Assembly: GCA_018819305.1 (NCBI GenBank)
Contig: JAHJQO010000044.1
Coordinates: 1 to 54,602, forward strand
DNA from: Nanobdellota archaeon
GTDB lineage: Archaea; Nanobdellota; Nanobdellia; Woesearchaeales; SM23-78
Direction of reading: 5' to 3'
Length of the DNA stretch: 54,602 nt
The notes beneath the pieces are model-generated. The model did not search any database. It was not told the DNA's origin and saw only the letters and a list, made by a program, of their open reading frames with translations. Below are positions 1-54,602 of this stretch, piece after piece. Within the stretch, counting starts at the first letter, position 1, and the number at the start of each line of letters is the position of its first letter. Position numbers and translations under genes: made by a program.

Positions 1-34
1 AGTTCTGGTTTTTGTTTGATGCGATGTAAGCCAT
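1..34 (-). CDS. 5' end of a CDS running off the left edge (MAYIASNKNQN...)
   Basis: ATG at 32-34 on the minus strand, with GAGGTG (revcomp of 41-46) 6 nt upstream. The frame is open to the window edge. Too short to name. Confidence 0.3.
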   Translation of the reverse strand, partial: MAYIASNKNQN

Positions 35-141
35 AGAAATCACCTCGTTTTTATCGATTTTATAGACGAGGAAGTATATAAATGTTTGCATTTGTCGTCG
101 AGAGATAAAATTAGGAAAGGGGTAATTATGGGACAGCCTGA

Positions 142-339
142 TGGGTTGAGCTGGATAAGAATGATCATGTAACTATTAACACAATCAAGCATGAACTTGC
201 TCATTTATTCGAGGCCAAGCACGAGAATGATGAGTGTTATATAATGCATCCCCTGAGTAAGAACAGTTACACATGGTCTTCTGCAACCAAAGATACTATT
301 CTAAATAATAAGTTCAGGAAGTTCAAGCATGATTATTAA
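142..339 (+). pseudogene. Start-less ORF fragment with a metzincin-type zinc-peptidase motif (archaemetzincin/M54-like)
   Basis: Reads ...TINTIKHELAHLFEAKHENDECYIMHP..., which has HExxHxxxxxH spacing followed by C-x-I-M-H. There is no in-frame start codon. A nearby ATG at 128 is in another frame and stops at 170-172. Confidence 0.35.
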
Positions 340-357
340 TTCCAAACTTAAAAGTTT

Positions 358-738
358 TTAAAAAAATTTAATCAGGTGATCAACCACTTCTTTAATCTTA
401 ACTTTTTTCAAAGAACCAACCTTTCTCTCTATAAGTGTTTTATCAGCAGTAAACAATCTGTTAGGCCTTATAAAACTCGCAACACTCAGTTTTCCTTTAA
501 CAAAGTCTTTATCAACTAAAGAAACAGAATATTCATCTTTTCTTGCCTGGCTTGTTATCTGGCAAAGGATATAATCATCTCCTTTCAAACCTGCAAGAAC
601 CAAAACAGGCCTTTTCTTGGCAGTGCTTAAATCAGAAAAAGGAAATGGCATCACAACCACATCGCCCATCAAAAATGGAACATTTTTGGGGGTGCCCGAA
701 ACACTGGATTTCTCAGCACCCTTTACAAGTTTTTCCAT
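358..738 (-). CDS. MazF/PemK-family type II toxin (endoribonuclease)
   Basis: 126 aa with GDVVVMPFPFSD...KKRPVLVL...ILCQITSQ...SFIRPNRLFTADK, typical of PemK/MazF. It overlaps the upstream AbrB-type antitoxin gene by 16 nt. Confidence 0.85.
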   Translation of the reverse strand: MEKLVKGAEKSSVSGTPKNVPFLMGDVVVMPFPFSDLSTAKKRPVLVLAGLKGDDYILCQITSQARKDEYSVSLVDKDFVKGKLSVASFIRPNRLFTADKTLIERKVGSLKKVKIKEVVDHLIKFF

Positions 739-1001
739 GCTTTATCCTCTTTTTTAGAAAGCCAGTCCTTAGCCAAAGCTTTTTCACTTGCCAAAGCAGT
801 CTTAATTCCTTCTTTTGAAAAGTCAAGTCTCTTACTAACCTGCTCTAATGGCCTTAACTCTATCCTGTCATTGTAAGCAATTATTGCTATTTTATCGCCT
901 TCTTCAAAACCATCTAAAGACCGAATGTCTTTAGGAATAGCTATCTGTCCTTTGTTTGTGATGGTTGCTGTTCTCAATTCAATTACACCCATAAATATCA
1001 C
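723..1001 (-). CDS. AbrB/MazE/SpoVT-family antitoxin
   Basis: TITNKGQIAIPKDIRSLDGFEEGDKIAIIAYNDRIELRP is a swapped-hairpin AbrB motif. The ORF-track start is GTG at 1001. ATG at 992 (MGVIEL...) preceded by GGTGAT is the more likely start. Confidence 0.8.
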   Translation of the reverse strand: MIFMGVIELRTATITNKGQIAIPKDIRSLDGFEEGDKIAIIAYNDRIELRPLEQVSKRLDFSKEGIKTALASEKALAKDWLSKKEDKAWKNL

Positions 1002-1030
1002 CTTTTCTTACAAGTAAGAATAGTAAGAAA

Positions 1031-1128
1031 AAGTATTTAAATGTTTCGGTATAAATAAAAATTCACTCATTTAAATAATGCTATTATAAAAAACCAGAAA
1101 AAAATAATTAAATCCGCAATTCTTTCAA
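1031..1128. repeat. Copy R1 of a roughly 100-nt repeat shared by three TA operon upstream regions
   Basis: 1065-1104 is identical over 40 nt to 3057-3096. The repeat sits about 65 nt from the start of the minus-strand TA operon. On the minus strand it reads as T-runs (TTTTTTTCTGGTTTTTT) followed by TATA-like boxes. Confidence 0.85.
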
Positions 1129-1161
1129 CAACTTTATAAAATAACACTCTATCTTTTCACC

Positions 1162-1470
1162 ATGGAATGCTCTCAGTGCAGCACTTGCTGTAAACTATTC
1201 GTGGTCAATCTGTCTGAAGAAGAATACAAATCAAAGAAATATAAAACCCAATTCGAATCATTTGGAATTGTAGACGATTTTGAAGAGGCTGAATTAATCG
1301 GTGCGAATATTATTGAACAAAAACCAAACGGCAGCTGTTATTATCTCATAAACAACAAATGCTCAATTCATAAAACCAAGCCTGTCTCATGCAGAAACTT
1401 CTTTTGTTCTTCAAAAGACAAGAAATTCAGGGAAATGATTAAGACTATCAAAGCATCAAAAAGAGTTTGA
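1162..1470 (+). CDS. YkgJ/UPF0153-type CxxCxxCC zinc/iron-chelating domain protein
   Basis: N-terminal MECSQCSTCC (CxxCxxCC), plus the downstream cysteines CYYL..NKCSIH..CRNFFC. Confidence 0.65.
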   Translation: MECSQCSTCCKLFVVNLSEEEYKSKKYKTQFESFGIVDDFEEAELIGANIIEQKPNGSCYYLINNKCSIHKTKPVSCRNFFCSSKDKKFREMIKTIKASKRV

Positions 1471-1533
1471 TTAGAAATTACAGCGATTCAAACTCCAATT
1501 AAATTTATATATACTAACCTCTTTCTTTAATAA

Positions 1534-2118
1534 ATGAAACTAGCTGTTGACATTGCGCTAATCCCTCCAAACAAGGTTTTGGATTGGATTATCAACATTA
1601 ATAAAAATCTTAAACAATCAAAGGATTTCTTTTTCTTGAATAAAAAGAATTTTCTTCCTCATATAAGCCTGGTTATGAGTGTGATTGATAGCAAGGATTT
1701 AAAATCCATCAAAAAAGCATTATCTTCCTTAACTCAAAAACATTCTAAAATAGATATTTGTCTATCAGATATCAAGGTTTACAAGAGACAAAATGTTGTT
1801 GTTTCTGGATTAAAAATCAAAAAATCTCCTGAACTTCAGGCTTTACATGAAGACATATTAAAAACATTGAAACCTTTCTTCTCTTACAAATCTAATAAAG
1901 AAATGTTCTTTCCCCCTATTAACTCATTACCTAATTATTGGCAATTAAAACTTCACAGAATATTAATAAAAAAACTATTCTCTCCACACTTGACTCTTGG
2001 AAGAGGAACCCCTAAGAAGATTAAGCTTCCTTATACTTTCAAAACTTCAAAACTTGCGTTATGTCATTTGGGAAAACATTCTACCTGCAGAAAGATATTA
2101 GCAAGTGTAAAGCTTTAA
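1534..2118 (+). CDS. 2H phosphoesterase superfamily protein (LigT / 2'-5' RNA ligase-like)
   Basis: Two H-x-[ST]-x motifs at the expected spacing: PHISLVMS and PHLTLGRG. Length is 194 aa. Confidence 0.65.
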   Translation: MKLAVDIALIPPNKVLDWIININKNLKQSKDFFFLNKKNFLPHISLVMSVIDSKDLKSIKKALSSLTQKHSKIDICLSDIKVYKRQNVVVSGLKIKKSPELQALHEDILKTLKPFFSYKSNKEMFFPPINSLPNYWQLKLHRILIKKLFSPHLTLGRGTPKKIKLPYTFKTSKLALCHLGKHSTCRKILASVKL

Positions 2119-2160
2119 CTCAACTAAACATTTAAATATTCTCTCTCCTTCCTCATTCTT

Positions 2161-2523
2161 ATGAAAATAAACATAGACGAAAAAGAACTTTCTATCAAAT
2201 TCAATGTTTCAGAAACAATCTTTGGTCTTCATGGCAACTTCAGGATTCCTTTGGAAAACATTGTGAGTGCTTCTGATAAAACACCAGACAGAACATGGCT
2301 TAGAGGTATGAGATTCGGAACTAACACAGGCTTTTACAAGGCAGGAACTTTTTTCACAAAAGACGGCAAAGAGTACTGGAACTATCTGCGTGGAAAGCCT
2401 TACCTAACAATCGAACTCAAAGACCATTCTTACAAAAGAATTACATTGGGAACTGAAAACAACAAATACTTAACTGAAATTATTAATGGAAAAGTCAAAC
2501 ATAAACATCATCGTGGTGATTAA
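2161..2523 (+). CDS. Hypothetical protein (120 aa)
   Basis: Clean ORF with an ATG start and an upstream TATA-like TTTAAATAT. No motif I can name. Confidence 0.5.
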   Translation: MKINIDEKELSIKFNVSETIFGLHGNFRIPLENIVSASDKTPDRTWLRGMRFGTNTGFYKAGTFFTKDGKEYWNYLRGKPYLTIELKDHSYKRITLGTENNKYLTEIINGKVKHKHHRGD

Positions 2524-2755
2524 ATCTTAAGAACTCAACCACTTTTTCTTCTTCAATTATCTGAAACACAAGAACATAACATCCTATCTGCACTCTTCTT
2601 TTGTTTTTCAAATCATTTCTTAATGGTTTGTAATGATAAGGATTGAGAAGTATTTCATCAATTTTCTTGTCAACTCTTTGAACTAACACAGGATCTTTTT
2701 TTGCGAGTTTAGCAAGCTCTTCATCTAGGTTTTCTTTTACTTTCTTTGTGTACAT
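2495..2755 (-). CDS. RelE/ParE-superfamily type II toxin
   Basis: 86 aa with ...NPYHYKPLRNDLKNKRRVQIGCYVLVFQI..EEKVVEFLRFNHHDDVY, a typical RelE/StbE C-terminal pattern. It overlaps the upstream antitoxin ORF. Confidence 0.8.
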   Translation of the reverse strand: MYTKKVKENLDEELAKLAKKDPVLVQRVDKKIDEILLNPYHYKPLRNDLKNKRRVQIGCYVLVFQIIEEEKVVEFLRFNHHDDVYV

Positions 2756-2990
2756 TCTTAAGCCCGTATCTTTCTGCTAAGCTGCCTTTAATTTCTATGC
2801 TTTTTTCCTTTTCAGCTTTTTTCAGTTCTTCAATAAATTCAGGCCTAAGCTCATACTCATCTTTCTCTTCAATATAAAAGTCAACCAAATACTCAACAGC
2901 TTCACTCTTGTCTTTGTATCCATTTCTCGCTTTTATAGTATTCAGAGCTCTGTTTGCATTCTCACTCAAATTTAATAGTGCAGTTACCAA
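2721..2990 (-). CDS. Putative antitoxin partner of the RelE-like toxin
   Basis: 89-aa acidic ORF with a TTG start, immediately upstream of the toxin and overlapping it. The assignment rests on position only. Confidence 0.55.
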   Translation of the reverse strand: MVTALLNLSENANRALNTIKARNGYKDKSEAVEYLVDFYIEEKDEYELRPEFIEELKKAEKEKSIEIKGSLAERYGLKNVHKESKRKPR

Positions 2991-3020
2991 CTTATTTCAC
3001 CTAAGCCCAACTAAGTTAAA

Positions 3021-3120
3021 CTTATTTATAAACCTTTCGAAATACATAAGAAATCTACTCATTTAAATAATGCTATTATAAAAAACCAGAAAAAAACAAT
3101 CAAATTCGTAAATCTTTCAA
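3021..3120. repeat. Copy R2 of the TA-upstream repeat
   Basis: 40 nt identical to R1 (3057-3096) and 29 nt identical to R3 (3080-3108 = 3728-3756). It lies 66 nt from the antitoxin/RelE operon start, and its right end overlaps the stop codon of the preceding minus-strand gene (3117-3119). Confidence 0.85.
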
Positions 3121-3410
3121 GCAACAATCCTAATTCCTTTTTTCTCAGGTATCAGAACAACTTCTTCTTTAAAATTATATTTTTTAACCAGTTCATTTGG
3201 AATTCTTAAGCCAAGACTTTTTCCCCAGGGCGTGAGTTTTGCATGGTATTTTTTCATTTCCCTGTATTTATCAGCAACCGCATGCAATTGCTTCATCTCA
3301 ACGATTTCTTCACCACATTTAGCACACTTATAATATGTATAACCAACACCTTCAGGTGTCTTGCCTTTCATTTCTTTCATATTTCCATTACATTCTGAGC
3401 ATTTTTTCAT
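3117..3410 (-). CDS. Zinc-ribbon + AbrB/SpoVT fusion protein, putative antitoxin
   Basis: N-terminal CSEC..(x21)..CAKC zinc ribbon. The C-terminal WGKSLGLRIPNELVKKYNFKEEVVLIPEKKGIRI is AbrB-like. ATGA start/stop overlap with the upstream DUF4258-like gene. Confidence 0.65.
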   Translation of the reverse strand: MKKCSECNGNMKEMKGKTPEGVGYTYYKCAKCGEEIVEMKQLHAVADKYREMKKYHAKLTPWGKSLGLRIPNELVKKYNFKEEVVLIPEKKGIRIVA

Positions 3411-3637
3411 TTTTCCACCAATATAGTCACAATAATTATTTTCTCACCTTTGAACCTGCCAACACAAACGACTTTGTAGTTCTTGTATTGCCTTATAAAC
3501 TTTAATTGATTTTTACCATATCTTATTATTTTACCTCCAAAAAAAGTTGCTTCTATCATATCTGGAGTTACTCCTCTTTCCATTGCTCTCTGAAAAGCAT
3601 GCCTCTTTATCTCCAGCTCGAATTTTGCAACATCCAT
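3407..3637 (-). CDS. DUF4258-like small toxin
   Basis: 76 aa. IKRHAFQRAMERGVTPDMIEATFFGGKII matches the H-A-x2-R-x2-ER-G-I/V signature of DUF4258 proteins. First gene of a two-gene operon. Confidence 0.6.
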   Translation of the reverse strand: MDVAKFELEIKRHAFQRAMERGVTPDMIEATFFGGKIIRYGKNQLKFIRQYKNYKVVCVGRFKGEKIIIVTILVEK

Positions 3638-3670
3638 TTTGATATCTCATAATATCAATTAATATTAACT

Positions 3671-3768
3671 GCTTTAAATAGTTTTTGGAAATAAATATAA
3701 AACCACTCATTAATAAACCCAACGAACAAAAAACCAGAAAAAAACAATCAAATTCGGAATTTTTTCAA
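3671..3768. repeat. Copy R3 of the TA-upstream repeat
   Basis: ACTCAT at 3705-3710, followed by a 29-nt run (3728-3756) identical to R2. It lies 67 nt from the start of the DUF4258 operon. Confidence 0.8.
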
Positions 3769-3792
3769 ACATAATTCACAGTTTCAAAACAA

Positions 3793-4164
3793 TCACAAGA
3801 AATCAACTTCATCTGAAGTTACAGTAATCTCACGTACCTTTTTATCAAATTTACTCTCTCCATCAGAAACAGATTTATTAGTTTCAGGCCTGTAATCATT
3901 TATCGCCTTGTCATTCATTTCAAGGCCGCGCTTGAAATTAACATTGCCACAGTTCATGCAAAAGAAATATGGACCAAACTTGCCCTTGCGAACATCCAGC
4001 CAACCACCGCACACGCATTTCAGATCATCCAGCATTCCTTCTTTATGGTCAACACAAACAGGCACGCCTTGTGAATTCTCAGTCACAGCTCTTTGTCTGC
4101 AGAACGGACACCTGTCCATCTTAGATTGGCCATAAATTTTTTTTCGAAACATAAAGAAAAACAC
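3793..4164 (-). CDS. Topoisomerase-type C4 zinc-finger domain protein
   Basis: CPFCRQ..(x14)..CVDH and CVCGGWLDVRKGKFGPYFFCMNCG resemble zf-C4_Topoisom repeats. The start is ambiguous: GTG 4164, ATG 4152 or ATG 4119. Confidence 0.6.
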   Translation of the reverse strand: MFFFMFRKKIYGQSKMDRCPFCRQRAVTENSQGVPVCVDHKEGMLDDLKCVCGGWLDVRKGKFGPYFFCMNCGNVNFKRGLEMNDKAINDYRPETNKSVSDGESKFDKKVREITVTSDEVDFL

Positions 4165-4800
4165 CTATTCGAGCCCTTTCTTCAGCTCTTCAAAAACATC
4201 ATCAATTGGCTGCTCGCCATTGACTCTTAATAGCAATCCTTTTTCTTCATAATAATCAACAGTGGGCTCTGTTTCTTTATGATAAACTTCAAATCTTTTT
4301 TGAATTGCTTCAGGTGTAGAATCATCACGAACCTTAAGCTCGCCACCGCACTTGTCACAAACGCCTTCTTCTTTAGGCTTAATATATATTGTATTATAAT
4401 TTGCATTGCACTCACTGCAAACTCTTCTTGCACCCATTCTCTTGGCGCATTCTTCCTCGCTTACATCAATAAAAATGCATTTAGTAACTTCCCTATATTC
4501 CTTAAAGAATTCAGCCTGGGTTACTCTTCTGGGATAGCCGTCAAAAACAGCACCTTTTTCAACTTCAGGATTCTTAATAACCCTTAAAAAAATAGCATTG
4601 GCAACTTCATCAGTTCCAAGATTGCCAGCATCAATGAGCTCACGAACCCGTCTGCCAATATCAGAATCTTCTTCTCTTATCTTTCTGAACTCATCGCCAG
4701 TAGAAATATGAACCAATCCTGTTTCTTTTGCAAGCAGAGCAGCCTGCGTGCCTTTGCCAGAACCTGGCAGTCCTAAAACAACATAATTTATCTGTTCCAT
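4165..4800 (-). CDS. adk: Adenylate kinase with a four-Cys zinc LID
   Basis: P-loop GLPGSGKGTQ, then ISTGDEFR, then LID CSECNANYN...CDKCGGELKVRDDS. I place the start at ATG 4798-4800 (MEQINYVV...), preceded by GGGTGA. The 4857 start in the ORF track would overlap the upstream gene by 53 nt. Confidence 0.9.
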   Translation of the reverse strand: MEQINYVVLGLPGSGKGTQAALLAKETGLVHISTGDEFRKIREEDSDIGRRVRELIDAGNLGTDEVANAIFLRVIKNPEVEKGAVFDGYPRRVTQAEFFKEYREVTKCIFIDVSEEECAKRMGARRVCSECNANYNTIYIKPKEEGVCDKCGGELKVRDDSTPEAIQKRFEVYHKETEPTVDYYEEKGLLLRVNGEQPIDDVFEELKKGLE

Positions 4801-4804
4801 TTTT

Positions 4805-5275
4805 TCACCCAAAATACCCCAATTCTTTTTTAGTTTTCTGCTCATTTTTCCAGGCATCTTTTATCTTGGAAAGAATCTTTACAAACTCTTGTTTAACATC
4901 ATTCCATTCATTATGAGTCTTAATAATCAATTTAGCAGCAGATTCTTCATCATGATCAAAGTCATTTATCAACAGATCAGCATGATAAGAAGATACTTTC
5001 TTGAAAAATTCAAAGATTTTCTTCATCTCATCCTCAGAAAAACTCTCTGCTTCATACATAGAAGTAATACTGCTCTCTGGCTGCAGGATATCACCAAGAA
5101 TCTTGAGCACATGCTCAAGTCTCTCAGCCATCTTATTCACTACAAACCTGAGAACATAATCAGTTTCCTCAATCTTGCCAATGCAAAACTCCTTGTCAAG
5201 CAAAGAAAGCTCAGGCAACCCATGCTTCTTCATCAATCCTTCATAAACCTTAATCATGTCTTTTTCTTGTGTCAT
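4805..5275 (-). CDS. Hypothetical protein (156 aa)
   Basis: Clean ORF ending 4 nt before the adk start, so probably co-transcribed with it. No recognisable motif. Confidence 0.55.
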   Translation of the reverse strand: MTQEKDMIKVYEGLMKKHGLPELSLLDKEFCIGKIEETDYVLRFVVNKMAERLEHVLKILGDILQPESSITSMYEAESFSEDEMKKIFEFFKKVSSYHADLLINDFDHDEESAAKLIIKTHNEWNDVKQEFVKILSKIKDAWKNEQKTKKELGYFG

Positions 5276-5329
5276 ATTACTTACAACTTGCAGCTTGTTT
5301 TAATATTTTTCTATAAGAAGAAACAATAA

Positions 5330-5719
5330 TTAAAAATTTGACTCTTTGTCTCTGGTTGCAACTACTCTTGCATTGTCTGAATAAGTATGCAGGTTAAATA
5401 CAATTTTTCGCATTGTAACAAATTCTTCTGAAGATAGTAGTTCACGGGCAAGTGTTTTTTTCCCAGCATATTGTTTTTGCAAGGTTTCCACATTGGTTCT
5501 GAACAATTCATAGTCTCTTTGTTGTTCTGGAGGCAGATTCATCTTCAGGGACATGCCATTTTCACCACAAATAAAAGTGTTATCAGATTCTAATTTCAGA
5601 GTCATATAATCAGGCAAAGATCTGTGCTTAAACCAGTGTATTTCTTTCATTTCTTTTAATAAAACTCCCACTAAATCTTCTGAAAATGATTCAAATTTTT
5701 TTTTCTTCATAAGTATCAC
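5330..5719 (-). CDS. Hypothetical protein (129 aa)
   Basis: Clean ORF starting at GTG 5719 or ATG 5710. No motif recognised. Confidence 0.5.
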   Translation of the reverse strand: MILMKKKKFESFSEDLVGVLLKEMKEIHWFKHRSLPDYMTLKLESDNTFICGENGMSLKMNLPPEQQRDYELFRTNVETLQKQYAGKKTLARELLSSEEFVTMRKIVFNLHTYSDNARVVATRDKESNF

Positions 5720-5777
5720 CCAAAAAAAGATTTCTTCTCAGTTATATAAAGATTTTCATTGCAAAGTAGATATATCA

Positions 5778-5951
5778 TTTAATTCGTAGGATTTCGAGTG
5801 AAACGAGAATATCCTACTTAATTGCATTTGTGAACTTTGGGAGCGAAGCGGGCTAAAGTTCAAAAGGCTTTTTTTCTTTAGTTCGTACGACTTTATGTCG
5901 TACTTGATTGCATTTGTGAACTTTGGGAGCGAAGCGGGCTAAAGTTCAAAA
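5778..5951 (+). repeat. Two tandem copies of a structured element (variable hairpin + conserved 51-nt segment that contains a second hairpin)
   Basis: 5815-5865 and 5901-5951 match at 50 of 51 positions, with an 86-nt period. The conserved hairpin is TGAACTTT-N16-AAAGTTCA. The upstream hairpins GTAGGAT...ATCCTAC (5786-5817) and GTACGAC-TTTAT-GTCGTAC (5885-5903) differ by compensatory changes. A T8 run follows copy 1 (5869-5876). Confidence 0.8.
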
Positions 5952-5975
5952 TCAAAACATTTATATATAACTTAT

Positions 5976-6087
5976 TGTCATACATATAGAATACTATACA
6001 ATTACGTATACCAATTGCATAGTTAAGAGTGCTCAGGCACACAATAAGCTGACATATAACATACAAATGACATACATCTGTCATACA
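5976..6087. promoter_or_regulatory. Four TGWCATAYA motifs upstream of the RHH gene pair (candidate operator sites)
   Basis: TGTCATACA at 5976, TGACATATA at 6050, TGACATACA at 6068 and TGTCATACA at 6079. The last two form the inverted repeat ATGACA-N6-TGTCAT just before the GTG at 6093. Confidence 0.3.
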
Positions 6088-6092
6088 GGGTT

Positions 6093-6299
6093 GTGAGAGT
6101 GAGTAAGAAAAGCCAAGTATTGAACATCAGATTGCCTGAAGAGCTAATTCTAGAACTAGATAATCTTGTAGAAAAAAGAATATTCAAATCACGCTCAGAA
6201 GCTATAAGAGAATTCGCCAGACAGTATGTGCAAGAGCAACAGTTGTACATCACTGCAAAAAACGCCAAAAATTCTGAACAGGAGGGTGGGAGATGGTAA
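6093..6299 (+). CDS. Ribbon-helix-helix (CopG/NikR-N-like) DNA-binding protein
   Basis: VLNIRLPEELILELDNLVEKRIFKSRSEAIREFARQYV fits the beta-strand plus two helices of an RHH fold. GTG start. The stop overlaps the next gene's start (ATGGTAA). Confidence 0.75.
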   Translation: MRVSKKSQVLNIRLPEELILELDNLVEKRIFKSRSEAIREFARQYVQEQQLYITAKNAKNSEQEGGRW

Positions 6300-6568
6300 C
6301 CTCAATTGTTAGTGTGAGGATGCCATCCTCCCTGGTTCAGAAACTAAGAGAACTGGCAAAACAAAACCATTTCTTAGATGTAAGCGAGGAAGTAAGAAGC
6401 ATAATCAAGATCCAGATAAGAAAACAAAAGATAATGATGGGCGAAGCCAGGCCAATTGAAACAGAAACCAAAAAAATCAAACCAACAGACTACAAAACAG
6501 AAAACATGGTAAAAGAAGAATTAGTAAAACGACTCAAAACCATGATACAAGAACTAGAAAATGAATAA
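6293..6568 (+). CDS. Second ribbon-helix-helix protein
   Basis: IVSVRMPSSLVQKLRELAKQNHFLDVSEEVRSIIKIQI is RHH-like. The stop overlaps the start of the 1019-aa gene (ATGAATAA at 6561-6568). Confidence 0.65.
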   Translation: MVTSIVSVRMPSSLVQKLRELAKQNHFLDVSEEVRSIIKIQIRKQKIMMGEARPIETETKKIKPTDYKTENMVKEELVKRLKTMIQELENE

Positions 6569-9500
6569 AAACATTTTATCAGGAAAGAGCATCATATTCA
6601 TCCTCTTATTATTACTATATATGATGCCAGTGGCAGCAGAAATCACACTTTACGCACCTGATGATGAAGCTTTCACCAATTCAAACAGTGTAACATTTGA
6701 CTATTATCTCAACATAAACAACACAACCAACTGCAAGCTCATAATTGACTCTATAATGAACATGTCAAGCATGACTTTGGAAAACCCAGGATTTAATTCA
6801 TTTACAACAAATATAAATCCGGGAGCACATACTTGGAGTGTGCAGTGCGACACATTAAATGCAACAGAAACCAGTGAGCAAAGATACATTACTGTAGATG
6901 TGATGGAACCAACCATAGTGCTCTTTTTCCCAGTTAACAACACCCAGATAAATGAGAGCAATGTGGATTTCAACTTTGTTGCAATTGATAATTATGGAAC
7001 TGAACTTACCTGTGATATTCTCATAAACAACACAATAGAAAAAACAGTAACAGTAACTAACAGTGAACCAGAAATAACAAACATAGACAACATAGAAGAT
7101 GGAACATATACCTGGCACATTATTTGCAAAGACATAGCAAACAACTCAGAAACAAGCAACACAAGAATTTTCAGAATAGATACAACCACTCAAGACCCTG
7201 AATTCAGCATAACAATACCAAAACAAGAATACACTCCAGGAGAAGCAGGGCTTATGACAATCAGCGCGCCAAATGGAGCCAGCATCAGAGTAGAGATTTG
7301 TCCAGACCAGTCAGGTTTTGTCGAATGTGATGTTCCTGTAAATGCGCAAAATGTGATGAACTATCCATTCCAGGAATACCTGAGCTTTACAAACTCTGCA
7401 GGAAAATATATACTGGAAGCACTGTTCAATTATAGTGGATATATAGAAACACAAATGCTCCACTATGAAATATTAAACAACATAGGTATTGAAATAGAAA
7501 CAGATGAAGTAGCAAGAAGAAATGTTCCATTCAACATGGAAGCAGATGCAACAGGAGGGCTTGGAACCTTAAACTATACCTGGCACTTAAGCAATGGTTC
7601 AACAGTAAAAAACAAAGAAGTTGAAATCACATATGGCACAGCAGGCAACTTCACAGAAACAATAATAGTAAAAGACCAATACAACAACACAAATAACCAG
7701 AGTATTGTGATATGGGTAAGAGACTCTGTGTTGATAGACATACTTGTAAAAGATTCAGTCAGAGGCACAGTATTAAAAGATGCAACTGTGGAGATTGAAG
7801 ACCAGCAAAAAATCACAGGCACAAATGGAATAGTAAGCTTTTATGTAAGAACTGGAATGAGAAAAGCAATGGTATTGAGAGAAAATTACTCAATCTTTAA
7901 TGAAGACTTAAACATTACAAAAGCAGAAACATTTACAATACAATTAGAACCATTAGAGCAAGCAAATATTCCAATAGTCACACTAATCAGTCCTGCAGAC
8001 AAATCACAAATCACAGGATCATCAAATGACCTGAAATTCAAAGCAGAACATTCAGCTGACTTAACATGCAATGTATATATTAATGAGAACAATGATGGGT
8101 TTTTCATTGACCTGGGTGATGTAGATGTCAAAGACAGCAGTGAAAAAACATTTGGAGTTATAGAGCTGGAAAACAAAACATACTGGTGGAATGTTGAGTG
8201 CAAAGACTCTGCTGGAAAAACAGGAACCAGCAGTACCTGGGAATTTACAGTAGGAGCGCCATCAGCAGAAGCAGTCACATTACAACAAGACCCAACAGAA
8301 TACGCAGAATATGATGAATGGGTAAAAGAATATGAATTCATCCTTGACACAATAGAAAAATTAACAAAACAAGAAAAAGAAGCAGCAGATGCACTTGGAA
8401 TCTCAGGGAAAATAAAAGACAGCATAGCAGTTTTCAAAAACACAATCAGGGATTTGGACGGACTACAATTCAGAGATGATTTGACAGAAGAAGAAAAAGA
8501 AGCAATGCGCAAAGAACTCATTATCAATGCTGAAGAAGCATATCAAAAAACACCAGTGAGTTTTGAGCTGGTAAAATCAGAAAATTATGTTGACTATATT
8601 AAAAAAGAAGAACTGGAAGCATTAGTAGATGAATACCTGGAACTCAAAGGCATTTCAGAAGAAGTCAACAAAAAGAAAATACTGGCTTTCCTTGAAGCCC
8701 TGCAGCAGGAAGTTGTGATTTCAACAACAATAACAAATGCAAGGCTTAGCTATAAAGACGGCTCTCAAAAAGAAATAACAGCAGTTATCAGAGATGTAAA
8801 AGTCTATAACTTAACAGACGGAACAGTAATAATAGAAATAATTCCAAAAGAAATCATTCAGTCTGCACAAGAAGTAATAAGTGCACAAGAATTTAAAATA
8901 ATAAAAGATGATCCGCTTATTAGCTTTGGTCTGAAGGGTGACACTAAAATAACATATTACTTTGAAAAGAACATAGACCTTGAGCAAATAAAAAAAATCA
9001 AGACAGCTGTGTTTATTGAACTTGAAGAGCTTTCAGAAAACCAGATTACAGGCTTTGCAGCCAGATCTTCAGGAGGACCAAAAATAAAAATAATTTTCTT
9101 CCTGCCAATATTGATTATACTGCTGGGAGGCCTTGTATTTGGAGCAGTCAGATACAATGGAATTGACACAGTTAAATATGCACTTTACAAGCTGCAGGGG
9201 CAAAAAAGCCTGCACTACATAAATGTGATTCTCAGCGACATACATGATCATCTTGATGCAGGAAACCATGAGCAGGCCATAGATTTATATGATGAAGCAA
9301 AAGGCGCATATTCAGAACTAAGCACTCATGCAAAGAATGATGTATATGAAAATATTGTTGAGACTGCTGCAAAAATACAAAGCCATACTCAGCAGACCCA
9401 AACTCATGAACCTGGAATGAACAGAATAAAAGAAATGATTGGCAATATAACAACTCTGCTCACAAATGGAGAGCTGCATCCTGCGCTTGAAGAGTACAAA

Positions 9501-9620
9501 CAAATTGAACATTTATATCACCAGTTTGATGACAGCACAAAAGAAATCCTGCATCCAACACTAACGGCATTGGGAAACAAGATTCAGATATTTATTGAAA
9601 ATGAAAAAGACAAGATATGA
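6561..9620 (+). CDS. Bitopic surface protein: N-terminal signal/TM, Ig-like and PKD-like repeats, C-proximal TM, helical cytoplasmic tail
   Basis: N-terminal hydrophobic segment IIFILLLLLYMMPVAA. Ig-like modules end in TWSVQCDT, TWHIICKDIANN and YWWNVECKDSAGK. PKD-like segment LNYTWHLSNGSTV..ITYGTAGNFTETIIVKDQYNN. TM helix IIFFLPILIILLGGLVFGAV, followed by about 130 aa of helical tail. Confidence 0.8.
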   Translation: MNKNILSGKSIIFILLLLLYMMPVAAEITLYAPDDEAFTNSNSVTFDYYLNINNTTNCKLIIDSIMNMSSMTLENPGFNSFTTNINPGAHTWSVQCDTLNATETSEQRYITVDVMEPTIVLFFPVNNTQINESNVDFNFVAIDNYGTELTCDILINNTIEKTVTVTNSEPEITNIDNIEDGTYTWHIICKDIANNSETSNTRIFRIDTTTQDPEFSITIPKQEYTPGEAGLMTISAPNGASIRVEICPDQSGFVECDVPVNAQNVMNYPFQEYLSFTNSAGKYILEALFNYSGYIETQMLHYEILNNIGIEIETDEVARRNVPFNMEADATGGLGTLNYTWHLSNGSTVKNKEVEITYGTAGNFTETIIVKDQYNNTNNQSIVIWVRDSVLIDILVKDSVRGTVLKDATVEIEDQQKITGTNGIVSFYVRTGMRKAMVLRENYSIFNEDLNITKAETFTIQLEPLEQANIPIVTLISPADKSQITGSSNDLKFKAEHSADLTCNVYINENNDGFFIDLGDVDVKDSSEKTFGVIELENKTYWWNVECKDSAGKTGTSSTWEFTVGAPSAEAVTLQQDPTEYAEYDEWVKEYEFILDTIEKLTKQEKEAADALGISGKIKDSIAVFKNTIRDLDGLQFRDDLTEEEKEAMRKELIINAEEAYQKTPVSFELVKSENYVDYIKKEELEALVDEYLELKGISEEVNKKKILAFLEALQQEVVISTTITNARLSYKDGSQKEITAVIRDVKVYNLTDGTVIIEIIPKEIIQSAQEVISAQEFKIIKDDPLISFGLKGDTKITYYFEKNIDLEQIKKIKTAVFIELEELSENQITGFAARSSGGPKIKIIFFLPILIILLGGLVFGAVRYNGIDTVKYALYKLQGQKSLHYINVILSDIHDHLDAGNHEQAIDLYDEAKGAYSELSTHAKNDVYENIVETAAKIQSHTQQTQTHEPGMNRIKEMIGNITTLLTNGELHPALEEYKQIEHLYHQFDDSTKEILHPTLTALGNKIQIFIENEKDKI

Positions 9621-9720
9621 TTAAGATATGATGTATAAGGTATAATAAATAAGGAATAAAATAAAAAAATAACATAAGAAAAAAAGAAAAAATAACATAA
9701 TAAATTATAAGGAATAAACA

Positions 9721-12700
9721 ATGGTTGAGAAATCAAGAACAAAGGACATTGTATTCACAACAATAATTATCATACTAATAGTTTTAGCTGTAAAAGGACT
9801 GGCCATCATAGGACAATTTATGGGATTTGTTACTTATCATGCAGCAGATGCAGGAACAATTACAGAGATAGACATAAAAATAAGTTTTGATGTAAGCCAC
9901 TGGTCTGCTATTTATGGAACTGCCTGGGGAGTGGGATGGACTCAGGAATGGTATTATAATTTCACAGGAAATGTGTCGCTCTCAGAAGCAGCGAATGAAA
10001 AACATCTCTTGTTTGAATGTATGGAGCCTGGAATAGATCATGAAATATATGCAAGCATGGTGCCTGAAGCAGATATAACTTTCTCTTCCTTAGTGGCAGC
10101 AACAACAGCAGAATATGATGCATACTTAAATGTTGGGGCTAGTGAATTTTACTCAGCCTCAAATACTTTTACAGAAAGCTATAACTTTAATGTGGGTGAC
10201 CTGCAAATATCAGCACCAGCAACATACACATATGTCTGGAACAGCACTGGCTCAACAAGTTTTGTAACAGGAATACTAAAAGATGACAGCGGCAATCTTA
10301 TTTTAGTCACCAAAGTTATAGGAACACCCATACAGAGTTTTAAAAGTGAGCGCTTTAACTATCAGATGCTTCTTCCAATTGCAAACACTAGCTGGCAGGA
10401 TTATTATTTCTGGACTGACCCAACAGATGAATGTCCAGAAGGAAATGGTACAGCTCCTTTCACAGGCACGCTGATTGGAAATGTAACTGATTCTGCAGGC
10501 AACCCTATTGAGCAGGCAGTAATACAAGTAGGAAGTTATGCAACTTACAGCCAGACCACCACGGGCTTCTACAACATGAGTGTAGCAGAAGGAAACTTCA
10601 AAATCTTTGCAATGAAAACAGGCTATGACATCTATCAAAGCAATGTTACAATTGTTAGAGGCAACACAACAGTACATAACATTGTAATGATTGCAGAACA
10701 GCCGCCTTATCCTCCTCTTACAGGAATAGGACCTGGTGAAGACGATCCTGGAACCAGCACAGAAGCAGGAGTGGATGAAGCAGGAACAGAAACAAAAACA
10801 GGAGACTATGATATGCCACCTGTCATTCAAAAGCCACAAAAAATAGAAGGAACAGATTACATCATATCTATTTCTGAAATTAACAGAAAACTCAGGCTGG
10901 GCAATTTTTTGCAGGAAAAAATAACACTTTACAGTTTTAAAGAAAGACCTGCTTCAATATATTTTGAAATAACAGGGAACATCTCTGACTTAATAAAAAT
11001 AGATAAGGAATCAATGGTACTGCAGCCTCGTTCAGATGATTATGTGACTCTCACTGCATTTGGAGTGGGCACCCCAGGTGTATATAATGGAAGCCTGGAC
11101 ATGACAGGAGATATTAATGCCACCATACCTATAACAATAGAGATTCTTCAAAAAGACATGCTTCCAGTTCAGGCCTTACTTATTGACCTTGAACTCAATA
11201 AAAAAATTGTGTTCCCTGGCGAGAGGCTGAAATTCCAGACTAACATGAGAAACCTGTTGACAGATCTCGAGTATCCTGTTAATTTATTATACACAATACA
11301 AGATGCAGAAGGTCAGGAAACAGTATGGTCATATGATACAAATGTGTTTATGAAAACATCATTCTCTCTTCTAAAGAACGCGCTCATTGGACCCAAAGCA
11401 AAGCCAGGAGATTATGTGTTAAGAGTTACTGCCAGCTATCTTGGACTGACAGCAGGAACAAGTGTGATGTTTAGAATAAGCACGCCATGGTACCTGGTAA
11501 CAGTTGTTGGTCCATTTAAAGTCTGGCACATAATATTATTCCTCATCCTTGCCGGTCTGGGAGTGTTTGCTTATTTCCATATTAAAAAAAGAATTGAAGA
11601 TAAAAAGAAATTCCACTTGAAAGTTGAGATGAATGAGCTTCCAAAGCCAGGACCAAGAAGTATATTTGTAGGAAAAATTGCAGAGACAGATAATAAAACT
11701 TACTTTAACATGGAAGCATTCATGACTCACACAATTGATGCAGGAAGCACAGGTAGTGGAAAATCTGTATCTGCGCAAGTCATAGTAGAGGAACTTCTTG
11801 ATAAAGGAGTTGCAGTAATAGTATTTGACCCGACGGCACAGTGGACAGGAATGCTTAGAAAATGCACAGACAAGACAATGCTTGCATTGTATCCTTACTT
11901 TGGAATGAAACCAACAGATGCAAAACCATTCAGCGGAAACATCAGGCAAATAAACAATCCGAGAGAGCAGATTGACATAAAGAAATATGTAAAGCCAGGA
12001 GAGATACAGGTTTTTGCATGCCACAAATTAGAGCCAAAAGAAATGGACATTTTTGTATCCAACAGCATCAGGCAAATTTTTAGAGCCAATTTCCAAGAAA
12101 GCAGAACCTTGAAAGTATTGTTTGTATATGACGAAGTTCACAGGCTGCTGCCAAAATTCGGAGGAAGCGGAGAAGGTTTCCTGCAGATTGAAAGAGGATG
12201 CAGAGAGTTCAGAAAGTGGGGGCTTGGAATGCTGCTAATATCACAGGTACTGAGCGACTTTGTCGGTACAATCAAAGCAAACATAAACACAGAAGTGCAG
12301 ATGAGAACAAGAGATGAAGGAGACCTTGAAAGAATCAGGGTAAAGTATGGAGAAGATGTACTCAGATCACTGGTCAAAGCAACAGTAGGAAGTGGAATGG
12401 TGGAAAACCCTCACTACAACAGAGGTAAACCATATTTTATTGCATTCAAACCTTTAAAGCACAGTGTTCAAAGACTGACTGACGAGGAAATTGAAAAATA
12501 CAATGAATTCAATGACCAGATTGACCAGCTGCAATTTGAACTTCAGCAATTAGAGCAGGAAAAAATAGATATATTTGACCTCAAGTTAGAGCTAAAACTG
12601 GCAAGCGACAAAGTAAAAACAGGAAACTTCAACATGGTCCAGATTTATACCGAAGGAATAGTGCCAAGAATAAAAAAACACTGGGAAAAACTAGGTAAAC

Positions 12701-13638
12701 AGGCAAAAAAACTAGAAATAAAAATTGTTTCAGAAGAAGAGCTGCAGGAAGCATTGAATGCAGCAAAAAAAGCAAGAGCAGATTATGAAACTGAAAAGAA
12801 AAAACAAGATGCAAAAAAAGCAAAAGCAGAAGCAGAAGAAGGAAAAGAAGGAGAAGAAAAAAAAGAAAATCTGTTTAAAAAAGATGTCAACCCAGACAAG
12901 ATTCTGAAACTTGTGAATGGCATGCTGGTAATCAATATGGCTAGTCTTTATGATGAAATTGCTGCAATGAAAGACGAAGATTTTGAAAAACACGTGACAA
13001 TAGATAAAAATGATTTTGCAGACTGGATAAGAGATGCAGTTGGTGACAAAGAACTGGCAGAGCACATCTCATTCACAAGAGACAAAGATAAGATGCTAAA
13101 ACTCCTTGATTTAAGAAGAGAGAACAAGCCACTTCCCAAGCTTGACAAAGAAGCAGCAAAGAAAATGCAAGAAGAAGAAATACTTGAAGAATTGTCAAAG
13201 CCGCCAGAGGAGCAAAAAAAGCAACCCCAAAAGGAAGTCAAAAAAGAAGTCAAGCCAGAAATAAAACCAGCAGAACCTGTGATAAAAAAAGAAGAACAGA
13301 AAACAGAAAAACCAACTGAAGATCTTGAAAAGAAAATTAGTCTTGAACAAATCAAAAAGGCAATAAAAGCAAGCATACAGATACATGAGCCTGAGCCTGA
13401 AGTAACACAAGTTGTTCATACTTTCAAGCTTCAGAACGGAGAAGAGATAAGGAATCTTGATGAGTTAAAACAAAAATTAAAGCAAATGGATGACAACACA
13501 TTCCAAAACTATGTTGGCGAGGATTATAATCATTTTGCAAACTGGATAAGAGATGAACTGCAGAAACCTCAGCTTGCTGACAAAATATATCATATCAGGG
13601 ACAAGAACAAATTAGTTGAGGTATTGGAGAATGGCTGA
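9721..13638 (+). CDS. Membrane-embedded HerA/FtsK-class P-loop ATPase with a large extracellular N-terminal region and a Lys/Glu-rich C-terminal tail
   Basis: TM1 is IVFTTIIIILIVLAVKGLAII. A CarboxypepD_reg-like segment reads GNVTDSAGNPIEQAVIQVG...FKIFAMKTGY. TM2 is VWHIILFLILAGLGVFAYF (nt 11521-11580). Walker A is DAGSTGSGKS (about 11740-11770) and Walker B is LFVYDEVH (about 12120-12141), followed by GLGMLLISQ.. as in DUF87/HerA-type ATPases. The tail is coiled-coil and KE-rich and carries two copies of a module of about 45 aa. Confidence 0.8.
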   Translation: MVEKSRTKDIVFTTIIIILIVLAVKGLAIIGQFMGFVTYHAADAGTITEIDIKISFDVSHWSAIYGTAWGVGWTQEWYYNFTGNVSLSEAANEKHLLFECMEPGIDHEIYASMVPEADITFSSLVAATTAEYDAYLNVGASEFYSASNTFTESYNFNVGDLQISAPATYTYVWNSTGSTSFVTGILKDDSGNLILVTKVIGTPIQSFKSERFNYQMLLPIANTSWQDYYFWTDPTDECPEGNGTAPFTGTLIGNVTDSAGNPIEQAVIQVGSYATYSQTTTGFYNMSVAEGNFKIFAMKTGYDIYQSNVTIVRGNTTVHNIVMIAEQPPYPPLTGIGPGEDDPGTSTEAGVDEAGTETKTGDYDMPPVIQKPQKIEGTDYIISISEINRKLRLGNFLQEKITLYSFKERPASIYFEITGNISDLIKIDKESMVLQPRSDDYVTLTAFGVGTPGVYNGSLDMTGDINATIPITIEILQKDMLPVQALLIDLELNKKIVFPGERLKFQTNMRNLLTDLEYPVNLLYTIQDAEGQETVWSYDTNVFMKTSFSLLKNALIGPKAKPGDYVLRVTASYLGLTAGTSVMFRISTPWYLVTVVGPFKVWHIILFLILAGLGVFAYFHIKKRIEDKKKFHLKVEMNELPKPGPRSIFVGKIAETDNKTYFNMEAFMTHTIDAGSTGSGKSVSAQVIVEELLDKGVAVIVFDPTAQWTGMLRKCTDKTMLALYPYFGMKPTDAKPFSGNIRQINNPREQIDIKKYVKPGEIQVFACHKLEPKEMDIFVSNSIRQIFRANFQESRTLKVLFVYDEVHRLLPKFGGSGEGFLQIERGCREFRKWGLGMLLISQVLSDFVGTIKANINTEVQMRTRDEGDLERIRVKYGEDVLRSLVKATVGSGMVENPHYNRGKPYFIAFKPLKHSVQRLTDEEIEKYNEFNDQIDQLQFELQQLEQEKIDIFDLKLELKLASDKVKTGNFNMVQIYTEGIVPRIKKHWEKLGKQAKKLEIKIVSEEELQEALNAAKKARADYETEKKKQDAKKAKAEAEEGKEGEEKKENLFKKDVNPDKILKLVNGMLVINMASLYDEIAAMKDEDFEKHVTIDKNDFADWIRDAVGDKELAEHISFTRDKDKMLKLLDLRRENKPLPKLDKEAAKKMQEEEILEELSKPPEEQKKQPQKEVKKEVKPEIKPAEPVIKKEEQKTEKPTEDLEKKISLEQIKKAIKASIQIHEPEPEVTQVVHTFKLQNGEEIRNLDELKQKLKQMDDNTFQNYVGEDYNHFANWIRDELQKPQLADKIYHIRDKNKLVEVLENG

Positions 13639-14089
13639 GCAGGAACAAGAAGAAAAAGAAAAAGATGAGCTTGGAATACAAAAGCTTGCAGAAGAGATAA
13701 GTGAAACCAACAGGAAAATAGATGATGCTTATGATGAAAAGCTCAGAAGACTGGAAGCCAAGAAAAATCTGATACCTGATGAGAAAACAGAAGATGAATA
13801 TAATTATAGAATTGCAGAGCTCAAAGAAAAATTGTCAGAAGTAAAGCATCAAATCAGCGAAGCGAGAAAATCAGGCAAAGACCCTTTGATTGCAGACCTT
13901 GTGCTAAGAAATGTGAATGCAAAGATTCAAATGGCAGAAGTCACTCATGATAAAAATGATTTTGAAGCAGTAGAAAATGTTTTAAACAAAGCAGAATTAG
14001 AGCTTAAAGAAGCACTAAAACAAGAAGAGGTTAATATTAAAAAAGAGATTGAAGAAAGACTTGTTGCAGAATATACTAAAGCAAAATAA
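13631..14089 (+). CDS. Coiled-coil protein (about 152 aa)
   Basis: ATG at 13631 overlaps the ATPase stop (ATGGCTGA). The sequence is charged with a heptad-like character. The TTG at 13616 in the ORF track is less likely. Confidence 0.6.
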   Translation: MAEQEQEEKEKDELGIQKLAEEISETNRKIDDAYDEKLRRLEAKKNLIPDEKTEDEYNYRIAELKEKLSEVKHQISEARKSGKDPLIADLVLRNVNAKIQMAEVTHDKNDFEAVENVLNKAELELKEALKQEEVNIKKEIEERLVAEYTKAK

Positions 14090-14123
14090 TTAATTTTCAA
14101 ACAAAAACTTGAGGTGAGAAGCA

Positions 14124-15320
14124 TTGGGCTTATTTGGTGGAAACAAAAAGAAATCCAGGGATGAAATAATTGCTGAGGGAATAACTGAAGCAGAAGCATC
14201 TGTAGTTGACCAAGATAAAAAAGACGAGACTTTTAATTCTGGCAATCCTAAGATGGATATGGAAATAACCAAGATAAAAGCCCAGCTGGAATCATATAAT
14301 GAGATAAGAAAATCTAATTCTGAAAGATTCTCAAGATTAAGCGAGCAAATGGGAGAACTCAGGGGAATGATAATGGACACTAACAAGACAATGTCAAAGA
14401 TAGAAGTTAGTGCAACCAAAGCAATTGACCTTGTTGAAAGCGTGCATCCGGAAAAACTTATGGTTGAGATAAGAAAACAAGAAGGAAAAGGAGAAGCTCT
14501 GAAGGCAAATATTGAAAGCAATGAGGCAATGATGCATGACATCCTGGAAGAGCTCAAAAAAGTGCGGCAGCAGATGAGCTTTTACAAGGGCATTGAGCAG
14601 GTTACAAAATTAAATGAAGAGGTCAAAGGAGAGCTTATTGACATCAAAAAAGTTGAAGGAACAATTGAAAGGCATGCTGACAAGGCAGAAACAATATTCA
14701 TTGACATGGAAAAAAGATTTGCAGAGTTTGAAAAATTCATAAGGACTGTGGATGACATTGAAAAGACTTTCCACACCATGCAGGGTTCATTTGATAACAT
14801 GAAGCTTGACCTTAGCAAAAAAGCAGAGAAAAAAGAAATCGGCAGTCTGATGGACAAGCTGACTGAGTTTGAGAATCACACAGGAAACATCCTCAAACTT
14901 CTGGATGAGCGTTCAAAGCACATGAAACAAGAACTAAAAGATACAATTAAGAAGATAAAAAACCAGCTCAGAAAAAAACACAACATTGTATTGGATGAGC
15001 GCAGTATAAAAGAAGAAAGCCTGCCTAAAGAAGAAAAAGATTACATGGAAAAAACCCTGAACACGCTTGTGAATAAAGATGACAAAGAAAAAGAGTTGAA
15101 AGAAGAGAATAAAGAGAGTGAATCAGATGAATCTAAAGAAGAATTCCCCCAGCCTGAGCAGGAGATAAGAGAAGTAGATGTAGAAGAGCCGGCTAAAATA
15201 GAGCAAAAAAAAGAGAAACAAGAAGAAACTCAAGAAGAAAAGCAAGAAGAACTAGATCTAAAAGATGTTCTTAAAAGAAGAAGTATTATTACTAAAGAAC
15301 TGAGTGATGAAAAATTATAA
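14124..15320 (+). CDS. Long coiled-coil protein with an acidic C-terminus (398 aa)
   Basis: TTG start with GAGGTGA 6 nt upstream. N-terminus MGLFGGNKKK, then about 300 aa of predicted helix, then an E/K-rich tail. No enzymatic motif. Confidence 0.65.
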   Translation: MGLFGGNKKKSRDEIIAEGITEAEASVVDQDKKDETFNSGNPKMDMEITKIKAQLESYNEIRKSNSERFSRLSEQMGELRGMIMDTNKTMSKIEVSATKAIDLVESVHPEKLMVEIRKQEGKGEALKANIESNEAMMHDILEELKKVRQQMSFYKGIEQVTKLNEEVKGELIDIKKVEGTIERHADKAETIFIDMEKRFAEFEKFIRTVDDIEKTFHTMQGSFDNMKLDLSKKAEKKEIGSLMDKLTEFENHTGNILKLLDERSKHMKQELKDTIKKIKNQLRKKHNIVLDERSIKEESLPKEEKDYMEKTLNTLVNKDDKEKELKEENKESESDESKEEFPQPEQEIREVDVEEPAKIEQKKEKQEETQEEKQEELDLKDVLKRRSIITKELSDEKL

Positions 15321-15331
15321 GCTGATTCTGA

Positions 15332-15577
15332 TTAACCATAAATAATAGTTCCTATCACAATAAGAACATCAAGCACTATCCAGCAAACATAAGCATAAAT
15401 AATTGGTTTTTCCTTGTGCAATATGCCATAAATAAGCCAGAAAACTGCCTGAATAGTGTAAACAATCCAAGAAATCAGAGAAATACTGGTTGCATTTTTC
15501 GCAACCCAAATTTTAAGAACCTGAGGAATTGTCATCAAAGGTCCAATTATTCCAACCACAAAGATGGCCTTGTCCAT
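15332..15577 (-). CDS. SemiSWEET / PQ-loop family transporter (3 TM)
   Basis: 81 aa with three hydrophobic helices and the PQ motif in TM1 (MTIPQVLKIW). Confidence 0.7.
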   Translation of the reverse strand: MDKAIFVVGIIGPLMTIPQVLKIWVAKNATSISLISWIVYTIQAVFWLIYGILHKEKPIIYAYVCWIVLDVLIVIGTIIYG

Positions 15578-15895
15578 AAATCTCTTGAACTTCTGAGGAT
15601 TAGGATATTGCTCTAGCTTCTGATGAACTCTTTTGCGCTTACTAAAATGATGCAGACCCGGGCTGTCATGTACCAGGATATATATTCTAAATATTCTAAC
15701 TTATATAATTTGTTATAAATGATATGTGAAGCCTGTTCACTACACTCACTTCCAAAACTTTACTAAAGTCAAGCGACTCCCAGTCCAAAAAAGATCTGAA
15801 TCACTTCATATTAATTTTGACCAGAAGGCTGCGACTCTTGGAATAACCCCTCAGTGTTCGAAATATTTAAATAATATTATTTTCATATACATATC

Positions 15896-16495
15896 ATGCA
15901 TTCAAAAAAGATTAAGGAAGTTTATTCTAAACTCGCAAAAGGATATAATGATGAAGTCCTCAAAAAAGCAAAGTATGTTGCGCATAAAAAAATAGGAATG
16001 CTAATTTCTAATAAGGTTATTAATAAATTTGCAAAGATTCTTGATTTAGGCTGCGGTACTGGCTTGAGCTCTTTGGAGTTCTTCAAAAGAGGTTATGAAG
16101 TTACGGGAATTGATATTGCTCCTGGTATGATTTCACAAGCAAAAAAACTTCCTTATGAAAAATTGATATGTCAGGATTTAGAAGTTCCTCTCAGAGTGAA
16201 TAATAATTATTATGATGCGGTTGTTCTTACAGGAGTGATGGAGTTCATTAAAAAACCTTTAAAAATATTTCAACAAGTAAATAAGAAATTGGTGAAGAAT
16301 GGAATTTGTGGAGTGACAATTCCTAAAAAACAATCAAAACTAGAAATCCAAAGTTATTATAAGAAGGAGATTGAACCTGTTTTTAGAAAAGCAGGATTTA
16401 TCATTGTTGAAGCCAAGAGTATTTTCGGATATTACAAGAAAGGAGATATTAATCTGCGCGTTAACTATTATGGTTACGTATTAAGAAAAAAATAA
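15896..16495 (+). CDS. Class I SAM-dependent methyltransferase
   Basis: Motif I ILDLGCGTGLSS, then an acidic residue after beta-2 (VTGIDIAPGM), and VLTGVMEFI as motif IV/post-II. Confidence 0.8.
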   Translation: MHSKKIKEVYSKLAKGYNDEVLKKAKYVAHKKIGMLISNKVINKFAKILDLGCGTGLSSLEFFKRGYEVTGIDIAPGMISQAKKLPYEKLICQDLEVPLRVNNNYYDAVVLTGVMEFIKKPLKIFQQVNKKLVKNGICGVTIPKKQSKLEIQSYYKKEIEPVFRKAGFIIVEAKSIFGYYKKGDINLRVNYYGYVLRKK

Positions 16496-16707
16496 ATTGG
16501 CAGATAAGTAATATTGTGACTAACATCAGTATCGTTGTTATATTCTTCATTAGGATTGTTTTTTTGTGCATAAAGTCAAAGGCAAAAAATCAATTTTTTG
16601 TAATTAAATCTGCGACTCAGAGAACCACCCCCATAAATAACCTGTGAAGCCTGTGCGGCGTATGAGCACCAATAAAAATTTAAAACATAAGATAATACTA
16701 AAAGGTT

Positions 16708-17037
16708 ATGCATGAAACAATAATCGTAAAGAACATTCTTGAGGAAATCAGCAAGAAAGCACAAGGGAAAAAAATAACTTCAATAACTATAGAAGTGGGA
16801 GACCTTGCTCATTTGTCTGCAGAAGAGCTCAAGGAGTTCATGTCAAACATGGTTGATTATGATATTATTGTCAACAATGTCAAAGCATTGGTTGAATGCG
16901 TGTGCGGATACAAAGGCGAGCCTAAAATCCTGATGCATTCGCATGATTTAACCTTGTTTGAGTGCCCGAAGTGTCAGCTCACTCCAAAAGTTCTGAAAGG
17001 AGAAGATATTGTTCTGAGAGAAATCAAAACTCAATAA
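16708..17037 (+). CDS. hypA: HypA/HybF-family metallochaperone-like protein
   Basis: N-terminal MHE (the Ni-binding motif of HypA), 109 aa long, and a Zn-site-like CVCG...CPKC pair at the expected C-terminal position. Confidence 0.7.
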   Translation: MHETIIVKNILEEISKKAQGKKITSITIEVGDLAHLSAEELKEFMSNMVDYDIIVNNVKALVECVCGYKGEPKILMHSHDLTLFECPKCQLTPKVLKGEDIVLREIKTQ

Positions 17038-17224
17038 CCAGTATATATACATAATATTATTGATATATTAATAATATATTAATTATCTAGATATTTGAGT
17101 AACGAAAAGCTTAAATACTTATTTCTTGAAAATTAAATCTTAATAGTTTAATTCGTGTTTATTTAGGGTTTAAAGGGTGGGTGAAGTATTTATCACTATA
17201 GTTCTTGATTTTTTTATATTATTC

Positions 17225-17322
17225 TATTATACTTAAAAAGGTATAATACGCCCAAAATCAAAAGATTTAAATATAATATCATACGTAAATTAGAGTATTA
17301 TTATACTCGAAACAGTATAATA
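17225..17322. promoter_or_regulatory. Two copies of the inverted repeat TATTATAC-N-GTATAATA upstream of the wHTH gene
   Basis: IR1 at 17225-17248 is TATTATAC-N8-GTATAATA. IR2 at 17299-17322 is TATTATACT-N6-AGTATAATA. They lie 24-120 nt upstream of the GTG at 17346. Confidence 0.45.
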
Positions 17323-17345
17323 GATGAGGTTGAGGGTTTTACATA

Positions 17346-17939
17346 GTGATTGGCAACGAATTAGAGCAAGAAATAATTAGCCTGTACTCTAAAGATATTA
17401 GTTCTCTGTACAGCATAAACCAGATAGCTCACAGGCTGGGAAAAAAATATCCCTACATAAACAAAAAAGTAAGCTTTCTCATCAAACAAAAAATCTTCAA
17501 AAAAACAATCATTGGACGTTCTTATCTCTGCTCACTCAACCTGAACAATGATGAAACCATCTATCTTCTGATTCTTAATGAGATAAGAAAAAAGAAAGCA
17601 GAACTTGAGCTCAACCCTCAGCTGCAGGAAGTAATTGATTACACAGACAAAGCAAGGAAAATCATCAACCTTCAACTAGTGATTAAGAGCAAAGACACAA
17701 TCATGTTTGTGCTGCCAACAGCCGATGACAAGGAACAGTTTGAAAAAGCAATAGTAAAGCAAGTGATGAAAGATTTCAAAACCAGCATACTAAGCAAAGA
17801 AGAATTTCTCAAACAACTGCTGGACCAAAAAGAACTGCAGGAAAGACATGTGATTCTGCATGGCTATGAAAAATATTACGAGTGCATAAGAGAGATAGAG
17901 GACGAACTAAAACTAAGATATTCAAAACTAATACCATGA
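17346..17939 (+). CDS. Putative winged-helix DNA-binding protein
   Basis: The N-terminal YSINQIAHRLGKKYPYINKKVSFLIKQKIFKKTIIGRSYLCSLN resembles the wHTH N-domains of the MNT proteins at 37922 and 41086, but no GS..DxD nucleotidyltransferase motif follows. Its stop overlaps the start of the giant gene (ATGA at 17936-17939). Confidence 0.5.
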   Translation: MIGNELEQEIISLYSKDISSLYSINQIAHRLGKKYPYINKKVSFLIKQKIFKKTIIGRSYLCSLNLNNDETIYLLILNEIRKKKAELELNPQLQEVIDYTDKARKIINLQLVIKSKDTIMFVLPTADDKEQFEKAIVKQVMKDFKTSILSKEEFLKQLLDQKELQERHVILHGYEKYYECIREIEDELKLRYSKLIP

Positions 17940-20900
17940 AACAACAAAACCCCAACCAAATTAAAAATAGAATAATCAAGAGAAGTATGATTCTATTTGT
18001 GGTATTAGTTCTAGTTCTAACAGGTCTGGCTCAAACCCTAAGCCAATCACAGCCTGAAACCCAAACCCCAACCCAAAAACTCCTCTACCTCTCTGTAGAA
18101 AAGCCATGGTATGAACTTGGAGAAAAAGTGACTTTAATCATAACAACAGGAAAACTTGAAAACTATGAGCTAAGTATCAGCTCAGAAGAGAACTTCTACA
18201 AATTCAGCGGAGAGCTAAGCAACAACATAGACTTTTATCCAAAAGAAGAAGGATTGCACACAGTTGAACTCACAGAAAAAACTAGCAACAATTTGGCTGA
18301 CTCGCTTGAGTTTATTGTAGGAACAGACACAGCACAAACCAGCTCAGAAAAACCACTTGAAAAAATAAGCAATGAAATCATAAGCACAGATAAGATAGAA
18401 TATTATCCTGGAGAACCAGTCACAATCATTATAAGACTGGTAGAACAATCATCAAATAATTTCAACTTATATTATGAATACCAAGGATTCAGCCAGAAAT
18501 ACATGGGCAACCTAAGTAACAACACGCAAATAGTACTCATTCCCCGCGGGCTTGGAACACACCAACTCATATTAATGAATAAGAACAACAACATAATTGA
18601 CAATCACAGTTTTGAAATAAAAGAAAACCCAAGCATTAACACTATTTCAAGTCCTGTAAAAATAAAAAACAGTCAAGGAGGCGCACTGCAGGCCAGCATA
18701 ACTTTTTACAATGAAGAAGACACACCAATAACAACCACAACCACGCAAAGCAGTTATGCCATACCAAAAAACACAAAAAAAGTCAAAATCATACCAACAG
18801 ACCAAACTGTAGAAAACATAGTACTGGAAGGACTAGAAGGAGAAATCAACCTCGGCATGGAAAAAATCCATCCATTAAAAAACCCTGTACCAGACAGGCA
18901 TTCTATAAGTTCATTTGCAATTGACCCAACACAAACCAATTTTACCAATGCCACAGTAACACGGACTGCCAAAGGAACCGAATTATGGAAATGCAAAGAT
19001 TACACTTTTGAAACACAGACTTGTTTTGGAACATGGGAAAAAGTAATGAATATAACACCTGGAGAATCATACAGTTTTCTGCTCACACCAGAAGATCCTC
19101 AGTTCACAGAAACAATAACAAATTTATTCTGCAGCTGCCAAGTCACAGTATACAGTATAGGAGGTGATCCAGACACAGATTCATGTAGTACATTCTGCTC
19201 AGCAACAATAGATGTGCCTGCAGGTGCACAAACAGGATACTTAATGAACATGAGTTATGGAGTAAGCATAACTTTAACAGGAGATGTTAATTCAATAACA
19301 GCTGGAAGCCATGAAGGGCAATTTGACCAGGATCAAACATATGGCAATGGAAATGCTGCAACAATAGGCTCATCAACCACAACAAGCACAACAAGCACAA
19401 CCTGGCTCAACAATACATTAGTCAGTTCTGGCAGTGATGCTTTTGATGAGGTAAGTTGTGACGACTGGGCAAACACATGCACATGGTATGTTTATTTAAG
19501 TTCTGAAATAACTGTTGATGCTGGTGGAAAGTCAGATAAAACTGCAACCACAAACATAAGCCTTACAAGCATGAGTTATACCTGGAACTACACAATGCCA
19601 GGAGATCTAACAGTAACCCTTAACTGGCCAAGCGGAAACCTCCTCAACTATAGCAGCATTAATTTCAACTACACACCATCAACAACAGCCACACTCCAGA
19701 ACTGTACACTTTACACCAACAGAACAGGAGTATTTACAAATGAAAGCACAAACTCAACACCACAAAACGACCAGCCAAATTATTTCAACCAAAGCTTTAG
19801 CAGTGATGGATATTATTTATGGAATGTTTACTGCGAAGACAGCGACTCAAATATGGAATGGGCGCCAAACAACAAAACCTTTTTGATAGACACAACAGAA
19901 CCAACAATAAACCTAGAAAGCCCTGAAGACGAAAATGAAACATCAGCAGCAGCAATAACATTTTACTACAATGTCTCAGACACATATGGGATAAAAAACT
20001 GCTCCCTTATAATTGACGGTGAAATCGACCAGACAGAGCCTTCTGTCACAAGAGACACAAGCCAAAGCTTCACCACATCTCTTGCCAATGGAGAACACAC
20101 CTGGGCAGTATGGTGTTATGATTTGGTCAACAATCTCAATAAATCAGAAAACAGAACCATTAATGTTACTCTGGCCAGAAGAATATGGACTGACAGATGG
20201 TATGAAACAGGAACCGCAAACTATAGCGGAACAGCAGCAGACATCTCACTGGAAAACCAGACTGACGGAATTCAAAATCAATTATACTATAATCTTCCTT
20301 CAGTGACACCTCTAAACTTTCTCAACGCCACTTCTCCTTATATTGGTGGAGACGGAGCATTCATAGGCAGTGGCGCCACAGTTACTTTCAGAATGGCATT
20401 TGCTGCTGCAGAAGCAAAAGCAGAAGTCAGCTGGCACTTATATGTATTGCACGCAGGCGGTTCCATGACAGAAGTTTGCAGCAACGGAGATGACCGGGGC
20501 GGTGGAACACAAGTAACAGTAATAACAGAAGCCACATGTAGTCCTTCATCAAACATTAAGCTATCAGGAACTGACAGGCTAAAACTAGTAATAAACATAT
20601 ACAACACTCAAACAGGCCAGTTAAATGATGTCACCCACTACTTTGACCACGCCAACTCTTATGTAAATATTGAGAACTTTGTAACCCTGGGTCATCTTCA
20701 AGTAGATTTAATCCAGCCAACTGAAAACTTAATTCTTAGCCAGGGAGAAACATACAATCAAACATGTAATGTTACATGTATTGACGGAACCTGTCTTAAC
20801 ACACAGACATATGTTCAATACAACACCTCAGCAGATCCCTGGACAAATATAAGTTCATCAGGAAATATAATATTAGGTGCTAGTGAAACCAATCCTCACA

Positions 20901-23900
20901 TCACAGGAAACATAAGCAGTGCAACAAATGAAACATATTTAATTAATGGTAGCCAGCCCTCAACAAACTATGTGCGGTGTTATGCTGAATCACAATACTC
21001 AAGTGCAACAGGCACAACTCTCAGGCGAATAATTGTAGGAGATACCCTGCCCCCGGATGTAAGCCTGACAAGACCAGCAGACTTTAATTACTCTGACAGC
21101 AGCACAGTAACATTTTTCTATGATGTATATGAACTCACAGAAATTGCCAACTGTTCAATCATATTAAATGGAAGTATTAATGACACAAAATATACTGCAG
21201 AAATAGTTAATGATGAAGAAAACAATTTCACTGTAACTGGACTTACTGAAAGCAGTTATAATTGGACAGTAAACTGTACAGACAACGGAGGCTACACAGG
21301 AACAGACACGCCAAGAACAATCTACATAGACCTGACAGATCCATGGATATTCCTAAACTATCCTGGACAATGGGACACAGTAGGATATGAAACAGTTAAT
21401 TTCAATTGGACAGCCAATGATAATTATAATCAAAATCTTGATTGTGATTTATATATTGATGGAGCAATAAATGAAACAGGAATGACTTCTCCTCAAGCAA
21501 CCCCTGCAAACCAAACAGTCACAGGGCTTTCAGTAGGAAACCACACATGGTACATGAATTGTTCAGATGTATCTGGCCGAAGAAATATAAGCGAAACAAG
21601 AAACTTCACAATACAAGACAGCACACCAACAGTTAAACTGGAATTCCCTCCACCAGACCATGTAAATGATTCAAGCCCCTTGCTTTTCCAATACAATGCA
21701 TCAGACAACAATGGATTCCTGAATTGTACCTTATTTATCGACGGTCAGAAAAACGAAACCAACTCCAGCATTGCAAACAATGAACTAAACAATTTCAGCA
21801 TACTGCTCTCCGAAGGAGACCACAACTGGACAGTCACATGCATTGACACAGGATACTTAAATGATACAGCAGCCTGGCAGGACTTTACAATAGACCTGAT
21901 AGACCCATATGTATTTTTAAACGAGCCCATACCAACTGAAAATTTCACAAATGGAGATGTAACATTTAACTACACGGCATACGACTCAATTGACTTAAGT
22001 CTGTCCTGTGAATTATTTATCGACGGAAATTCAGAAAGTAATGACACAGCCACAAACTCCTCGCCAGAACTGGTAAATATAAACAATATATTAGATGGGT
22101 TCCATTACTGGAATGTAACCTGCACAGATGACTCCACGCGTCAGAATATCAGCGAGACCAGAAACTTCACAATTAATGAAAGCCCGCATATTAACCTCAA
22201 TATCCCTGCGCAGTGGAATGTATCAAATGAAAACATAACCTTCTTTTACACGCCAATCGATAATGATGGATTTACCAACTGCACAATATATATTGACGGA
22301 GATCCAAATGCAACAAACATCACAATATACAATGGCGTGCAAAATAATTTCACGATCGGAAAAATACCTGAAGGCAATCACACATGGAATGTAGGCTGCG
22401 TTGATAATGGTACCTATCTCAATTCTAATGTATCATTAACAAGAAATTTCACAGTCGACACAACAAACCCCACACTCATCCTTAACTTCCCAGGACCAGA
22501 TGAACAAGTAAACCAGACACAAGTAGATTTCAACTGGACAGCCAATGACACATTAGACACAAGTCTTAGCTGCGACCTTTACATCGGAGGAGACCTCAAC
22601 CAGTCGGGTATTCCGTCAGAAGCAGGCAACCAAACTGTTATAAGTAAAAATTTTCCAAATGGACGATATAACTGGAGCATAATATGTTATGATGATGCCA
22701 ACAACTATAACACAAGTGAAACCCTATGGTTTAATGTCAGTACTCCGCCAAGTATAGAACTCACTTTCCCAGACCCAAATGAAAATATGAATTATACAGA
22801 CTTGATGTTTGAATATATACCTTCGGCAGGAGCAGCCATCCAAAACTGCACATTATATATTGACGGACAAGAAAACGAGACTAACAGTAGCATAGACCCT
22901 GATAATTATAATTATTTCTGGATAACCCTTGGCATCGAAGGCAAACATAACTGGAGTGTGCGATGCATTGATGTTGATCTAATTCCAGGGTGGAGTGAGA
23001 CTAGAAATTTCACCTTGGACTTCAAAGCACCAAGAATTGAAATGAATTATCCAGGAGACGACGACACAGTCACTCGAAACAGAATTGAATTTAATTTCAC
23101 AGCCATTGATGACTACTCCTTAAACATGACTTGTAATCTGAGTGTTGACGGAACCCCTGTTGGTCTCAACTTGCCAGTACAAAATGATACTCCAAAGCTA
23201 TACAATGAAACATATCCTGACGGAAACTATACTTGGTATGTGGAATGCTGGGATAATGCAACCAACTACAATATCACTGACACATGGAATTTTACAATTA
23301 TTGCTCCACCCGATGTCACATTAATAAGTCCTGCTAATGGAAACTTCACAAATGCGACTTATGTAAATCTCACATACTTACCAGAAGATGATTATGTGAT
23401 ACCTAATTGTTCATTATATCTCAATGGCACATACTCAGGATACTATGATGATAACGTTGACACTAATGATAATAATTCATTTGACATAATCGGTCTTGGA
23501 GAAGGATACTACAACTGGACTGTGAACTGTACTGACCAGGATGAAAACACATATGCACCTTCAGAATGGAATTTCACAATAGACCAAACACCACCTATTG
23601 CAACCTTGCTGCTGCCAAGCCCTGGAGCATTGCTGACATCTGAAAATGTATTGTTCAACTTCTCAGTTGTTGACAGCATTGATGATAATGTTTCTTGTAA
23701 TCTGACAATAAATGGGAGTATAAACATAAGCAACATACCTGTAAACAATAATTCATACTACAACAATACTCTGCAGAACCTGAATGACAGCCTTTACCTC
23801 TGGAATGTTACCTGCTGGGATACTGCAAGCAATAAAAACACAACAGCAACACAGAACTTCACAGTACAGGCTCCGCCAAAAATAGCACTCGGAAACCCAG

Positions 23901-26900
23901 AACAAAACAATCGGACAACAAGCCAGAACATAAGCTTTTTTTTCACACCAACAGATAATTCAGGAAGCATTGCAAACTGCACATTAATATTAAACGGAGA
24001 TTTAAATGAAACTCTACTAATAGTTAACGAGAGTGAGGAAAACAACATCACTGTAAATAATCTTCCTAATGGAACATATGTCTGGACTGTCAATTGCACA
24101 GACCCGAGCGGAAACATAGGCACTAATTCAACTGGCAAAACTCTTTACATAGACCTCTATGGTCCGAATATTACTCTGCACAAGCCAGACCCTGAAAACC
24201 TATACAATGATGATGACATATTATTTAATTGGACAGCCACAGACTTCACAGGCACAAGCATAACATGTAATCTTTCTGTTTCAGATCCTGTAAGCTCAAG
24301 AAATGCCAGCATAATTGCATTGAGTGGAAGTGTATTTAACACAACCCTCTACGATCTAAGCGACGGCATACATTACTGGAATGTAACCTGCTGGGATGAC
24401 CTGAACACTAATGCTACAAGCGAAACCAGAAACTTTACAATCACTCAGCCAGACCTTATAACAACAACAGGCAACATAACTTTCAACAATACCAACCCAG
24501 ATGAAAACACTAACATCACAATAAATGCAACCATATTTAATATTGGAGGACGTGACGCAAATAATGCTGTTATAGATTTCTGGGATGGAAACCCGGCAAC
24601 AGGAACATATATTGGAAATGACACAATAACAATCACAGCAGGTTCAAACACAATTGCCAGCATAATCTGGAACATAACTTCTGGTTATCATACAATCTGG
24701 ATAATTATTGACCCAAGCGATGCAATCACAGAATTAAATGAAACTAACAACAATGCATCTAAAAACATAAGCATCTTAAAAGCATATTTTAACTCACCAC
24801 AAAACCAGACAACAACAAATGATACAACTCCAGAGATAAATTTCACTATGGAGGATTATACAGGAGGAACAATTAACTATACAATTTATGTAGACGGAAC
24901 ACCTAATGGTCAGGCAGACAGCGGAACAGATAATATAAGTATTGCATTTGACCTGACAGCATTGAGTGACGGCAGCCACAACATAACTGTGCAGGCCACA
25001 GACAATCTCAGCAGAAGCAAGAACTCAAGCAGACTAATAATTATCATTGATACAACAGTTCCAACAGTGAACTTTGAAACCCGGAACCATACCTGGTTTA
25101 ATCACAGCAATCCAAATGTATACTTTAACATAACAGACAGTCTTGACAATAATATAAACTACTCAACTTATCTTAACACCACGTTCCAGTCATCAGGAAA
25201 CATAAGCAATGCAACAAGTACAAATAAAACTTTCACTTCTCTTGGAGACGGCCAGTATAATGTTACAATCCAGGCAACTGACGATGTGAATAATTCTGCA
25301 AACTACACACTAAAAATATATGTTGATACAACAAAACCAAGCATCAATTTAACTTCTCCAGAAGAAAATGCTAATTTCACCACTTCAAGTGTTGACCTGA
25401 ATTTCACAGTAACAGACAACATGGCAAGCTCTCTTAACTGCAACTTAACATTAGATGACGGCTTCCTGCTAAATAACACTGGAATTGGAAATAATTCACC
25501 TTATTCAACAACAGCAACAAACCTTGCAGAAGGAACACATTACTGGAATGTGACATGTTGGGACAATGCAAGCAACACCAACACCAGCGAAACAAAATCA
25601 TTCAACATATTCATACCACCTATTGTCAACTTGACAAAACCCGCAGACAATAATATTTCAAACAATCCAAGCCAAACCCTATACTTTAATGTAAGCGACG
25701 ACACAGGAATTGAAAACTGCTCACTATACCTAAACGGAGAATGGAACACAACCAAAACACCACCACAAATAACCAACAACGCAGAAAACAATTTCACAAT
25801 AACACTAGCAGAAGCAGAATACAACTGGAGCATCAAATGCTACGACAACACCACCCAACAACTAGAAGCCAACTCAGAAAACTGGACAATAACCATAGAC
25901 CAAACACCACCAACACCAAACATAACCACAACCAACTACACATGGTTCAACACCAGTTCACCATCAATAGACTTCATAATAACAGACAACGTAGCAAACC
26001 CAATCAACTACACATTCTACGTCAACAGCAGCAGCGACACAACAGGAACATCAAACAATAACACACCAAACAGCGACACCCTAACAATAACCAACAGCAA
26101 CTCAAGCTTCAGAATAATACTACAAGCAACAGACGACGTCGGCAACTCAGCAAATAGCTCAAGCATAATCATCTATGTCGACACAGTCAAACCAAACATA
26201 AACATATCAAAACCAACCAACGACCAGGTCTTTGACACCAACAGTGTACAATTTAATTTCACAATAACAGACAATATGGCAGATTATACAATGTGCAACC
26301 TGACAATAAGCAATGGAATGACTCAGCTTAACATCAATGCAACCAACGACACACTACAGAACATAACTAAGAGTGGATTTACTTCAGGAACCTATTTCTG
26401 GAATGTAACTTGCCTTGATTTAGCAAGCAACAAAAACACCAGCGTGACTTGGAATTTCACAATACTGGCACCTGACCTTGTCATCAACACAGGCAATATT
26501 ACATTTAATGACAGCTCTCCAGAAGAAAACAAAAATATTACAATATATGCAAATATTTTCAATATTGGAGGCAGCCCTGCCTCAGATGTTATAGTTCAAT
26601 TCTGGAATGGTGACCCTGACGGCGGAGGCACTAAAATAAATGGCAATAAAACAATATCTACGCTAAACAATGGAGCTAACTTCACAGTAAATGTAACTTA
26701 TAATGTGAGCATAGGCACCAACAACATCTTTGTAGTTGTTGACCCTCCAACATTAACCAATGGAACAATTGATGAAGAAAATGAAAACAACAACAAAGCT
26801 AACAACTCATTTGGTGTTGAGCTTTATCAGGTTTATGCAGGCAACATATCAAGTATAATAGATTTGGAAAAACAAAGCATTAACATTTCAATCTTCCAAT

Positions 26901-27379
26901 GGAACATTAGCAATTCCACTGGAAGCAACATATATGTGACTGACCTGGAAGCAAGCCCTGATTTTACCAGTCTGCAGGCAATAAGCAGGGATACAAGCAA
27001 TGACTCAGTAACAGATGACTTTGAAGAAATAGATACTGCCTTGAGTTCAACTAGTTACTCTGACTCTGTAAACACAACTTTCACAACAAACAATAATCCA
27101 AAAGAGACACAAAACTTTATTGTGTTTACCAAAAATATAACCAATGTGCCTATAATCAATAGCACCAATACAACGAATTTCAAGACAGGAATACTCTGGG
27201 ATAAAAGCGATGGCCACACAGAATACAATGGCACCCAGGACATAATTTTCATTACAGAAATAAATGAGCAAAAACAAGGAAGCAGAGGAATATATGACTT
27301 TGAAATAAAAGTGCCTGCACTGCTAAGGAACTATAATGCTGCAGGCAACAGCATAGCATTTTATGCAGAGATAAAATAA
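17936..27379 (+). CDS. Giant secreted or N-terminally anchored surface protein (about 3147 aa) built from about twenty Ig-like repeat modules and two CARDB-like domains
   Basis: I place the start at ATG 17936 (MKQQNPNQIKNRIIKRSMILFVVLVLVLTGLAQT), which gives a signal or anchor sequence. Modules of about 95 aa end in Y-W-N-V-x-C-x-D...SETRNFT-I/V-D. CARDB-like segments lie at about 24445-24790 and 26465-26830. N-x-S/T sequons are very dense. Confidence 0.9.
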   Translation: MKQQNPNQIKNRIIKRSMILFVVLVLVLTGLAQTLSQSQPETQTPTQKLLYLSVEKPWYELGEKVTLIITTGKLENYELSISSEENFYKFSGELSNNIDFYPKEEGLHTVELTEKTSNNLADSLEFIVGTDTAQTSSEKPLEKISNEIISTDKIEYYPGEPVTIIIRLVEQSSNNFNLYYEYQGFSQKYMGNLSNNTQIVLIPRGLGTHQLILMNKNNNIIDNHSFEIKENPSINTISSPVKIKNSQGGALQASITFYNEEDTPITTTTTQSSYAIPKNTKKVKIIPTDQTVENIVLEGLEGEINLGMEKIHPLKNPVPDRHSISSFAIDPTQTNFTNATVTRTAKGTELWKCKDYTFETQTCFGTWEKVMNITPGESYSFLLTPEDPQFTETITNLFCSCQVTVYSIGGDPDTDSCSTFCSATIDVPAGAQTGYLMNMSYGVSITLTGDVNSITAGSHEGQFDQDQTYGNGNAATIGSSTTTSTTSTTWLNNTLVSSGSDAFDEVSCDDWANTCTWYVYLSSEITVDAGGKSDKTATTNISLTSMSYTWNYTMPGDLTVTLNWPSGNLLNYSSINFNYTPSTTATLQNCTLYTNRTGVFTNESTNSTPQNDQPNYFNQSFSSDGYYLWNVYCEDSDSNMEWAPNNKTFLIDTTEPTINLESPEDENETSAAAITFYYNVSDTYGIKNCSLIIDGEIDQTEPSVTRDTSQSFTTSLANGEHTWAVWCYDLVNNLNKSENRTINVTLARRIWTDRWYETGTANYSGTAADISLENQTDGIQNQLYYNLPSVTPLNFLNATSPYIGGDGAFIGSGATVTFRMAFAAAEAKAEVSWHLYVLHAGGSMTEVCSNGDDRGGGTQVTVITEATCSPSSNIKLSGTDRLKLVINIYNTQTGQLNDVTHYFDHANSYVNIENFVTLGHLQVDLIQPTENLILSQGETYNQTCNVTCIDGTCLNTQTYVQYNTSADPWTNISSSGNIILGASETNPHITGNISSATNETYLINGSQPSTNYVRCYAESQYSSATGTTLRRIIVGDTLPPDVSLTRPADFNYSDSSTVTFFYDVYELTEIANCSIILNGSINDTKYTAEIVNDEENNFTVTGLTESSYNWTVNCTDNGGYTGTDTPRTIYIDLTDPWIFLNYPGQWDTVGYETVNFNWTANDNYNQNLDCDLYIDGAINETGMTSPQATPANQTVTGLSVGNHTWYMNCSDVSGRRNISETRNFTIQDSTPTVKLEFPPPDHVNDSSPLLFQYNASDNNGFLNCTLFIDGQKNETNSSIANNELNNFSILLSEGDHNWTVTCIDTGYLNDTAAWQDFTIDLIDPYVFLNEPIPTENFTNGDVTFNYTAYDSIDLSLSCELFIDGNSESNDTATNSSPELVNINNILDGFHYWNVTCTDDSTRQNISETRNFTINESPHINLNIPAQWNVSNENITFFYTPIDNDGFTNCTIYIDGDPNATNITIYNGVQNNFTIGKIPEGNHTWNVGCVDNGTYLNSNVSLTRNFTVDTTNPTLILNFPGPDEQVNQTQVDFNWTANDTLDTSLSCDLYIGGDLNQSGIPSEAGNQTVISKNFPNGRYNWSIICYDDANNYNTSETLWFNVSTPPSIELTFPDPNENMNYTDLMFEYIPSAGAAIQNCTLYIDGQENETNSSIDPDNYNYFWITLGIEGKHNWSVRCIDVDLIPGWSETRNFTLDFKAPRIEMNYPGDDDTVTRNRIEFNFTAIDDYSLNMTCNLSVDGTPVGLNLPVQNDTPKLYNETYPDGNYTWYVECWDNATNYNITDTWNFTIIAPPDVTLISPANGNFTNATYVNLTYLPEDDYVIPNCSLYLNGTYSGYYDDNVDTNDNNSFDIIGLGEGYYNWTVNCTDQDENTYAPSEWNFTIDQTPPIATLLLPSPGALLTSENVLFNFSVVDSIDDNVSCNLTINGSINISNIPVNNNSYYNNTLQNLNDSLYLWNVTCWDTASNKNTTATQNFTVQAPPKIALGNPEQNNRTTSQNISFFFTPTDNSGSIANCTLILNGDLNETLLIVNESEENNITVNNLPNGTYVWTVNCTDPSGNIGTNSTGKTLYIDLYGPNITLHKPDPENLYNDDDILFNWTATDFTGTSITCNLSVSDPVSSRNASIIALSGSVFNTTLYDLSDGIHYWNVTCWDDLNTNATSETRNFTITQPDLITTTGNITFNNTNPDENTNITINATIFNIGGRDANNAVIDFWDGNPATGTYIGNDTITITAGSNTIASIIWNITSGYHTIWIIIDPSDAITELNETNNNASKNISILKAYFNSPQNQTTTNDTTPEINFTMEDYTGGTINYTIYVDGTPNGQADSGTDNISIAFDLTALSDGSHNITVQATDNLSRSKNSSRLIIIIDTTVPTVNFETRNHTWFNHSNPNVYFNITDSLDNNINYSTYLNTTFQSSGNISNATSTNKTFTSLGDGQYNVTIQATDDVNNSANYTLKIYVDTTKPSINLTSPEENANFTTSSVDLNFTVTDNMASSLNCNLTLDDGFLLNNTGIGNNSPYSTTATNLAEGTHYWNVTCWDNASNTNTSETKSFNIFIPPIVNLTKPADNNISNNPSQTLYFNVSDDTGIENCSLYLNGEWNTTKTPPQITNNAENNFTITLAEAEYNWSIKCYDNTTQQLEANSENWTITIDQTPPTPNITTTNYTWFNTSSPSIDFIITDNVANPINYTFYVNSSSDTTGTSNNNTPNSDTLTITNSNSSFRIILQATDDVGNSANSSSIIIYVDTVKPNINISKPTNDQVFDTNSVQFNFTITDNMADYTMCNLTISNGMTQLNINATNDTLQNITKSGFTSGTYFWNVTCLDLASNKNTSVTWNFTILAPDLVINTGNITFNDSSPEENKNITIYANIFNIGGSPASDVIVQFWNGDPDGGGTKINGNKTISTLNNGANFTVNVTYNVSIGTNNIFVVVDPPTLTNGTIDEENENNNKANNSFGVELYQVYAGNISSIIDLEKQSINISIFQWNISNSTGSNIYVTDLEASPDFTSLQAISRDTSNDSVTDDFEEIDTALSSTSYSDSVNTTFTTNNNPKETQNFIVFTKNITNVPIINSTNTTNFKTGILWDKSDGHTEYNGTQDIIFITEINEQKQGSRGIYDFEIKVPALLRNYNAAGNSIAFYAEIK

Positions 27380-27557
27380 AAATAAACGCTTGTAAAAGAC
27401 CTCACTATGTTTGTTGACAGTGTTGTTGAGCTGTAGTTAAGCAGCAAACTTACTTGAAATTCTTTCAGATTCTGTGCAATTTAACAGCAAATTATATATA
27501 TTCTAAACAAGTACTGCTCATTAAAGGGGTGGGAAGTTAATAAAACAGAGGATTATC

Positions 27558-30086
27558 ATGGTAGAGACCCGCCCACAAGAAAAAACCAGCTTCTCACCTG
27601 GCAAAGTCATACAATTCTTAGATGAAATAGTATATGAAATAGAAGGAAAAATAGGAGAAGGAGTCACATCAGAAGTATATCTTGCCACTGACAAAAATAC
27701 TCAGCGAAAAGTTGCTTTAAAAGTGCTGAAAACCTCAGCTTCTCTGGACGAAACCCTAAAGCAAAGACTGCAGGAAATAGAGCAAAGATTTGTCAGAGAA
27801 GGGAAAATAACAGCCAGGCTTGACCATCCCAATATAATTAAGCTATATACAACAGGAGAAATGAGAGGCAGGCGTTTTTTAGCTACAGAATATGTAAAAG
27901 GAGAAACACTAAAGCACATATTAGAGCAAAAAAAAGTTTTCTCGCCTGAAGAAGCCACACCAATACTTTTGCAGGCAGCAGACGGGCTTCAGTACCTGCA
28001 CAGCCAGAAAATACTGCACAGAGACCTCAACCCAAACAACATCATGATTAATGAACAAGGAATTGTCAAGATTCTTGATTTTGGAATTTCAAAAAATATT
28101 ATTCAGGTAATGCAGACCTTTCAGACAATGGCAGGAGAGAATTTTGGAACTCCAGCTTATATGTCTCCTGAACAAATGGATTCATCAAAAGATGTTGATG
28201 AAAAAACAGATGTTTTCTCGCTCGGAGTCACTGCTTTTGAAATGCTCACAGGCAAAATACCATATGATTTCCTTGGACCAGAAAGCCTTTTCACAAGACT
28301 TAATGATATAAACAAAAAGCCTCTGGAAAAAGAAAAACTATTAGAGGCACTCAACAAAAAAGATTACAGTCCACTTTCCAGAATCATCAGAAAAGCATTG
28401 CAGCCAAAACCTTATGACAGATGTGATGCTCAGGAGTTCTATAATGTTCTTCTTAGTTACAGCAAAGGCGAGAGCGTGAAAATCAGAGACATGCCCCGTA
28501 GGAAATTTATCCAACTAATTGCAGGAGGAACAGCAATTGTTTTGCTTGGAGGAGGAGGAACATTACATCTAATCAATAAAAATGCTGCTTATCAAAAATC
28601 CATTCTTTCCATGCTTGACAAAATACAAAAGCCTGAAATAAATAACTGGAACAAGCTAGTTCCTTTACTAAGAGAACTGGAACCAAAATTATATGATCGT
28701 TATGAATGGATATTGGAAACAAGACTTATACCTCAAATTGAATCGCAAAAAAATGCGCATCAAGGAAACACACATAACCTGGAAATATATCCGTTTGCAA
28801 CTTCTACTGCTTCAGGAGCAAGCACAGGTGATTATAGTCTTTTTCTAAAGGGAAACAGCACAATTGCAGGCCATCCAATTTCAATCACATATTATGCATT
28901 TGAAGAATTTGACAAGCGATATAAAAATGCAACTTCAGCAAAAGAGAAAGACAAATTAAAAGCATCAAGACAAAAACTTCTGGATATATTTTTTCAATAT
29001 GCAGAAGGACTTTATCTTGAAGAAAAAGAAACTGGAAATGCACTCACATCTGATGAACGCCTTACTGTGATGCAAAGATTTTTTACACCTGCATTCATAG
29101 TATTTAATGACTTACAAGAGAATCATCCTGAAGAATATAACAATCCTGAAAATCAAGAAAAAATTGAAAAGATAGTTTCTAACTATACTAAGGCAATTAA
29201 AATAGCAATTGAAAAAAGATACAATCCTTATAATAAATTCATTAATTGGAATGGAGCTAATGATGCAGAGAATAAAGAAGAAGTAAGTCCTAAACTAGAC
29301 CGTGAAATCAGTGAACTGCTTTGTTATGGATTTAAATCACTTAATCTCAAAGAACAAGTGTTTACTCAATTCTCCACTGAATATAGCGATACCATCAAAA
29401 ACACAAAACAATACCTGAAAATAATATTAAATGATGGTGATGCCAGACTGAATCAGCTGGCAAAATCAGAAGAATGGAAAAAACAAGCTGAAAGCAAAGA
29501 CTATGCAGGACTTATAACTGACTTGATTCACAAAAAGAATTTGCTTGAAAATATAATTAATCTTAGAAATAATGGAATTCAAAAATCACAGGCTGCATCC
29601 ACTTTTCTTGCAAATTTTAATGATTTAGAAAAAAACATTAAAAAAGAGGAGTTTGATGGTCTGAAGAGCAAAATAAAAGAATATGACTCAACAATCCAAG
29701 ACATGATTGTACATTACGTCTCAAAAAGCCATGATTCAATGATTTCAAAATATTACCTAAACAAAGGCCATACAAATAATGAGGAGAATCCCATTGACAA
29801 CATTGCCACCTTAAGGTTTCTAGAAGCTATACAACTTTACAGTAAATCAAATTCGAATTTTGAAAATATTGATTTAAATGATGTCAAATTCAAAATTCTA
29901 AAAAATCTTGCTTCAAAAGAGTTTATATCATGGAAGAACAGTCTGCCAGTGTCAAAAGAACAACCATATGGACTAATAAAAGAATGCAGGTTTGCAATAG
30001 GCAATCCTAATTATGCAGGCGGAACATATCTTGAATCAGATATGATTTATTTACGAATAATCAAAGAAATTCTAAAGAAAAAATAA
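27558..30086 (+). CDS. Membrane-anchored Hanks-type Ser/Thr protein kinase with a large extracytoplasmic C-terminal domain
   Basis: GEGVTSEVY (Gly loop), VALKVLK, HRDLNPNNIMI, DFGIS and GTPAYMSPE. TM helix FIQLIAGGTAIVLLGGGGTLHLI. About 500 aa follow with no motif I can name. Confidence 0.85.
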   Translation: MVETRPQEKTSFSPGKVIQFLDEIVYEIEGKIGEGVTSEVYLATDKNTQRKVALKVLKTSASLDETLKQRLQEIEQRFVREGKITARLDHPNIIKLYTTGEMRGRRFLATEYVKGETLKHILEQKKVFSPEEATPILLQAADGLQYLHSQKILHRDLNPNNIMINEQGIVKILDFGISKNIIQVMQTFQTMAGENFGTPAYMSPEQMDSSKDVDEKTDVFSLGVTAFEMLTGKIPYDFLGPESLFTRLNDINKKPLEKEKLLEALNKKDYSPLSRIIRKALQPKPYDRCDAQEFYNVLLSYSKGESVKIRDMPRRKFIQLIAGGTAIVLLGGGGTLHLINKNAAYQKSILSMLDKIQKPEINNWNKLVPLLRELEPKLYDRYEWILETRLIPQIESQKNAHQGNTHNLEIYPFATSTASGASTGDYSLFLKGNSTIAGHPISITYYAFEEFDKRYKNATSAKEKDKLKASRQKLLDIFFQYAEGLYLEEKETGNALTSDERLTVMQRFFTPAFIVFNDLQENHPEEYNNPENQEKIEKIVSNYTKAIKIAIEKRYNPYNKFINWNGANDAENKEEVSPKLDREISELLCYGFKSLNLKEQVFTQFSTEYSDTIKNTKQYLKIILNDGDARLNQLAKSEEWKKQAESKDYAGLITDLIHKKNLLENIINLRNNGIQKSQAASTFLANFNDLEKNIKKEEFDGLKSKIKEYDSTIQDMIVHYVSKSHDSMISKYYLNKGHTNNEENPIDNIATLRFLEAIQLYSKSNSNFENIDLNDVKFKILKNLASKEFISWKNSLPVSKEQPYGLIKECRFAIGNPNYAGGTYLESDMIYLRIIKEILKKK

Positions 30087-30110
30087 CATAAAAGAAAAAA
30101 TAAAAAAAAT

Positions 30111-30326
30111 TTAAGGACCTCCAGGAAGACAACCAGGATACGGTGTACAAGGAGGAGGACAACCGGGATCAACCATTGGATCGCAAAAAGACGCGCTTCC
30201 ACCACTGTGTTCTCCCACTGTTCCAATACTTGCTGTACTTCCAGTTCCTGCTATAAACACTCCACCCACGCCTAATAAAATGGCGCAGACAAACAGAGCT
30301 ATAGCTACAATTGCTATTTTCTTCAT
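30111..30326 (-). CDS. Small secreted Cys/Pro/Gly-rich peptide (71 aa)
   Basis: Signal or anchor MKKIAIVAIALFVCAILLGVGG, with C-terminus FCDPMVDPGCPPPCTPYPGCLPGGP. The local GC content is clearly above that of the flanks. Confidence 0.5.
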   Translation of the reverse strand: MKKIAIVAIALFVCAILLGVGGVFIAGTGSTASIGTVGEHSGGSASFCDPMVDPGCPPPCTPYPGCLPGGP

Positions 30327-30727
30327 ATTCTCACCCCTCGGTCTATGTTTTGTTGTTTGTTATTTTTTGAAACTAAAACTGGATAATTTAACATCTAATT
30401 TTAGCCAAATCCCTTTCTTTCGGATAACCTATTTTTAGTCAGATATATATGTATTATTATCACATTATATACATATGTATATTTTACAATAGTAGCATAT
30501 AATTTGAATTCGACCCCCTCAATTCGGAGTCTGGTCGACAAAATCCAAAAGAAATAAAAAATATCTAAAAATTCCACCAATCTTCTACTGCTTTTTTGTT
30601 GTTTAAGTAAAGAAAAGCATTGTTTCCCTTTTTAAACCCCACCACATAAACAGGATAAAAGAAAACAAAATTTATCCTATAAAAAAAGAAAAAAGTTTAT
30701 ATTACCCTCAAGAATTACAATTATATA

Positions 30728-32083
30728 ATGACAAAAAAGAGAAAATCTAAGCGCAATCTGCAAGATAGAGTAATTGAACTTGAAAAACAACTCACACAGG
30801 TGGTCAAGCTGGAAGAAGAACTTGAACACGAAAGAAAGCTTAGAAAATATTATCAAGAAAAATCAGGATTAAGAGAACGCATGGGTTTTGAAACTAATTT
30901 TGACAGGGATTTGTCAACGCTTAGAAGATATATTTTCGAGAAAACAAAGCCAGGAGAAACCCCTCTTCCGGGCGTAACCAATCAAATCATCAACATATTA
31001 GATGCTGTCTCATCACAGCTGGATATTATTCAGAACATTCCTTTTTATCTTACAATAGACAGAAAAAACAAGACCAGCTATACTTCCATTTATCCTACAA
31101 AGGAAGAAAGAAAAAACATCTTGCAGATTCTGGAAGTGACCAAATTCCTAACACCTGAGCTTGCAAGAATTCCGCATGAAGCATATCACACCCTCAAAAA
31201 AGAGGCAATTAAAGATAATTATCCTATAAATATAGTGGAACCAAGGCTCTATGACAGATACCTGGCTCCAGACAGGATACCAGGTTCCCACATAGGAGAT
31301 TTTTACAGAATGCTTATGTCAACGCCAGGAAATCAAAGAACAAAAGAATTTATTGTATCTGCAACAGTAAAAAAACTTCTCAGAGATAATGCCTTCTCAA
31401 TAACCAGGACTTATGAATTGCCAGCCAAGCCAAAAATCCCTTATCACAAAGACAAAGTTCTGGAAATAATTGCCAAGGCAAGAGAAATAGAAGGCTCATC
31501 TTTTACATTAAGTGAAAAACAGGAACAAGAACTTGCAGAATGGTTTAGCGTACTGGATGAAACAGCCACATATCCGGTCAGAGACGGAACACCTTTTAAT
31601 TACCTCATGCATGAGAACCAGGAAGAAATTCTCCTCTCTGATAAATTCCTGCGTCAGGAACAGAAACAAAGTACAATCAAAGATCTTGTAGAAGAAGGAA
31701 TCTATGCATATGATCTGGATGATTTTTACATGAGAAGTTTTCCACTGGATGAATTCAGCCGTGCTATAGATTTCCTTATGCCCGGCATACCTTTTATTCA
31801 AACAAATGTTCTTGCAGAGTATTTTTCAGAGATGTTCCAAAGCTATGGTGGAAAAATAAGAAATCCAAATGAACAACTCATTCAAGGCCGCATTTTTCGA
31901 AACTTGAGAATGGCAGTAGTTTGTCTTGAAAATCCAAACTATTCTGGTTGTGACTTCATTAACACACCACACTGCCTTGAAATGGCAGCTCGAGCAGTGG
32001 TTCAAAAAGATCTCAGTAAGAATGAGAAAAATAATCTAAGTTTCAGCAGCGTATTCTATTCAGTGATGCAAGCCTACTGTTGA
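30728..32083 (+). CDS. Hypothetical protein with an N-terminal basic/coiled-coil segment (451 aa)
   Basis: Clean ATG ORF. No motif recognised. Confidence 0.55.
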   Translation: MTKKRKSKRNLQDRVIELEKQLTQVVKLEEELEHERKLRKYYQEKSGLRERMGFETNFDRDLSTLRRYIFEKTKPGETPLPGVTNQIINILDAVSSQLDIIQNIPFYLTIDRKNKTSYTSIYPTKEERKNILQILEVTKFLTPELARIPHEAYHTLKKEAIKDNYPINIVEPRLYDRYLAPDRIPGSHIGDFYRMLMSTPGNQRTKEFIVSATVKKLLRDNAFSITRTYELPAKPKIPYHKDKVLEIIAKAREIEGSSFTLSEKQEQELAEWFSVLDETATYPVRDGTPFNYLMHENQEEILLSDKFLRQEQKQSTIKDLVEEGIYAYDLDDFYMRSFPLDEFSRAIDFLMPGIPFIQTNVLAEYFSEMFQSYGGKIRNPNEQLIQGRIFRNLRMAVVCLENPNYSGCDFINTPHCLEMAARAVVQKDLSKNEKNNLSFSSVFYSVMQAYC

Positions 32084-32974
32084 ACCCAAAGCATCAAACA
32101 GTCTGTTAATTATGCTGAAAAAATACGGTCGAAACGCAATTTCCTGATTTGAAAACTTGGTTTTATTTAATGCTTGTTTTAATTCAATTATTTTGTGCTG
32201 CATAATTTCAAACTGCTTATCAGAATATTTATAGTAGAAATTATAATAATCAGAAAACAGGTTGTTGATTTCAGCATATAATCTAAGAGCAACAGGACTA
32301 ATTTTAAATTTCGGCTGGTTCAGAATAACATTAATCAAATCCCTGTAATCATCACAAATGCTCTCAATAAGCCAAATAATAAGATAAGTGAAAACAGTCT
32401 TCTCATCTTTGTATGGCTTCTTATTAAGTAATCTTTGACAGTAATTAACAATTTTATTATTAGTTTTTTCCAGTACAAGCAATTCTTTAAGTTTTTTCAT
32501 GTCACTATTCTTCACTTCTTCCAGGCTGTTGTTAGCCATTGAAAGCGCTACAAGAAAAGATCTTCTTATCAATGTATTTAATTCAGGCAAATTATCTCCT
32601 GCAACATTCTTTAAAACACAATAATTTCCTTTTTGCTCAATAATTTCATATCCTATCAACCGAGAATTAATTCTTTCCTGAATAACCTTTACAGTGCCTG
32701 CATCTTTGAATTTAACTTCAATTTCATCATATCCTGATTTGTGAAGGACAGTAATCATAATTCTTATGGACTGAGAATCCAGATTAGACACATCAATGCT
32801 TGTCTTTTTTGTCAAAAGATTTGCTTCTCCAGAATAAATTTTCAGCATTGCACCTGCTTCTTCAACATTAATCTCGTCTCCTTTTTTTATGTTATTGCCC
32901 TTTACCCATTTTGAAGGCAAAGAAACTGTTAGTGTAGATGGCCCGTGCAGAATAACTTTTCTTTTGATTTTCAA
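32060..32974 (-). CDS. AbrB/SpoVT-domain + PhoU-like regulator (archaeal phosphate-uptake-regulator architecture)
   Basis: The N-terminal LTVSLPSKWVKGNNIKKGDEINVEE is AbrB-like. About 200 aa of helical C-terminus follow, as in archaeal AbrB-PhoU proteins. The PhoU part is inferred from architecture only. Confidence 0.6.
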   Translation of the reverse strand: MKIKRKVILHGPSTLTVSLPSKWVKGNNIKKGDEINVEEAGAMLKIYSGEANLLTKKTSIDVSNLDSQSIRIMITVLHKSGYDEIEVKFKDAGTVKVIQERINSRLIGYEIIEQKGNYCVLKNVAGDNLPELNTLIRRSFLVALSMANNSLEEVKNSDMKKLKELLVLEKTNNKIVNYCQRLLNKKPYKDEKTVFTYLIIWLIESICDDYRDLINVILNQPKFKISPVALRLYAEINNLFSDYYNFYYKYSDKQFEIMQHKIIELKQALNKTKFSNQEIAFRPYFFSIINRLFDALGSTVGLHH

Positions 32975-33182
32975 TCACCTCTCAAGTTTCCCCTAAAAAA
33001 GCAAAACCTGATTTTATTTAAATATCTTTCTAAAATACATACATATACATAATGTGATAAAAATCTATATATAATGTATTTATCATAATTTATCCATAAC
33101 GTATTGATTTGGTCAAAAAAGTACAAAATTTATCCGAAAAATAATATAGAAGTAATAATACAAAGGTAATTAGGGTGATATT

Positions 33183-33542
33183 ATGGGAAGCATAATTAGT
33201 TCAAGAAGAGAAGATGAAAAAGTCATCATTGAAACAGAACTTAACTACGAAGAACTAGTGCAATTAAAAGGGGAAATTGATAATATACATGTATTTTCTG
33301 AAAAAATTGCTGATTTAAAAACAAACATATCCCGCAGAGGAAAAAACGAAGCAACAAAATATTTTCTAATCCCCCGAAGCTTACGAAAAGACCTGCAAAT
33401 ATACGAACCTGTTAGCTGCCAAAGAATAGATACCCCTAGCAAAGCTATATTTATTTATGTTGTTAACAAGAATGATTTTCAGGAAATCAAGAAAATTAAA
33501 CACACAGTAAACTTAGCAAGAGAAAAAGAAATAGAAGCATGA
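33183..33542 (+). CDS. Hypothetical protein (119 aa)
   Basis: ATG ORF with GGGTGAT upstream. No motif. Confidence 0.45.
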   Translation: MGSIISSRREDEKVIIETELNYEELVQLKGEIDNIHVFSEKIADLKTNISRRGKNEATKYFLIPRSLRKDLQIYEPVSCQRIDTPSKAIFIYVVNKNDFQEIKKIKHTVNLAREKEIEA

Positions 33543-33591
33543 AGTGCAACACAAACAGAACATACACAAGACATAAACTCATGCAAACAAT

Positions 33592-34146
33592 GTGATGAAA
33601 ATGGTAAGGTGCCTAGATAAGACACAAAATAGATTAGCTATTTTCTTATTAAAAAACAATGATTTCTCTGAAAAAACAAACAAGGTAATAAAAAGAGTGC
33701 AAGACCATTGCACAAACATTTGCTATGTCTGCCTTTCAAAACCATATGCTGAAGTCATAGACAACTTAAAAAACCAGAGAATCAATCATGACAACTTCAC
33801 ATTTGTGGATACTGTAAGCAGTCCTCATTACAAGCTAAAGCCAGTAAATAATTGCTATTTTGTACAGGGACTTGAAAACCTAAAGGATATAAAGAAAACA
33901 ATTCAAAAAGCTGTGAAAAAAAACGAGTGTACAGCAGCCATATTTGATACAATATCAACCCTACTCATATATCAAAAAACATTTGACATTGTCAGGTTTA
34001 CACACGAATTAATAACTGATGAGCACCAAAAGGACATCAATAAAATATTTGTTATTCTTGAAGAAAAGGGCATTTATGCAAAAGAAAGCAAAAAATTAAT
34101 AAATGACCTTAACCTATTTGCAGATAAGACATTTGAAATAGAATAA
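33592..34146 (+). CDS. Hypothetical protein, possibly a degenerate KaiC/RecA-like fold lacking a Walker A motif
   Basis: The strand/helix alternation and ...AAIFDTISTLLIY... recall inactivated KaiC-like signalling proteins. This is a weak impression only. Confidence 0.35.
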   Translation: MMKMVRCLDKTQNRLAIFLLKNNDFSEKTNKVIKRVQDHCTNICYVCLSKPYAEVIDNLKNQRINHDNFTFVDTVSSPHYKLKPVNNCYFVQGLENLKDIKKTIQKAVKKNECTAAIFDTISTLLIYQKTFDIVRFTHELITDEHQKDINKIFVILEEKGIYAKESKKLINDLNLFADKTFEIE

Positions 34147-34214
34147 AATAATATTAATATAATATTCAAAGGATATTAAAAGATTATTAAAATACTAAGG
34201 TGTGAGTGAAATTA

Positions 34215-34589
34215 ATGGCAAAAACAATTCTAATTGTGGATGACGAACCACATATGGTGGAGCTTGAAAAAGCAATTCTTGCAGCAGAAGGATACAAGAT
34301 AATCAGTGCTTTCAACGGCGAAGATGGCGTTAAGATGCTGGAAAAAAACAAGCCAGACCTTATTATTCTTGACATGATGATGCCTGGCATGAGCGGAAGG
34401 GAAACCTGTGAAAAAATCAGAAAAAACCCAAAAACCAAGAACCTAAAAATAATCTTTGTAACAGTGGCCAGATTCTCAGAAGTTGGAAAAGATACTCTCA
34501 AAAACATGGATGTTAACGACTACATAACCAAGCCTTTTGACAATGATGAATTTGTGTTCAGAATAAAAAAAGTCATAGGCGATAAATAA
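34215..34589 (+). CDS. Single-domain response regulator (CheY-like receiver)
   Basis: ILIVDDEP, phospho-acceptor context LIILDMMMPGMSG, and YITKPF. ATG 34215 preceded by AAGGTG is preferred over the GTG at 34206. Confidence 0.9.
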   Translation: MAKTILIVDDEPHMVELEKAILAAEGYKIISAFNGEDGVKMLEKNKPDLIILDMMMPGMSGRETCEKIRKNPKTKNLKIIFVTVARFSEVGKDTLKNMDVNDYITKPFDNDEFVFRIKKVIGDK

Positions 34590-34621
34590 GACTGAAATCG
34601 CTTAATCAATTCTAAATTAAG

Positions 34622-37600
34622 TTATTTAAATCTTTTCTTATCTTTTTTAAACAATTGCAAATCTTCTTCTCCGCTCATCTTGCTATGAATGGGAACTGTA
34701 AAGTAAAATGTGGATCCTCTGCCAATAGTTGAAGTAACCCATAACTTGCCGCCCATGGCCTCAACAATTCCTTTACAGATAGCCAAGCCAAGTCCTGTTC
34801 CGCCAACCTTTCTTGTATAAGATGAGTCAACCTGATAAAATCTCCTGAAAATTTTGTTCAGGCTATTCTTTGGAATGCCTGTACCTGTGTCTTTGACAGA
34901 AAACATAACCTTGCTTCCTTTACGTGACGCAGAAACAATTATCCTGCTGCCTTTTTTAGGCGAATAATTAATAGCATTATTCACAAGATTAGCCAAAACT
35001 TGTATAAGCCTGCTCTTATCAGCATTAATGATATTTGGAACATTAGAAGCAGCATCAGCTTTGAGCACAAGGCCTTTTTTGCTGGCAGCAATATATAACT
35101 CCTTGACAAGAGACTTCAGCGCATCTCGCACATTTATCTCTTCAAACATGAACTTCATAGTGCCAAGGTCAAGCCTTGACAAATCAAGAATATCATTGAT
35201 AAGCTTTTTCAGCCTGTCTGCATCCTCCATAATAATACTCAGATAATATTCCCTTTGCTTTTTGTTCTCAAGAATCTTCTTGTTCTGCAGCAGACTTGCA
35301 AAGCCATGAATAGAAGTAAGAGGGGTCTTAAGTTCATGAGCAGTGACAGAGATGAACTCAGTCTTGGTCTTGTCCATTTTCTGAAGCTCAATGTTAGTTT
35401 TTTTAATGTCCTGGTTGATTTTCAAAATCTCTTTTTGGGATTTCTCAAGCTCTTCCTTGGAAAGATTAACATCCTCAAGAATGTTCAGGATAGCTGTTCG
35501 AGTGTCTTCAAGCTCGCTGATTTTCTTATTCAGTTCTTTGGTTCTTTGTTCAACCCTATGCTCAAGTTCATGAGTCAGTTTCTCAAGTTCATTGGTTCTC
35601 TGCTTAACAGTTTTCTCAAGATTGATATTAATAACATTTATTTCTTTTGTCTTAAGTAATACTTCTTTTCTTAAGTTTTTTGTCAGTAAAACTACAGCGA
35701 TTAACCCAACAATAATAATTGATATAATTGATACAAATGTAAATAACCACATATTCACTACAGTTTTTGATACTTCAGAAATAAATTCTTCTTCTTCAAT
35801 CTCTACCAATAAGCACCACTGCATTTCAGGGATATAAACATGAGTTCTAAAAACAGGCACCCCTCTGTAATCAGAAAAAACAGACACAGCATCATGATCT
35901 ATATGCTCTCCCGGGTGAGTCTCCATTGAAAGACAATTTCTTGAATTAATTGTGTCAACTTTCTGCTTTAATAACGCATCTTCTATAAATCTTGAATGTG
36001 AAATTATATAGCTTTCCTTATTTATCAAATAACTCACTACTGTTTCTCCTAAACCAGAAGCGTCTTGCATAATATTAGTTATACTCCTTCCCTCGAACGC
36101 TGCAACCACCACGCCTATTAATTCTCCATCTAAAATTAATGGTCCTGAAACATGAATTACTGGCTCACTTTTCTCAACAACAAATTCAGAAATATAAGCC
36201 CTTTTTTTTCCATTTATAAAAAAATCATTATCAGATACATCTTTCCCTTCAAAATCACTCTCAGTAGAAGATATAACCTGTCCATCCAAACCTACAATAC
36301 TAATTCTTTTAATATCAGACTCAGCAATCAAAACCTCTTTTATATTATTTCTTATATCCTCTTTATATGCCTCATCACCAGTATCAAGATAATTTTTTAA
36401 ATGAATACGCAGCCCTAATTTACTTGTAAGCAGATTAGACCTTTCTTCGTAAGATTCAAGAATTGCTCCAATATGATTTGCTTTTGACACAGCCACAGCA
36501 GTCAAAGAATTATACATAGACTTCTGTGCTTGTGCTTTCATATTCTCTGATGTAAAATATGCATTCAACAAAAATATTCCGATAAGCAACACAGCAAATA
36601 TGGTTAGTATGATTAATGCAGTGGTTGTTTTTTGCTTTAAAAAACCAAACTTAAATAAAGCCCCTGCAAAGAGACCTGCCATAATTATGGGAAAAATTAG
36701 CGGGATAATTGGGTTTCTGGCATTAAACACAAGTGTGGATAATGCGTGTGGAATAACCATTAGTGCTGACAACAGAAAAGCCAAAATAAAGAATTTCAGT
36801 TTTTTATCTTTTCTTGCAATATGCCCTATTAACAAAACAGCAAAAGAAATCACAACATACACGACAAGCACCAGTAATGCCACTGGAAACAAAATTCCCT
36901 GATTAAGCGCAATAGTGCCATATTTTGCCATGACATCAGGATTAATAATTGCTTCTTTGACAAACAGTTTTGTAAACATGACCAGCACAGCAACAACAAG
37001 GCTGACAAGATAAATCACCAACAAAACAGGTTTTTTGATTTCATGCTTTGCAACAGCAAACGCAGAAAGCATATAGTAAAAAACAAAAAGATAAACAAAG
37101 ACAATAACAAGACGCATTAAATAAAGGGATGTGCTTAAATTAAAAACATGCAATCTGACAACATAAGTCACAAGAAGAAGCATTGCAGAGACAATAAACA
37201 TAATGAAATTGAATTTTAAAGACTTGTTTGATTCCTCTTTTTTAATAGAAAACAAACAGAACAAATAAATTAAAAGACCAACAACTGCAATAATTAAATA
37301 AATATAATTTAGGTTAAAAAGTTCTTTTTCTTTTTCCTCTTCTTTAGAAAAGATTGATTTTTCTTCATATTCATCAAGATAAGTAGTAGCAGCAATATGC
37401 AGACCAACATCATCCGCAGTTTTTGCATTCACAATAGCAATATACATGTACTTCTGTTTTATGCTTCCATCAGCCTCTTCCCAATCATAAACACCGTCAG
37501 CTTCAACACCGCCCTTAGTTCTGGACATAACACCCCAAAAACCAGGAAGTTTTTCAGCCAGATTACTTAAGTCAACATCTACAATAGCAGGGTTCTTATG

Positions 37601-37888
37601 AAACCGGCATGTCAAAGTTTCATAATCAGTTATTGCAGTGTAACCTGTCTTGCCAACAGGCTGAACAGCAATCTCCTGAAAGTAAGCATCATCCTGCAAA
37701 TCTTTCAAAGTCTTATCAGGGTAAGAGTGCAAATAAATTTCAATCTGCCTAGCAACATCAATTGCTTTCTGCTTGATAGAATCCTCTGCAAAGGTTGATT
37801 TCTGCTCCTGAGCCATTACAGGAATAGATGAAAATAGGAACATAACTAAAAATAGAAATACAAAACACCTCTTTTTTGCTAATTTCAT
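34622..37888 (-). CDS. Multi-TM sensor histidine kinase with extracytoplasmic Cache-like domains
   Basis: Signal peptide, then a periplasmic-type domain (GYTAITDYETL...GVYDWEEADGSIKQKYMYI), then about 7 TM helices, a second sensor domain and a further TM. H-box FISVTAHELKTPL, N-box LVNNAINYS, G-boxes DTGTGI and GTGLGLAICKGIVE. Confidence 0.9.
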   Translation of the reverse strand: MKLAKKRCFVFLFLVMFLFSSIPVMAQEQKSTFAEDSIKQKAIDVARQIEIYLHSYPDKTLKDLQDDAYFQEIAVQPVGKTGYTAITDYETLTCRFHKNPAIVDVDLSNLAEKLPGFWGVMSRTKGGVEADGVYDWEEADGSIKQKYMYIAIVNAKTADDVGLHIAATTYLDEYEEKSIFSKEEEKEKELFNLNYIYLIIAVVGLLIYLFCLFSIKKEESNKSLKFNFIMFIVSAMLLLVTYVVRLHVFNLSTSLYLMRLVIVFVYLFVFYYMLSAFAVAKHEIKKPVLLVIYLVSLVVAVLVMFTKLFVKEAIINPDVMAKYGTIALNQGILFPVALLVLVVYVVISFAVLLIGHIARKDKKLKFFILAFLLSALMVIPHALSTLVFNARNPIIPLIFPIIMAGLFAGALFKFGFLKQKTTTALIILTIFAVLLIGIFLLNAYFTSENMKAQAQKSMYNSLTAVAVSKANHIGAILESYEERSNLLTSKLGLRIHLKNYLDTGDEAYKEDIRNNIKEVLIAESDIKRISIVGLDGQVISSTESDFEGKDVSDNDFFINGKKRAYISEFVVEKSEPVIHVSGPLILDGELIGVVVAAFEGRSITNIMQDASGLGETVVSYLINKESYIISHSRFIEDALLKQKVDTINSRNCLSMETHPGEHIDHDAVSVFSDYRGVPVFRTHVYIPEMQWCLLVEIEEEEFISEVSKTVVNMWLFTFVSIISIIIVGLIAVVLLTKNLRKEVLLKTKEINVININLEKTVKQRTNELEKLTHELEHRVEQRTKELNKKISELEDTRTAILNILEDVNLSKEELEKSQKEILKINQDIKKTNIELQKMDKTKTEFISVTAHELKTPLTSIHGFASLLQNKKILENKKQREYYLSIIMEDADRLKKLINDILDLSRLDLGTMKFMFEEINVRDALKSLVKELYIAASKKGLVLKADAASNVPNIINADKSRLIQVLANLVNNAINYSPKKGSRIIVSASRKGSKVMFSVKDTGTGIPKNSLNKIFRRFYQVDSSYTRKVGGTGLGLAICKGIVEAMGGKLWVTSTIGRGSTFYFTVPIHSKMSGEEDLQLFKKDKKRFK

Positions 37889-37921
37889 TTTTTATACAAA
37901 ACAGTTCCTTTTTCTTTAAAT

Positions 37922-38488
37922 TCAAAACAAGACCACATTATTCCTTAATATCTCCTTAATAAGAGGGTCTTTCTTCTTTAAATCCTTTTTATTAAAATAA
38001 TGTGTTTCTATATTTTTACTATATTTTTTTTCAATTTTGTGAATTGCCTGATTAACTAATTTCTTTAATTTACTGCTTTCTTGGTCAAAAAAAATAGCAA
38101 TATCCACGTCAGATTTATCAGTATATATCAGTTTGGCATAGGAGCCAAAAAGATAAGCTTTATGTATTCCTTGTATTTGGGATAAAGATGCACTTGAATC
38201 TATCAATGCAAAGTATACCTTTAATGGAACTTCCTTGAATCTTATGTGTTCACTTTTTATTATTCTTAAAATTTCATTAGCATGCTTATACTCAAAATTC
38301 ATAGAGTATAATCTTTTTTCTTGTTTTAATATTCCTGTCTTAACCAGCGTGCTTAATGCCTTATCTAAAGGAACATTATTTATTATAAGCTTATCCTTAA
38401 TCTCTTTTCTTTGAAATTTAGAACCTGAGCTAATGGAAACCAAGGTTAAAATTTTTACTATGTTCTTATCAAAAATTGCGGTTATCAT
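37922..38488 (-). CDS. wHTH + minimal nucleotidyltransferase (MNT-type antitoxin-like)
   Basis: YLFGSYAKLIYTDKSDVDIAIFF (GS...DxD) after an N-terminal winged-helix-like segment. It overlaps the HEPN gene by 4 nt. Confidence 0.8.
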   Translation of the reverse strand: MITAIFDKNIVKILTLVSISSGSKFQRKEIKDKLIINNVPLDKALSTLVKTGILKQEKRLYSMNFEYKHANEILRIIKSEHIRFKEVPLKVYFALIDSSASLSQIQGIHKAYLFGSYAKLIYTDKSDVDIAIFFDQESSKLKKLVNQAIHKIEKKYSKNIETHYFNKKDLKKKDPLIKEILRNNVVLF

Positions 38489-38967
38489 TTTTCCATAATT
38501 TTTCTTATTTTCTCCAGATAAATATCTGCATCACTCATAAATTCCTTTGCCATCCGCTCATATTTTTTTCTAATGAAATCTGTTCCTGTATAATATTGTA
38601 CCTTCACTCTTTCCTTCTTCGCATCGCTTAATTCATTTGCCAAATTCTTAAATTGTTCATAGCCTGCCTCTATCAACTTCAAGGTTTCCTTATCCTTAAT
38701 TAGCTCTCTAAGAACCTTGATTGTTGTTGCATGTACTTCTTGTTCTATTTTTAATCTATAAACCTTAGCAATCAGTAATTTGGAAATATCATGCATAGCA
38801 TAGTATCCTGAGATTATGCTCCATCTGGGAAATTCATTAACATTGGCTTTTGCATGCATAAGGTTATCTTTATAAGAATTAGTGAAAAAATCAGTATATC
38901 TTTCTAGCTCTGTCTCTTTAATCCTGCTAATTTTGTGTTCTCTGAACAAAATATCAAGTTTTACCAT
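38485..38967 (-). CDS. HEPN-domain protein (toxin-like partner of the MNT)
   Basis: WSIISGYYAMHDISKLLI....VHATTIKVL matches the HEPN helix pattern, and there is a C-terminal R-x-x-x-Q-Y-Y. Adjacent to a nucleotidyltransferase gene. Confidence 0.7.
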   Translation of the reverse strand: MVKLDILFREHKISRIKETELERYTDFFTNSYKDNLMHAKANVNEFPRWSIISGYYAMHDISKLLIAKVYRLKIEQEVHATTIKVLRELIKDKETLKLIEAGYEQFKNLANELSDAKKERVKVQYYTGTDFIRKKYERMAKEFMSDADIYLEKIRKIMEK

Positions 38968-39038
38968 TTTATTGGTACTAAATCGTTTTTATTTAAATAT
39001 TTTACCATTTTATTGGTAATTATAACACCAATCAATTT

Positions 39039-39095
39039 TCACTTCTTTCCCAACTGCTTTTCCAGCTCAGCAATCTTCTTTTTCAGCTCAACCAT
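39039..39095 (-). pseudogene. Copy D of a decayed sensor-gene 3' end (MVELKKKIAELEKQLGKK*)
   Basis: The minus-strand translation matches the C-terminus of the PAS protein and copies B and C. The upstream continuation (39096-39197) is interrupted by stop codons. Confidence 0.7.
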
Positions 39096-39197
39096 CCTCT
39101 TTTTTAACTCTTTAAGTCTTTTTTAGTCTTCTTCTCTAACTCAACAGCATTATTTATCTTAATTTATTCATCTCGTCTGGCTTCTCAAACTTATTCA

Positions 39198-40403
39198 TCA
39201 AACCTGCTTACTTATTGAAAATATGGGCCTGAATCTGACCTTGTTTTTTCTTCCAGATATTTGTTCGGAAACAATCAACGCGTCCTCAGGCTTATATTTA
39301 TTAAGGAAACTAAGGAATGACTTGGTGAATCTTGGATTTTTCAATCCAGATTTGACTTCAATTGGAAAAATGCCTGATTCTTTTTCAAGTACAAAATCTA
39401 CTTCTGCCTTGGACTTTGTCCTCCAGTATTTTAATTCATGCCCTTTCTTAGCAATCTCAGAAGCAGCAAAGTTCTCATACAGCGCACCTTTATCCTGCCT
39501 GTTCTTGATGGGCACAAAGTTCTTTAAGACTGTGTTCCTGAATCCATTATCTAAAAAAAATATTTTAGGAGCTTTTACAAGCTCTGTTCTTTTATTGGTG
39601 TAATAAGGCGTGCTTCTCAAACACACAAATGTTTTTTCAAGTATGTTCATATACTCTAATAAGTCATTATGCTTAAAGCCAGTGATGTCTGACAGCTCGT
39701 TATAATTTATGATATTTCCAACCTGCAGGGCAAGGGCTTTTATTAATTTGCTTAGCTTGTAATCATCTGGAAGGTTCAGGATTTCTTTGATTTCCTTCAG
39801 AAAGTAGGTATTATAGATGTTTCTTAGCACTGTTTGCTTTTCTTTTTTGTCTTTGCTCAGCACGATTCGAGGATAGCCTCCAAATATGCAGAATTCGTTA
39901 AAATGAGGCAGGATTTTTTGTATTATCTGAGGGGTTAGCTTTCTTTTCAGGTAGATGTCCTTATATATTGCTGGTTCCTTATAACTAAGGTATTCTTCAA
40001 ATGAGAATGGGTACAAATTAAATACAAATATTCTTCCAACCAGGTGTTTTATGCTTTGTATTGACAAGGCACTCGCAGATGAGCCAGAGATTATAAGCTT
40101 GGTTTTGTAGTTATCATAGATGTATTTCAGGTTTTTTCCGCCTTTAGTTGCGTATTGGAACTCGTCAATGAACAGGTAGTTATATTTCTTAACATACAGG
40201 TCTATGAATGATTTAATGTCATGGTTGAATAATTCAAGGGTTTCCCTGTCTTCAAAATCCAGAAAGAGCGCGTTTTTAAGGTTTTTGAATATGTGTTTCA
40301 GCAAGGTGGTTTTTCCGCACTGTCTTGCTCCTATAACTGCGACTATCTCTTTCTTGTTAAGATACTTTTTCAAGTCTTTTTCCAAAAACCTATTTATATA
40401 CAT
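39198..40403 (-). CDS. AAA+ ATPase of the COG1373 / DUF4143 type
   Basis: Walker A GARQCGKTTLL and Walker B YLFIDEFQY. The C-terminal third (..YENFAASEI...KYWRTKSKAEVDFVL) is typical of the DUF4143/restriction-fold tail. Confidence 0.8.
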   Translation of the reverse strand: MYINRFLEKDLKKYLNKKEIVAVIGARQCGKTTLLKHIFKNLKNALFLDFEDRETLELFNHDIKSFIDLYVKKYNYLFIDEFQYATKGGKNLKYIYDNYKTKLIISGSSASALSIQSIKHLVGRIFVFNLYPFSFEEYLSYKEPAIYKDIYLKRKLTPQIIQKILPHFNEFCIFGGYPRIVLSKDKKEKQTVLRNIYNTYFLKEIKEILNLPDDYKLSKLIKALALQVGNIINYNELSDITGFKHNDLLEYMNILEKTFVCLRSTPYYTNKRTELVKAPKIFFLDNGFRNTVLKNFVPIKNRQDKGALYENFAASEIAKKGHELKYWRTKSKAEVDFVLEKESGIFPIEVKSGLKNPRFTKSFLSFLNKYKPEDALIVSEQISGRKNKVRFRPIFSISKQV

Positions 40404-40486
40404 TTTAACCCTGCTAAAATTCCAATAACATAAATAATAGTTAGTTTGTTTATAAAGCTTTCGTTAAATCAGCTAAATTTATTTTT

Positions 40487-40537
40487 TCACTTCTTTTTCA
40501 ACTGCTTTTCCAACTCAGCAATATTCTTCTTCAACTC
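40487..40537 (-). pseudogene. Copy C of the decayed sensor-gene 3' end (ELKKNIAELEKQLKKK*)
   Basis: It directly abuts the TAA stop of the HEPN gene (40538-40540) and is in frame with it. Copy C (40487-40537) plus the adjoining promoter-like tract 40449-40486 closely matches 41726-41820 at the DNA level. Confidence 0.7.
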
Positions 40538-41104
40538 TTATTCTTCCAGCACTCCCCTGACCTTATTAATGAATTCTGCTGTCTGCTTCTGCATATTTTT
40601 TGCCTGTAACAATTCAAAAGATTTGTCTGCGCCGTAGCACGCTTCCTCCCTTAACTTCTTTGAATCAATTATTGTGTCAATATCTTCTTTTTCAAGATGC
40701 ATCTTTTCAATTATGAACTCTATCTCCTTTTTTTCAAGTATATTGTCTTTATGATAATAAAATAGTATGAGTGTAGTTATTGTTGCAAGATGATTCTTTG
40801 ATTCATAACCTAATCTGGATATTAAAGCGAGCGAAGCATGATAAATAGAATAATAAAATATTGTGACGCACCAATCATAAAACGACTTTCCTTTTAGCTT
40901 CTCTTTTATAGAATGCTCGTGTTCTTGCAATATAAAATTCGCAAATTCCAGGTTGTGCAGTGCTTTGTTAAGATGCCTGCCAAATAATTCAGGCTCAATC
41001 TTGTTTATAACATTTATACTGATGAAATGTTTGAATATGTTCTCACAGTAATTCTTGTTCCCGATCAGTCTCTGGATGTCAATTTTCACTTCAGAAACCT
41101 CCAT
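40538..41104 (-). CDS. HEPN-domain protein
   Basis: HLNKALHNLEFANFIL...DWCVTIFYYSIYHASLALISRLGYESKNH and C-terminal LREEACYG fit the HEPN pattern. It overlaps the upstream MNT gene by 19 nt. Confidence 0.7.
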   Translation of the reverse strand: MEVSEVKIDIQRLIGNKNYCENIFKHFISINVINKIEPELFGRHLNKALHNLEFANFILQEHEHSIKEKLKGKSFYDWCVTIFYYSIYHASLALISRLGYESKNHLATITTLILFYYHKDNILEKKEIEFIIEKMHLEKEDIDTIIDSKKLREEACYGADKSFELLQAKNMQKQTAEFINKVRGVLEE

Positions 41105-41679
41105 AATAAAGAATAGTATAACTCCACGCCAGACATAATTATTACTTGGCGCCTTATTTCTTTTGAAAAATCATGCTCTTTGTCCAAAAAATTGGTTTCA
41201 AAATTCTTATAATCCAAATATATGGGACTGAGCAGAGTATTGGTTCTCATACTAATTTTTTTTGCAGAATTCTTTATTTGTTTTTCATCTTCCACTTTTT
41301 GAAACACTAATAGGATGTCTATATCAGAAACAGATGTGTAGCTGCCTTTTGCATAAGAACCGAATATTAATGTTAATAATGGTTTTACATCAAGATCATT
41401 TATTAAGTCCTGGACTGCGTATTGCACCTTTTTTGGCAGGGAAAGAAATTTCTCAGTGTTTACCTGTTTTAAGTATGCTGTTGTTTTCTGACCTTGTTTT
41501 AGCATAACCTTTACTAAGTTGCCGTCTTTTTGTTTCATGACAACACCTTCTTTTTCAAGAATGCTTACATTCCTCACTATGTTTGGAAGCCCTGTTTTTA
41601 CCTGTCTTGACAATTCTCTAAGATGTACGCCTCTCTTATGCTCGTCCAGCACCGTTATCAGTTTTAGCTTAGTATTCAT
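41086..41679 (-). CDS. wHTH + minimal nucleotidyltransferase (MNT-type)
   Basis: LIFGSYAKGSYTSVSDIDILLVF (GS...DxD). N-terminal HLRELSRQVKTGLPNIVRNVSILEKEGVV is winged-helix-like. Confidence 0.8.
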   Translation of the reverse strand: MNTKLKLITVLDEHKRGVHLRELSRQVKTGLPNIVRNVSILEKEGVVMKQKDGNLVKVMLKQGQKTTAYLKQVNTEKFLSLPKKVQYAVQDLINDLDVKPLLTLIFGSYAKGSYTSVSDIDILLVFQKVEDEKQIKNSAKKISMRTNTLLSPIYLDYKNFETNFLDKEHDFSKEIRRQVIIMSGVELYYSLLWRFLK

Positions 41680-41755
41680 TTTGATATCTTTTTGTTATCG
41701 ATTGATAAGTTTATGTTATCAGTACTTTATAAAGCTTTTGTTAAATTAGCTAAAT

Positions 41756-41873
41756 TTATTGTTTTTGTTTACTTTCCAACTGCTTTTCCAACTCAGCAAT
41801 CTTCTTCTTCAACTCAACCATTCGAAGCTCTCTGCCAACAGACATCTTCTGGAATTTCTCAAGCTCATCAACC
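41756..41873 (-). pseudogene. Copy B of the decayed sensor-gene 3' end (VDELEKFQKMSVGRELRMVELKKKIAELEKQLESKQKQ*)
   Basis: The minus-strand translation aligns with the last 35 or so residues of the PAS protein (ERFQKMAVGRELVMVELKKKIKELEEKLISS*). It begins exactly where the ATPase gene stops (TGA at 41868-41870). Confidence 0.75.
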
Positions 41874-43148
41874 TTGAAGTAACCATAACCACAATGGCTT
41901 AAATATTATTTTCTTATTATCAAATTCCTCCTCACCAGAGAAATCATCTGTTATTATTAACCCTTTTTTTATTTTAAACGCATTCATTGCTTTAAGCAAG
42001 GCTTTTATTTCTCTTTTTTTAACATCTTGGTTATTAAGGTTATAACAAACCTGAATTAGTTCTTTAATCTTCAACCCTTTCTTTATCACAAAGTCTACTT
42101 CTTCCTGCTGCTTTGATTTCCAATAATAAATCTCATTATTCTTCCTTTTTAATTCGAGAAAAACAAGATTCTCGTATAATTTTCCAAGATTTGAACTAAA
42201 TTGAAAGGCGATGATATTTGCTAAACCAACATCAGCACAATAAATTTTTCTTGGATATTGTAAGTGGTCTTTTATTTTATAAGAGAAAATTGGAACCTGA
42301 GTTATAAGAAATGCATTTTCTATATAATTTAAGTAGGATGTTACTGTAGTAGGTGATAAACTAACCAAAGATGCTAATCTTTTGTAGCTATGTAAAGATG
42401 ATATGTTTGAAAGAATGTACCTTGCTAAATCTTTTACTTTCCTTTCTTCCAGGTTATATCTTGCAATAATATCCTTATCAATAATGTTATTATAATACTC
42501 TACTAAAATTCTATGCTTCTCTTTTTCCAGCACCACTTCCGGAAAGCCCCCATACATAAGATATTCTTTTAATAAAGCCTTGATTTTTGCTTTCTGCCTT
42601 TTTGTAATAAACTTTAAGTTGTAATCAAATTTTTTAAAGCTTAAAAATTCTTTAAAACTCAGCGGAGTAATCAAGAAGCTTAACTGCCTTCCAGTCAATA
42701 AAGAAGCATAATCTGATAATAGCAGAGATGAGGAAGAACCTGAAATGAATATCTGTTTAAATTTTTTTAAATCATATTGGGTTTTAACCCAGAATTCCCA
42801 CTTATTTCTATGTTGAATTTCATCTATGAATAAATAAATTCCTCCCTCTGGAAAAACATTTTCAAAATATGACTCAATTATTTTATCAAAATCTGCTTCT
42901 AACAAAGCCTCATCTTCCATATTTATAAATAGTATATTCTCTGGCTTTGCTTTGGTTAAGAGTTTCTCAATTATTTGATATAAAATAGTAGATTTACCGC
43001 TTCTTCTGATACCTGCAAGAGTTTTTATTTGTTTCAGGGAAAGTAAATTAGTTATTTCTTTGGTTTTTTCTCTATTAATTCCAGATAAGTCCTTAATATT
43101 CCCTTTGGCCCACCAAATGTTCCATTCTTTCAGGTTTTCAAATACCAT
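41868..43148 (-). CDS. AAA+ ATPase of the COG1373 / DUF4143 type (second copy)
   Basis: Walker A GIRRSGKSTILYQI and Walker B YLFIDEIQH. The C-terminal ..YENLVFLEL...YYWKSKQQEEVDFVI parallels the 39198-40403 protein. Confidence 0.8.
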   Translation of the reverse strand: MVFENLKEWNIWWAKGNIKDLSGINREKTKEITNLLSLKQIKTLAGIRRSGKSTILYQIIEKLLTKAKPENILFINMEDEALLEADFDKIIESYFENVFPEGGIYLFIDEIQHRNKWEFWVKTQYDLKKFKQIFISGSSSSLLLSDYASLLTGRQLSFLITPLSFKEFLSFKKFDYNLKFITKRQKAKIKALLKEYLMYGGFPEVVLEKEKHRILVEYYNNIIDKDIIARYNLEERKVKDLARYILSNISSLHSYKRLASLVSLSPTTVTSYLNYIENAFLITQVPIFSYKIKDHLQYPRKIYCADVGLANIIAFQFSSNLGKLYENLVFLELKRKNNEIYYWKSKQQEEVDFVIKKGLKIKELIQVCYNLNNQDVKKREIKALLKAMNAFKIKKGLIITDDFSGEEEFDNKKIIFKPLWLWLLQG

Positions 43149-43250
43149 CTTTGAGAGTTATTCACACCCATTTATAAAAGTTTCCATCAAATTGGACTAT
43201 TTTGATTGAAATCATCCATTCAACTGGACGATTTATTAGGTTCCTACTTA

Positions 43251-44924
43251 TTAACTACTTATTAACTTCTCTTCCAACTCCTTAATTTTCTTCTTAAGTT
43301 CGACCATAACAAGCTCCCTTCCAACAGCCATTTTCTGGAATCTCTCAAGCTCTTCTGTTCTTTGCTTCATAGATGCTTCAGCTTCTTTCACCTTAGTTAT
43401 ATCCTCTACAAAAAGCGTGACTTGCTCTATTTTCCCAGTCTTATCTCTGATAGGCAAGCCAGTAAAATTCCTCACGCTTCTTTTCTTGCCAAAACTTGAA
43501 ATATATTCAACAGTTTCTATGAAAAAAGGTTTGCCTTTAAGACATTCTTTAATTTTTTCAGACAAACCAATCTTAACATAAGTAGAAAGTTTCAATAAAT
43601 TCAAGCCAATAAATTTCTTTGCATCACTGCCAGATATCATCAGCATCGCCGGATTAATATATTCAACAATTCCCTTATTATTAAGAGTAATAACGCCAAA
43701 AGGAGCATTCTCAATCAAATCAGACCTGGATTGATATGCTTTTAAGAGTTCTTGGTGTTCTTTCTTTTGCTCGGTAATATCTCTAACTGTTGCTTGCAGC
43801 AATTGTTTACCCTCCAACTTCATTCTAGTAAGCAAAACAGTCGCAGGAAAACTTTCACCCTTATACCTCTTATGAGTCCACTCAAAAAAATTAGAACCCT
43901 CCTTCATAGCTTTCATAATCATAGCCTTAGCTTTATCAGAAGACAACTGACCATCAGGCTGATACTCAGGAGAAACATCTCCTGGACCCAACGAAACAAA
44001 CTGCTTCTCATCCTTAGTCCTAAACATCTCAACAGTAGCTCTATTACCAGAAGTAAACCTCCATGACGGAGGAGCAAGAGTCATAATAGCATCCCTAGAA
44101 GAATCAAACAAAATCCTATATTTCTCCGCTGTTTTTTTCCTCTTAGTAATATCTCCTCCTGAACTCAAATGACCGATAATCTTCCCTTTTGCATCTTTCA
44201 TTTCAATATTATGCCACGCAATAAGTCTCTCCTGACCACTTTTCGTCAAGACAGGATTCTCATAATACTCTAAAGGCTTAATTTTACCAGCAAGTATTTG
44301 CTTAGAAATCTCTTTCACTTGTTTTCTTAATCTTATTGGAAGAAAATTATCAAACCAATTCTTGCCAACAATCTCTTCTTTTTTATATCCTAAAATCTCG
44401 CAGCCTTTTTTGTTAATACGCGTTACTTTTCCTTTAGTATCAATTGCAATGAGCATAACACCAGCAATATTAAAATATCTATCCGCAGTTTCCTTTTGCT
44501 TCCGCATTTCATCTTCTGATTTCTTCTGCTCAGAAATATTCCTACAAACCGCAACCAAACCTTTTCTCTTGCCTTTAGAATCCTTAAACACACTAACATT
44601 AACATAACTAAAAAACTCTTTACCATCTTTTCCTTTTGCAAGGTACTCGCCTTCCCAAAAACTCCGGGATTTTAGAATCTTCACAATCTGCTGTCCTAAT
44701 TTCACATGGCTCACAGAAGTTGAAAGTGTTAAAACATTTTTACCAAGAACTTCTTTGGCTTTCCACCCGTAAAGCTTTTCAGCAGCCTTATTCCAATAAG
44801 TGATTCTACCTACTAAGTCTGTGACTATAATAGCTTCATGAATTTGATTTAAGAGAAACAAGGGTAAATCATGTTGCTTCACAATCTCACTATTCTCAGA
44901 ACTCTTCTTTTTAACCATCCTCAC
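43251..44924 (-). CDS. Multi-PAS domain signalling protein with no recognisable output domain
   Basis: About four PAS-like units (for example ITYWNKAAEKLYGWKAKEVLGKNV, VTRINKKGCEILGYKKEEIVGKNW and IVEYINPAMLMISGSDAKKFIGLNL), ending in the coiled-coil FQKMAVGRELVMVELKKKIKELEEKL. Confidence 0.85.
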   Translation of the reverse strand: MRMVKKKSSENSEIVKQHDLPLFLLNQIHEAIIVTDLVGRITYWNKAAEKLYGWKAKEVLGKNVLTLSTSVSHVKLGQQIVKILKSRSFWEGEYLAKGKDGKEFFSYVNVSVFKDSKGKRKGLVAVCRNISEQKKSEDEMRKQKETADRYFNIAGVMLIAIDTKGKVTRINKKGCEILGYKKEEIVGKNWFDNFLPIRLRKQVKEISKQILAGKIKPLEYYENPVLTKSGQERLIAWHNIEMKDAKGKIIGHLSSGGDITKRKKTAEKYRILFDSSRDAIMTLAPPSWRFTSGNRATVEMFRTKDEKQFVSLGPGDVSPEYQPDGQLSSDKAKAMIMKAMKEGSNFFEWTHKRYKGESFPATVLLTRMKLEGKQLLQATVRDITEQKKEHQELLKAYQSRSDLIENAPFGVITLNNKGIVEYINPAMLMISGSDAKKFIGLNLLKLSTYVKIGLSEKIKECLKGKPFFIETVEYISSFGKKRSVRNFTGLPIRDKTGKIEQVTLFVEDITKVKEAEASMKQRTEELERFQKMAVGRELVMVELKKKIKELEEKLISS

Positions 44925-45164
44925 CCTCTTTTCATATAATATTTTAAATAATACTATTTAAACTATCTATTATCAATTATTAACTCTTTGGTTTTTTAAT
45001 CTTTCGATATTATCACAGCATATAGAATAATCAATTGTTATTAATTATCCAGAGAAACAATAATTTAAGTAAAGTTTTTAAACTCCAAATTCCAGAATTC
45101 ATATCAAAGGGTGCGGGTGAGTAATTTTTTACTTGCTCTTATTATAAATTTATAAATTTCCACG

Positions 45165-48100
45165 TTGAGCAGAATGTTAAGAGATAAATCTAAAGATATA
45201 GCTAAATACAAAATCACATTTCTATTTTTCAATCTTATCATAAGACTATTTTCCAATTTAACATCCAATTTCTCGTCTAATTCATCAACTAACAAATCAA
45301 ATAATAAACATCATGTTTTTTCAATTAAGGGCTGCGTCCGCTCTAGCTCAGCGTGGAAAACTTTCTGGAAGGGCGCAGCTTCTTTTTTATTTTTATTAAT
45401 ACTCCTACTGCCATTCACATCAGCACAAAGCATAGCCCTTGACAAAAGCATCTACGGCCTGGATGACATAGTCAAGATTAAAATCACAAACATAACAGAA
45501 AACATCTCCTTAACCATTTTATCAGAAGAAAATGTGTACAAATACTCAGGAGAGCTGGAACAAGAACTGGAATTTTATGCAAGAGAATCAGGAGATTATA
45601 TTGTCAGGCTGAGTGACAATGGCAATCTGATAGATGAAGTAAGCTTTACTGTGCTCAAATATTATTTAGTAAATGAAAACATTCTCACAACAGACAAAAC
45701 AGAATATCTTGTGAATGAGCCAGTTCTCATATACATCACTACAACAGAAACAAATGTTTCTGAGCAGTCACAAGCGACTACAACAGGCGACTTTGAACTG
45801 GCAGTCATCTCAGAAACAGAAGTTTTCAAATACCTCGACATAATAAACAGTCCCTTGCCATTCATACCTCAAGAACCCGGCAATTACAGAATAGAACTAA
45901 GAAAAGACTTCAAGCCAATAGCAACAACAGAATTTATTGTCACAGAAGAAATATTTGATCAGGATAAACCAATTCCAGAACAAGAGAATATCATAACAGA
46001 ACTTATACCCCCAATTACAACTCCTCTTCCAGAAGAAAAGCTGCCTTTCACACTCAACTTAAATGACAAGAGAGGCCAAAAAAAAGAAAGCAGCGGGCGT
46101 GTTATCAAACAAATAACAAATGATGATGAGACTTATGATACTTACAACATAGAAATTTATCCAAACAAAGCAAATATACAAAAAATTCAGTTCAATAATC
46201 TCAAAGCAACCTCAACTCAAGAAGAAAACTTTGACCTTGATGAAATAGACATAAAAAGAAATGAGATAGAAACCAGCTTCAAAGGCAAAAAAGTAATCAA
46301 CTCTTTCTTCATAGACACATCTTCTCTTGATTATACAGAAGGAACAATAACCAGCATTGCTTCAGGAACAGAGCTCTGGAAATGCAAAGACTGGGACAAG
46401 ACTACCTTATCATGCATGGGTTCATGGAAGAAAATTGCAGACATCACACCTAGACAAGAATATAACATAACAATAAATGCAACAGACCCTGCATATGCAG
46501 AAACAGGAGTGGCAAGCATTAACACAAAAAAACCCATTTATCATCCTGGTGAAACAGCAGAAATAATAATTGTAGTTCTTGACACCGAAGGTTATCTTGT
46601 GAGTTATGCAAATGTCACCCTAACCATAACCAAGCCTGATGAAATAGCAAACACATTCTCAACAAGCGCAGGAACAATAACAGAAATAAGCAGAGGAATA
46701 TATGAAACTACTTACAACAGAATAGATATTGAAGGCAGCTATGAAATGTTTGTAAGAGCAACAGGACTCAATGTTGACAGCACCATGCTTTCAAGCTTTG
46801 AAGTAAAAACATTTTATGAATTTGATATTCTCAGAGAAACACCTGTAACCATCAATCCCTGGAAAGGACCATTTTTCTCCTCTATAAACCTAATAAAATA
46901 TATCAACACAGACAATTTCAACTATACAGAAAGACTTCCTGTGAATTTCACTGTGATTGATGCAGGCACAGGATTAGTTACCCAAGGATTAGAATATACT
47001 GAGATAAAATGGATTAATCTAAACAATAATTCTTTTGTTTATTATTTAGCAAAAGCTCCATTAGTAACACCTGATTTATATGAAATCGGTCCTTCTTACA
47101 TTGACTACAATATAAATAATACAAATAAAGAATTCACAGAAGCAAGGCCATGGTACATGGCAATAGACCCTGCAAACTATCAGGTAAATGCAACAACATG
47201 CTATAAAATGGTAAGTACCACAACTGATAACACTTATACCACTGCTTGTTCCATACCATGGAATATTGACTCTGAAGATGGCAGCACACAAAACGACGGA
47301 CAGTCAGCAAAAAAATACTCTGGAATACAAACAACCAATGACCTAACTCCGGACAGATGTATGGATATAAACAAAGTTGATGTTTGCGTTGACTGGTGGT
47401 ATACTGCAACAATTGATTCATGTATTGGAGTTGATTTCTCAGCAACAGGAACAGGAGGAACATGGTATACTGTGGCAAACAGCAGCTGCCCAGGCAGCAA
47501 CGGGCCATTGGCATGTTCTGATGTTACTGGCACTGTGTCATGGAATTGTAATTCATTTTCAAGTGCAAACGCAGCAATAAGAACACATCTTTACACTAAG
47601 AACGCAGGAACAACTTATATTGATGCAGTATTCTTCAGGATTGACTACTCTTCTTATCCTGTTCTCGAAGGAAGCGTAACTAATGATGGTCCAGTGGAAG
47701 CAGAACAAGACATAACATTTTCTGGAACCTGCAGTGATTATGATACAGGAGACAGTTATAAATTAGTGGTATGTAATGCATCTGTTTCAACATGTGATGA
47801 CAGCACAACAGGAAGCGATTTAATTTGCAAAGGAACTCTTGGAACCAGCAACCCAAGAAACTGCACATACACAACCACATCAATAGATATAGGCACGAAT
47901 ACTGGAGACAAAGCAGTTTGCTGCGACAGTGAAAGTTATTGCACCCCAACACCAACAATTATTAATGACTGGGAAGTCACACCATTTTCAGGACCTCCAA
48001 CAATAACAATTAATTCTGTAAGCGGAGACACCGCACCTGTTTATGTTTTTACCGACCAGACTCCAATAGTGAATGCCACACTTAATGTCGATGGTTACTG

Positions 48101-51100
48101 CTATCTAAGTGAATTTGACGAGAACTTTACACAAATGATGGAAGCAGGCAGAGTGTACTGTGGATTTTACACAAACAATGTTCAAAAAAATTGCGAATAC
48201 ACAAACACTTTCAGCGCAAGCAATGGAACAAATGATTTCTTGTACATGTCATGCAACAACACAGCAGGAGGAGAAAATAATAACAGCAACAATGCCAATA
48301 TGGAACTGGATGTTTTATGCGACACTCACACAGACTGCGCACTAGAAAGATATTGCAGAGCATCAACCCAGCACTGTGAACTAGATATTATTTATGGATA
48401 CACTTGTGAAAACATAGCTTATGGAGGTGGAGAAGACAATGAAGTGTGCGGCGACGGAACAAACAAATACTGTGTGAATGATTCAACTTACAGTTACACT
48501 GGCTGGTATTGTACAGCAGATACAAATGATTGTGTTTATAACAACAACGGATTTTCCTACGACCTTGGAGAAACTCTTTGTGTAGGTGGAACAAATGATT
48601 ATAGAAACTGCAGCACAATCAATGAATGGGGTTCACTGTTTGACTGCGCAGAACAATATGATATAGATGCCTCTTCTCAAACTGCAACCTACCATGCAGG
48701 AGAATACTGCGCATATTATGCCGCAGCCCAGACCTGTGTAAATGGAATAAGCGGAGGATGCTCAGGCACTTCAACAGACTGTACCTCCTATATTTACAAC
48801 CAGACAACACAAGCATGCGGAAGCCTAGTGGCAGACTGTGATATGGGATGCGGAGCAACATGTGACCCAAGCAACAGCACAACACCAGAACTTGATAGTG
48901 GAATTTGTTATTATGACAAAACATGCAGCAATGCGTGTGCATGGTCAGAAAACAATGAAGAAGCACCAGACTTTTGCATCAATGACAATAACGGAGGTTC
49001 ATGCGGATACTCAGACAGAACAAATCCAAATGCAACAGGAACCTGCTACTGGAATCCAACCTGTGCAGATGTAACAGGAGCAAGCTTGACTTCAGGATTT
49101 CTCAACAACCTAAAATCTAACTACTGCGATTACTGCACTGCATCAGGAAATCAAAGCGGACAATTTGCTCCAGCACCAAATGCATCCTGCTCATCAGGAT
49201 GCGCTGACAGCGAAACAATATATTATGACAGCGGCCTGACACCAAGCGACAGAAGTGATGACTGTGGCAGCGGAACAGGAACCAGCACAATTCTCAGCGA
49301 CACTCTTACAATAGGAGATATATGGACTGGCAGCGCGCCTGCTTATTGTGATGACACAGAATGCGACTCTGATTGTGGAACAATGGTGGGAACCTGTGTT
49401 GGTGGCGCAGGAGGAACATGCACTTGTGTTGATAATGACAACCCAATATTAAAACTAAAAGAGCCGGCACCAGGAGCATGGGACACAGACGGAACAATAA
49501 TTTTTACTTATAATGTAACAGACATTAGTTCAGGAATAGAAAACTGCTCATTAATAATTAATGGAAGCATTAACATGACGAATTCGTCGGTAAATGAAAG
49601 CGTGCAAACACAATCATTCACACAAAATTTTGTTAACGGAACATACAATTGGAGCATAATATGTTATGATAACAGTACAAATTACAATATGAACCAATCC
49701 AGCAGCAGAATTGTCGGAGTTGACACCACACACCCGCAACTAAGCAATCCAAATATCAATGGCACTGCATTTGACATCAACACACATGTCTGCCTGAATG
49801 TAACAGTAACAGACACATTTTCAGGAACAGACAAAGTATGGGCCAAAATTGACAGACCAAACCCAATACCTGATGAAAACATAACATTATCAGACGACCA
49901 AACCACATCCTGCGACCAGACAAATGGCGATAATGTTTATTCTGTTGAATACCAGCTTGTTTTTTCTGGAACATATAACTGGACAATAGCTTATGCAAAT
50001 GATAGTGCCAGCAACCAAAACAACCTAATAGCAGACCTAGACTGGACTGTTACAGCAGCAGGAGATTTGGTTGTAAGTATGCTTTCCCCAATTGTTGATT
50101 TTGAAATAAATGAATCTGAATCCAATAATAATTTCACAATGACATGTAATGCAACATGCAACCCTGGGCTTGAAAACTGTTCAAATGTTTATTTGTTTGC
50201 ACAATATATTCCCAGCAGTGATTATGATATAACCACTATAACAACTGACTTGATAAATGCAGAAGATAATTTCAGCTGTGGCGACATGGAACAAGGAGGT
50301 ACATATTGCATTCACACATTTAATATTACTTCTGGAAGTGACTCAGGAAACAACATCTGGCCAATAAGATGTAAAGCAATCAGCAGCAACAGCCCAACAA
50401 CATTTTCCAGCACAGTTGATTTGACAATCAATGACCATCCATATGCAAATATTTCTTATCCACAACACAGCACATGGATTACAGGAATAATAACAGCAAA
50501 TGCTTCATTAAGCTTTGACTCAGACGGCACTGTTGACAATTATTTGTTTGAATATGACAACAACACAGATTTCAATTCACCCGGCACTCTCTGTGATGGA
50601 GCCAGTGCAACCTGTGTTTGGAATACTGCACAACAAAGCCAATGCGACAACAATTCAATGTCCTGCTATCTAAGAGTCACAATAATTGATGACAACGGAC
50701 TGACCAACAGTTCATATATACTATTTGGAATTGATAATCAAGGTCCAACCACAACTCTTGACAGACCAATAAATTTTGAAAACATAACAACAGACTTATT
50801 CACTGTAAATGCAACTTCATCAGACAGTGAAACAGAAGTAGACACAGTAACATTTGAATACAGAAAAAACAACACAGACACATGGACATTTGCATGCAAT
50901 GATAACAGAGACCCAACTTATGACTGTGAATTAGATATAAGCAGCTGGCCTGACGGAAACACATATGAATTCAGAGCCTATGCAAATGACACAATGGGGA
51001 ATATAGGGAATTCTGATAATCACACAAACATAACCATTGACAGAACAGCACCAGTAATAAAACTCGAAAACCCGCCAGACAATAATTATACTGCAAATAC

Positions 51101-54100
51101 CACTGTTATCTTTTATTACAATGTAACAGACAATACATCAACAGTTGCTGACTGTTCATTAATAATCAACAGTGCAATAAATGAAACTGATTCACCAATA
51201 CAAGAAGACCAAACAATCAATTTCACCAAAATATTAGCAGAAGGATACTATGAATGGAACATAAACTGCACAGATATTCATGGCTTTCAAAACAACTCAG
51301 AAACAAGAAACATAACAATCGACATCACAGGTCCCACAGCAACACTTGACAGACCGCTCAGCTTTGAAAACATAACAGGAACATCATCTTATACTATAAA
51401 TGCAAGTGTAAGTGACCCAGGAATAAATAATATAAGCATGGTAACTTTTGAATACAGGCAAAACGCAACAGACACATGGACCTTTGCATGCAATGATGAC
51501 AGAGGACCAACATATGATTGTGAATGGAATTTAATAGGACTGCCTGATGGAAATAATTATCAAGTAAGAGCTTGGGCAAACGACACATTAGGAAACAATG
51601 GAAGCTACAGCACCCATACAAGCATAACTATAGATAACAATCCGCCAAACATAACCCTTCTATTACCTCCAAACGAGAATGTTGACGCAGATGGTAATGT
51701 GACTTTAACATACAGTGTTAATGATGCTGCAGCAGGAGTTGCCAACTGTACATTCATATGGAATGGAGAAGAAGATCAGATAAACCCCGGACCCATACTA
51801 GAAGACCAAGAACTCCAATTTGAAAAATATAATCTAGTTAATGGAGACTATAACTGGACAATAAACTGCACAGATGTTTTTGGACAAATAGGAACAGCAA
51901 CAAATGGACCAAGAAATATAACAGTAGACATTAGATACACAATGAATGTCAAAGTAAATTCAAGCAAAATCCAATATGAAATTGGAAACCAGGCAGGAGA
52001 ACCAATAAACATCTCAACAAACACAACAGATTTTTACAATAACCCTTTAAATACATTGACAAAAACAGACATAATATTAGGAAACACAACACAACCATGG
52101 TGGAACACATCCTGGGAAAGAAGACAACCAATATATTTAACAGAAACATCAGGACAAGACAGAACCAATATTAATATTGAAGTTAGTGTAACTGGCCTCA
52201 GCGGGTACATAAGCAGCTGCACAAATGAAATAAGAGTAGCGTCAGTTGATTTAGAACCTGTAACTGTAAACATAATTGAAGGAGATGACTCAACATACTG
52301 TACTATTGTTTTCCAAGGTGATGTCAGTGCAAATGCAAATAATGAAGAACTCTACTTTGTATACTTCAACAACTCAAACGCACCAAATCCAAGTTATCCA
52401 GCATTAACAGGAAAATACTACAATGAATTCTTAGATGACTTCAACACAGGAACATATCCTGATACAAGCAAATGGGATAATCCTGGAAATGAATGGGACA
52501 TAAACACACAAAGAGCTCACACAGTAAGAACAAATGGATATAAACTCCTTTCCACTCTAGACAACCTAATAAATCTATCAAACTATGATTCAGCAAACCT
52601 AACCTTTGACTGGGAAGTGGATGCGTCAGGATTAGAATCAGATGATTGCCTAAAATTAGATTTATACAGCGGTGCATCATGGACTAATGAAGTTTGGAAA
52701 AAATGTGATGATACAATCCCTACTTCCGGCACACAAGAAATTACTCTGAGTTCAATTTATTTAATATCCACTTTTAGACTAAGATACGGAGCAGCTACAG
52801 ATGCAAACGGTGAAGATATGTGGATAGACAACGTGAATGTAACAGCATACAAGTTAACTGACTTTAACATAAGCGGAAATACTGGCTTAACACAACAACA
52901 CAAATCAAGACAAGAAGACAACACTGGAGAAGACGGAATAATTGATTTTAAATTTAACTCTTATTCATATTTACTATCAAACTATTCAGCTGTTTCACTT
53001 GCATCAAAAAGTCTTTACGCAAACACAAGCAATCATGTAATGTTTGAAACTATCCCCGACCAGACACCTCCAAACATCACACTAAACAGTCCGCCAGACA
53101 ATGGCTCAAGCAACAGTTCCGTAACATTTGAATACTATGTAAACGACACAACAAGTACTGTATTAAACTGCACGCTATATCTTGATGGAGAAGAAGAAGA
53201 TAATGAAACGCTCATCCAAGAAGGACCAGTACAATATTTTGAACCAAGAATCCCTTCAGCAGGATGGCATAACTGGAGTGTGAACTGCACAGACTATTAC
53301 GGAAACATAGGTGCATCAGAAGAATGGCAGATATGGATTAAGCCACCAGACTTTAGAATAATAAGTGCAAACATAACCTTCAACAACACATCACCAAAAG
53401 AAGGAGAAAGCATAAGAATAAATGCTACAATATATAATGTCGGCGGCTCAGATGCTACAAATGTAACAATGCAATTCTGGGTAGGAGACCCTAACACAAC
53501 AGGATACCAGATAAATAGTAATTTCACAGCCAACATATCAGACCCGACAGGAGACCATTCCAACGCATCCATCAATGTAACCTGGACAGTAACAGGGCCA
53601 GGACCATTTGATATCTATGTAGTAGCAGACCCACCAACAGAAACCAATGGAACAATACTGGAAATAAATGAAACCAATAACAAAGCATACAAAACCCTGC
53701 ATGTGCCCGCATACAACTACTTTTATGGAAGCGTGCAAAACAATATGTACTTATCCAACATAGACAATGATGATTTATACTATTACCTGAACATCACACA
53801 AATCTCAGGAAACATATTTGTAGCAGATCAGGAAAACACAATTAGTTTCTCAGCCCTGCAAGCCATAAGCAGAGATATCAACAACAACAGCGCACCAAAC
53901 GACTTCAATGACACAGATACAAATCTCAGCATGACAAACTACAATGACTCAATCAGAAAACTATACACAGACGACACAGATACACCCATAGAAACCATAA
54001 GCATGAGCATATTCAACAGAACAATAAACAATGTGCCAGTAATCAACAGTACCAACACAACCAACTTCCAAACAGGAATATTATGGGACAAAGATGATGG

Positions 54101-54269
54101 TCACACAGAATACAATGGCACCCAAGACTTAGTATTTGTCACAGAAATAAATATAGATACAAAAGGCAAATACGGTACATATGATTTTGAAATAAAAATA
54201 CCAGTAAACCTCAAAAACTACCAAGCACCAGGCACAAATGTTGTCTTTTACTGGGAAATAGAAAGCTGA
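45165..54269 (+). CDS. Second giant surface protein (about 3030 aa): shared N-terminal modules, a Cys-rich core, Ig-like repeats, a DUF2341-like + LamG-like segment, a CARDB-like domain and the shared C-terminal module
   Basis: One ORF of 9.1 kb. The hydrophobic signal-like segment AASFLFLLILLLPFTSAQS starts only about 70 codons in, so the start is uncertain (TTG 45165, ATG 45174, or the out-of-frame ATG 45313; see findings). The N- and C-termini are paralogous to the 17936-27379 protein. Confidence 0.85.
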   Translation: MSRMLRDKSKDIAKYKITFLFFNLIIRLFSNLTSNFSSNSSTNKSNNKHHVFSIKGCVRSSSAWKTFWKGAASFLFLLILLLPFTSAQSIALDKSIYGLDDIVKIKITNITENISLTILSEENVYKYSGELEQELEFYARESGDYIVRLSDNGNLIDEVSFTVLKYYLVNENILTTDKTEYLVNEPVLIYITTTETNVSEQSQATTTGDFELAVISETEVFKYLDIINSPLPFIPQEPGNYRIELRKDFKPIATTEFIVTEEIFDQDKPIPEQENIITELIPPITTPLPEEKLPFTLNLNDKRGQKKESSGRVIKQITNDDETYDTYNIEIYPNKANIQKIQFNNLKATSTQEENFDLDEIDIKRNEIETSFKGKKVINSFFIDTSSLDYTEGTITSIASGTELWKCKDWDKTTLSCMGSWKKIADITPRQEYNITINATDPAYAETGVASINTKKPIYHPGETAEIIIVVLDTEGYLVSYANVTLTITKPDEIANTFSTSAGTITEISRGIYETTYNRIDIEGSYEMFVRATGLNVDSTMLSSFEVKTFYEFDILRETPVTINPWKGPFFSSINLIKYINTDNFNYTERLPVNFTVIDAGTGLVTQGLEYTEIKWINLNNNSFVYYLAKAPLVTPDLYEIGPSYIDYNINNTNKEFTEARPWYMAIDPANYQVNATTCYKMVSTTTDNTYTTACSIPWNIDSEDGSTQNDGQSAKKYSGIQTTNDLTPDRCMDINKVDVCVDWWYTATIDSCIGVDFSATGTGGTWYTVANSSCPGSNGPLACSDVTGTVSWNCNSFSSANAAIRTHLYTKNAGTTYIDAVFFRIDYSSYPVLEGSVTNDGPVEAEQDITFSGTCSDYDTGDSYKLVVCNASVSTCDDSTTGSDLICKGTLGTSNPRNCTYTTTSIDIGTNTGDKAVCCDSESYCTPTPTIINDWEVTPFSGPPTITINSVSGDTAPVYVFTDQTPIVNATLNVDGYCYLSEFDENFTQMMEAGRVYCGFYTNNVQKNCEYTNTFSASNGTNDFLYMSCNNTAGGENNNSNNANMELDVLCDTHTDCALERYCRASTQHCELDIIYGYTCENIAYGGGEDNEVCGDGTNKYCVNDSTYSYTGWYCTADTNDCVYNNNGFSYDLGETLCVGGTNDYRNCSTINEWGSLFDCAEQYDIDASSQTATYHAGEYCAYYAAAQTCVNGISGGCSGTSTDCTSYIYNQTTQACGSLVADCDMGCGATCDPSNSTTPELDSGICYYDKTCSNACAWSENNEEAPDFCINDNNGGSCGYSDRTNPNATGTCYWNPTCADVTGASLTSGFLNNLKSNYCDYCTASGNQSGQFAPAPNASCSSGCADSETIYYDSGLTPSDRSDDCGSGTGTSTILSDTLTIGDIWTGSAPAYCDDTECDSDCGTMVGTCVGGAGGTCTCVDNDNPILKLKEPAPGAWDTDGTIIFTYNVTDISSGIENCSLIINGSINMTNSSVNESVQTQSFTQNFVNGTYNWSIICYDNSTNYNMNQSSSRIVGVDTTHPQLSNPNINGTAFDINTHVCLNVTVTDTFSGTDKVWAKIDRPNPIPDENITLSDDQTTSCDQTNGDNVYSVEYQLVFSGTYNWTIAYANDSASNQNNLIADLDWTVTAAGDLVVSMLSPIVDFEINESESNNNFTMTCNATCNPGLENCSNVYLFAQYIPSSDYDITTITTDLINAEDNFSCGDMEQGGTYCIHTFNITSGSDSGNNIWPIRCKAISSNSPTTFSSTVDLTINDHPYANISYPQHSTWITGIITANASLSFDSDGTVDNYLFEYDNNTDFNSPGTLCDGASATCVWNTAQQSQCDNNSMSCYLRVTIIDDNGLTNSSYILFGIDNQGPTTTLDRPINFENITTDLFTVNATSSDSETEVDTVTFEYRKNNTDTWTFACNDNRDPTYDCELDISSWPDGNTYEFRAYANDTMGNIGNSDNHTNITIDRTAPVIKLENPPDNNYTANTTVIFYYNVTDNTSTVADCSLIINSAINETDSPIQEDQTINFTKILAEGYYEWNINCTDIHGFQNNSETRNITIDITGPTATLDRPLSFENITGTSSYTINASVSDPGINNISMVTFEYRQNATDTWTFACNDDRGPTYDCEWNLIGLPDGNNYQVRAWANDTLGNNGSYSTHTSITIDNNPPNITLLLPPNENVDADGNVTLTYSVNDAAAGVANCTFIWNGEEDQINPGPILEDQELQFEKYNLVNGDYNWTINCTDVFGQIGTATNGPRNITVDIRYTMNVKVNSSKIQYEIGNQAGEPINISTNTTDFYNNPLNTLTKTDIILGNTTQPWWNTSWERRQPIYLTETSGQDRTNINIEVSVTGLSGYISSCTNEIRVASVDLEPVTVNIIEGDDSTYCTIVFQGDVSANANNEELYFVYFNNSNAPNPSYPALTGKYYNEFLDDFNTGTYPDTSKWDNPGNEWDINTQRAHTVRTNGYKLLSTLDNLINLSNYDSANLTFDWEVDASGLESDDCLKLDLYSGASWTNEVWKKCDDTIPTSGTQEITLSSIYLISTFRLRYGAATDANGEDMWIDNVNVTAYKLTDFNISGNTGLTQQHKSRQEDNTGEDGIIDFKFNSYSYLLSNYSAVSLASKSLYANTSNHVMFETIPDQTPPNITLNSPPDNGSSNSSVTFEYYVNDTTSTVLNCTLYLDGEEEDNETLIQEGPVQYFEPRIPSAGWHNWSVNCTDYYGNIGASEEWQIWIKPPDFRIISANITFNNTSPKEGESIRINATIYNVGGSDATNVTMQFWVGDPNTTGYQINSNFTANISDPTGDHSNASINVTWTVTGPGPFDIYVVADPPTETNGTILEINETNNKAYKTLHVPAYNYFYGSVQNNMYLSNIDNDDLYYYLNITQISGNIFVADQENTISFSALQAISRDINNNSAPNDFNDTDTNLSMTNYNDSIRKLYTDDTDTPIETISMSIFNRTINNVPVINSTNTTNFQTGILWDKDDGHTEYNGTQDLVFVTEINIDTKGKYGTYDFEIKIPVNLKNYQAPGTNVVFYWEIES

Positions 54270-54294
54270 TAAACAAAACTCATCACCAACAAAA

Positions 54295-54454
54295 ACAGTG
54301 TCTTAAGTACGCTCGCAATTCATTGCTCACTTGCGTCAGTTCGCAGAGACAAAAACATTATGCTCTCTATCGATTGTTTTTGCTACCTATGACATATCTT
54401 ACGAATTAATAAGCTCTGCTCACAAACAAATGACGCAAGTACTTAAGATACTGC
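54295..54454. mobile_element. MITE-like element: 15-bp terminal inverted repeats flanked by a 9-bp direct repeat
   Basis: CAGTGTCTTAAGTAC (54296-54310) pairs with GTACTTAAGATACTG (54439-53), matching at 14 of 15 positions. CCAACAAAA occurs at 54286-54294 and 54455-54463. No ORF inside. Confidence 0.6.
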
Positions 54455-54496
54455 CCAACAAAACGGAACCGTCCAGAATCTATAAGTTTTATAAAG

Positions 54497-54520
54497 CCAG
54501 CTAGCCGTTAGGCTAGCTGG
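54497..54520 (+). promoter_or_regulatory. Perfect 10-bp hairpin CCAGCTAGCC-GTTA-GGCTAGCTGG in the leader of the last gene
   Basis: Read directly from the sequence. A second imperfect hairpin at 54522-54546 contains the GAGGTG ribosome-binding site. Confidence 0.5.
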
Positions 54521-54547
54521 GGGGCAAACATCTGAGGTGTTCGCCCA

Positions 54548-54602
54548 ATGGCAAAAGAAGAAAGACTTATTAATAAATTTAAGCGTCTTTTGAGACGCTT
54601 AG
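54548..54602 (+). CDS. 5' end of a CDS running off the right edge (MAKEERLINKFKRLLRRL...)
   Basis: ATG at 54548, with GAGGTG at 54534-54539. The frame is open to the window end. Confidence 0.4.
   Translation, partial: MAKEERLINKFKRLLRRL

Follow-up and report, generated by a model that had tools for sequence, protein, structure and literature searches.

The cluster of six genes at positions 6093-15320 of a 54,602-nucleotide stretch of archaeal DNA (contig JAHJQO010000044.1; hereafter, the window) raises the question of whether it encodes an envelope-spanning system of an undescribed kind and of what such a system would do at the cell surface. We find that the region is a short SPEARE-type envelope system spread over several genes in a Woesearchaeota-like DPANN archaeon. 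Its features, with membrane segments predicted from hydropathy and charge, are as follows.

6093-6299, + strand: RHH1, 68 aa
6293-6568, + strand: RHH2, 91 aa
6561-9620, + strand: bitopic Ig/PKD surface protein (Ig protein), 1019 aa
Ig protein residues 11-29, + strand: signal or TM segment (hydropathy)
9090-9158, + strand: Ig protein TM, residues 844-866 (hydropathy and charge)
9159-9617, + strand: Ig protein cytoplasmic helical tail, residues 867-1019, 153 aa
9721-13638, + strand: SPEARE-type ATPase, 1305 aa
ATPase residues 12-30, + strand: TM1 or signal segment (hydropathy)
ATPase residues 31-600, + strand: ectodomain, ~570 aa
ATPase residues 601-619, + strand: TM2, followed by HIKKRIEDKKK (hydropathy, positive-inside charge)
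10969-11577, + strand: juxtamembrane ectodomain module plus TM2 (residues 417-600 plus 601-619), conserved with SPEARE proteins
11638-12690, + strand: cytoplasmic HerA-clade P-loop ATPase core, ~residues 640-990
11743-11766, + strand: Walker A, GSTGSGKS, residues 675-682 (motif reading)
12118-12141, + strand: Walker B, LFVYDEVH, residues 800-807 (motif reading)
12202-12222, + strand: REFRKWG motif, aligned with REGRKFG of Sulfolobus HerA
ATPase residues 834-842, + strand: GLGMLLISQ (motif reading)
12868-13635, + strand: C-terminal region of the ATPase, holding DUF5752-like modules at residues 1050-1140 and at residues 1235-1305
13631-14089, + strand: cc1, 152 aa counted from ATG
14124-15320, + strand: cc2, 398 aa, TTG start

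Re-reading of the ORFs and their junctions bore out the layout of six same-strand genes with three start/stop overlaps, namely ATGGTAA at 6293-6299 (RHH1/RHH2), ATGAATAA at 6561-6568 (RHH2/Ig protein) and ATGGCTGA at 13631-13638 (ATPase/cc1); the Ig protein and ATPase genes are separated by 100 nt, and cc1 and cc2 by 34 nt. The order RHH-RHH-Ig protein-ATPase-cc1-cc2 was seen again in most of 86 related loci, and this synteny confirms the genes as a conserved cluster. Because it recurs in dozens of species-level genomes, the arrangement is far beyond chance, and the six-gene set is kept in many tiny symbiotic (DPANN) archaea. Among loci with enough flank, RHH1 lies upstream of the ATPase in 48 of 62 and RHH2 is the second gene in the same proportion (48/62); cc1 comes after the ATPase gene in 60 of 74, and cc2 was found in 64 of 70. 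Where the loci are of Woesearchaeota type, the cluster adjoins the housekeeping genes TruD and adenylate kinase, with the adenylate kinase gene nearby in 24 of 57 loci.

Topology of the two surface-exposed proteins

Hydropathy, charge and the spread of N-glycosylation sequons put the two ectodomains on the outer side and the P-loop domain in the cytoplasm, as the first-pass annotation had proposed. For the ATPase, the succession of TM1, ectodomain, TM2 and cytoplasmic P-loop domain was upheld with an ectodomain of ~570 rather than ~560 aa, and 12 of its 13 sequons fall within residues 80-466. A CarboxypepD_reg-like module had also been claimed for this ectodomain; the match was recovered, but at 29.2 bits it lies below the cutoff of 32.3. 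Across the family the ectodomain ranges from ~100 to ~5600 aa while the core stays constant.

The Ig protein, whose sequons cluster similarly (17 of 19 within residues 53-538), retained its predicted plan of signal/TM segment, ectodomain, TM and tail, but the boundaries shifted: the TM thought to lie near residue 870 is at 844-866, and the tail has 153 aa instead of about 130. At 55 loci, a protein of >700 aa ends ≤400 nt from the ATPase start. In 54 of these proteins, 110-183 aa come after a hydrophobic stretch, itself strongly so, near the C-terminus; in the remaining one the stretch has just 20 aa behind it. For the Ig protein, domain searches gave PKD_4 (1.3e-8) and Big_13 (3.5e-8), and its Ig repeats (residues 18-268) share 27-34% identity with repeats of giant proteins encoded at 17882-27379 and 45165-54269. 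Both giant proteins are secreted; the Ig repeats that they have in common with the Ig protein, together with the size range of the ATPase ectodomains on a constant core, suggest an outward-facing role.

The motor and its membership in the SPEARE family

The Walker A, Walker B and GLGMLLISQ motifs reported earlier were all recovered, and Walker A, Walker B and REFRKWG are invariant across the family. The ATPase matches DUF87/HerA at 3e-9, and both DUF87 and HerA_C match all 47 family cores tested in Pfam. In a PDB profile search the best match was HerA (4d2i, 1e-12), with FtsK (0.014), VirB4 (0.039) and DotL all at 0.01-0.05. An AF2 model of the core (pLDDT mostly >90) again gave HerA 4d2i as the best Foldseek match (3e-10), followed by FtsK and TcpA at ~1e-7 (TcpA 3e-7). 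Profile, Pfam and structure searches agree in making a HerA/FtsK-superfamily motor of the P-loop domain; the closest solved relatives identified by sequence and model comparison are HerA DNA translocases rather than VirB4 or TraG. TM2 lies ~55 residues ahead of Walker A, whereas HerA has ~140 N-terminal residues there, including a barrel domain. Synteny in other genomes, a translocase-type P-loop and a cytoplasmic ATPase preceded by TM2 were therefore all found, and it was on the absence of any of these that the first-pass annotation would have given up its proposal.

The annotation further held that no system with this fusion architecture had been described, and this claim fails. The SPEARE family was described in DPANN archaea by Hamm et al. 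2019 (PMC6642349), and its architecture, as given by Reva et al. 2023 (PMC10266531), runs from a signal peptide and an ectodomain through a TM to a cytosolic VirB4/TraG-like ATPase and a coiled coil. ATPase residues 417-980 align with the C-terminus of the SPEARE protein from Ca. Nanohaloarchaeum antarcticus, with 46% identity in a stretch of 381 aa (E 2e-124) and 38% in one of 582 aa, the compared sequence having been taken from OCR text; the BLASTP alignment starts at residue 417 and runs across TM2 into the ATPase. Because L090, which is NAR1_11, matched at 96%, loss of this alignment with the database sequence is very unlikely. In addition, an ortholog 71% identical to the ATPase over its full length, P0007, is AYK26_03765, which already appears in Table S3 of Hamm et al. 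2019 (PMC6642349). On these alignments the 1305-aa protein is almost certainly a SPEARE-family member.

The family is large. We found 36 full-length homologs (31-75% identity), at least 513 stretches encoding relatives among GTDB species representatives, and 371 clusters (50% identity) at E≤1e-30. By phmmer, the ATPase aligns from residue 372 with a 4862-aa Woesearchaeota-labelled protein and from residue 417 with an ORF of 2019 aa whose contig is labelled Micrarchaeota.

Conserved partner proteins

RHH1 matches PF01402 (ribbon-helix-helix, CopG-type) at 4e-10, above the cutoff, and its matches to NikR, CdrS and aCcr1 are generic RHH matches far under the family cutoffs. RHH2 has a weak N-terminal RHH-like segment (16.7 bits against a cutoff of 20.5) and a basic/acidic tail. 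RHH1 is a probable DNA-binding regulator of the operon, and the pair would probably serve in operon regulation.

The C-terminus of the ATPase had been read as a long KE-rich coiled coil. KE-rich linkers are indeed present, but the region is not only coiled coil: PF19027 matches it in two stretches (4e-10), which AF2 models as folded modules (pLDDT 87-95) of a beta-hairpin plus helices, parted by a disordered KE-rich linker (pLDDT <50). These DUF5752-like modules had escaped the first reading. In many other loci the module is placed at the N-terminus of cc1 instead of the C-terminus of the ATPase. cc1 itself is helical, with the conserved core motif IS..RK.GKDP..ADL.LRN..AKI..AE.T, and its 8-nt overlap with the ATPase gene recurs in three other loci (L007, L008 and L009). 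Other SPEARE-type ATPases carry the cc1 module as a fusion at their very C-terminal end, namely P0070 (1.3e-22), P0080, P0105 (6253 aa), P0274, P0144 and P0098; cc1 is probably a C-terminal module of the motor that has become detached.

cc2 is all-helical (AF2 helices 42-105, 109-233 and 239-286), with a conserved N-terminus, MGLFGGNKKK (14124-14153; MGLFGKKK-type), a conserved helical region at ~residues 40-290, and a KE-rich tail; the alignment of cc2 homologs has 36 invariant columns. It has 241 homologs; the 120 listed draw at most a stray coiled-coil Pfam match and bear generic names or none, and matches of cc2 to SMC-type coiled-coil models are generic and far under the family cutoffs. 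cc2 lies directly downstream of SPEARE-type ATPases at L087, L088, L093-L099, L101-L106 and L113. It is a neighbour of SPEARE-type genes on contigs labelled Woesearchaeota and Micrarchaeota as well as in halophile-type loci; in Nha. antarcticus itself the SPEARE gene has no cc2 gene beside it. It may act as a constant cytoplasmic partner whose MGLFGKKK N-terminus binds the membrane or the ring.

In the searchable literature we found no description of the recurring gene order with its partner set (RHH pair, bitopic Ig protein, cc1 and cc2), of the placing of cc2 right after SPEARE-type ATPases in several lineages of DPANN archaea, or of cc1 detachment/fusion and the ectodomain size range. What is new beyond the searchable papers is the conserved partner genes, not the ATPase architecture.

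Possible roles of the system

A cultivated nanohaloarchaeon that depends on a host expresses its SPEARE protein, and a part in host interaction was proposed for this protein (PMC6642349, PMC10266531), and the idea of contact-dependent uptake or transfer is a hypothesis already put forward in those papers. The reading that we favour is a hexameric motor for translocation, anchored in the membrane and coupled to surface adhesins where the symbiont meets its host. The ATPase would form a hexameric ring directly beneath the membrane, its channel perpendicular to it; six ATPase ectodomains and the separate Ig/PKD protein would be displayed as adhesins, and ATP hydrolysis would drive a polymer through the ring where the symbiont touches a host cell. 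That the system is of the short SPEARE type and works in this way, taken as a whole, has a little under an even chance of being right; a translocase acting at contact sites is a tentative proposal. Because the nearest relatives, HerA, move dsDNA, DNA import for nucleotide scavenging would be the likeliest substrate case, and DNA as the substrate is nonetheless doubtful. Against such a motor, a subunit would keep a single TM helix should TM1 be a signal peptide that is cleaved off, and six helices are unlikely to serve as the conduit alone; among the operon genes no channel protein was identified, and the window has no gene for a nuclease or pilin and none of VirB6-like or ComEC-like type.

Reva et al. 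2023 (PMC10266531) proposed for SPEARE proteins an export 'straw', in which a T4SS-like ATPase or coupling protein pushes symbiont proteins into the host by way of a channel that the surface proteins help to form. Weak Pfam matches to TrwB_AAD_bind, T4SS-DNA_transf and AAA_10 in 30-39 of the 47 cores and the coupling protein TcpA among the Foldseek matches are consistent with this, and cc1 and cc2 could serve as substrates or chaperones. However, HerA is clearly nearer than VirB4 or VirD4 in sequence and structure, Pfam searches of the ATPase and the 47 cores did not find the VirB4 N-terminal domain, and no further VirB4-like ATPase is encoded in the window, nor is a VirB6-like protein, a pilin or a relaxase; cc1 is an unlikely substrate because it is fused to the motor in other family members. 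We regard protein export as distinctly improbable. A cell-autonomous housekeeping role of the motor and its coiled-coil partners, in FtsK-like chromosome clearance during division or in assembly or anchoring of a glycoprotein surface layer with the ectodomains as wall parts, is unlikely. The TruD and adenylate kinase neighbours mean that such an envelope role would fit too, and it would suit the very wide spread of the family, the likeness of RHH1 to the cell-cycle regulators CdrS and aCcr1, the SMC-type matches of cc2 and a weak match of the ATPase ectodomain to the S-layer glycoprotein family, but the last three all lie far under family cutoffs. Relatives also occur on contigs labelled Hadarchaeales, among which we know of no symbionts; this too favours a housekeeping role and speaks against a motor at host contacts. 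Against a conserved wall scaffold, the ectodomains vary in size from ~100 to ~5600 aa and carry adhesin-type repeats, as is typical of interaction proteins, and some genomes have several copies, such as the four in Ca. Nanopetramus SG9 (PMC6642349).

Degradation of imported DNA, first suggested by Hamm et al. (PMC6642349), belongs with a defence or exclusion device in which a membrane HerA-type ATPase handles incoming foreign DNA. Anti-phage HerA complexes are among the closest solved structures, PADLOC matches mad8 (7e-15) and HerA (2e-13), and ResIII matches in 31 of the 47 cores account for the original 'restriction enzyme' label. Yet these are only generic P-loop core matches: PADLOC models match none of the five partner proteins, the operon lacks an effector (Sir2, DUF4297, nuclease or methyltransferase), and core-genome synteny and a large ectodomain are both unusual for defence islands, which makes this reading very unlikely. 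That the cluster is instead the conjugation or DNA-transfer module of an integrated mobile element, with RHH proteins as relaxosome-type accessory factors, is extremely improbable. An RHH pair beside a TM-anchored FtsK/HerA-superfamily ATPase does resemble accessory proteins and a coupling protein, and there are weak matches to TraD, TraC and CedD, but NCBIfam scores these at 24-31 bits where the cutoffs are 366-600, and no integrase, relaxase or replication gene lies nearby in the window. The mobile-element reading is largely refuted because the chromosomal context is conserved: the same housekeeping genes flank the cluster even where the genome's ATPase shares just 43-65% identity with that of the window. 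Nor does the GC content of the cluster stand out from that of the remaining window.

The operon and its conservation

All six genes of the proposed operon were found as ORFs on the forward strand, and the three start/stop overlaps claimed for them in the first-pass annotation read exactly so in the sequence.

6093–6299, + strand: RHH1, ORF with a Pfam RHH_1 match (4e-10)
6293–6568, + strand: RHH2, ORF with a weak RHH signal
6561–9620, + strand: Ig/PKD protein of 1019 aa, ORF with Pfam matches to PKD_4 and Big_13
9721–13638, + strand: ATPase of 1305 aa, ORF with Pfam matches to DUF87/HerA
13631–14089, + strand: cc1, ORF
14124–15320, + strand: cc2, ORF

RHH1 is a ribbon-helix-helix protein, with an RHH_1 profile score of 39.7 bits against a Pfam cutoff of 20.5, whereas RHH2 matched the same profile weakly (16.7 bits). 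Identification of RHH1 as a CdrS/aCcr1 cell-cycle regulator was rejected (16–30 bits against cutoffs of 60–100). The PKD- and Ig-like repeats ascribed to the 1019-aa protein were recovered as the PKD_4 and Big_13 matches. In the ATPase, Walker A (residues 675–682), Walker B (800–807) and GLGMLLISQ (834–842) lie where they had been reported. The CarboxypepD_reg-like module of its ectodomain is present as a Pfam match below threshold, and the C-terminus, earlier described as a coiled coil, had to be corrected: it holds two DUF5752-like modules.

Hydropathy analysis placed a hydrophobic segment at residues 11–29, a TM helix at 844–866 and a tail of 153 aa in the Ig protein, this cytoplasmic tail being conserved. 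In the ATPase it placed hydrophobic segments at 12–30 (TM1) and 601–619 (TM2), with strongly basic residues right after TM2. The predicted ectodomains contain 12 of the 13 N-glycosylation sequons of the ATPase and 17 of the 19 of the Ig protein. Hydropathy, flanking charges and sequons together indicated that the 1305-aa protein has one TM helix towards the C-terminus, ∼45% of its residues outside and a cytoplasmic C-terminal region. The outside-in topology suggested earlier therefore holds for both proteins, and the Ig TM helix, previously put near residue 870, was repositioned.

A word-indexed search returned 36 full-length ATPase homologs with 31–75% identity, the named ones labelled Woesearchaeota, Nanoarchaeota or 'Euryarchaeota archaeon SM23-78'. 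Scanning the GTDB species representatives revealed at least 513 stretches encoding ATPase relatives; among the best 80 loci, MAGs of Woesearchaeota, Pacearchaeota and Nanoarchaeia predominate, some of the labels being evidently wrong. A gene-neighbourhood comparison, proposed earlier as a check, bore out the conservation of the operon: the order RHH1-RHH2-Ig-ATPase-cc1-cc2 recurs across 86 loci. Among loci with enough flank, both RHH genes were present in 48 of 62, cc1 in 60 of 74 and cc2 in 64 of 70. By a positional count, 55 loci have a protein longer than 700 aa whose end lies within 400 nt of the ATPase start, and 54 of these upstream proteins have a strongly hydrophobic C-terminal segment followed by 110–183 residues. 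The partners of the ATPase are constant. A second locus type, mostly labelled Pacearchaeota, retains ATPase-cc1-cc2 alone, and in three loci a longer ATPase (1387–1624 aa) follows the RHH genes without a separate adjoining Ig protein.

The housekeeping genes TruD and adenylate kinase flank the operon even where the ATPases are only 43–65% identical to that of the window, and a mobile element was therefore ruled out. Relaxase and integrase are likewise absent, and the candidate mobile element or conjugation module was rejected. Our literature search found nothing on DUF5752, or on this operon in a DPANN, HerA or DUF87 context.

In the window, adenylate kinase and an uncharacterised 156-aa protein lie upstream of the operon on the opposite strand (4165–5275, − strand), and of 57 loci, 24 have adenylate kinase and 23 the 156-aa protein in this position. 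Within the 373-nt intergenic stretch upstream of RHH1 are two copies of a 57-nt direct repeat (5809–5951), 95% identical and 86 nt apart, with the exact 44-nt core TTGCATTTGTGAACTTTGGGAGCGAAGCGGGCTAAAGTTCAAAA and no other copy in the window. The repeat has no Rfam match; none of 89 related loci contains its core, and upstream of RHH1 another 52 loci show no exact direct repeat of at least 16 nt. A conserved operator was rejected on these grounds; the repeat could be a genome-specific operator or small RNA. The ATPase gene also occurs on contigs deposited as 'uncultured Methanosarcinales archaeon' or 'Candidatus Saccharibacteria bacterium' (loci L012, L017, L022, L029, L031, L033, L040 and others). 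Most of these contigs carry the full operon, and they are probably mislabelled MAGs.

SPEARE homology and the HerA-like motor

Exhaustively searching 1.84 billion representative proteins gave 371 clusters (50% identity, E≤1e-30) that carry the ATPase core. Family members span ∼400 to 6253 aa, and in many clusters the core of ∼400 aa forms the C-terminal end of 2000–6253-aa proteins, which led us to the giant SPEARE surface proteins of Nanohaloarchaeota. Hamm et al. (2019, PNAS, PMC6642349) described SPEARE proteins as surface proteins of great length. The ectodomain includes one or more laminin-G domains and several domains for adhesion, a TM helix lies at the C-terminal end, and the intracellular part is a conserved domain that those authors labelled a type III restriction enzyme. 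The same paper pointed out similar sequences in Woesearchaeota, Aenigmarchaeota, Micrarchaeota and Altiarchaeales. Reva et al. (2023, Front Microbiol, PMC10266531) described a signal peptide, an Ig-rich ectodomain, a TM, a VirB4/TraG-like ATPase and a coiled coil, and proposed a secretion 'straw'.

We aligned the window ATPase with the C-terminus of the Ca. Nanohaloarchaeum antarcticus SPEARE protein, taken from Fig. S18 of Hamm et al. (PMC6642349), a text that matches contig NAR1_11 at 96%. The two are 46% identical over 381 aa (E 2e-124). When more upstream SPEARE sequence is included, the identity is 38% over 582 aa; this longer alignment begins in the juxtamembrane ectodomain (residue 417), crosses TM2 and ends at residue 980. 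Moreover, Table S3 of Hamm et al. lists an ortholog from archaeon SM23-78 (KYK27349.1/AYK26_03765); this protein is 71% identical to the window ATPase over its full length, and the entire operon is present at its locus (L008). From these alignments and the listed ortholog, the 1305-aa protein is almost certainly a short SPEARE-type protein, and its fusion architecture, which the first-pass annotation had taken for undescribed, is already known. The operon is real and well conserved, a variant of a SPEARE-type system and not an undescribed one; what makes it valuable is the small, tractable SPEARE form together with the partner genes.

Like SPEARE, the window protein combines an N-terminal signal/hydrophobic segment, an extracytoplasmic bulk, one TM, a cytoplasmic P-loop ATPase and a helical C-terminus. 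Unlike the giant forms (3315–9409 aa), it has 1305 aa; however, Hamm et al. also counted 655- and 717-aa versions as SPEARE (PMC6642349), so size is not strictly defining. No laminin-G (Pfam), protease or toxin-like domain was detected in it, and the adhesin-type Ig/PKD repeats sit on the neighbouring, separate 1019-aa bitopic protein. It further differs from SPEARE in the DUF5752-like modules at its C-terminus, the cc1 module encoded as a gene of its own, the preceding RHH pair and the following cc2. The SVXNc and BNXNv SPEARE loci of Reva et al. have a VirB4-like ATPase downstream, whereas the window has none there. One cluster (P0158) comprises ATPase cores in 5203–7818-aa proteins on contigs labelled Hadesarchaea/Hadarchaeales; the family may thus extend beyond DPANN.

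Whether the P-loop domain belongs to a translocase family, the second check proposed earlier, was addressed by profile and structure searches, both of which put HerA first. In the PDB, a profile of 47 cores scored best against Sulfolobus HerA (4d2i; 1e-12), with anti-phage HerA proteins next (1e-11 to 1e-8), whereas FtsK, VirB4 and DotL reached only 0.01–0.05. An AlphaFold2 single-chain model of residues 596–1305 (mean pLDDT 79.9, most of the core above 90) had the order TM helix, linker, ATPase core, and a Foldseek search of the PDB with this model gave HerA at the top (3e-10), next HerA-NurA and Sir2-HerA, then FtsK and TcpA (∼1e-7). Pfam DUF87 and HerA_C matched all 47 cores (DUF87 on the window core, 43.8 bits against a cutoff of 23.2). 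The REFRKWG motif, invariant in the family, aligns with REGRKFG of HerA, which presumably holds the arginine finger of that enzyme. An intact HerA-type catalytic core directly follows the TM helix.

Matches to other families were weaker or absent. The VirB4 N-terminal domain (PF03135) is absent from all 47 cores, TrwB_AAD_bind stayed below its cutoff (14.8–18.6 against 20.5 bits), T4SS-DNA_transf matched 30 of the 47 weakly, and the NCBIfam CedD model scored 31.5 bits against a cutoff of 600, in the Walker A region only. ResIII matches arose from the P-loop region in 31 of the 47 cores, which explains the original 'restriction enzyme' annotation of the SPEARE domain. Judged from profiles and the predicted structure, the motor lies nearer to HerA than to VirB4/TraG or restriction enzymes, and the family label is corrected accordingly to a HerA-like motor, not a restriction enzyme or VirB4.

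The window ATPase resembles the DNA translocase/helicase HerA (4d2i; HerA-NurA; anti-phage Sir2-HerA, DUF4297-HerA) in its best profile and structural matches and in the aligned Walker A, Walker B and R-x-x-R-K-x-G motifs. It differs in being membrane-anchored: TM2 and Walker A are just ∼55 residues apart, in the place that the N-terminal barrel domain occupies in HerA, the alignment to 4d2i begins at HerA residue 119 with no HAS-barrel in the window protein, and a TM helix and ectodomain replace the barrel. Identity in structural alignments is ∼15%, and no NurA nuclease or defence-effector domain was found as a partner in the five neighbouring operon proteins. With FtsK, the T4SS coupling proteins TrwB/VirD4/TcpA, VirB4 and the crenarchaeal Ced ATPases it shares a membrane anchor at the N-terminus and, after it, a RecA-like motor of the hexameric type. 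In contrast to these, all its sequence scores fall under the family cutoffs, it has a large ectodomain between two hydrophobic segments, and it contains neither the FtsK gamma domain nor the VirB4 N-terminal domain.

The cc1 and cc2 partners

The very C-terminal end of other SPEARE-type ATPases, among them one of 6253 aa and one labelled Aenigmarchaeota, carries the core motif of cc1, IS..RK.GKD...A.L......KI..A..T, which indicates by sequence that cc1 is a C-terminal module of the motor in detached form. In the close relatives L007, L008 and L009, as in the window, cc1 overlaps the ATPase gene by 8 nt. The DUF5752-like module forms the ATPase C-terminus in the window and the cc1 N-terminus in many other loci (including L021, L033 and L034). 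In locus L016 (5937–7196), cc1 has, besides this module, a CBS pair at its C-terminus (2e-26), suggestive of nucleotide-dependent regulation.

We found 241 cc2 homologs, and the 120 listed have at most a stray coiled-coil Pfam match and generic names or none. The family has 36 invariant columns, an N-terminus reading MGLFGKKK or a close variant, and a conserved helical region at ∼40–290. It stands beside SPEARE-type genes in several DPANN lineages: a cc2 profile located the gene immediately downstream of two of them, one encoding 4862 aa (Woesearchaeota-labelled contig, 2e-51) and one encoding 2019 aa (Micrarchaeota-labelled contig, 1e-57). The cc2 profile also detected the gene in 14 metagenomic loci, including halophile-type loci whose ATPases are 62–68% identical to Nha. 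antarcticus SPEARE (cc2 E 7e-20 to 3e-32); some cc2 proteins of these loci begin MGLFG or a close variant. It is not adjacent to the SPEARE gene of Nha. antarcticus itself, where the next gene is on the other strand.

The AlphaFold2 model of cc2 is all-helical (pLDDT 68.5). Like ESCRT-III, PspA and Vipp1, cc2 begins at its N-terminus with a hydrophobic-basic motif and continues into a long helical hairpin, although its helices are much longer. We take the MGLFGKKK motif to resemble the membrane-binding helix alpha0 of CHMP3 and Vipp1. Snf7 and PspA_IM30 were not among the 25 most frequent Pfam families listed for 38 cc2 members, a profile search of the PDB gave nothing below E 1, and Foldseek found no significant fold, with Vipp1 and Snf7 at E 1.2–2.5. 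Assignment of cc2 as an ESCRT-III/PspA relative was rejected for these reasons; the likeness, drawn from just the N-terminal motif, is a lead and not a membership.

Candidate functions and neighbouring genes

SPEARE proteins are a leading candidate for the attachment of DPANN archaea to hosts and the exploitation of those hosts, and their size (up to 9409 aa) hampers study. This locus offers a tractable form of 1305 aa with a cytoplasmic core of ∼400 aa, and supplies cc2, cc1 and the bitopic Ig protein as candidate interaction partners. Concrete biochemical and structural experiments thereby become possible.

The ATPase may form a ring of six subunits beneath the membrane, its channel directed at the bilayer; its ectodomains and the Ig protein may act as adhesins, and ATP hydrolysis would then move a polymer at host contacts. 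We tentatively favour DNA as that polymer, by analogy, because the nearest relatives translocate dsDNA and because, to our knowledge, DPANN archaea lack nucleotide synthesis. Several features count against this model: there is possibly just one TM helix per ATPase subunit; no channel protein, nuclease or pilin was found in the window; the genomic context is housekeeping-like; and relatives occur on Hadarchaeales-labelled contigs. The last two keep alive a cell-autonomous role in the envelope or in division, which we nevertheless consider doubtful. Protein export, the published alternative to DNA as the substrate (Reva et al. 2023, PMC10266531), is unlikely.

A defence device is highly unlikely and was rejected; PADLOC matched the locus, but the match is confined to the generic HerA core, without any partner, and gives this reading little support. 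Conjugation also has little in its favour and is exceedingly improbable; other T4SS components (VirB6-like, pilin, relaxase) are missing from the 54.6-kb window, as are other Ced components nearby. A more specific possibility, which we regard as quite improbable, is that the Woesearchaeota-type operon is a minimal complete DPANN host-contact machine, in which a HerA-clade ring (SPEARE core plus cc1) and a membrane-binding, filament-like cc2 would build and power the narrow cytoplasmic bridges that have been observed linking DPANN cells to hosts, with the bitopic Ig protein as docking adhesin. If so, cc2 would be a new kind of membrane-shaping protein partnering a translocase.

Two giant secreted proteins of 3165 and 3034 aa are encoded elsewhere in the window (17882–27379 and 45165–54269), each with an N-terminal hydrophobic segment only. 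They have Ig-like repeats in common with the 1019-aa protein of the operon and a C-terminal domain of ∼400 aa, 41% identical between them; neither contains the ATPase core. A giant Ig-repeat gene closely follows cc2 in about a dozen relatives. Directly after the 3165-aa surface protein comes a protein of 842 aa whose Ser/Thr kinase domain is of eukaryote type (27558–30086; Pkinase 4e-57). Converging on the operon end is the gene for an 81-aa three-TM protein (15332–15577, − strand), whose MtN3/SWEET (2.2e-5, above cutoff) and PQ-loop matches identify it as a SemiSWEET-type sugar transporter. On the same strand, a HEPN protein stands beside a nucleotidyltransferase (40538–41679), a second nucleotidyltransferase has an uncharacterised neighbour (37922–38967), and two AAA_14/DUF4143 ATPases (39198–40403 and 41868–43148) are interleaved with these nucleotidyltransferase pairs. 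A large Cache/HisKA sensor kinase (34622–37888) and a PAS protein (43251–44924) are encoded near the HEPN and nucleotidyltransferase genes.

Follow-up and report, generated by a model that had tools for sequence, protein, structure and literature searches.

In the window, by which we mean the whole 54.6-kb stretch of DNA that was analysed, four defence or toxin-antitoxin sets sit between the gene for a PAS sensor and that for its likely partner kinase, in what is probably the genome of a DPANN archaeon. The order on the minus strand is PAS sensor gene, ATPase1, fragment A, MNT1-HEPN1, fragment B, ATPase2, fragment C, and HEPN2-MNT2. The gaps among the cassettes hold remnants of the final 50-120 bases of the PAS sensor gene, and beyond HEPN2-MNT2 lie a histidine kinase (dCache) and a response regulator:

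43251..44924, minus strand: PAS sensor gene, three to four PAS domains (Pfam PAS_9/PAS_4/PAS)
~43251-43355, minus strand: conserved 35-aa helical tail in the PAS gene; repeat copy
43149..43250, minus strand: intergenic region upstream of ATPase1; TATA box TTTTATAAA at ~43171-43179, read from the sequence
41868..43148, minus strand: cassette 1, ATPase1 (AAA_14 + DUF4143; PADLOC candidate PDC-S01; Walker A GIRRSGKST)
41756..41873, minus strand: fragment A, the final 38 codons of a PAS-tail gene copied without a start, encoding VDELEKFQKMSVGRELRMVELKKKIAELEKQLESKQKQ and a stop
41680..41757, minus strand: tract after the fragment A stop; the part common to B is 41726-41757, with BRE/TATA AAAGCTTTATAAA
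41086-41679 (MNT1) and 40538-41104 (HEPN1), minus strand: cassette 2, overlapping wHTH-MNT1 and HEPN1 genes
40487-40537, minus strand: fragment B, 16 codons plus stop
40449..40537, minus strand: fragment B with the common tract, whose TATA-bearing part (40449-40486) lies ahead of ATPase2
39198..40403, minus strand: cassette 3, ATPase2 (AAA_14 + DUF4143; PADLOC PDC-S01)
39039..39095, minus strand: fragment C, encoding MVELKKKIAELEKQLGKK and a stop
38485-38967 (HEPN2-like) and 37922-38488 (wHTH-MNT2), minus strand: cassette 4, overlapping genes
34622..37888, minus strand: 7TM-dCache-HisKA-HATPase histidine kinase gene
34206-34589, plus strand: response regulator gene

The C-terminal end of the PAS ORF reads ...ERFQKMAVGRELVMVELKKKIKELEEKLISS before its stop codon; the coordinates and translations of this end and of the fragments agree with a first-pass annotation of the same DNA. 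Fragments A, B, and C measure 118, 51, and 57 nt, respectively. As that annotation noted, fragment A lies at the ATPase1 stop, its first codons overlapping the stop codon, and fragment B begins at the base directly after the HEPN1 stop codon, in the same frame as HEPN1. The C-terminus of ATPase1 is complete (PDLC04787 positions 9-408 of 412 align to residues 22-425 of 426). The stop region of fragment A is altered, resulting in the extension ESKQKQ before a stop, and the tail HMM scores this fragment at 72 bits.

Chance does not account for the repeat, since 3 occurrences of the 27-mer AAGATTGCTGAGYTGGAAAAGCAGTTG at ≤1 mismatch compare with 0.00 expected. The cores of A, B, and C are mutually identical at 35-38/39 nt, and blastn returned identities of 88.9% over 90 nt (A/B), 88.9% over 54 nt (B/C), and 91.8% over 49 nt (A/C). 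The intact PAS end is the outlier, matching at 28-29/39 nt in the core; over 100 nt, it and fragment A agree at 78% (range 74-82%), and no identical run is longer than ~10 nt. The core common to all four copies reaches a 5-nt block, or GAGYTGGAA with one degenerate position. The starts of B and C fall within 6-9 nt of the same tail position. Three differences separate the A and C cores, every one synonymous, a pattern that would fit divergence while the copies still ended working genes.

Fragments A and B also share 39 nt past the stop codon, BRE/TATA included (92% over 39 nt; repeat family D5), and the 32-nt post-stop tract is present in two copies versus 0.00 expected. The A/B repeat thus crosses the stop codon into non-coding DNA as far as the TATA, which lies within ~30 nt of the tail stop codon in both, and then diverges. 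This continuation indicates that a piece of the genome was duplicated, more than a coding motif. The promoter tract that had been ascribed to the gene-end copies is shared by A and B only; the sequences downstream of the PAS end and of fragment C differ from it, and a sequence match search revealed no relation between 43149..43250 and the tract downstream of A and B. The ~100 nt between the ATPase2 stop and fragment C, previously described as a stop-riddled tail remnant, showed no significant tail similarity, since 34/1000 and 143/1000 shuffles scored just as well. Nor does a gene-end copy bound every cassette: none follows the fourth, HEPN2-MNT2, and the array totals three fragments plus the intact end.

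The domain content assigned to the cassettes was confirmed by Pfam and PADLOC, with AAA_14 and DUF4143 in the ATPases, MNT1 and MNT2 as wHTH-MNT nucleotidyltransferases (PADLOC PDC-M05A/S09), and a Pfam HEPN match for HEPN1. HEPN2 is weakly HEPN-like (PADLOC HEPN_IX E=0.006; BLAST vs HEPN1 E=2e-4). The cargo is of defence or toxin-antitoxin type, as first proposed. HEPN proteins are RNase toxins that the MNT partner restrains, while to our knowledge no function has been demonstrated for PDC-S01. Each cassette spans 1.1-1.3 kb and has its own TATA. Protein identities within the array are 32% for ATPase1/2, 30% for MNT1/2, and 26% for HEPN1/2. We considered recent tandem duplication of whole units and excluded it, because the cargo (26-32% identical) diverges far more than the fragments (35-38/39 nt).

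The four modules of the cargo, two DUF4143 ATPases of the PDC-S01 type and two MNT/HEPN pairs, are independent of one another. In DPANN archaea, MNT1-HEPN1 forms a conserved module of two genes with >240 homologues, the 120 listed showing 60-71% identity, and the two genes are co-conserved in 8 loci at 62-71% and 49-69% identity. A DUF4143 ATPase is missing near MNT1-HEPN1 in 6/8 of these loci and, where found, is 38-39% identical to ATPase1, which lends no support to the suggestion that ATPase and MNT/HEPN could form one functional unit. The operator-like palindromes of MNT1 (TACTGATAACATAA...) follow the tract common to A and B, and its TATA and operator are conserved in the MNT promoter of another locus (L090). 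Judging from this conservation, MNT1 probably autoregulates its own promoter through its wHTH at the TGATAAC/GTTATCA palindromes. The window also contains a second array, composed of three TA pairs with a ~100-nt leader ahead of each.

Sensor proteins from many sources naturally end in this tail, which was C-terminal in 102/102 cases found. It is present in 34 of the 120 PAS homologues, ending 20-42 aa past the GRE motif. For 62/102 tail-ending genes, a HisKA/HATPase gene lies within 3 kb downstream on the same strand, which indicates that the 5.3 kb is an insertion interrupting a conserved two-gene unit; the histidine kinase at 34622..37888 is likely the original downstream partner of the PAS-tail gene. 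Tail fragments were absent beside MNT1-HEPN1 homologues in 8 other DPANN loci, so the repeated end is of local origin and not cassette-borne. No further copies of the repeat were found elsewhere.

In other DPANN loci, MNT1-HEPN1 occurs in arrays spaced by copies of local bordering-gene ends. Two are clear counterparts built on other gene ends. In L088, five copies of the promoter and signal-peptide start of a downstream 1015-aa gene separate PIN, PIN/RHH, and MNT-HEPN cassettes; related genomes carry a mirror-image form in which the repeats are 5'-end copies. In L095, a single ORF joins a 146-nt copy (88%) of the upstream gene 3' end to a copied 5' end of the downstream giant gene, the junction expected if two alleles of one hotspot were concatenated. 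Less certain comparable loci are L086, L097, L102, and L103. The small repeated ORFs of L102, L097, L093, and L103 are without exception open reading frames, have a conserved motif in common, and may be real small genes, not scars. Clean parallels are limited to L088, L095, and the second array of the window. The repeated units of the other DPANN arrays have quite different sequences.

The reading of the array that we favor, with moderate confidence, is serial insertion in which the gene end was duplicated and displaced, by analogy with the C-terminal displacement of Rhs genes. Directly observed are the anatomy, repeats that chance does not explain, cargo genes unrelated to one another, a repeated end of local origin, and a lack of integron features. 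The 5.3 kb would represent an accretion array at the boundary of the PAS-tail sensor and kinase genes, to which the cassettes would have been added successively, in an order that we infer. Each addition would have proceeded through recombination within the final 50-120 nt of the sensor gene, and two events would also have recombined in the adjoining promoter. The incoming DNA would have brought its own gene-end copy, thereby keeping the sensor gene intact, while the prior end, now lacking a start, was shifted downstream. Mechanistically, a homology-guided process is most likely, relying on presumed host recombination without a dedicated integrase. Either a Campbell-type single crossover, in which part of a variant allele of this locus would have entered as a putative circle, or an unequal crossover between two variant alleles, with a presumed allelic donor, could produce this arrangement.

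Serial insertion is favored by the presence, behind three different cassettes, of 3'-end copies that lack a start and lie on one strand, two of them abutting the preceding stop. The unequal fragment lengths and the lack of a detected recombinase would match the Rhs homologous-recombination model with circular intermediates (PMC2935791). Conversely, a PAS end 74-82% identical to A, in runs of ≤~10 nt, is a poor substrate for homologous recombination, so the cassette-1 event, at least, needs another route or a distant-lineage donor. Two junctions exactly at stop codons are also tidier than random illegitimate joining predicts, and the common occurrence of tandem full-length tail genes with near-identical tails keeps a different origin in play.

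In that less probable alternative, four tandem PAS-tail genes once preceded the kinase and three were overwritten by defence genes without end duplication, leaving only the last 51-118 nt and the downstream promoters of the lost paralogues. At least two full-length tail-ending genes stand in tandem at 16/80 genome loci, with tails reaching 35-39/39 nt identity; such paralogues are frequent enough that the fragments could be their relics. The divergence of the PAS end from A (78%) is paralogue-like, and the exclusively synonymous A/C differences fit once-functional genes. In L022, a deltaproteobacterial locus, a PAS-tail ORF that has lost its 5' part (PAS_3 model positions 36-88 of 89) directly adjoins an ATPase-MNT-HEPN trio, and the vicinity holds no other copy of the tail. 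However, overwriting would require three independent replacements, each removing the promoter, the start, and >90% of the gene while sparing the 3' end. Neither a 5' relic nor any remnant of a PAS domain was found in 37889-43250, and start-less relics <50 aa were not seen among the 80 comparison loci. The uniform polarity, with 3' ends alone in this array and 5' ends alone in L088, and the L095 junction, a duplication and not a simple truncation, also point away from lost paralogues.

The first-pass annotation offered serial site-specific integration as one route to this pattern and an integron-like array as another. The serial layout was upheld, with one intact gene and three start-less copies after unrelated cassettes, two of them crossing the stop codon; the site specificity was not. 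Here the tail would be an attachment site for small integrative or mobilisable cassettes, served by a tyrosine or serine recombinase in trans from the genome or a helper element, much as islands stack up at tRNA genes or cis-mobilisable elements accrete at the 3' end of a gene, and we regard this as unlikely. The array has the topology of the serial integration that leaves partial target copies in tycheposons (10.1101/2020.12.28.424599), and every event restores the gene end. The near-coincident B and C starts, the two junctions precisely at stop codons, as in compact cassettes, and the divergent PAS end, easier to account for if only a short core must match, also favor it. Nevertheless, Pfam scanning of every ORF detected no integrase or recombinase in the 54.6-kb window, consistent with the annotation; no identical four-copy core exceeds the 5-nt block, and A (118 nt) is far from B and C (51-57 nt). 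IMG/VR contigs contained neither the tail nor the MNT family nor ATPase1, and MNT-HEPN homologues elsewhere are without the tail. Moreover, the differing repeats of the other DPANN arrays would demand many specificities, and no nearby integrase-family (tyrosine/serine) recombinase was called in any of them.

Very unlikely is functional retention of the fragments, whether as insulators or promoter-upstream elements serving the cassette that follows or as mini-ORFs (MSVGRELRMVELKKKIAELEKQLESKQKQ, MVELKKKIAELEKQLGKK), which would account for the keeping of the copies, not their origin. The 39-nt core is far better kept than what precedes C, the tail stop is closely followed by a TATA in A and B, the second-array leader combines T-runs and TATA, and natural small tail proteins of 105-157 aa exist. 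Fragment B, however, has 16 codons and no plausible start codon, the three fragments start at different tail positions, the tail lacks a T-run terminator, and the fragments matched no Rfam family and gave no stable predicted fold.

The comparison with an integron-like array (CALIN), with tail copies as attC sites, is highly improbable and effectively refuted for the features tested. Compact cassettes with separating repeats invite it, and archaeal integrons and integrase-less attC clusters are known, Nanoarchaeota included, with TA cargo common (PMC9668308). In the window, however, there is no IntI, neither strand forms an attC-like single-strand hairpin (folding z -1.5 to +0.8), each cassette has its own promoter, and the repeats are homologous to the coding end of a neighboring gene.

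The five assemblies of the locus are 99.97-100% identical. A hotspot-like region within a metagenome-assembled genome might suggest strain variants strung together, but such an artefact is barely credible, as the 10-16 kb structure was recovered in four other contigs from four separate samples/assemblies (three 100% identical, one with 3 mismatches) and the fragments differ among themselves in length and point changes. The available contigs represent one clone, and neither an empty site nor an alternative allele or excised form was found; the closest PAS homologue outside it is 45% identical. Neither cassette-level variation nor extra copies elsewhere was seen, an outcome that the annotation had counted against its proposal and that weighs little because all contigs are one clone.

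Among known systems, the cargo MNT/HEPN genes strongly match MNT-HEPN type II/VII modules (PADLOC PDC-M05, PDC-S09), with MNT1-HEPN1 in a tightly conserved DPANN subfamily, and the ATPases strongly match DUF4143 ATPases (COG1373, PADLOC PDC-S01); these labels cover the cargo, not the array. In Streptococcus thermophilus, ICE/CIME elements accrete at the fda 3' end. In such serial integration at gene 3' ends, in tandem islands at tRNA genes, and in tycheposons, as in our reading of this array, newer elements displace older ones from the target gene with partial target copies between, and degenerate integrase-less elements persist. In contrast, our array has no detected integrase or integrase remnant, small cassettes, variable repeat lengths, and a repeat that is a protein-coding tail found on no viral contig. 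Integrons and CALINs, including archaeal ones (PMC9668308), likewise form compact-cassette arrays with repeats and typical TA/defence cargo, but differ in attC structure, IntI, and attI, all absent here, and in the cassette promoters and gene-derived repeats described above.

A further resemblance, the one behind our reading, is to Rhs/CDI C-terminal displacement, in which an intact gene is likewise followed by start-less, variable-length fragments of its conserved 3' region, with different downstream genes after each. For Rhs arrays, homologous recombination with a circular intermediate has been proposed to shunt the old end downstream without an integrase (Jackson et al. 2009, PMC2935791). 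Within an Rhs locus, the core fragments reportedly match the main gene exactly, whereas the intact end here is ~78% identical to the nearest fragment. The gene here encodes a PAS signalling protein instead of a toxin, what is displaced is its conserved end, with no variable toxin tip, and the cargo comprises free-standing defence/TA operons with their own promoters. Further differences are the archaeal host and the mirror-image 5'-end-copy form found in its relatives.

The array lies on the minus strand, from 34.6 to 44.9 kb, and places four defence or toxin–antitoxin (TA) cassettes between a PAS sensor gene and a dCache histidine kinase gene, with start-less copies (A, B, and C) of the 3′ end, or tail, of the PAS gene between the cassettes. 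The features are as follows (MNT, nucleotidyltransferase).

43251-44924, minus strand: PAS sensor gene, intact, with the tail at its end
41868-43148, minus strand: ATPase1 (AAA_14 and DUF4143)
41756-41873, minus strand: tail fragment A (118 nt)
40538-41679, minus strand: wHTH-MNT1 and HEPN1
40487-40537, minus strand: tail fragment B (51 nt)
39198-40403, minus strand: ATPase2
39039-39095, minus strand: tail fragment C (57 nt)
37922-38967, minus strand: HEPN2-like gene and wHTH-MNT2
34622-37888, minus strand: 7TM-dCache histidine kinase
34206-34589, opposite strand to the array: response regulator

Every cassette has a putative BRE/TATA element 25–50 nt upstream of its start codon. Both ATPases contain an AAA_14 P-loop domain followed by DUF4143, far above the Pfam cut-offs, and match the PADLOC PDC-S01 profiles of a candidate system (E = 1.5e-111 and 6.5e-92). 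The MNT-HEPN modules gave Pfam matches to NTP_transf_2/Polbeta and HEPN, although the HEPN2 assignment is weakly supported; in modules of this type, HEPN would be toxic and MNT would neutralise it. The genes of each pair overlap, and the nucleotidyltransferase motif (GS...D.D type) can be read as GSYAKGSYTSVSDIDIL. At 38968-39040, the HEPN2-like gene has its start region duplicated by a 19-nt direct repeat, TACCAATAAAATGGTAAAA, that flanks its TATTTAAATA box.

The tail in the window (35 aa, 43251-43355) represents a widespread C-terminal module, present in loci L005-L084 of our comparison set, for which no Pfam model was found. Its consensus, ELE[KR]F.K..VGREL.M[VI]ELKK.I..LE..L, has a stop codon no more than 20 residues behind it, and it terminates 34 of the 120 best PAS homologues. 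A profile search of 80 genome loci, drawn from numerous phyla of bacteria and archaea, yielded 102 tails, all of them (102/102) no more than 60 residues from a stop codon; non-PAS sensors and small proteins (105–157 aa) also end in this module. For 62 of the 102 tails, a HisKA/HATPase gene starts on the same strand, at most 3 kb downstream, indicating that the normal order is a tail-ending sensor gene followed by a kinase gene, and that 5.3 kb of defence genes therefore interrupts such a pair in the window. Where sensor and kinase are split into a pair, the tail may act as a docking helix.

The tail repeats exceed chance: in the window, the core 27-mer occurs three times at one mismatch or fewer (0.00 expected) and the 32-nt post-stop tract twice (0.00 expected). 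The translations of the fragments quoted in the first-pass annotation proved exact. In blastn alignments, A and B were 88.9% identical over 90 nt, B and C 88.9% over 54 nt, and A and C 91.8% over 49 nt, and the A/B repeat crosses the stop codon. Across the 39-nt core, A and B share 38 positions, A and C 36, and B and C 35 (90–97%), versus 28–29 of 39 (72–74%) between the intact PAS end and the three fragments; upstream of the core, the PAS end is 82% identical to A. The longest block identical across all four copies is 5 nt, or GAGYTGGAA if one degenerate position is admitted. All three fragments are start-less, have the orientation of the intact PAS ORF, and end at the stop codon usual for the tail, and the genes downstream form independent operons. 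Two junctions fall exactly on stop codons. The similarity to the tail of the ~100 nt before C, previously read as a remnant, was not significant. Likewise, a promoter tract plus a tail copy had been assigned to every cassette; the tract is shared, as proposed, but by A and B only, and the fourth cassette has no tail copy behind it.

The window contains no further tail copies. The 23-mer core had no matches in a DNA scan of GTDB genomes and none in IMG/VR, and its one match in the JGI metagenomes was a chance hit inside a LysR regulator gene; since the source lineage is absent from the GTDB and JGI collections, this absence of extra copies says little. A search for viral carriage in IMG/VR likewise found no relatives of the tail, of MNT-family proteins, or of ATPase1. 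No known RNA families of the Rfam type were detected in the fragments, and a promoter and terminator scan showed no enrichment under a sigma-70 model, which is inappropriate for an archaeon. Fusion of the fragments to their upstream genes by read-through or frameshifting was rejected: A and ATPase1 do not share a reading frame, a TAA separates B from the gene with which it is in frame, and C lies ~100 nt past the ATPase2 stop codon.

ATPase1 and ATPase2 share 32% identity, MNT1 and MNT2 30%, and HEPN1 and HEPN2 26%. Set against the 90–97% identity of the fragments, these values dismiss a recent tandem duplication of whole cassettes. The MNT1 family comprises more than 240 proteins; among the 120 listed, nearly all are 191–226 aa long and 60–71% identical, and the named relatives come from Nanoarchaeota, Woesearchaeota, and Pacearchaeota assemblies. 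HEPN1 is co-conserved with MNT1 in eight independent loci (49–69% identity). DUF4143 ATPases occur in only two of these eight, at 38–39% identity to ATPase1, so the ATPases are not co-conserved, and the functional unit of ATPase and MNT/HEPN envisaged initially gives way to a defence-island neighbourhood. In one locus (L086, 6942-8171), a 409-aa RRXRR and HNH (IscB-like) gene lies between the MNT and HEPN genes of the conserved pair. Diversity-generating retroelements (bAvd, reverse transcriptase) with an FGE-sulfatase-type target adjoin the MNT-HEPN arrays of two others, and their template and variable repeats are 87–90% identical.

L093, 3325-3448 and 5392-5515: template/variable repeat pair
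L097, 11458-11588 and 12828-12958: template/variable repeat pair

Downstream of fragment A, the TATA element and TACTGATAACATAA palindromes recur in conserved form in the MNT promoter of L090, another locus carrying an MNT1 homologue; they belong to the MNT cassette. Conserved TGATAAC/GTTATCA palindromes lie between the TATA element and the start codon of MNT1-family genes in the window (41680-41725) and in three such loci (L090, 5975-6020; L088, 5940-6000; L095, 6950-7000). They are probably an auto-regulatory operator bound by the N-terminal wHTH of the MNT.

The contigs carrying the PAS, ATPase1, or kinase gene all hold the same array, in five assemblies including the window, at 99.97–100% identity. 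This rules out an assembly artefact and does not inform on variation: the search for alleles and empty sites consisted of exact-protein look-ups with ATPase1, the PAS protein, and the kinase as queries, and returned near-identical contigs only. The nearest PAS homologue beyond these contigs is 45% identical.

PAS-tail fragments were absent from the eight other DPANN loci with MNT1 homologues, which indicates that the repeated end is local and is not carried by the cassette. Several of these loci share the architecture but repeat other local gene ends. In L088, five copies (55–115 nt, 79–84% identical) of the promoter of a downstream 1015-aa gene together with its signal-peptide start separate a PIN gene, a PIN/RHH pair, an MNT-HEPN module, and another small gene. 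In L095, the terminal 146 nt of an upstream 897-aa gene appear again 4.2 kb further downstream (88% identity), immediately before the promoter of the MNT-HEPN module. A 461-aa chimeric ORF ends in this copy and begins with a copy of the 5′ end of the downstream giant gene, which is the junction expected had two alternative alleles of one hotspot been joined head to tail. Four further loci (L102, L097, L093, and L103) contain many ORFs of ~70–170 aa between cassettes, nine of them in L102. These small ORFs, as in L095, copy a signal-anchor and coiled-coil module (ALTS.ER.SL..EL.NLT..L...GY.WL) with which giant surface proteins also begin; its copies are mosaics, 45–82% identical.

L102, 3079-14562 (GCA_964365455.1): array of signal-anchor modules, up to nine copies per locus

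The signal-anchor copies could be scars of 5′-end displacement or a real small-protein family. Since every one keeps an open frame and has the conserved motif in common, they may well be genuine small genes; we take them as suggestive only.

A second array in the window, also on the minus strand, repeats a ~100-nt leader (995-1165, 2985-3130, and 3640-3800) that reads …CGAATTTGATTGTTTTTTTCTGGTTTTTT…TTTATAAA, with T-runs and a TATA element; its 29-mer has three matches versus none expected. TA pairs lie behind the leader copies:

358-1001, minus strand: MazE and PemK
2495-2990, minus strand: DUF2683-like gene and ParE
3117-3637, minus strand: DUF4258 and MazE-like gene

Giant predicted surface proteins of 1019–3165 aa (6561-13638, 17882-27379, and 45165-54269) flank the defence arrays of the window. 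They contain CARDB, Big_13, and PKD domains, and one has a HerA-like ATPase segment. Giant surface-protein genes likewise surround defence arrays in the other DPANN loci examined.

We give about even credence to the view that the array arose by serial displacement through a non-integron, probably homology-guided process. Cassettes would have been added one by one at the PAS-tail gene boundary, each on incoming DNA with its own copy of the gene end, so that the old end was pushed downstream, a logic shared with Rhs C-terminal displacement. Recombination would have taken place within the gene end, with the A/B event reaching into the adjoining promoter. A homology-guided route, or allele concatenation, is favoured by the varying fragment lengths and the A/B repeat that crosses the stop codon, and also by the local, genome-specific ends, the chimeric junction in L095, and the absence of a recombinase from the ORFs scanned in the window. 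A purely homologous route is disfavoured, however, because the PAS end is only 74–82% identical to A and two junctions coincide with stop codons.

In the main rival reading, which we regard as unlikely, A, B, and C could instead be the last remains of three lost PAS-tail paralogues. Tail-ending genes stand in tandem in 16 of the 80 comparison loci, with tails identical at up to 35–39 of 39 nt, and in the Deltaproteobacteria locus L022 an ATPase-MNT-HEPN trio abuts a 5′-truncated PAS-tail ORF with no duplication; such cases are the reason for entertaining this origin.

L022, 7272-11531: DUF4143 ATPase, wHTH-MNT, and HEPN, upstream of a 145-aa truncated PAS and tail ORF

Paralogue decay would nevertheless require three independent replacements, each sparing just the 3′ end. 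No PAS-domain or 5′ remnant survives in the array, such short remnants are absent from the 80 comparison loci, and polarity is uniform both here and in L088. In L022, a metagenome-assembled genome, the truncated ORF is then followed by a short kinase of the HisKA type and by a response regulator, so that in a bacterium, too, the gene families of the window array stand beside the same signalling unit.

A classical integrase acting in trans on tail sites seems to us rather improbable. Serial site-specific integration yields the same topology as displacement (tycheposons, 10.1101/2020.12.28.424599), and the pattern proposed at first reading was indeed found in its restored end and displaced copies; a recombinase in the window and a common core were not. 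No ORF scanned across the 54.6 kb had an integrase-family Pfam match, in agreement with the first-pass annotation. The integron-like array suggested as an alternative can be set aside, since the window has no IntI and no attC-like hairpin, and each cassette has its own TATA element.

DPANN archaea, which are streamlined and host-dependent, have few recognisable mobile elements by which to take up or exchange defence genes. Tentatively, they may build and reshuffle defence islands by integrase-free accretion of cassettes, with gene ends serving as portable homology or attachment sites whose copies would let cassettes pop out and in. In the window the site would be the 3′ tail of the sensor gene; in other loci it would be the start of giant surface-protein genes, in their 5′ signal-peptide region. 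With every acquisition, one more copy of the end of the gene at the border would stay behind. If these copies are acquisition scars, the order of events could be read from the sequence, cassettes could be delimited simply, and new defence genes could be discovered in uncultured archaea. If they are paralogue relics, the array reflects ordinary gene decay within a defence island.

The cargo families are already known, as is the principle of gene-end displacement and serial integration. What appears to be new is that the displaced gene is an ordinary archaeal signalling gene, that the cargo consists of whole defence operons, and that comparable arrays recur in DPANN defence islands, including a mirror-image 5′-end form. 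A limited literature search found no prior description of such archaeal arrays.

Integrons and CALINs, judged by the archaeal criteria (PMC9668308), have IntI beside the array (it may be absent in a CALIN), hairpin attC sites between cassettes, and mostly promoter-less cassettes served by a platform promoter. In contrast, the window has no IntI, folding of A, B, and C on each strand gave z-scores between −1.5 and +0.8 and no long hairpin, and the cassettes carry their own putative BRE/TATA elements. Tandem site-specific elements, like the window array, restore the gene end and leave a partial target copy per element, but they share an identical core and a constant repeat extent, whereas the fragments here measure 118, 51, and 57 nt and have no such core. 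In Rhs C-terminal displacement, detached pieces of a gene's conserved 3′ region, varying in length, lie behind the intact gene, as in the window. Jackson et al. (PMC2935791) proposed that this proceeds via homologous recombination and a circular intermediate, which would explain both the variable-length core fragments and the missing integrase. Rhs fragments, however, are fused to a variable C-terminal tip with a cognate immunity gene, neither of which accompanies the tail fragments. As to the high identity between fragments and main gene that would permit homologous recombination in the Rhs manner, A, B, and C match one another at 90–97% in the core, and the intact PAS end matches them at 72–74% there and A at 82% upstream of it. 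If the tail copies are indeed scars, they would carry the displacement principle beyond bacterial Rhs/CDI toxins, into archaea and ordinary genes, and cassette accretion, if true, would give archaea a general equivalent of Rhs tip displacement, acting on whole defence operons.
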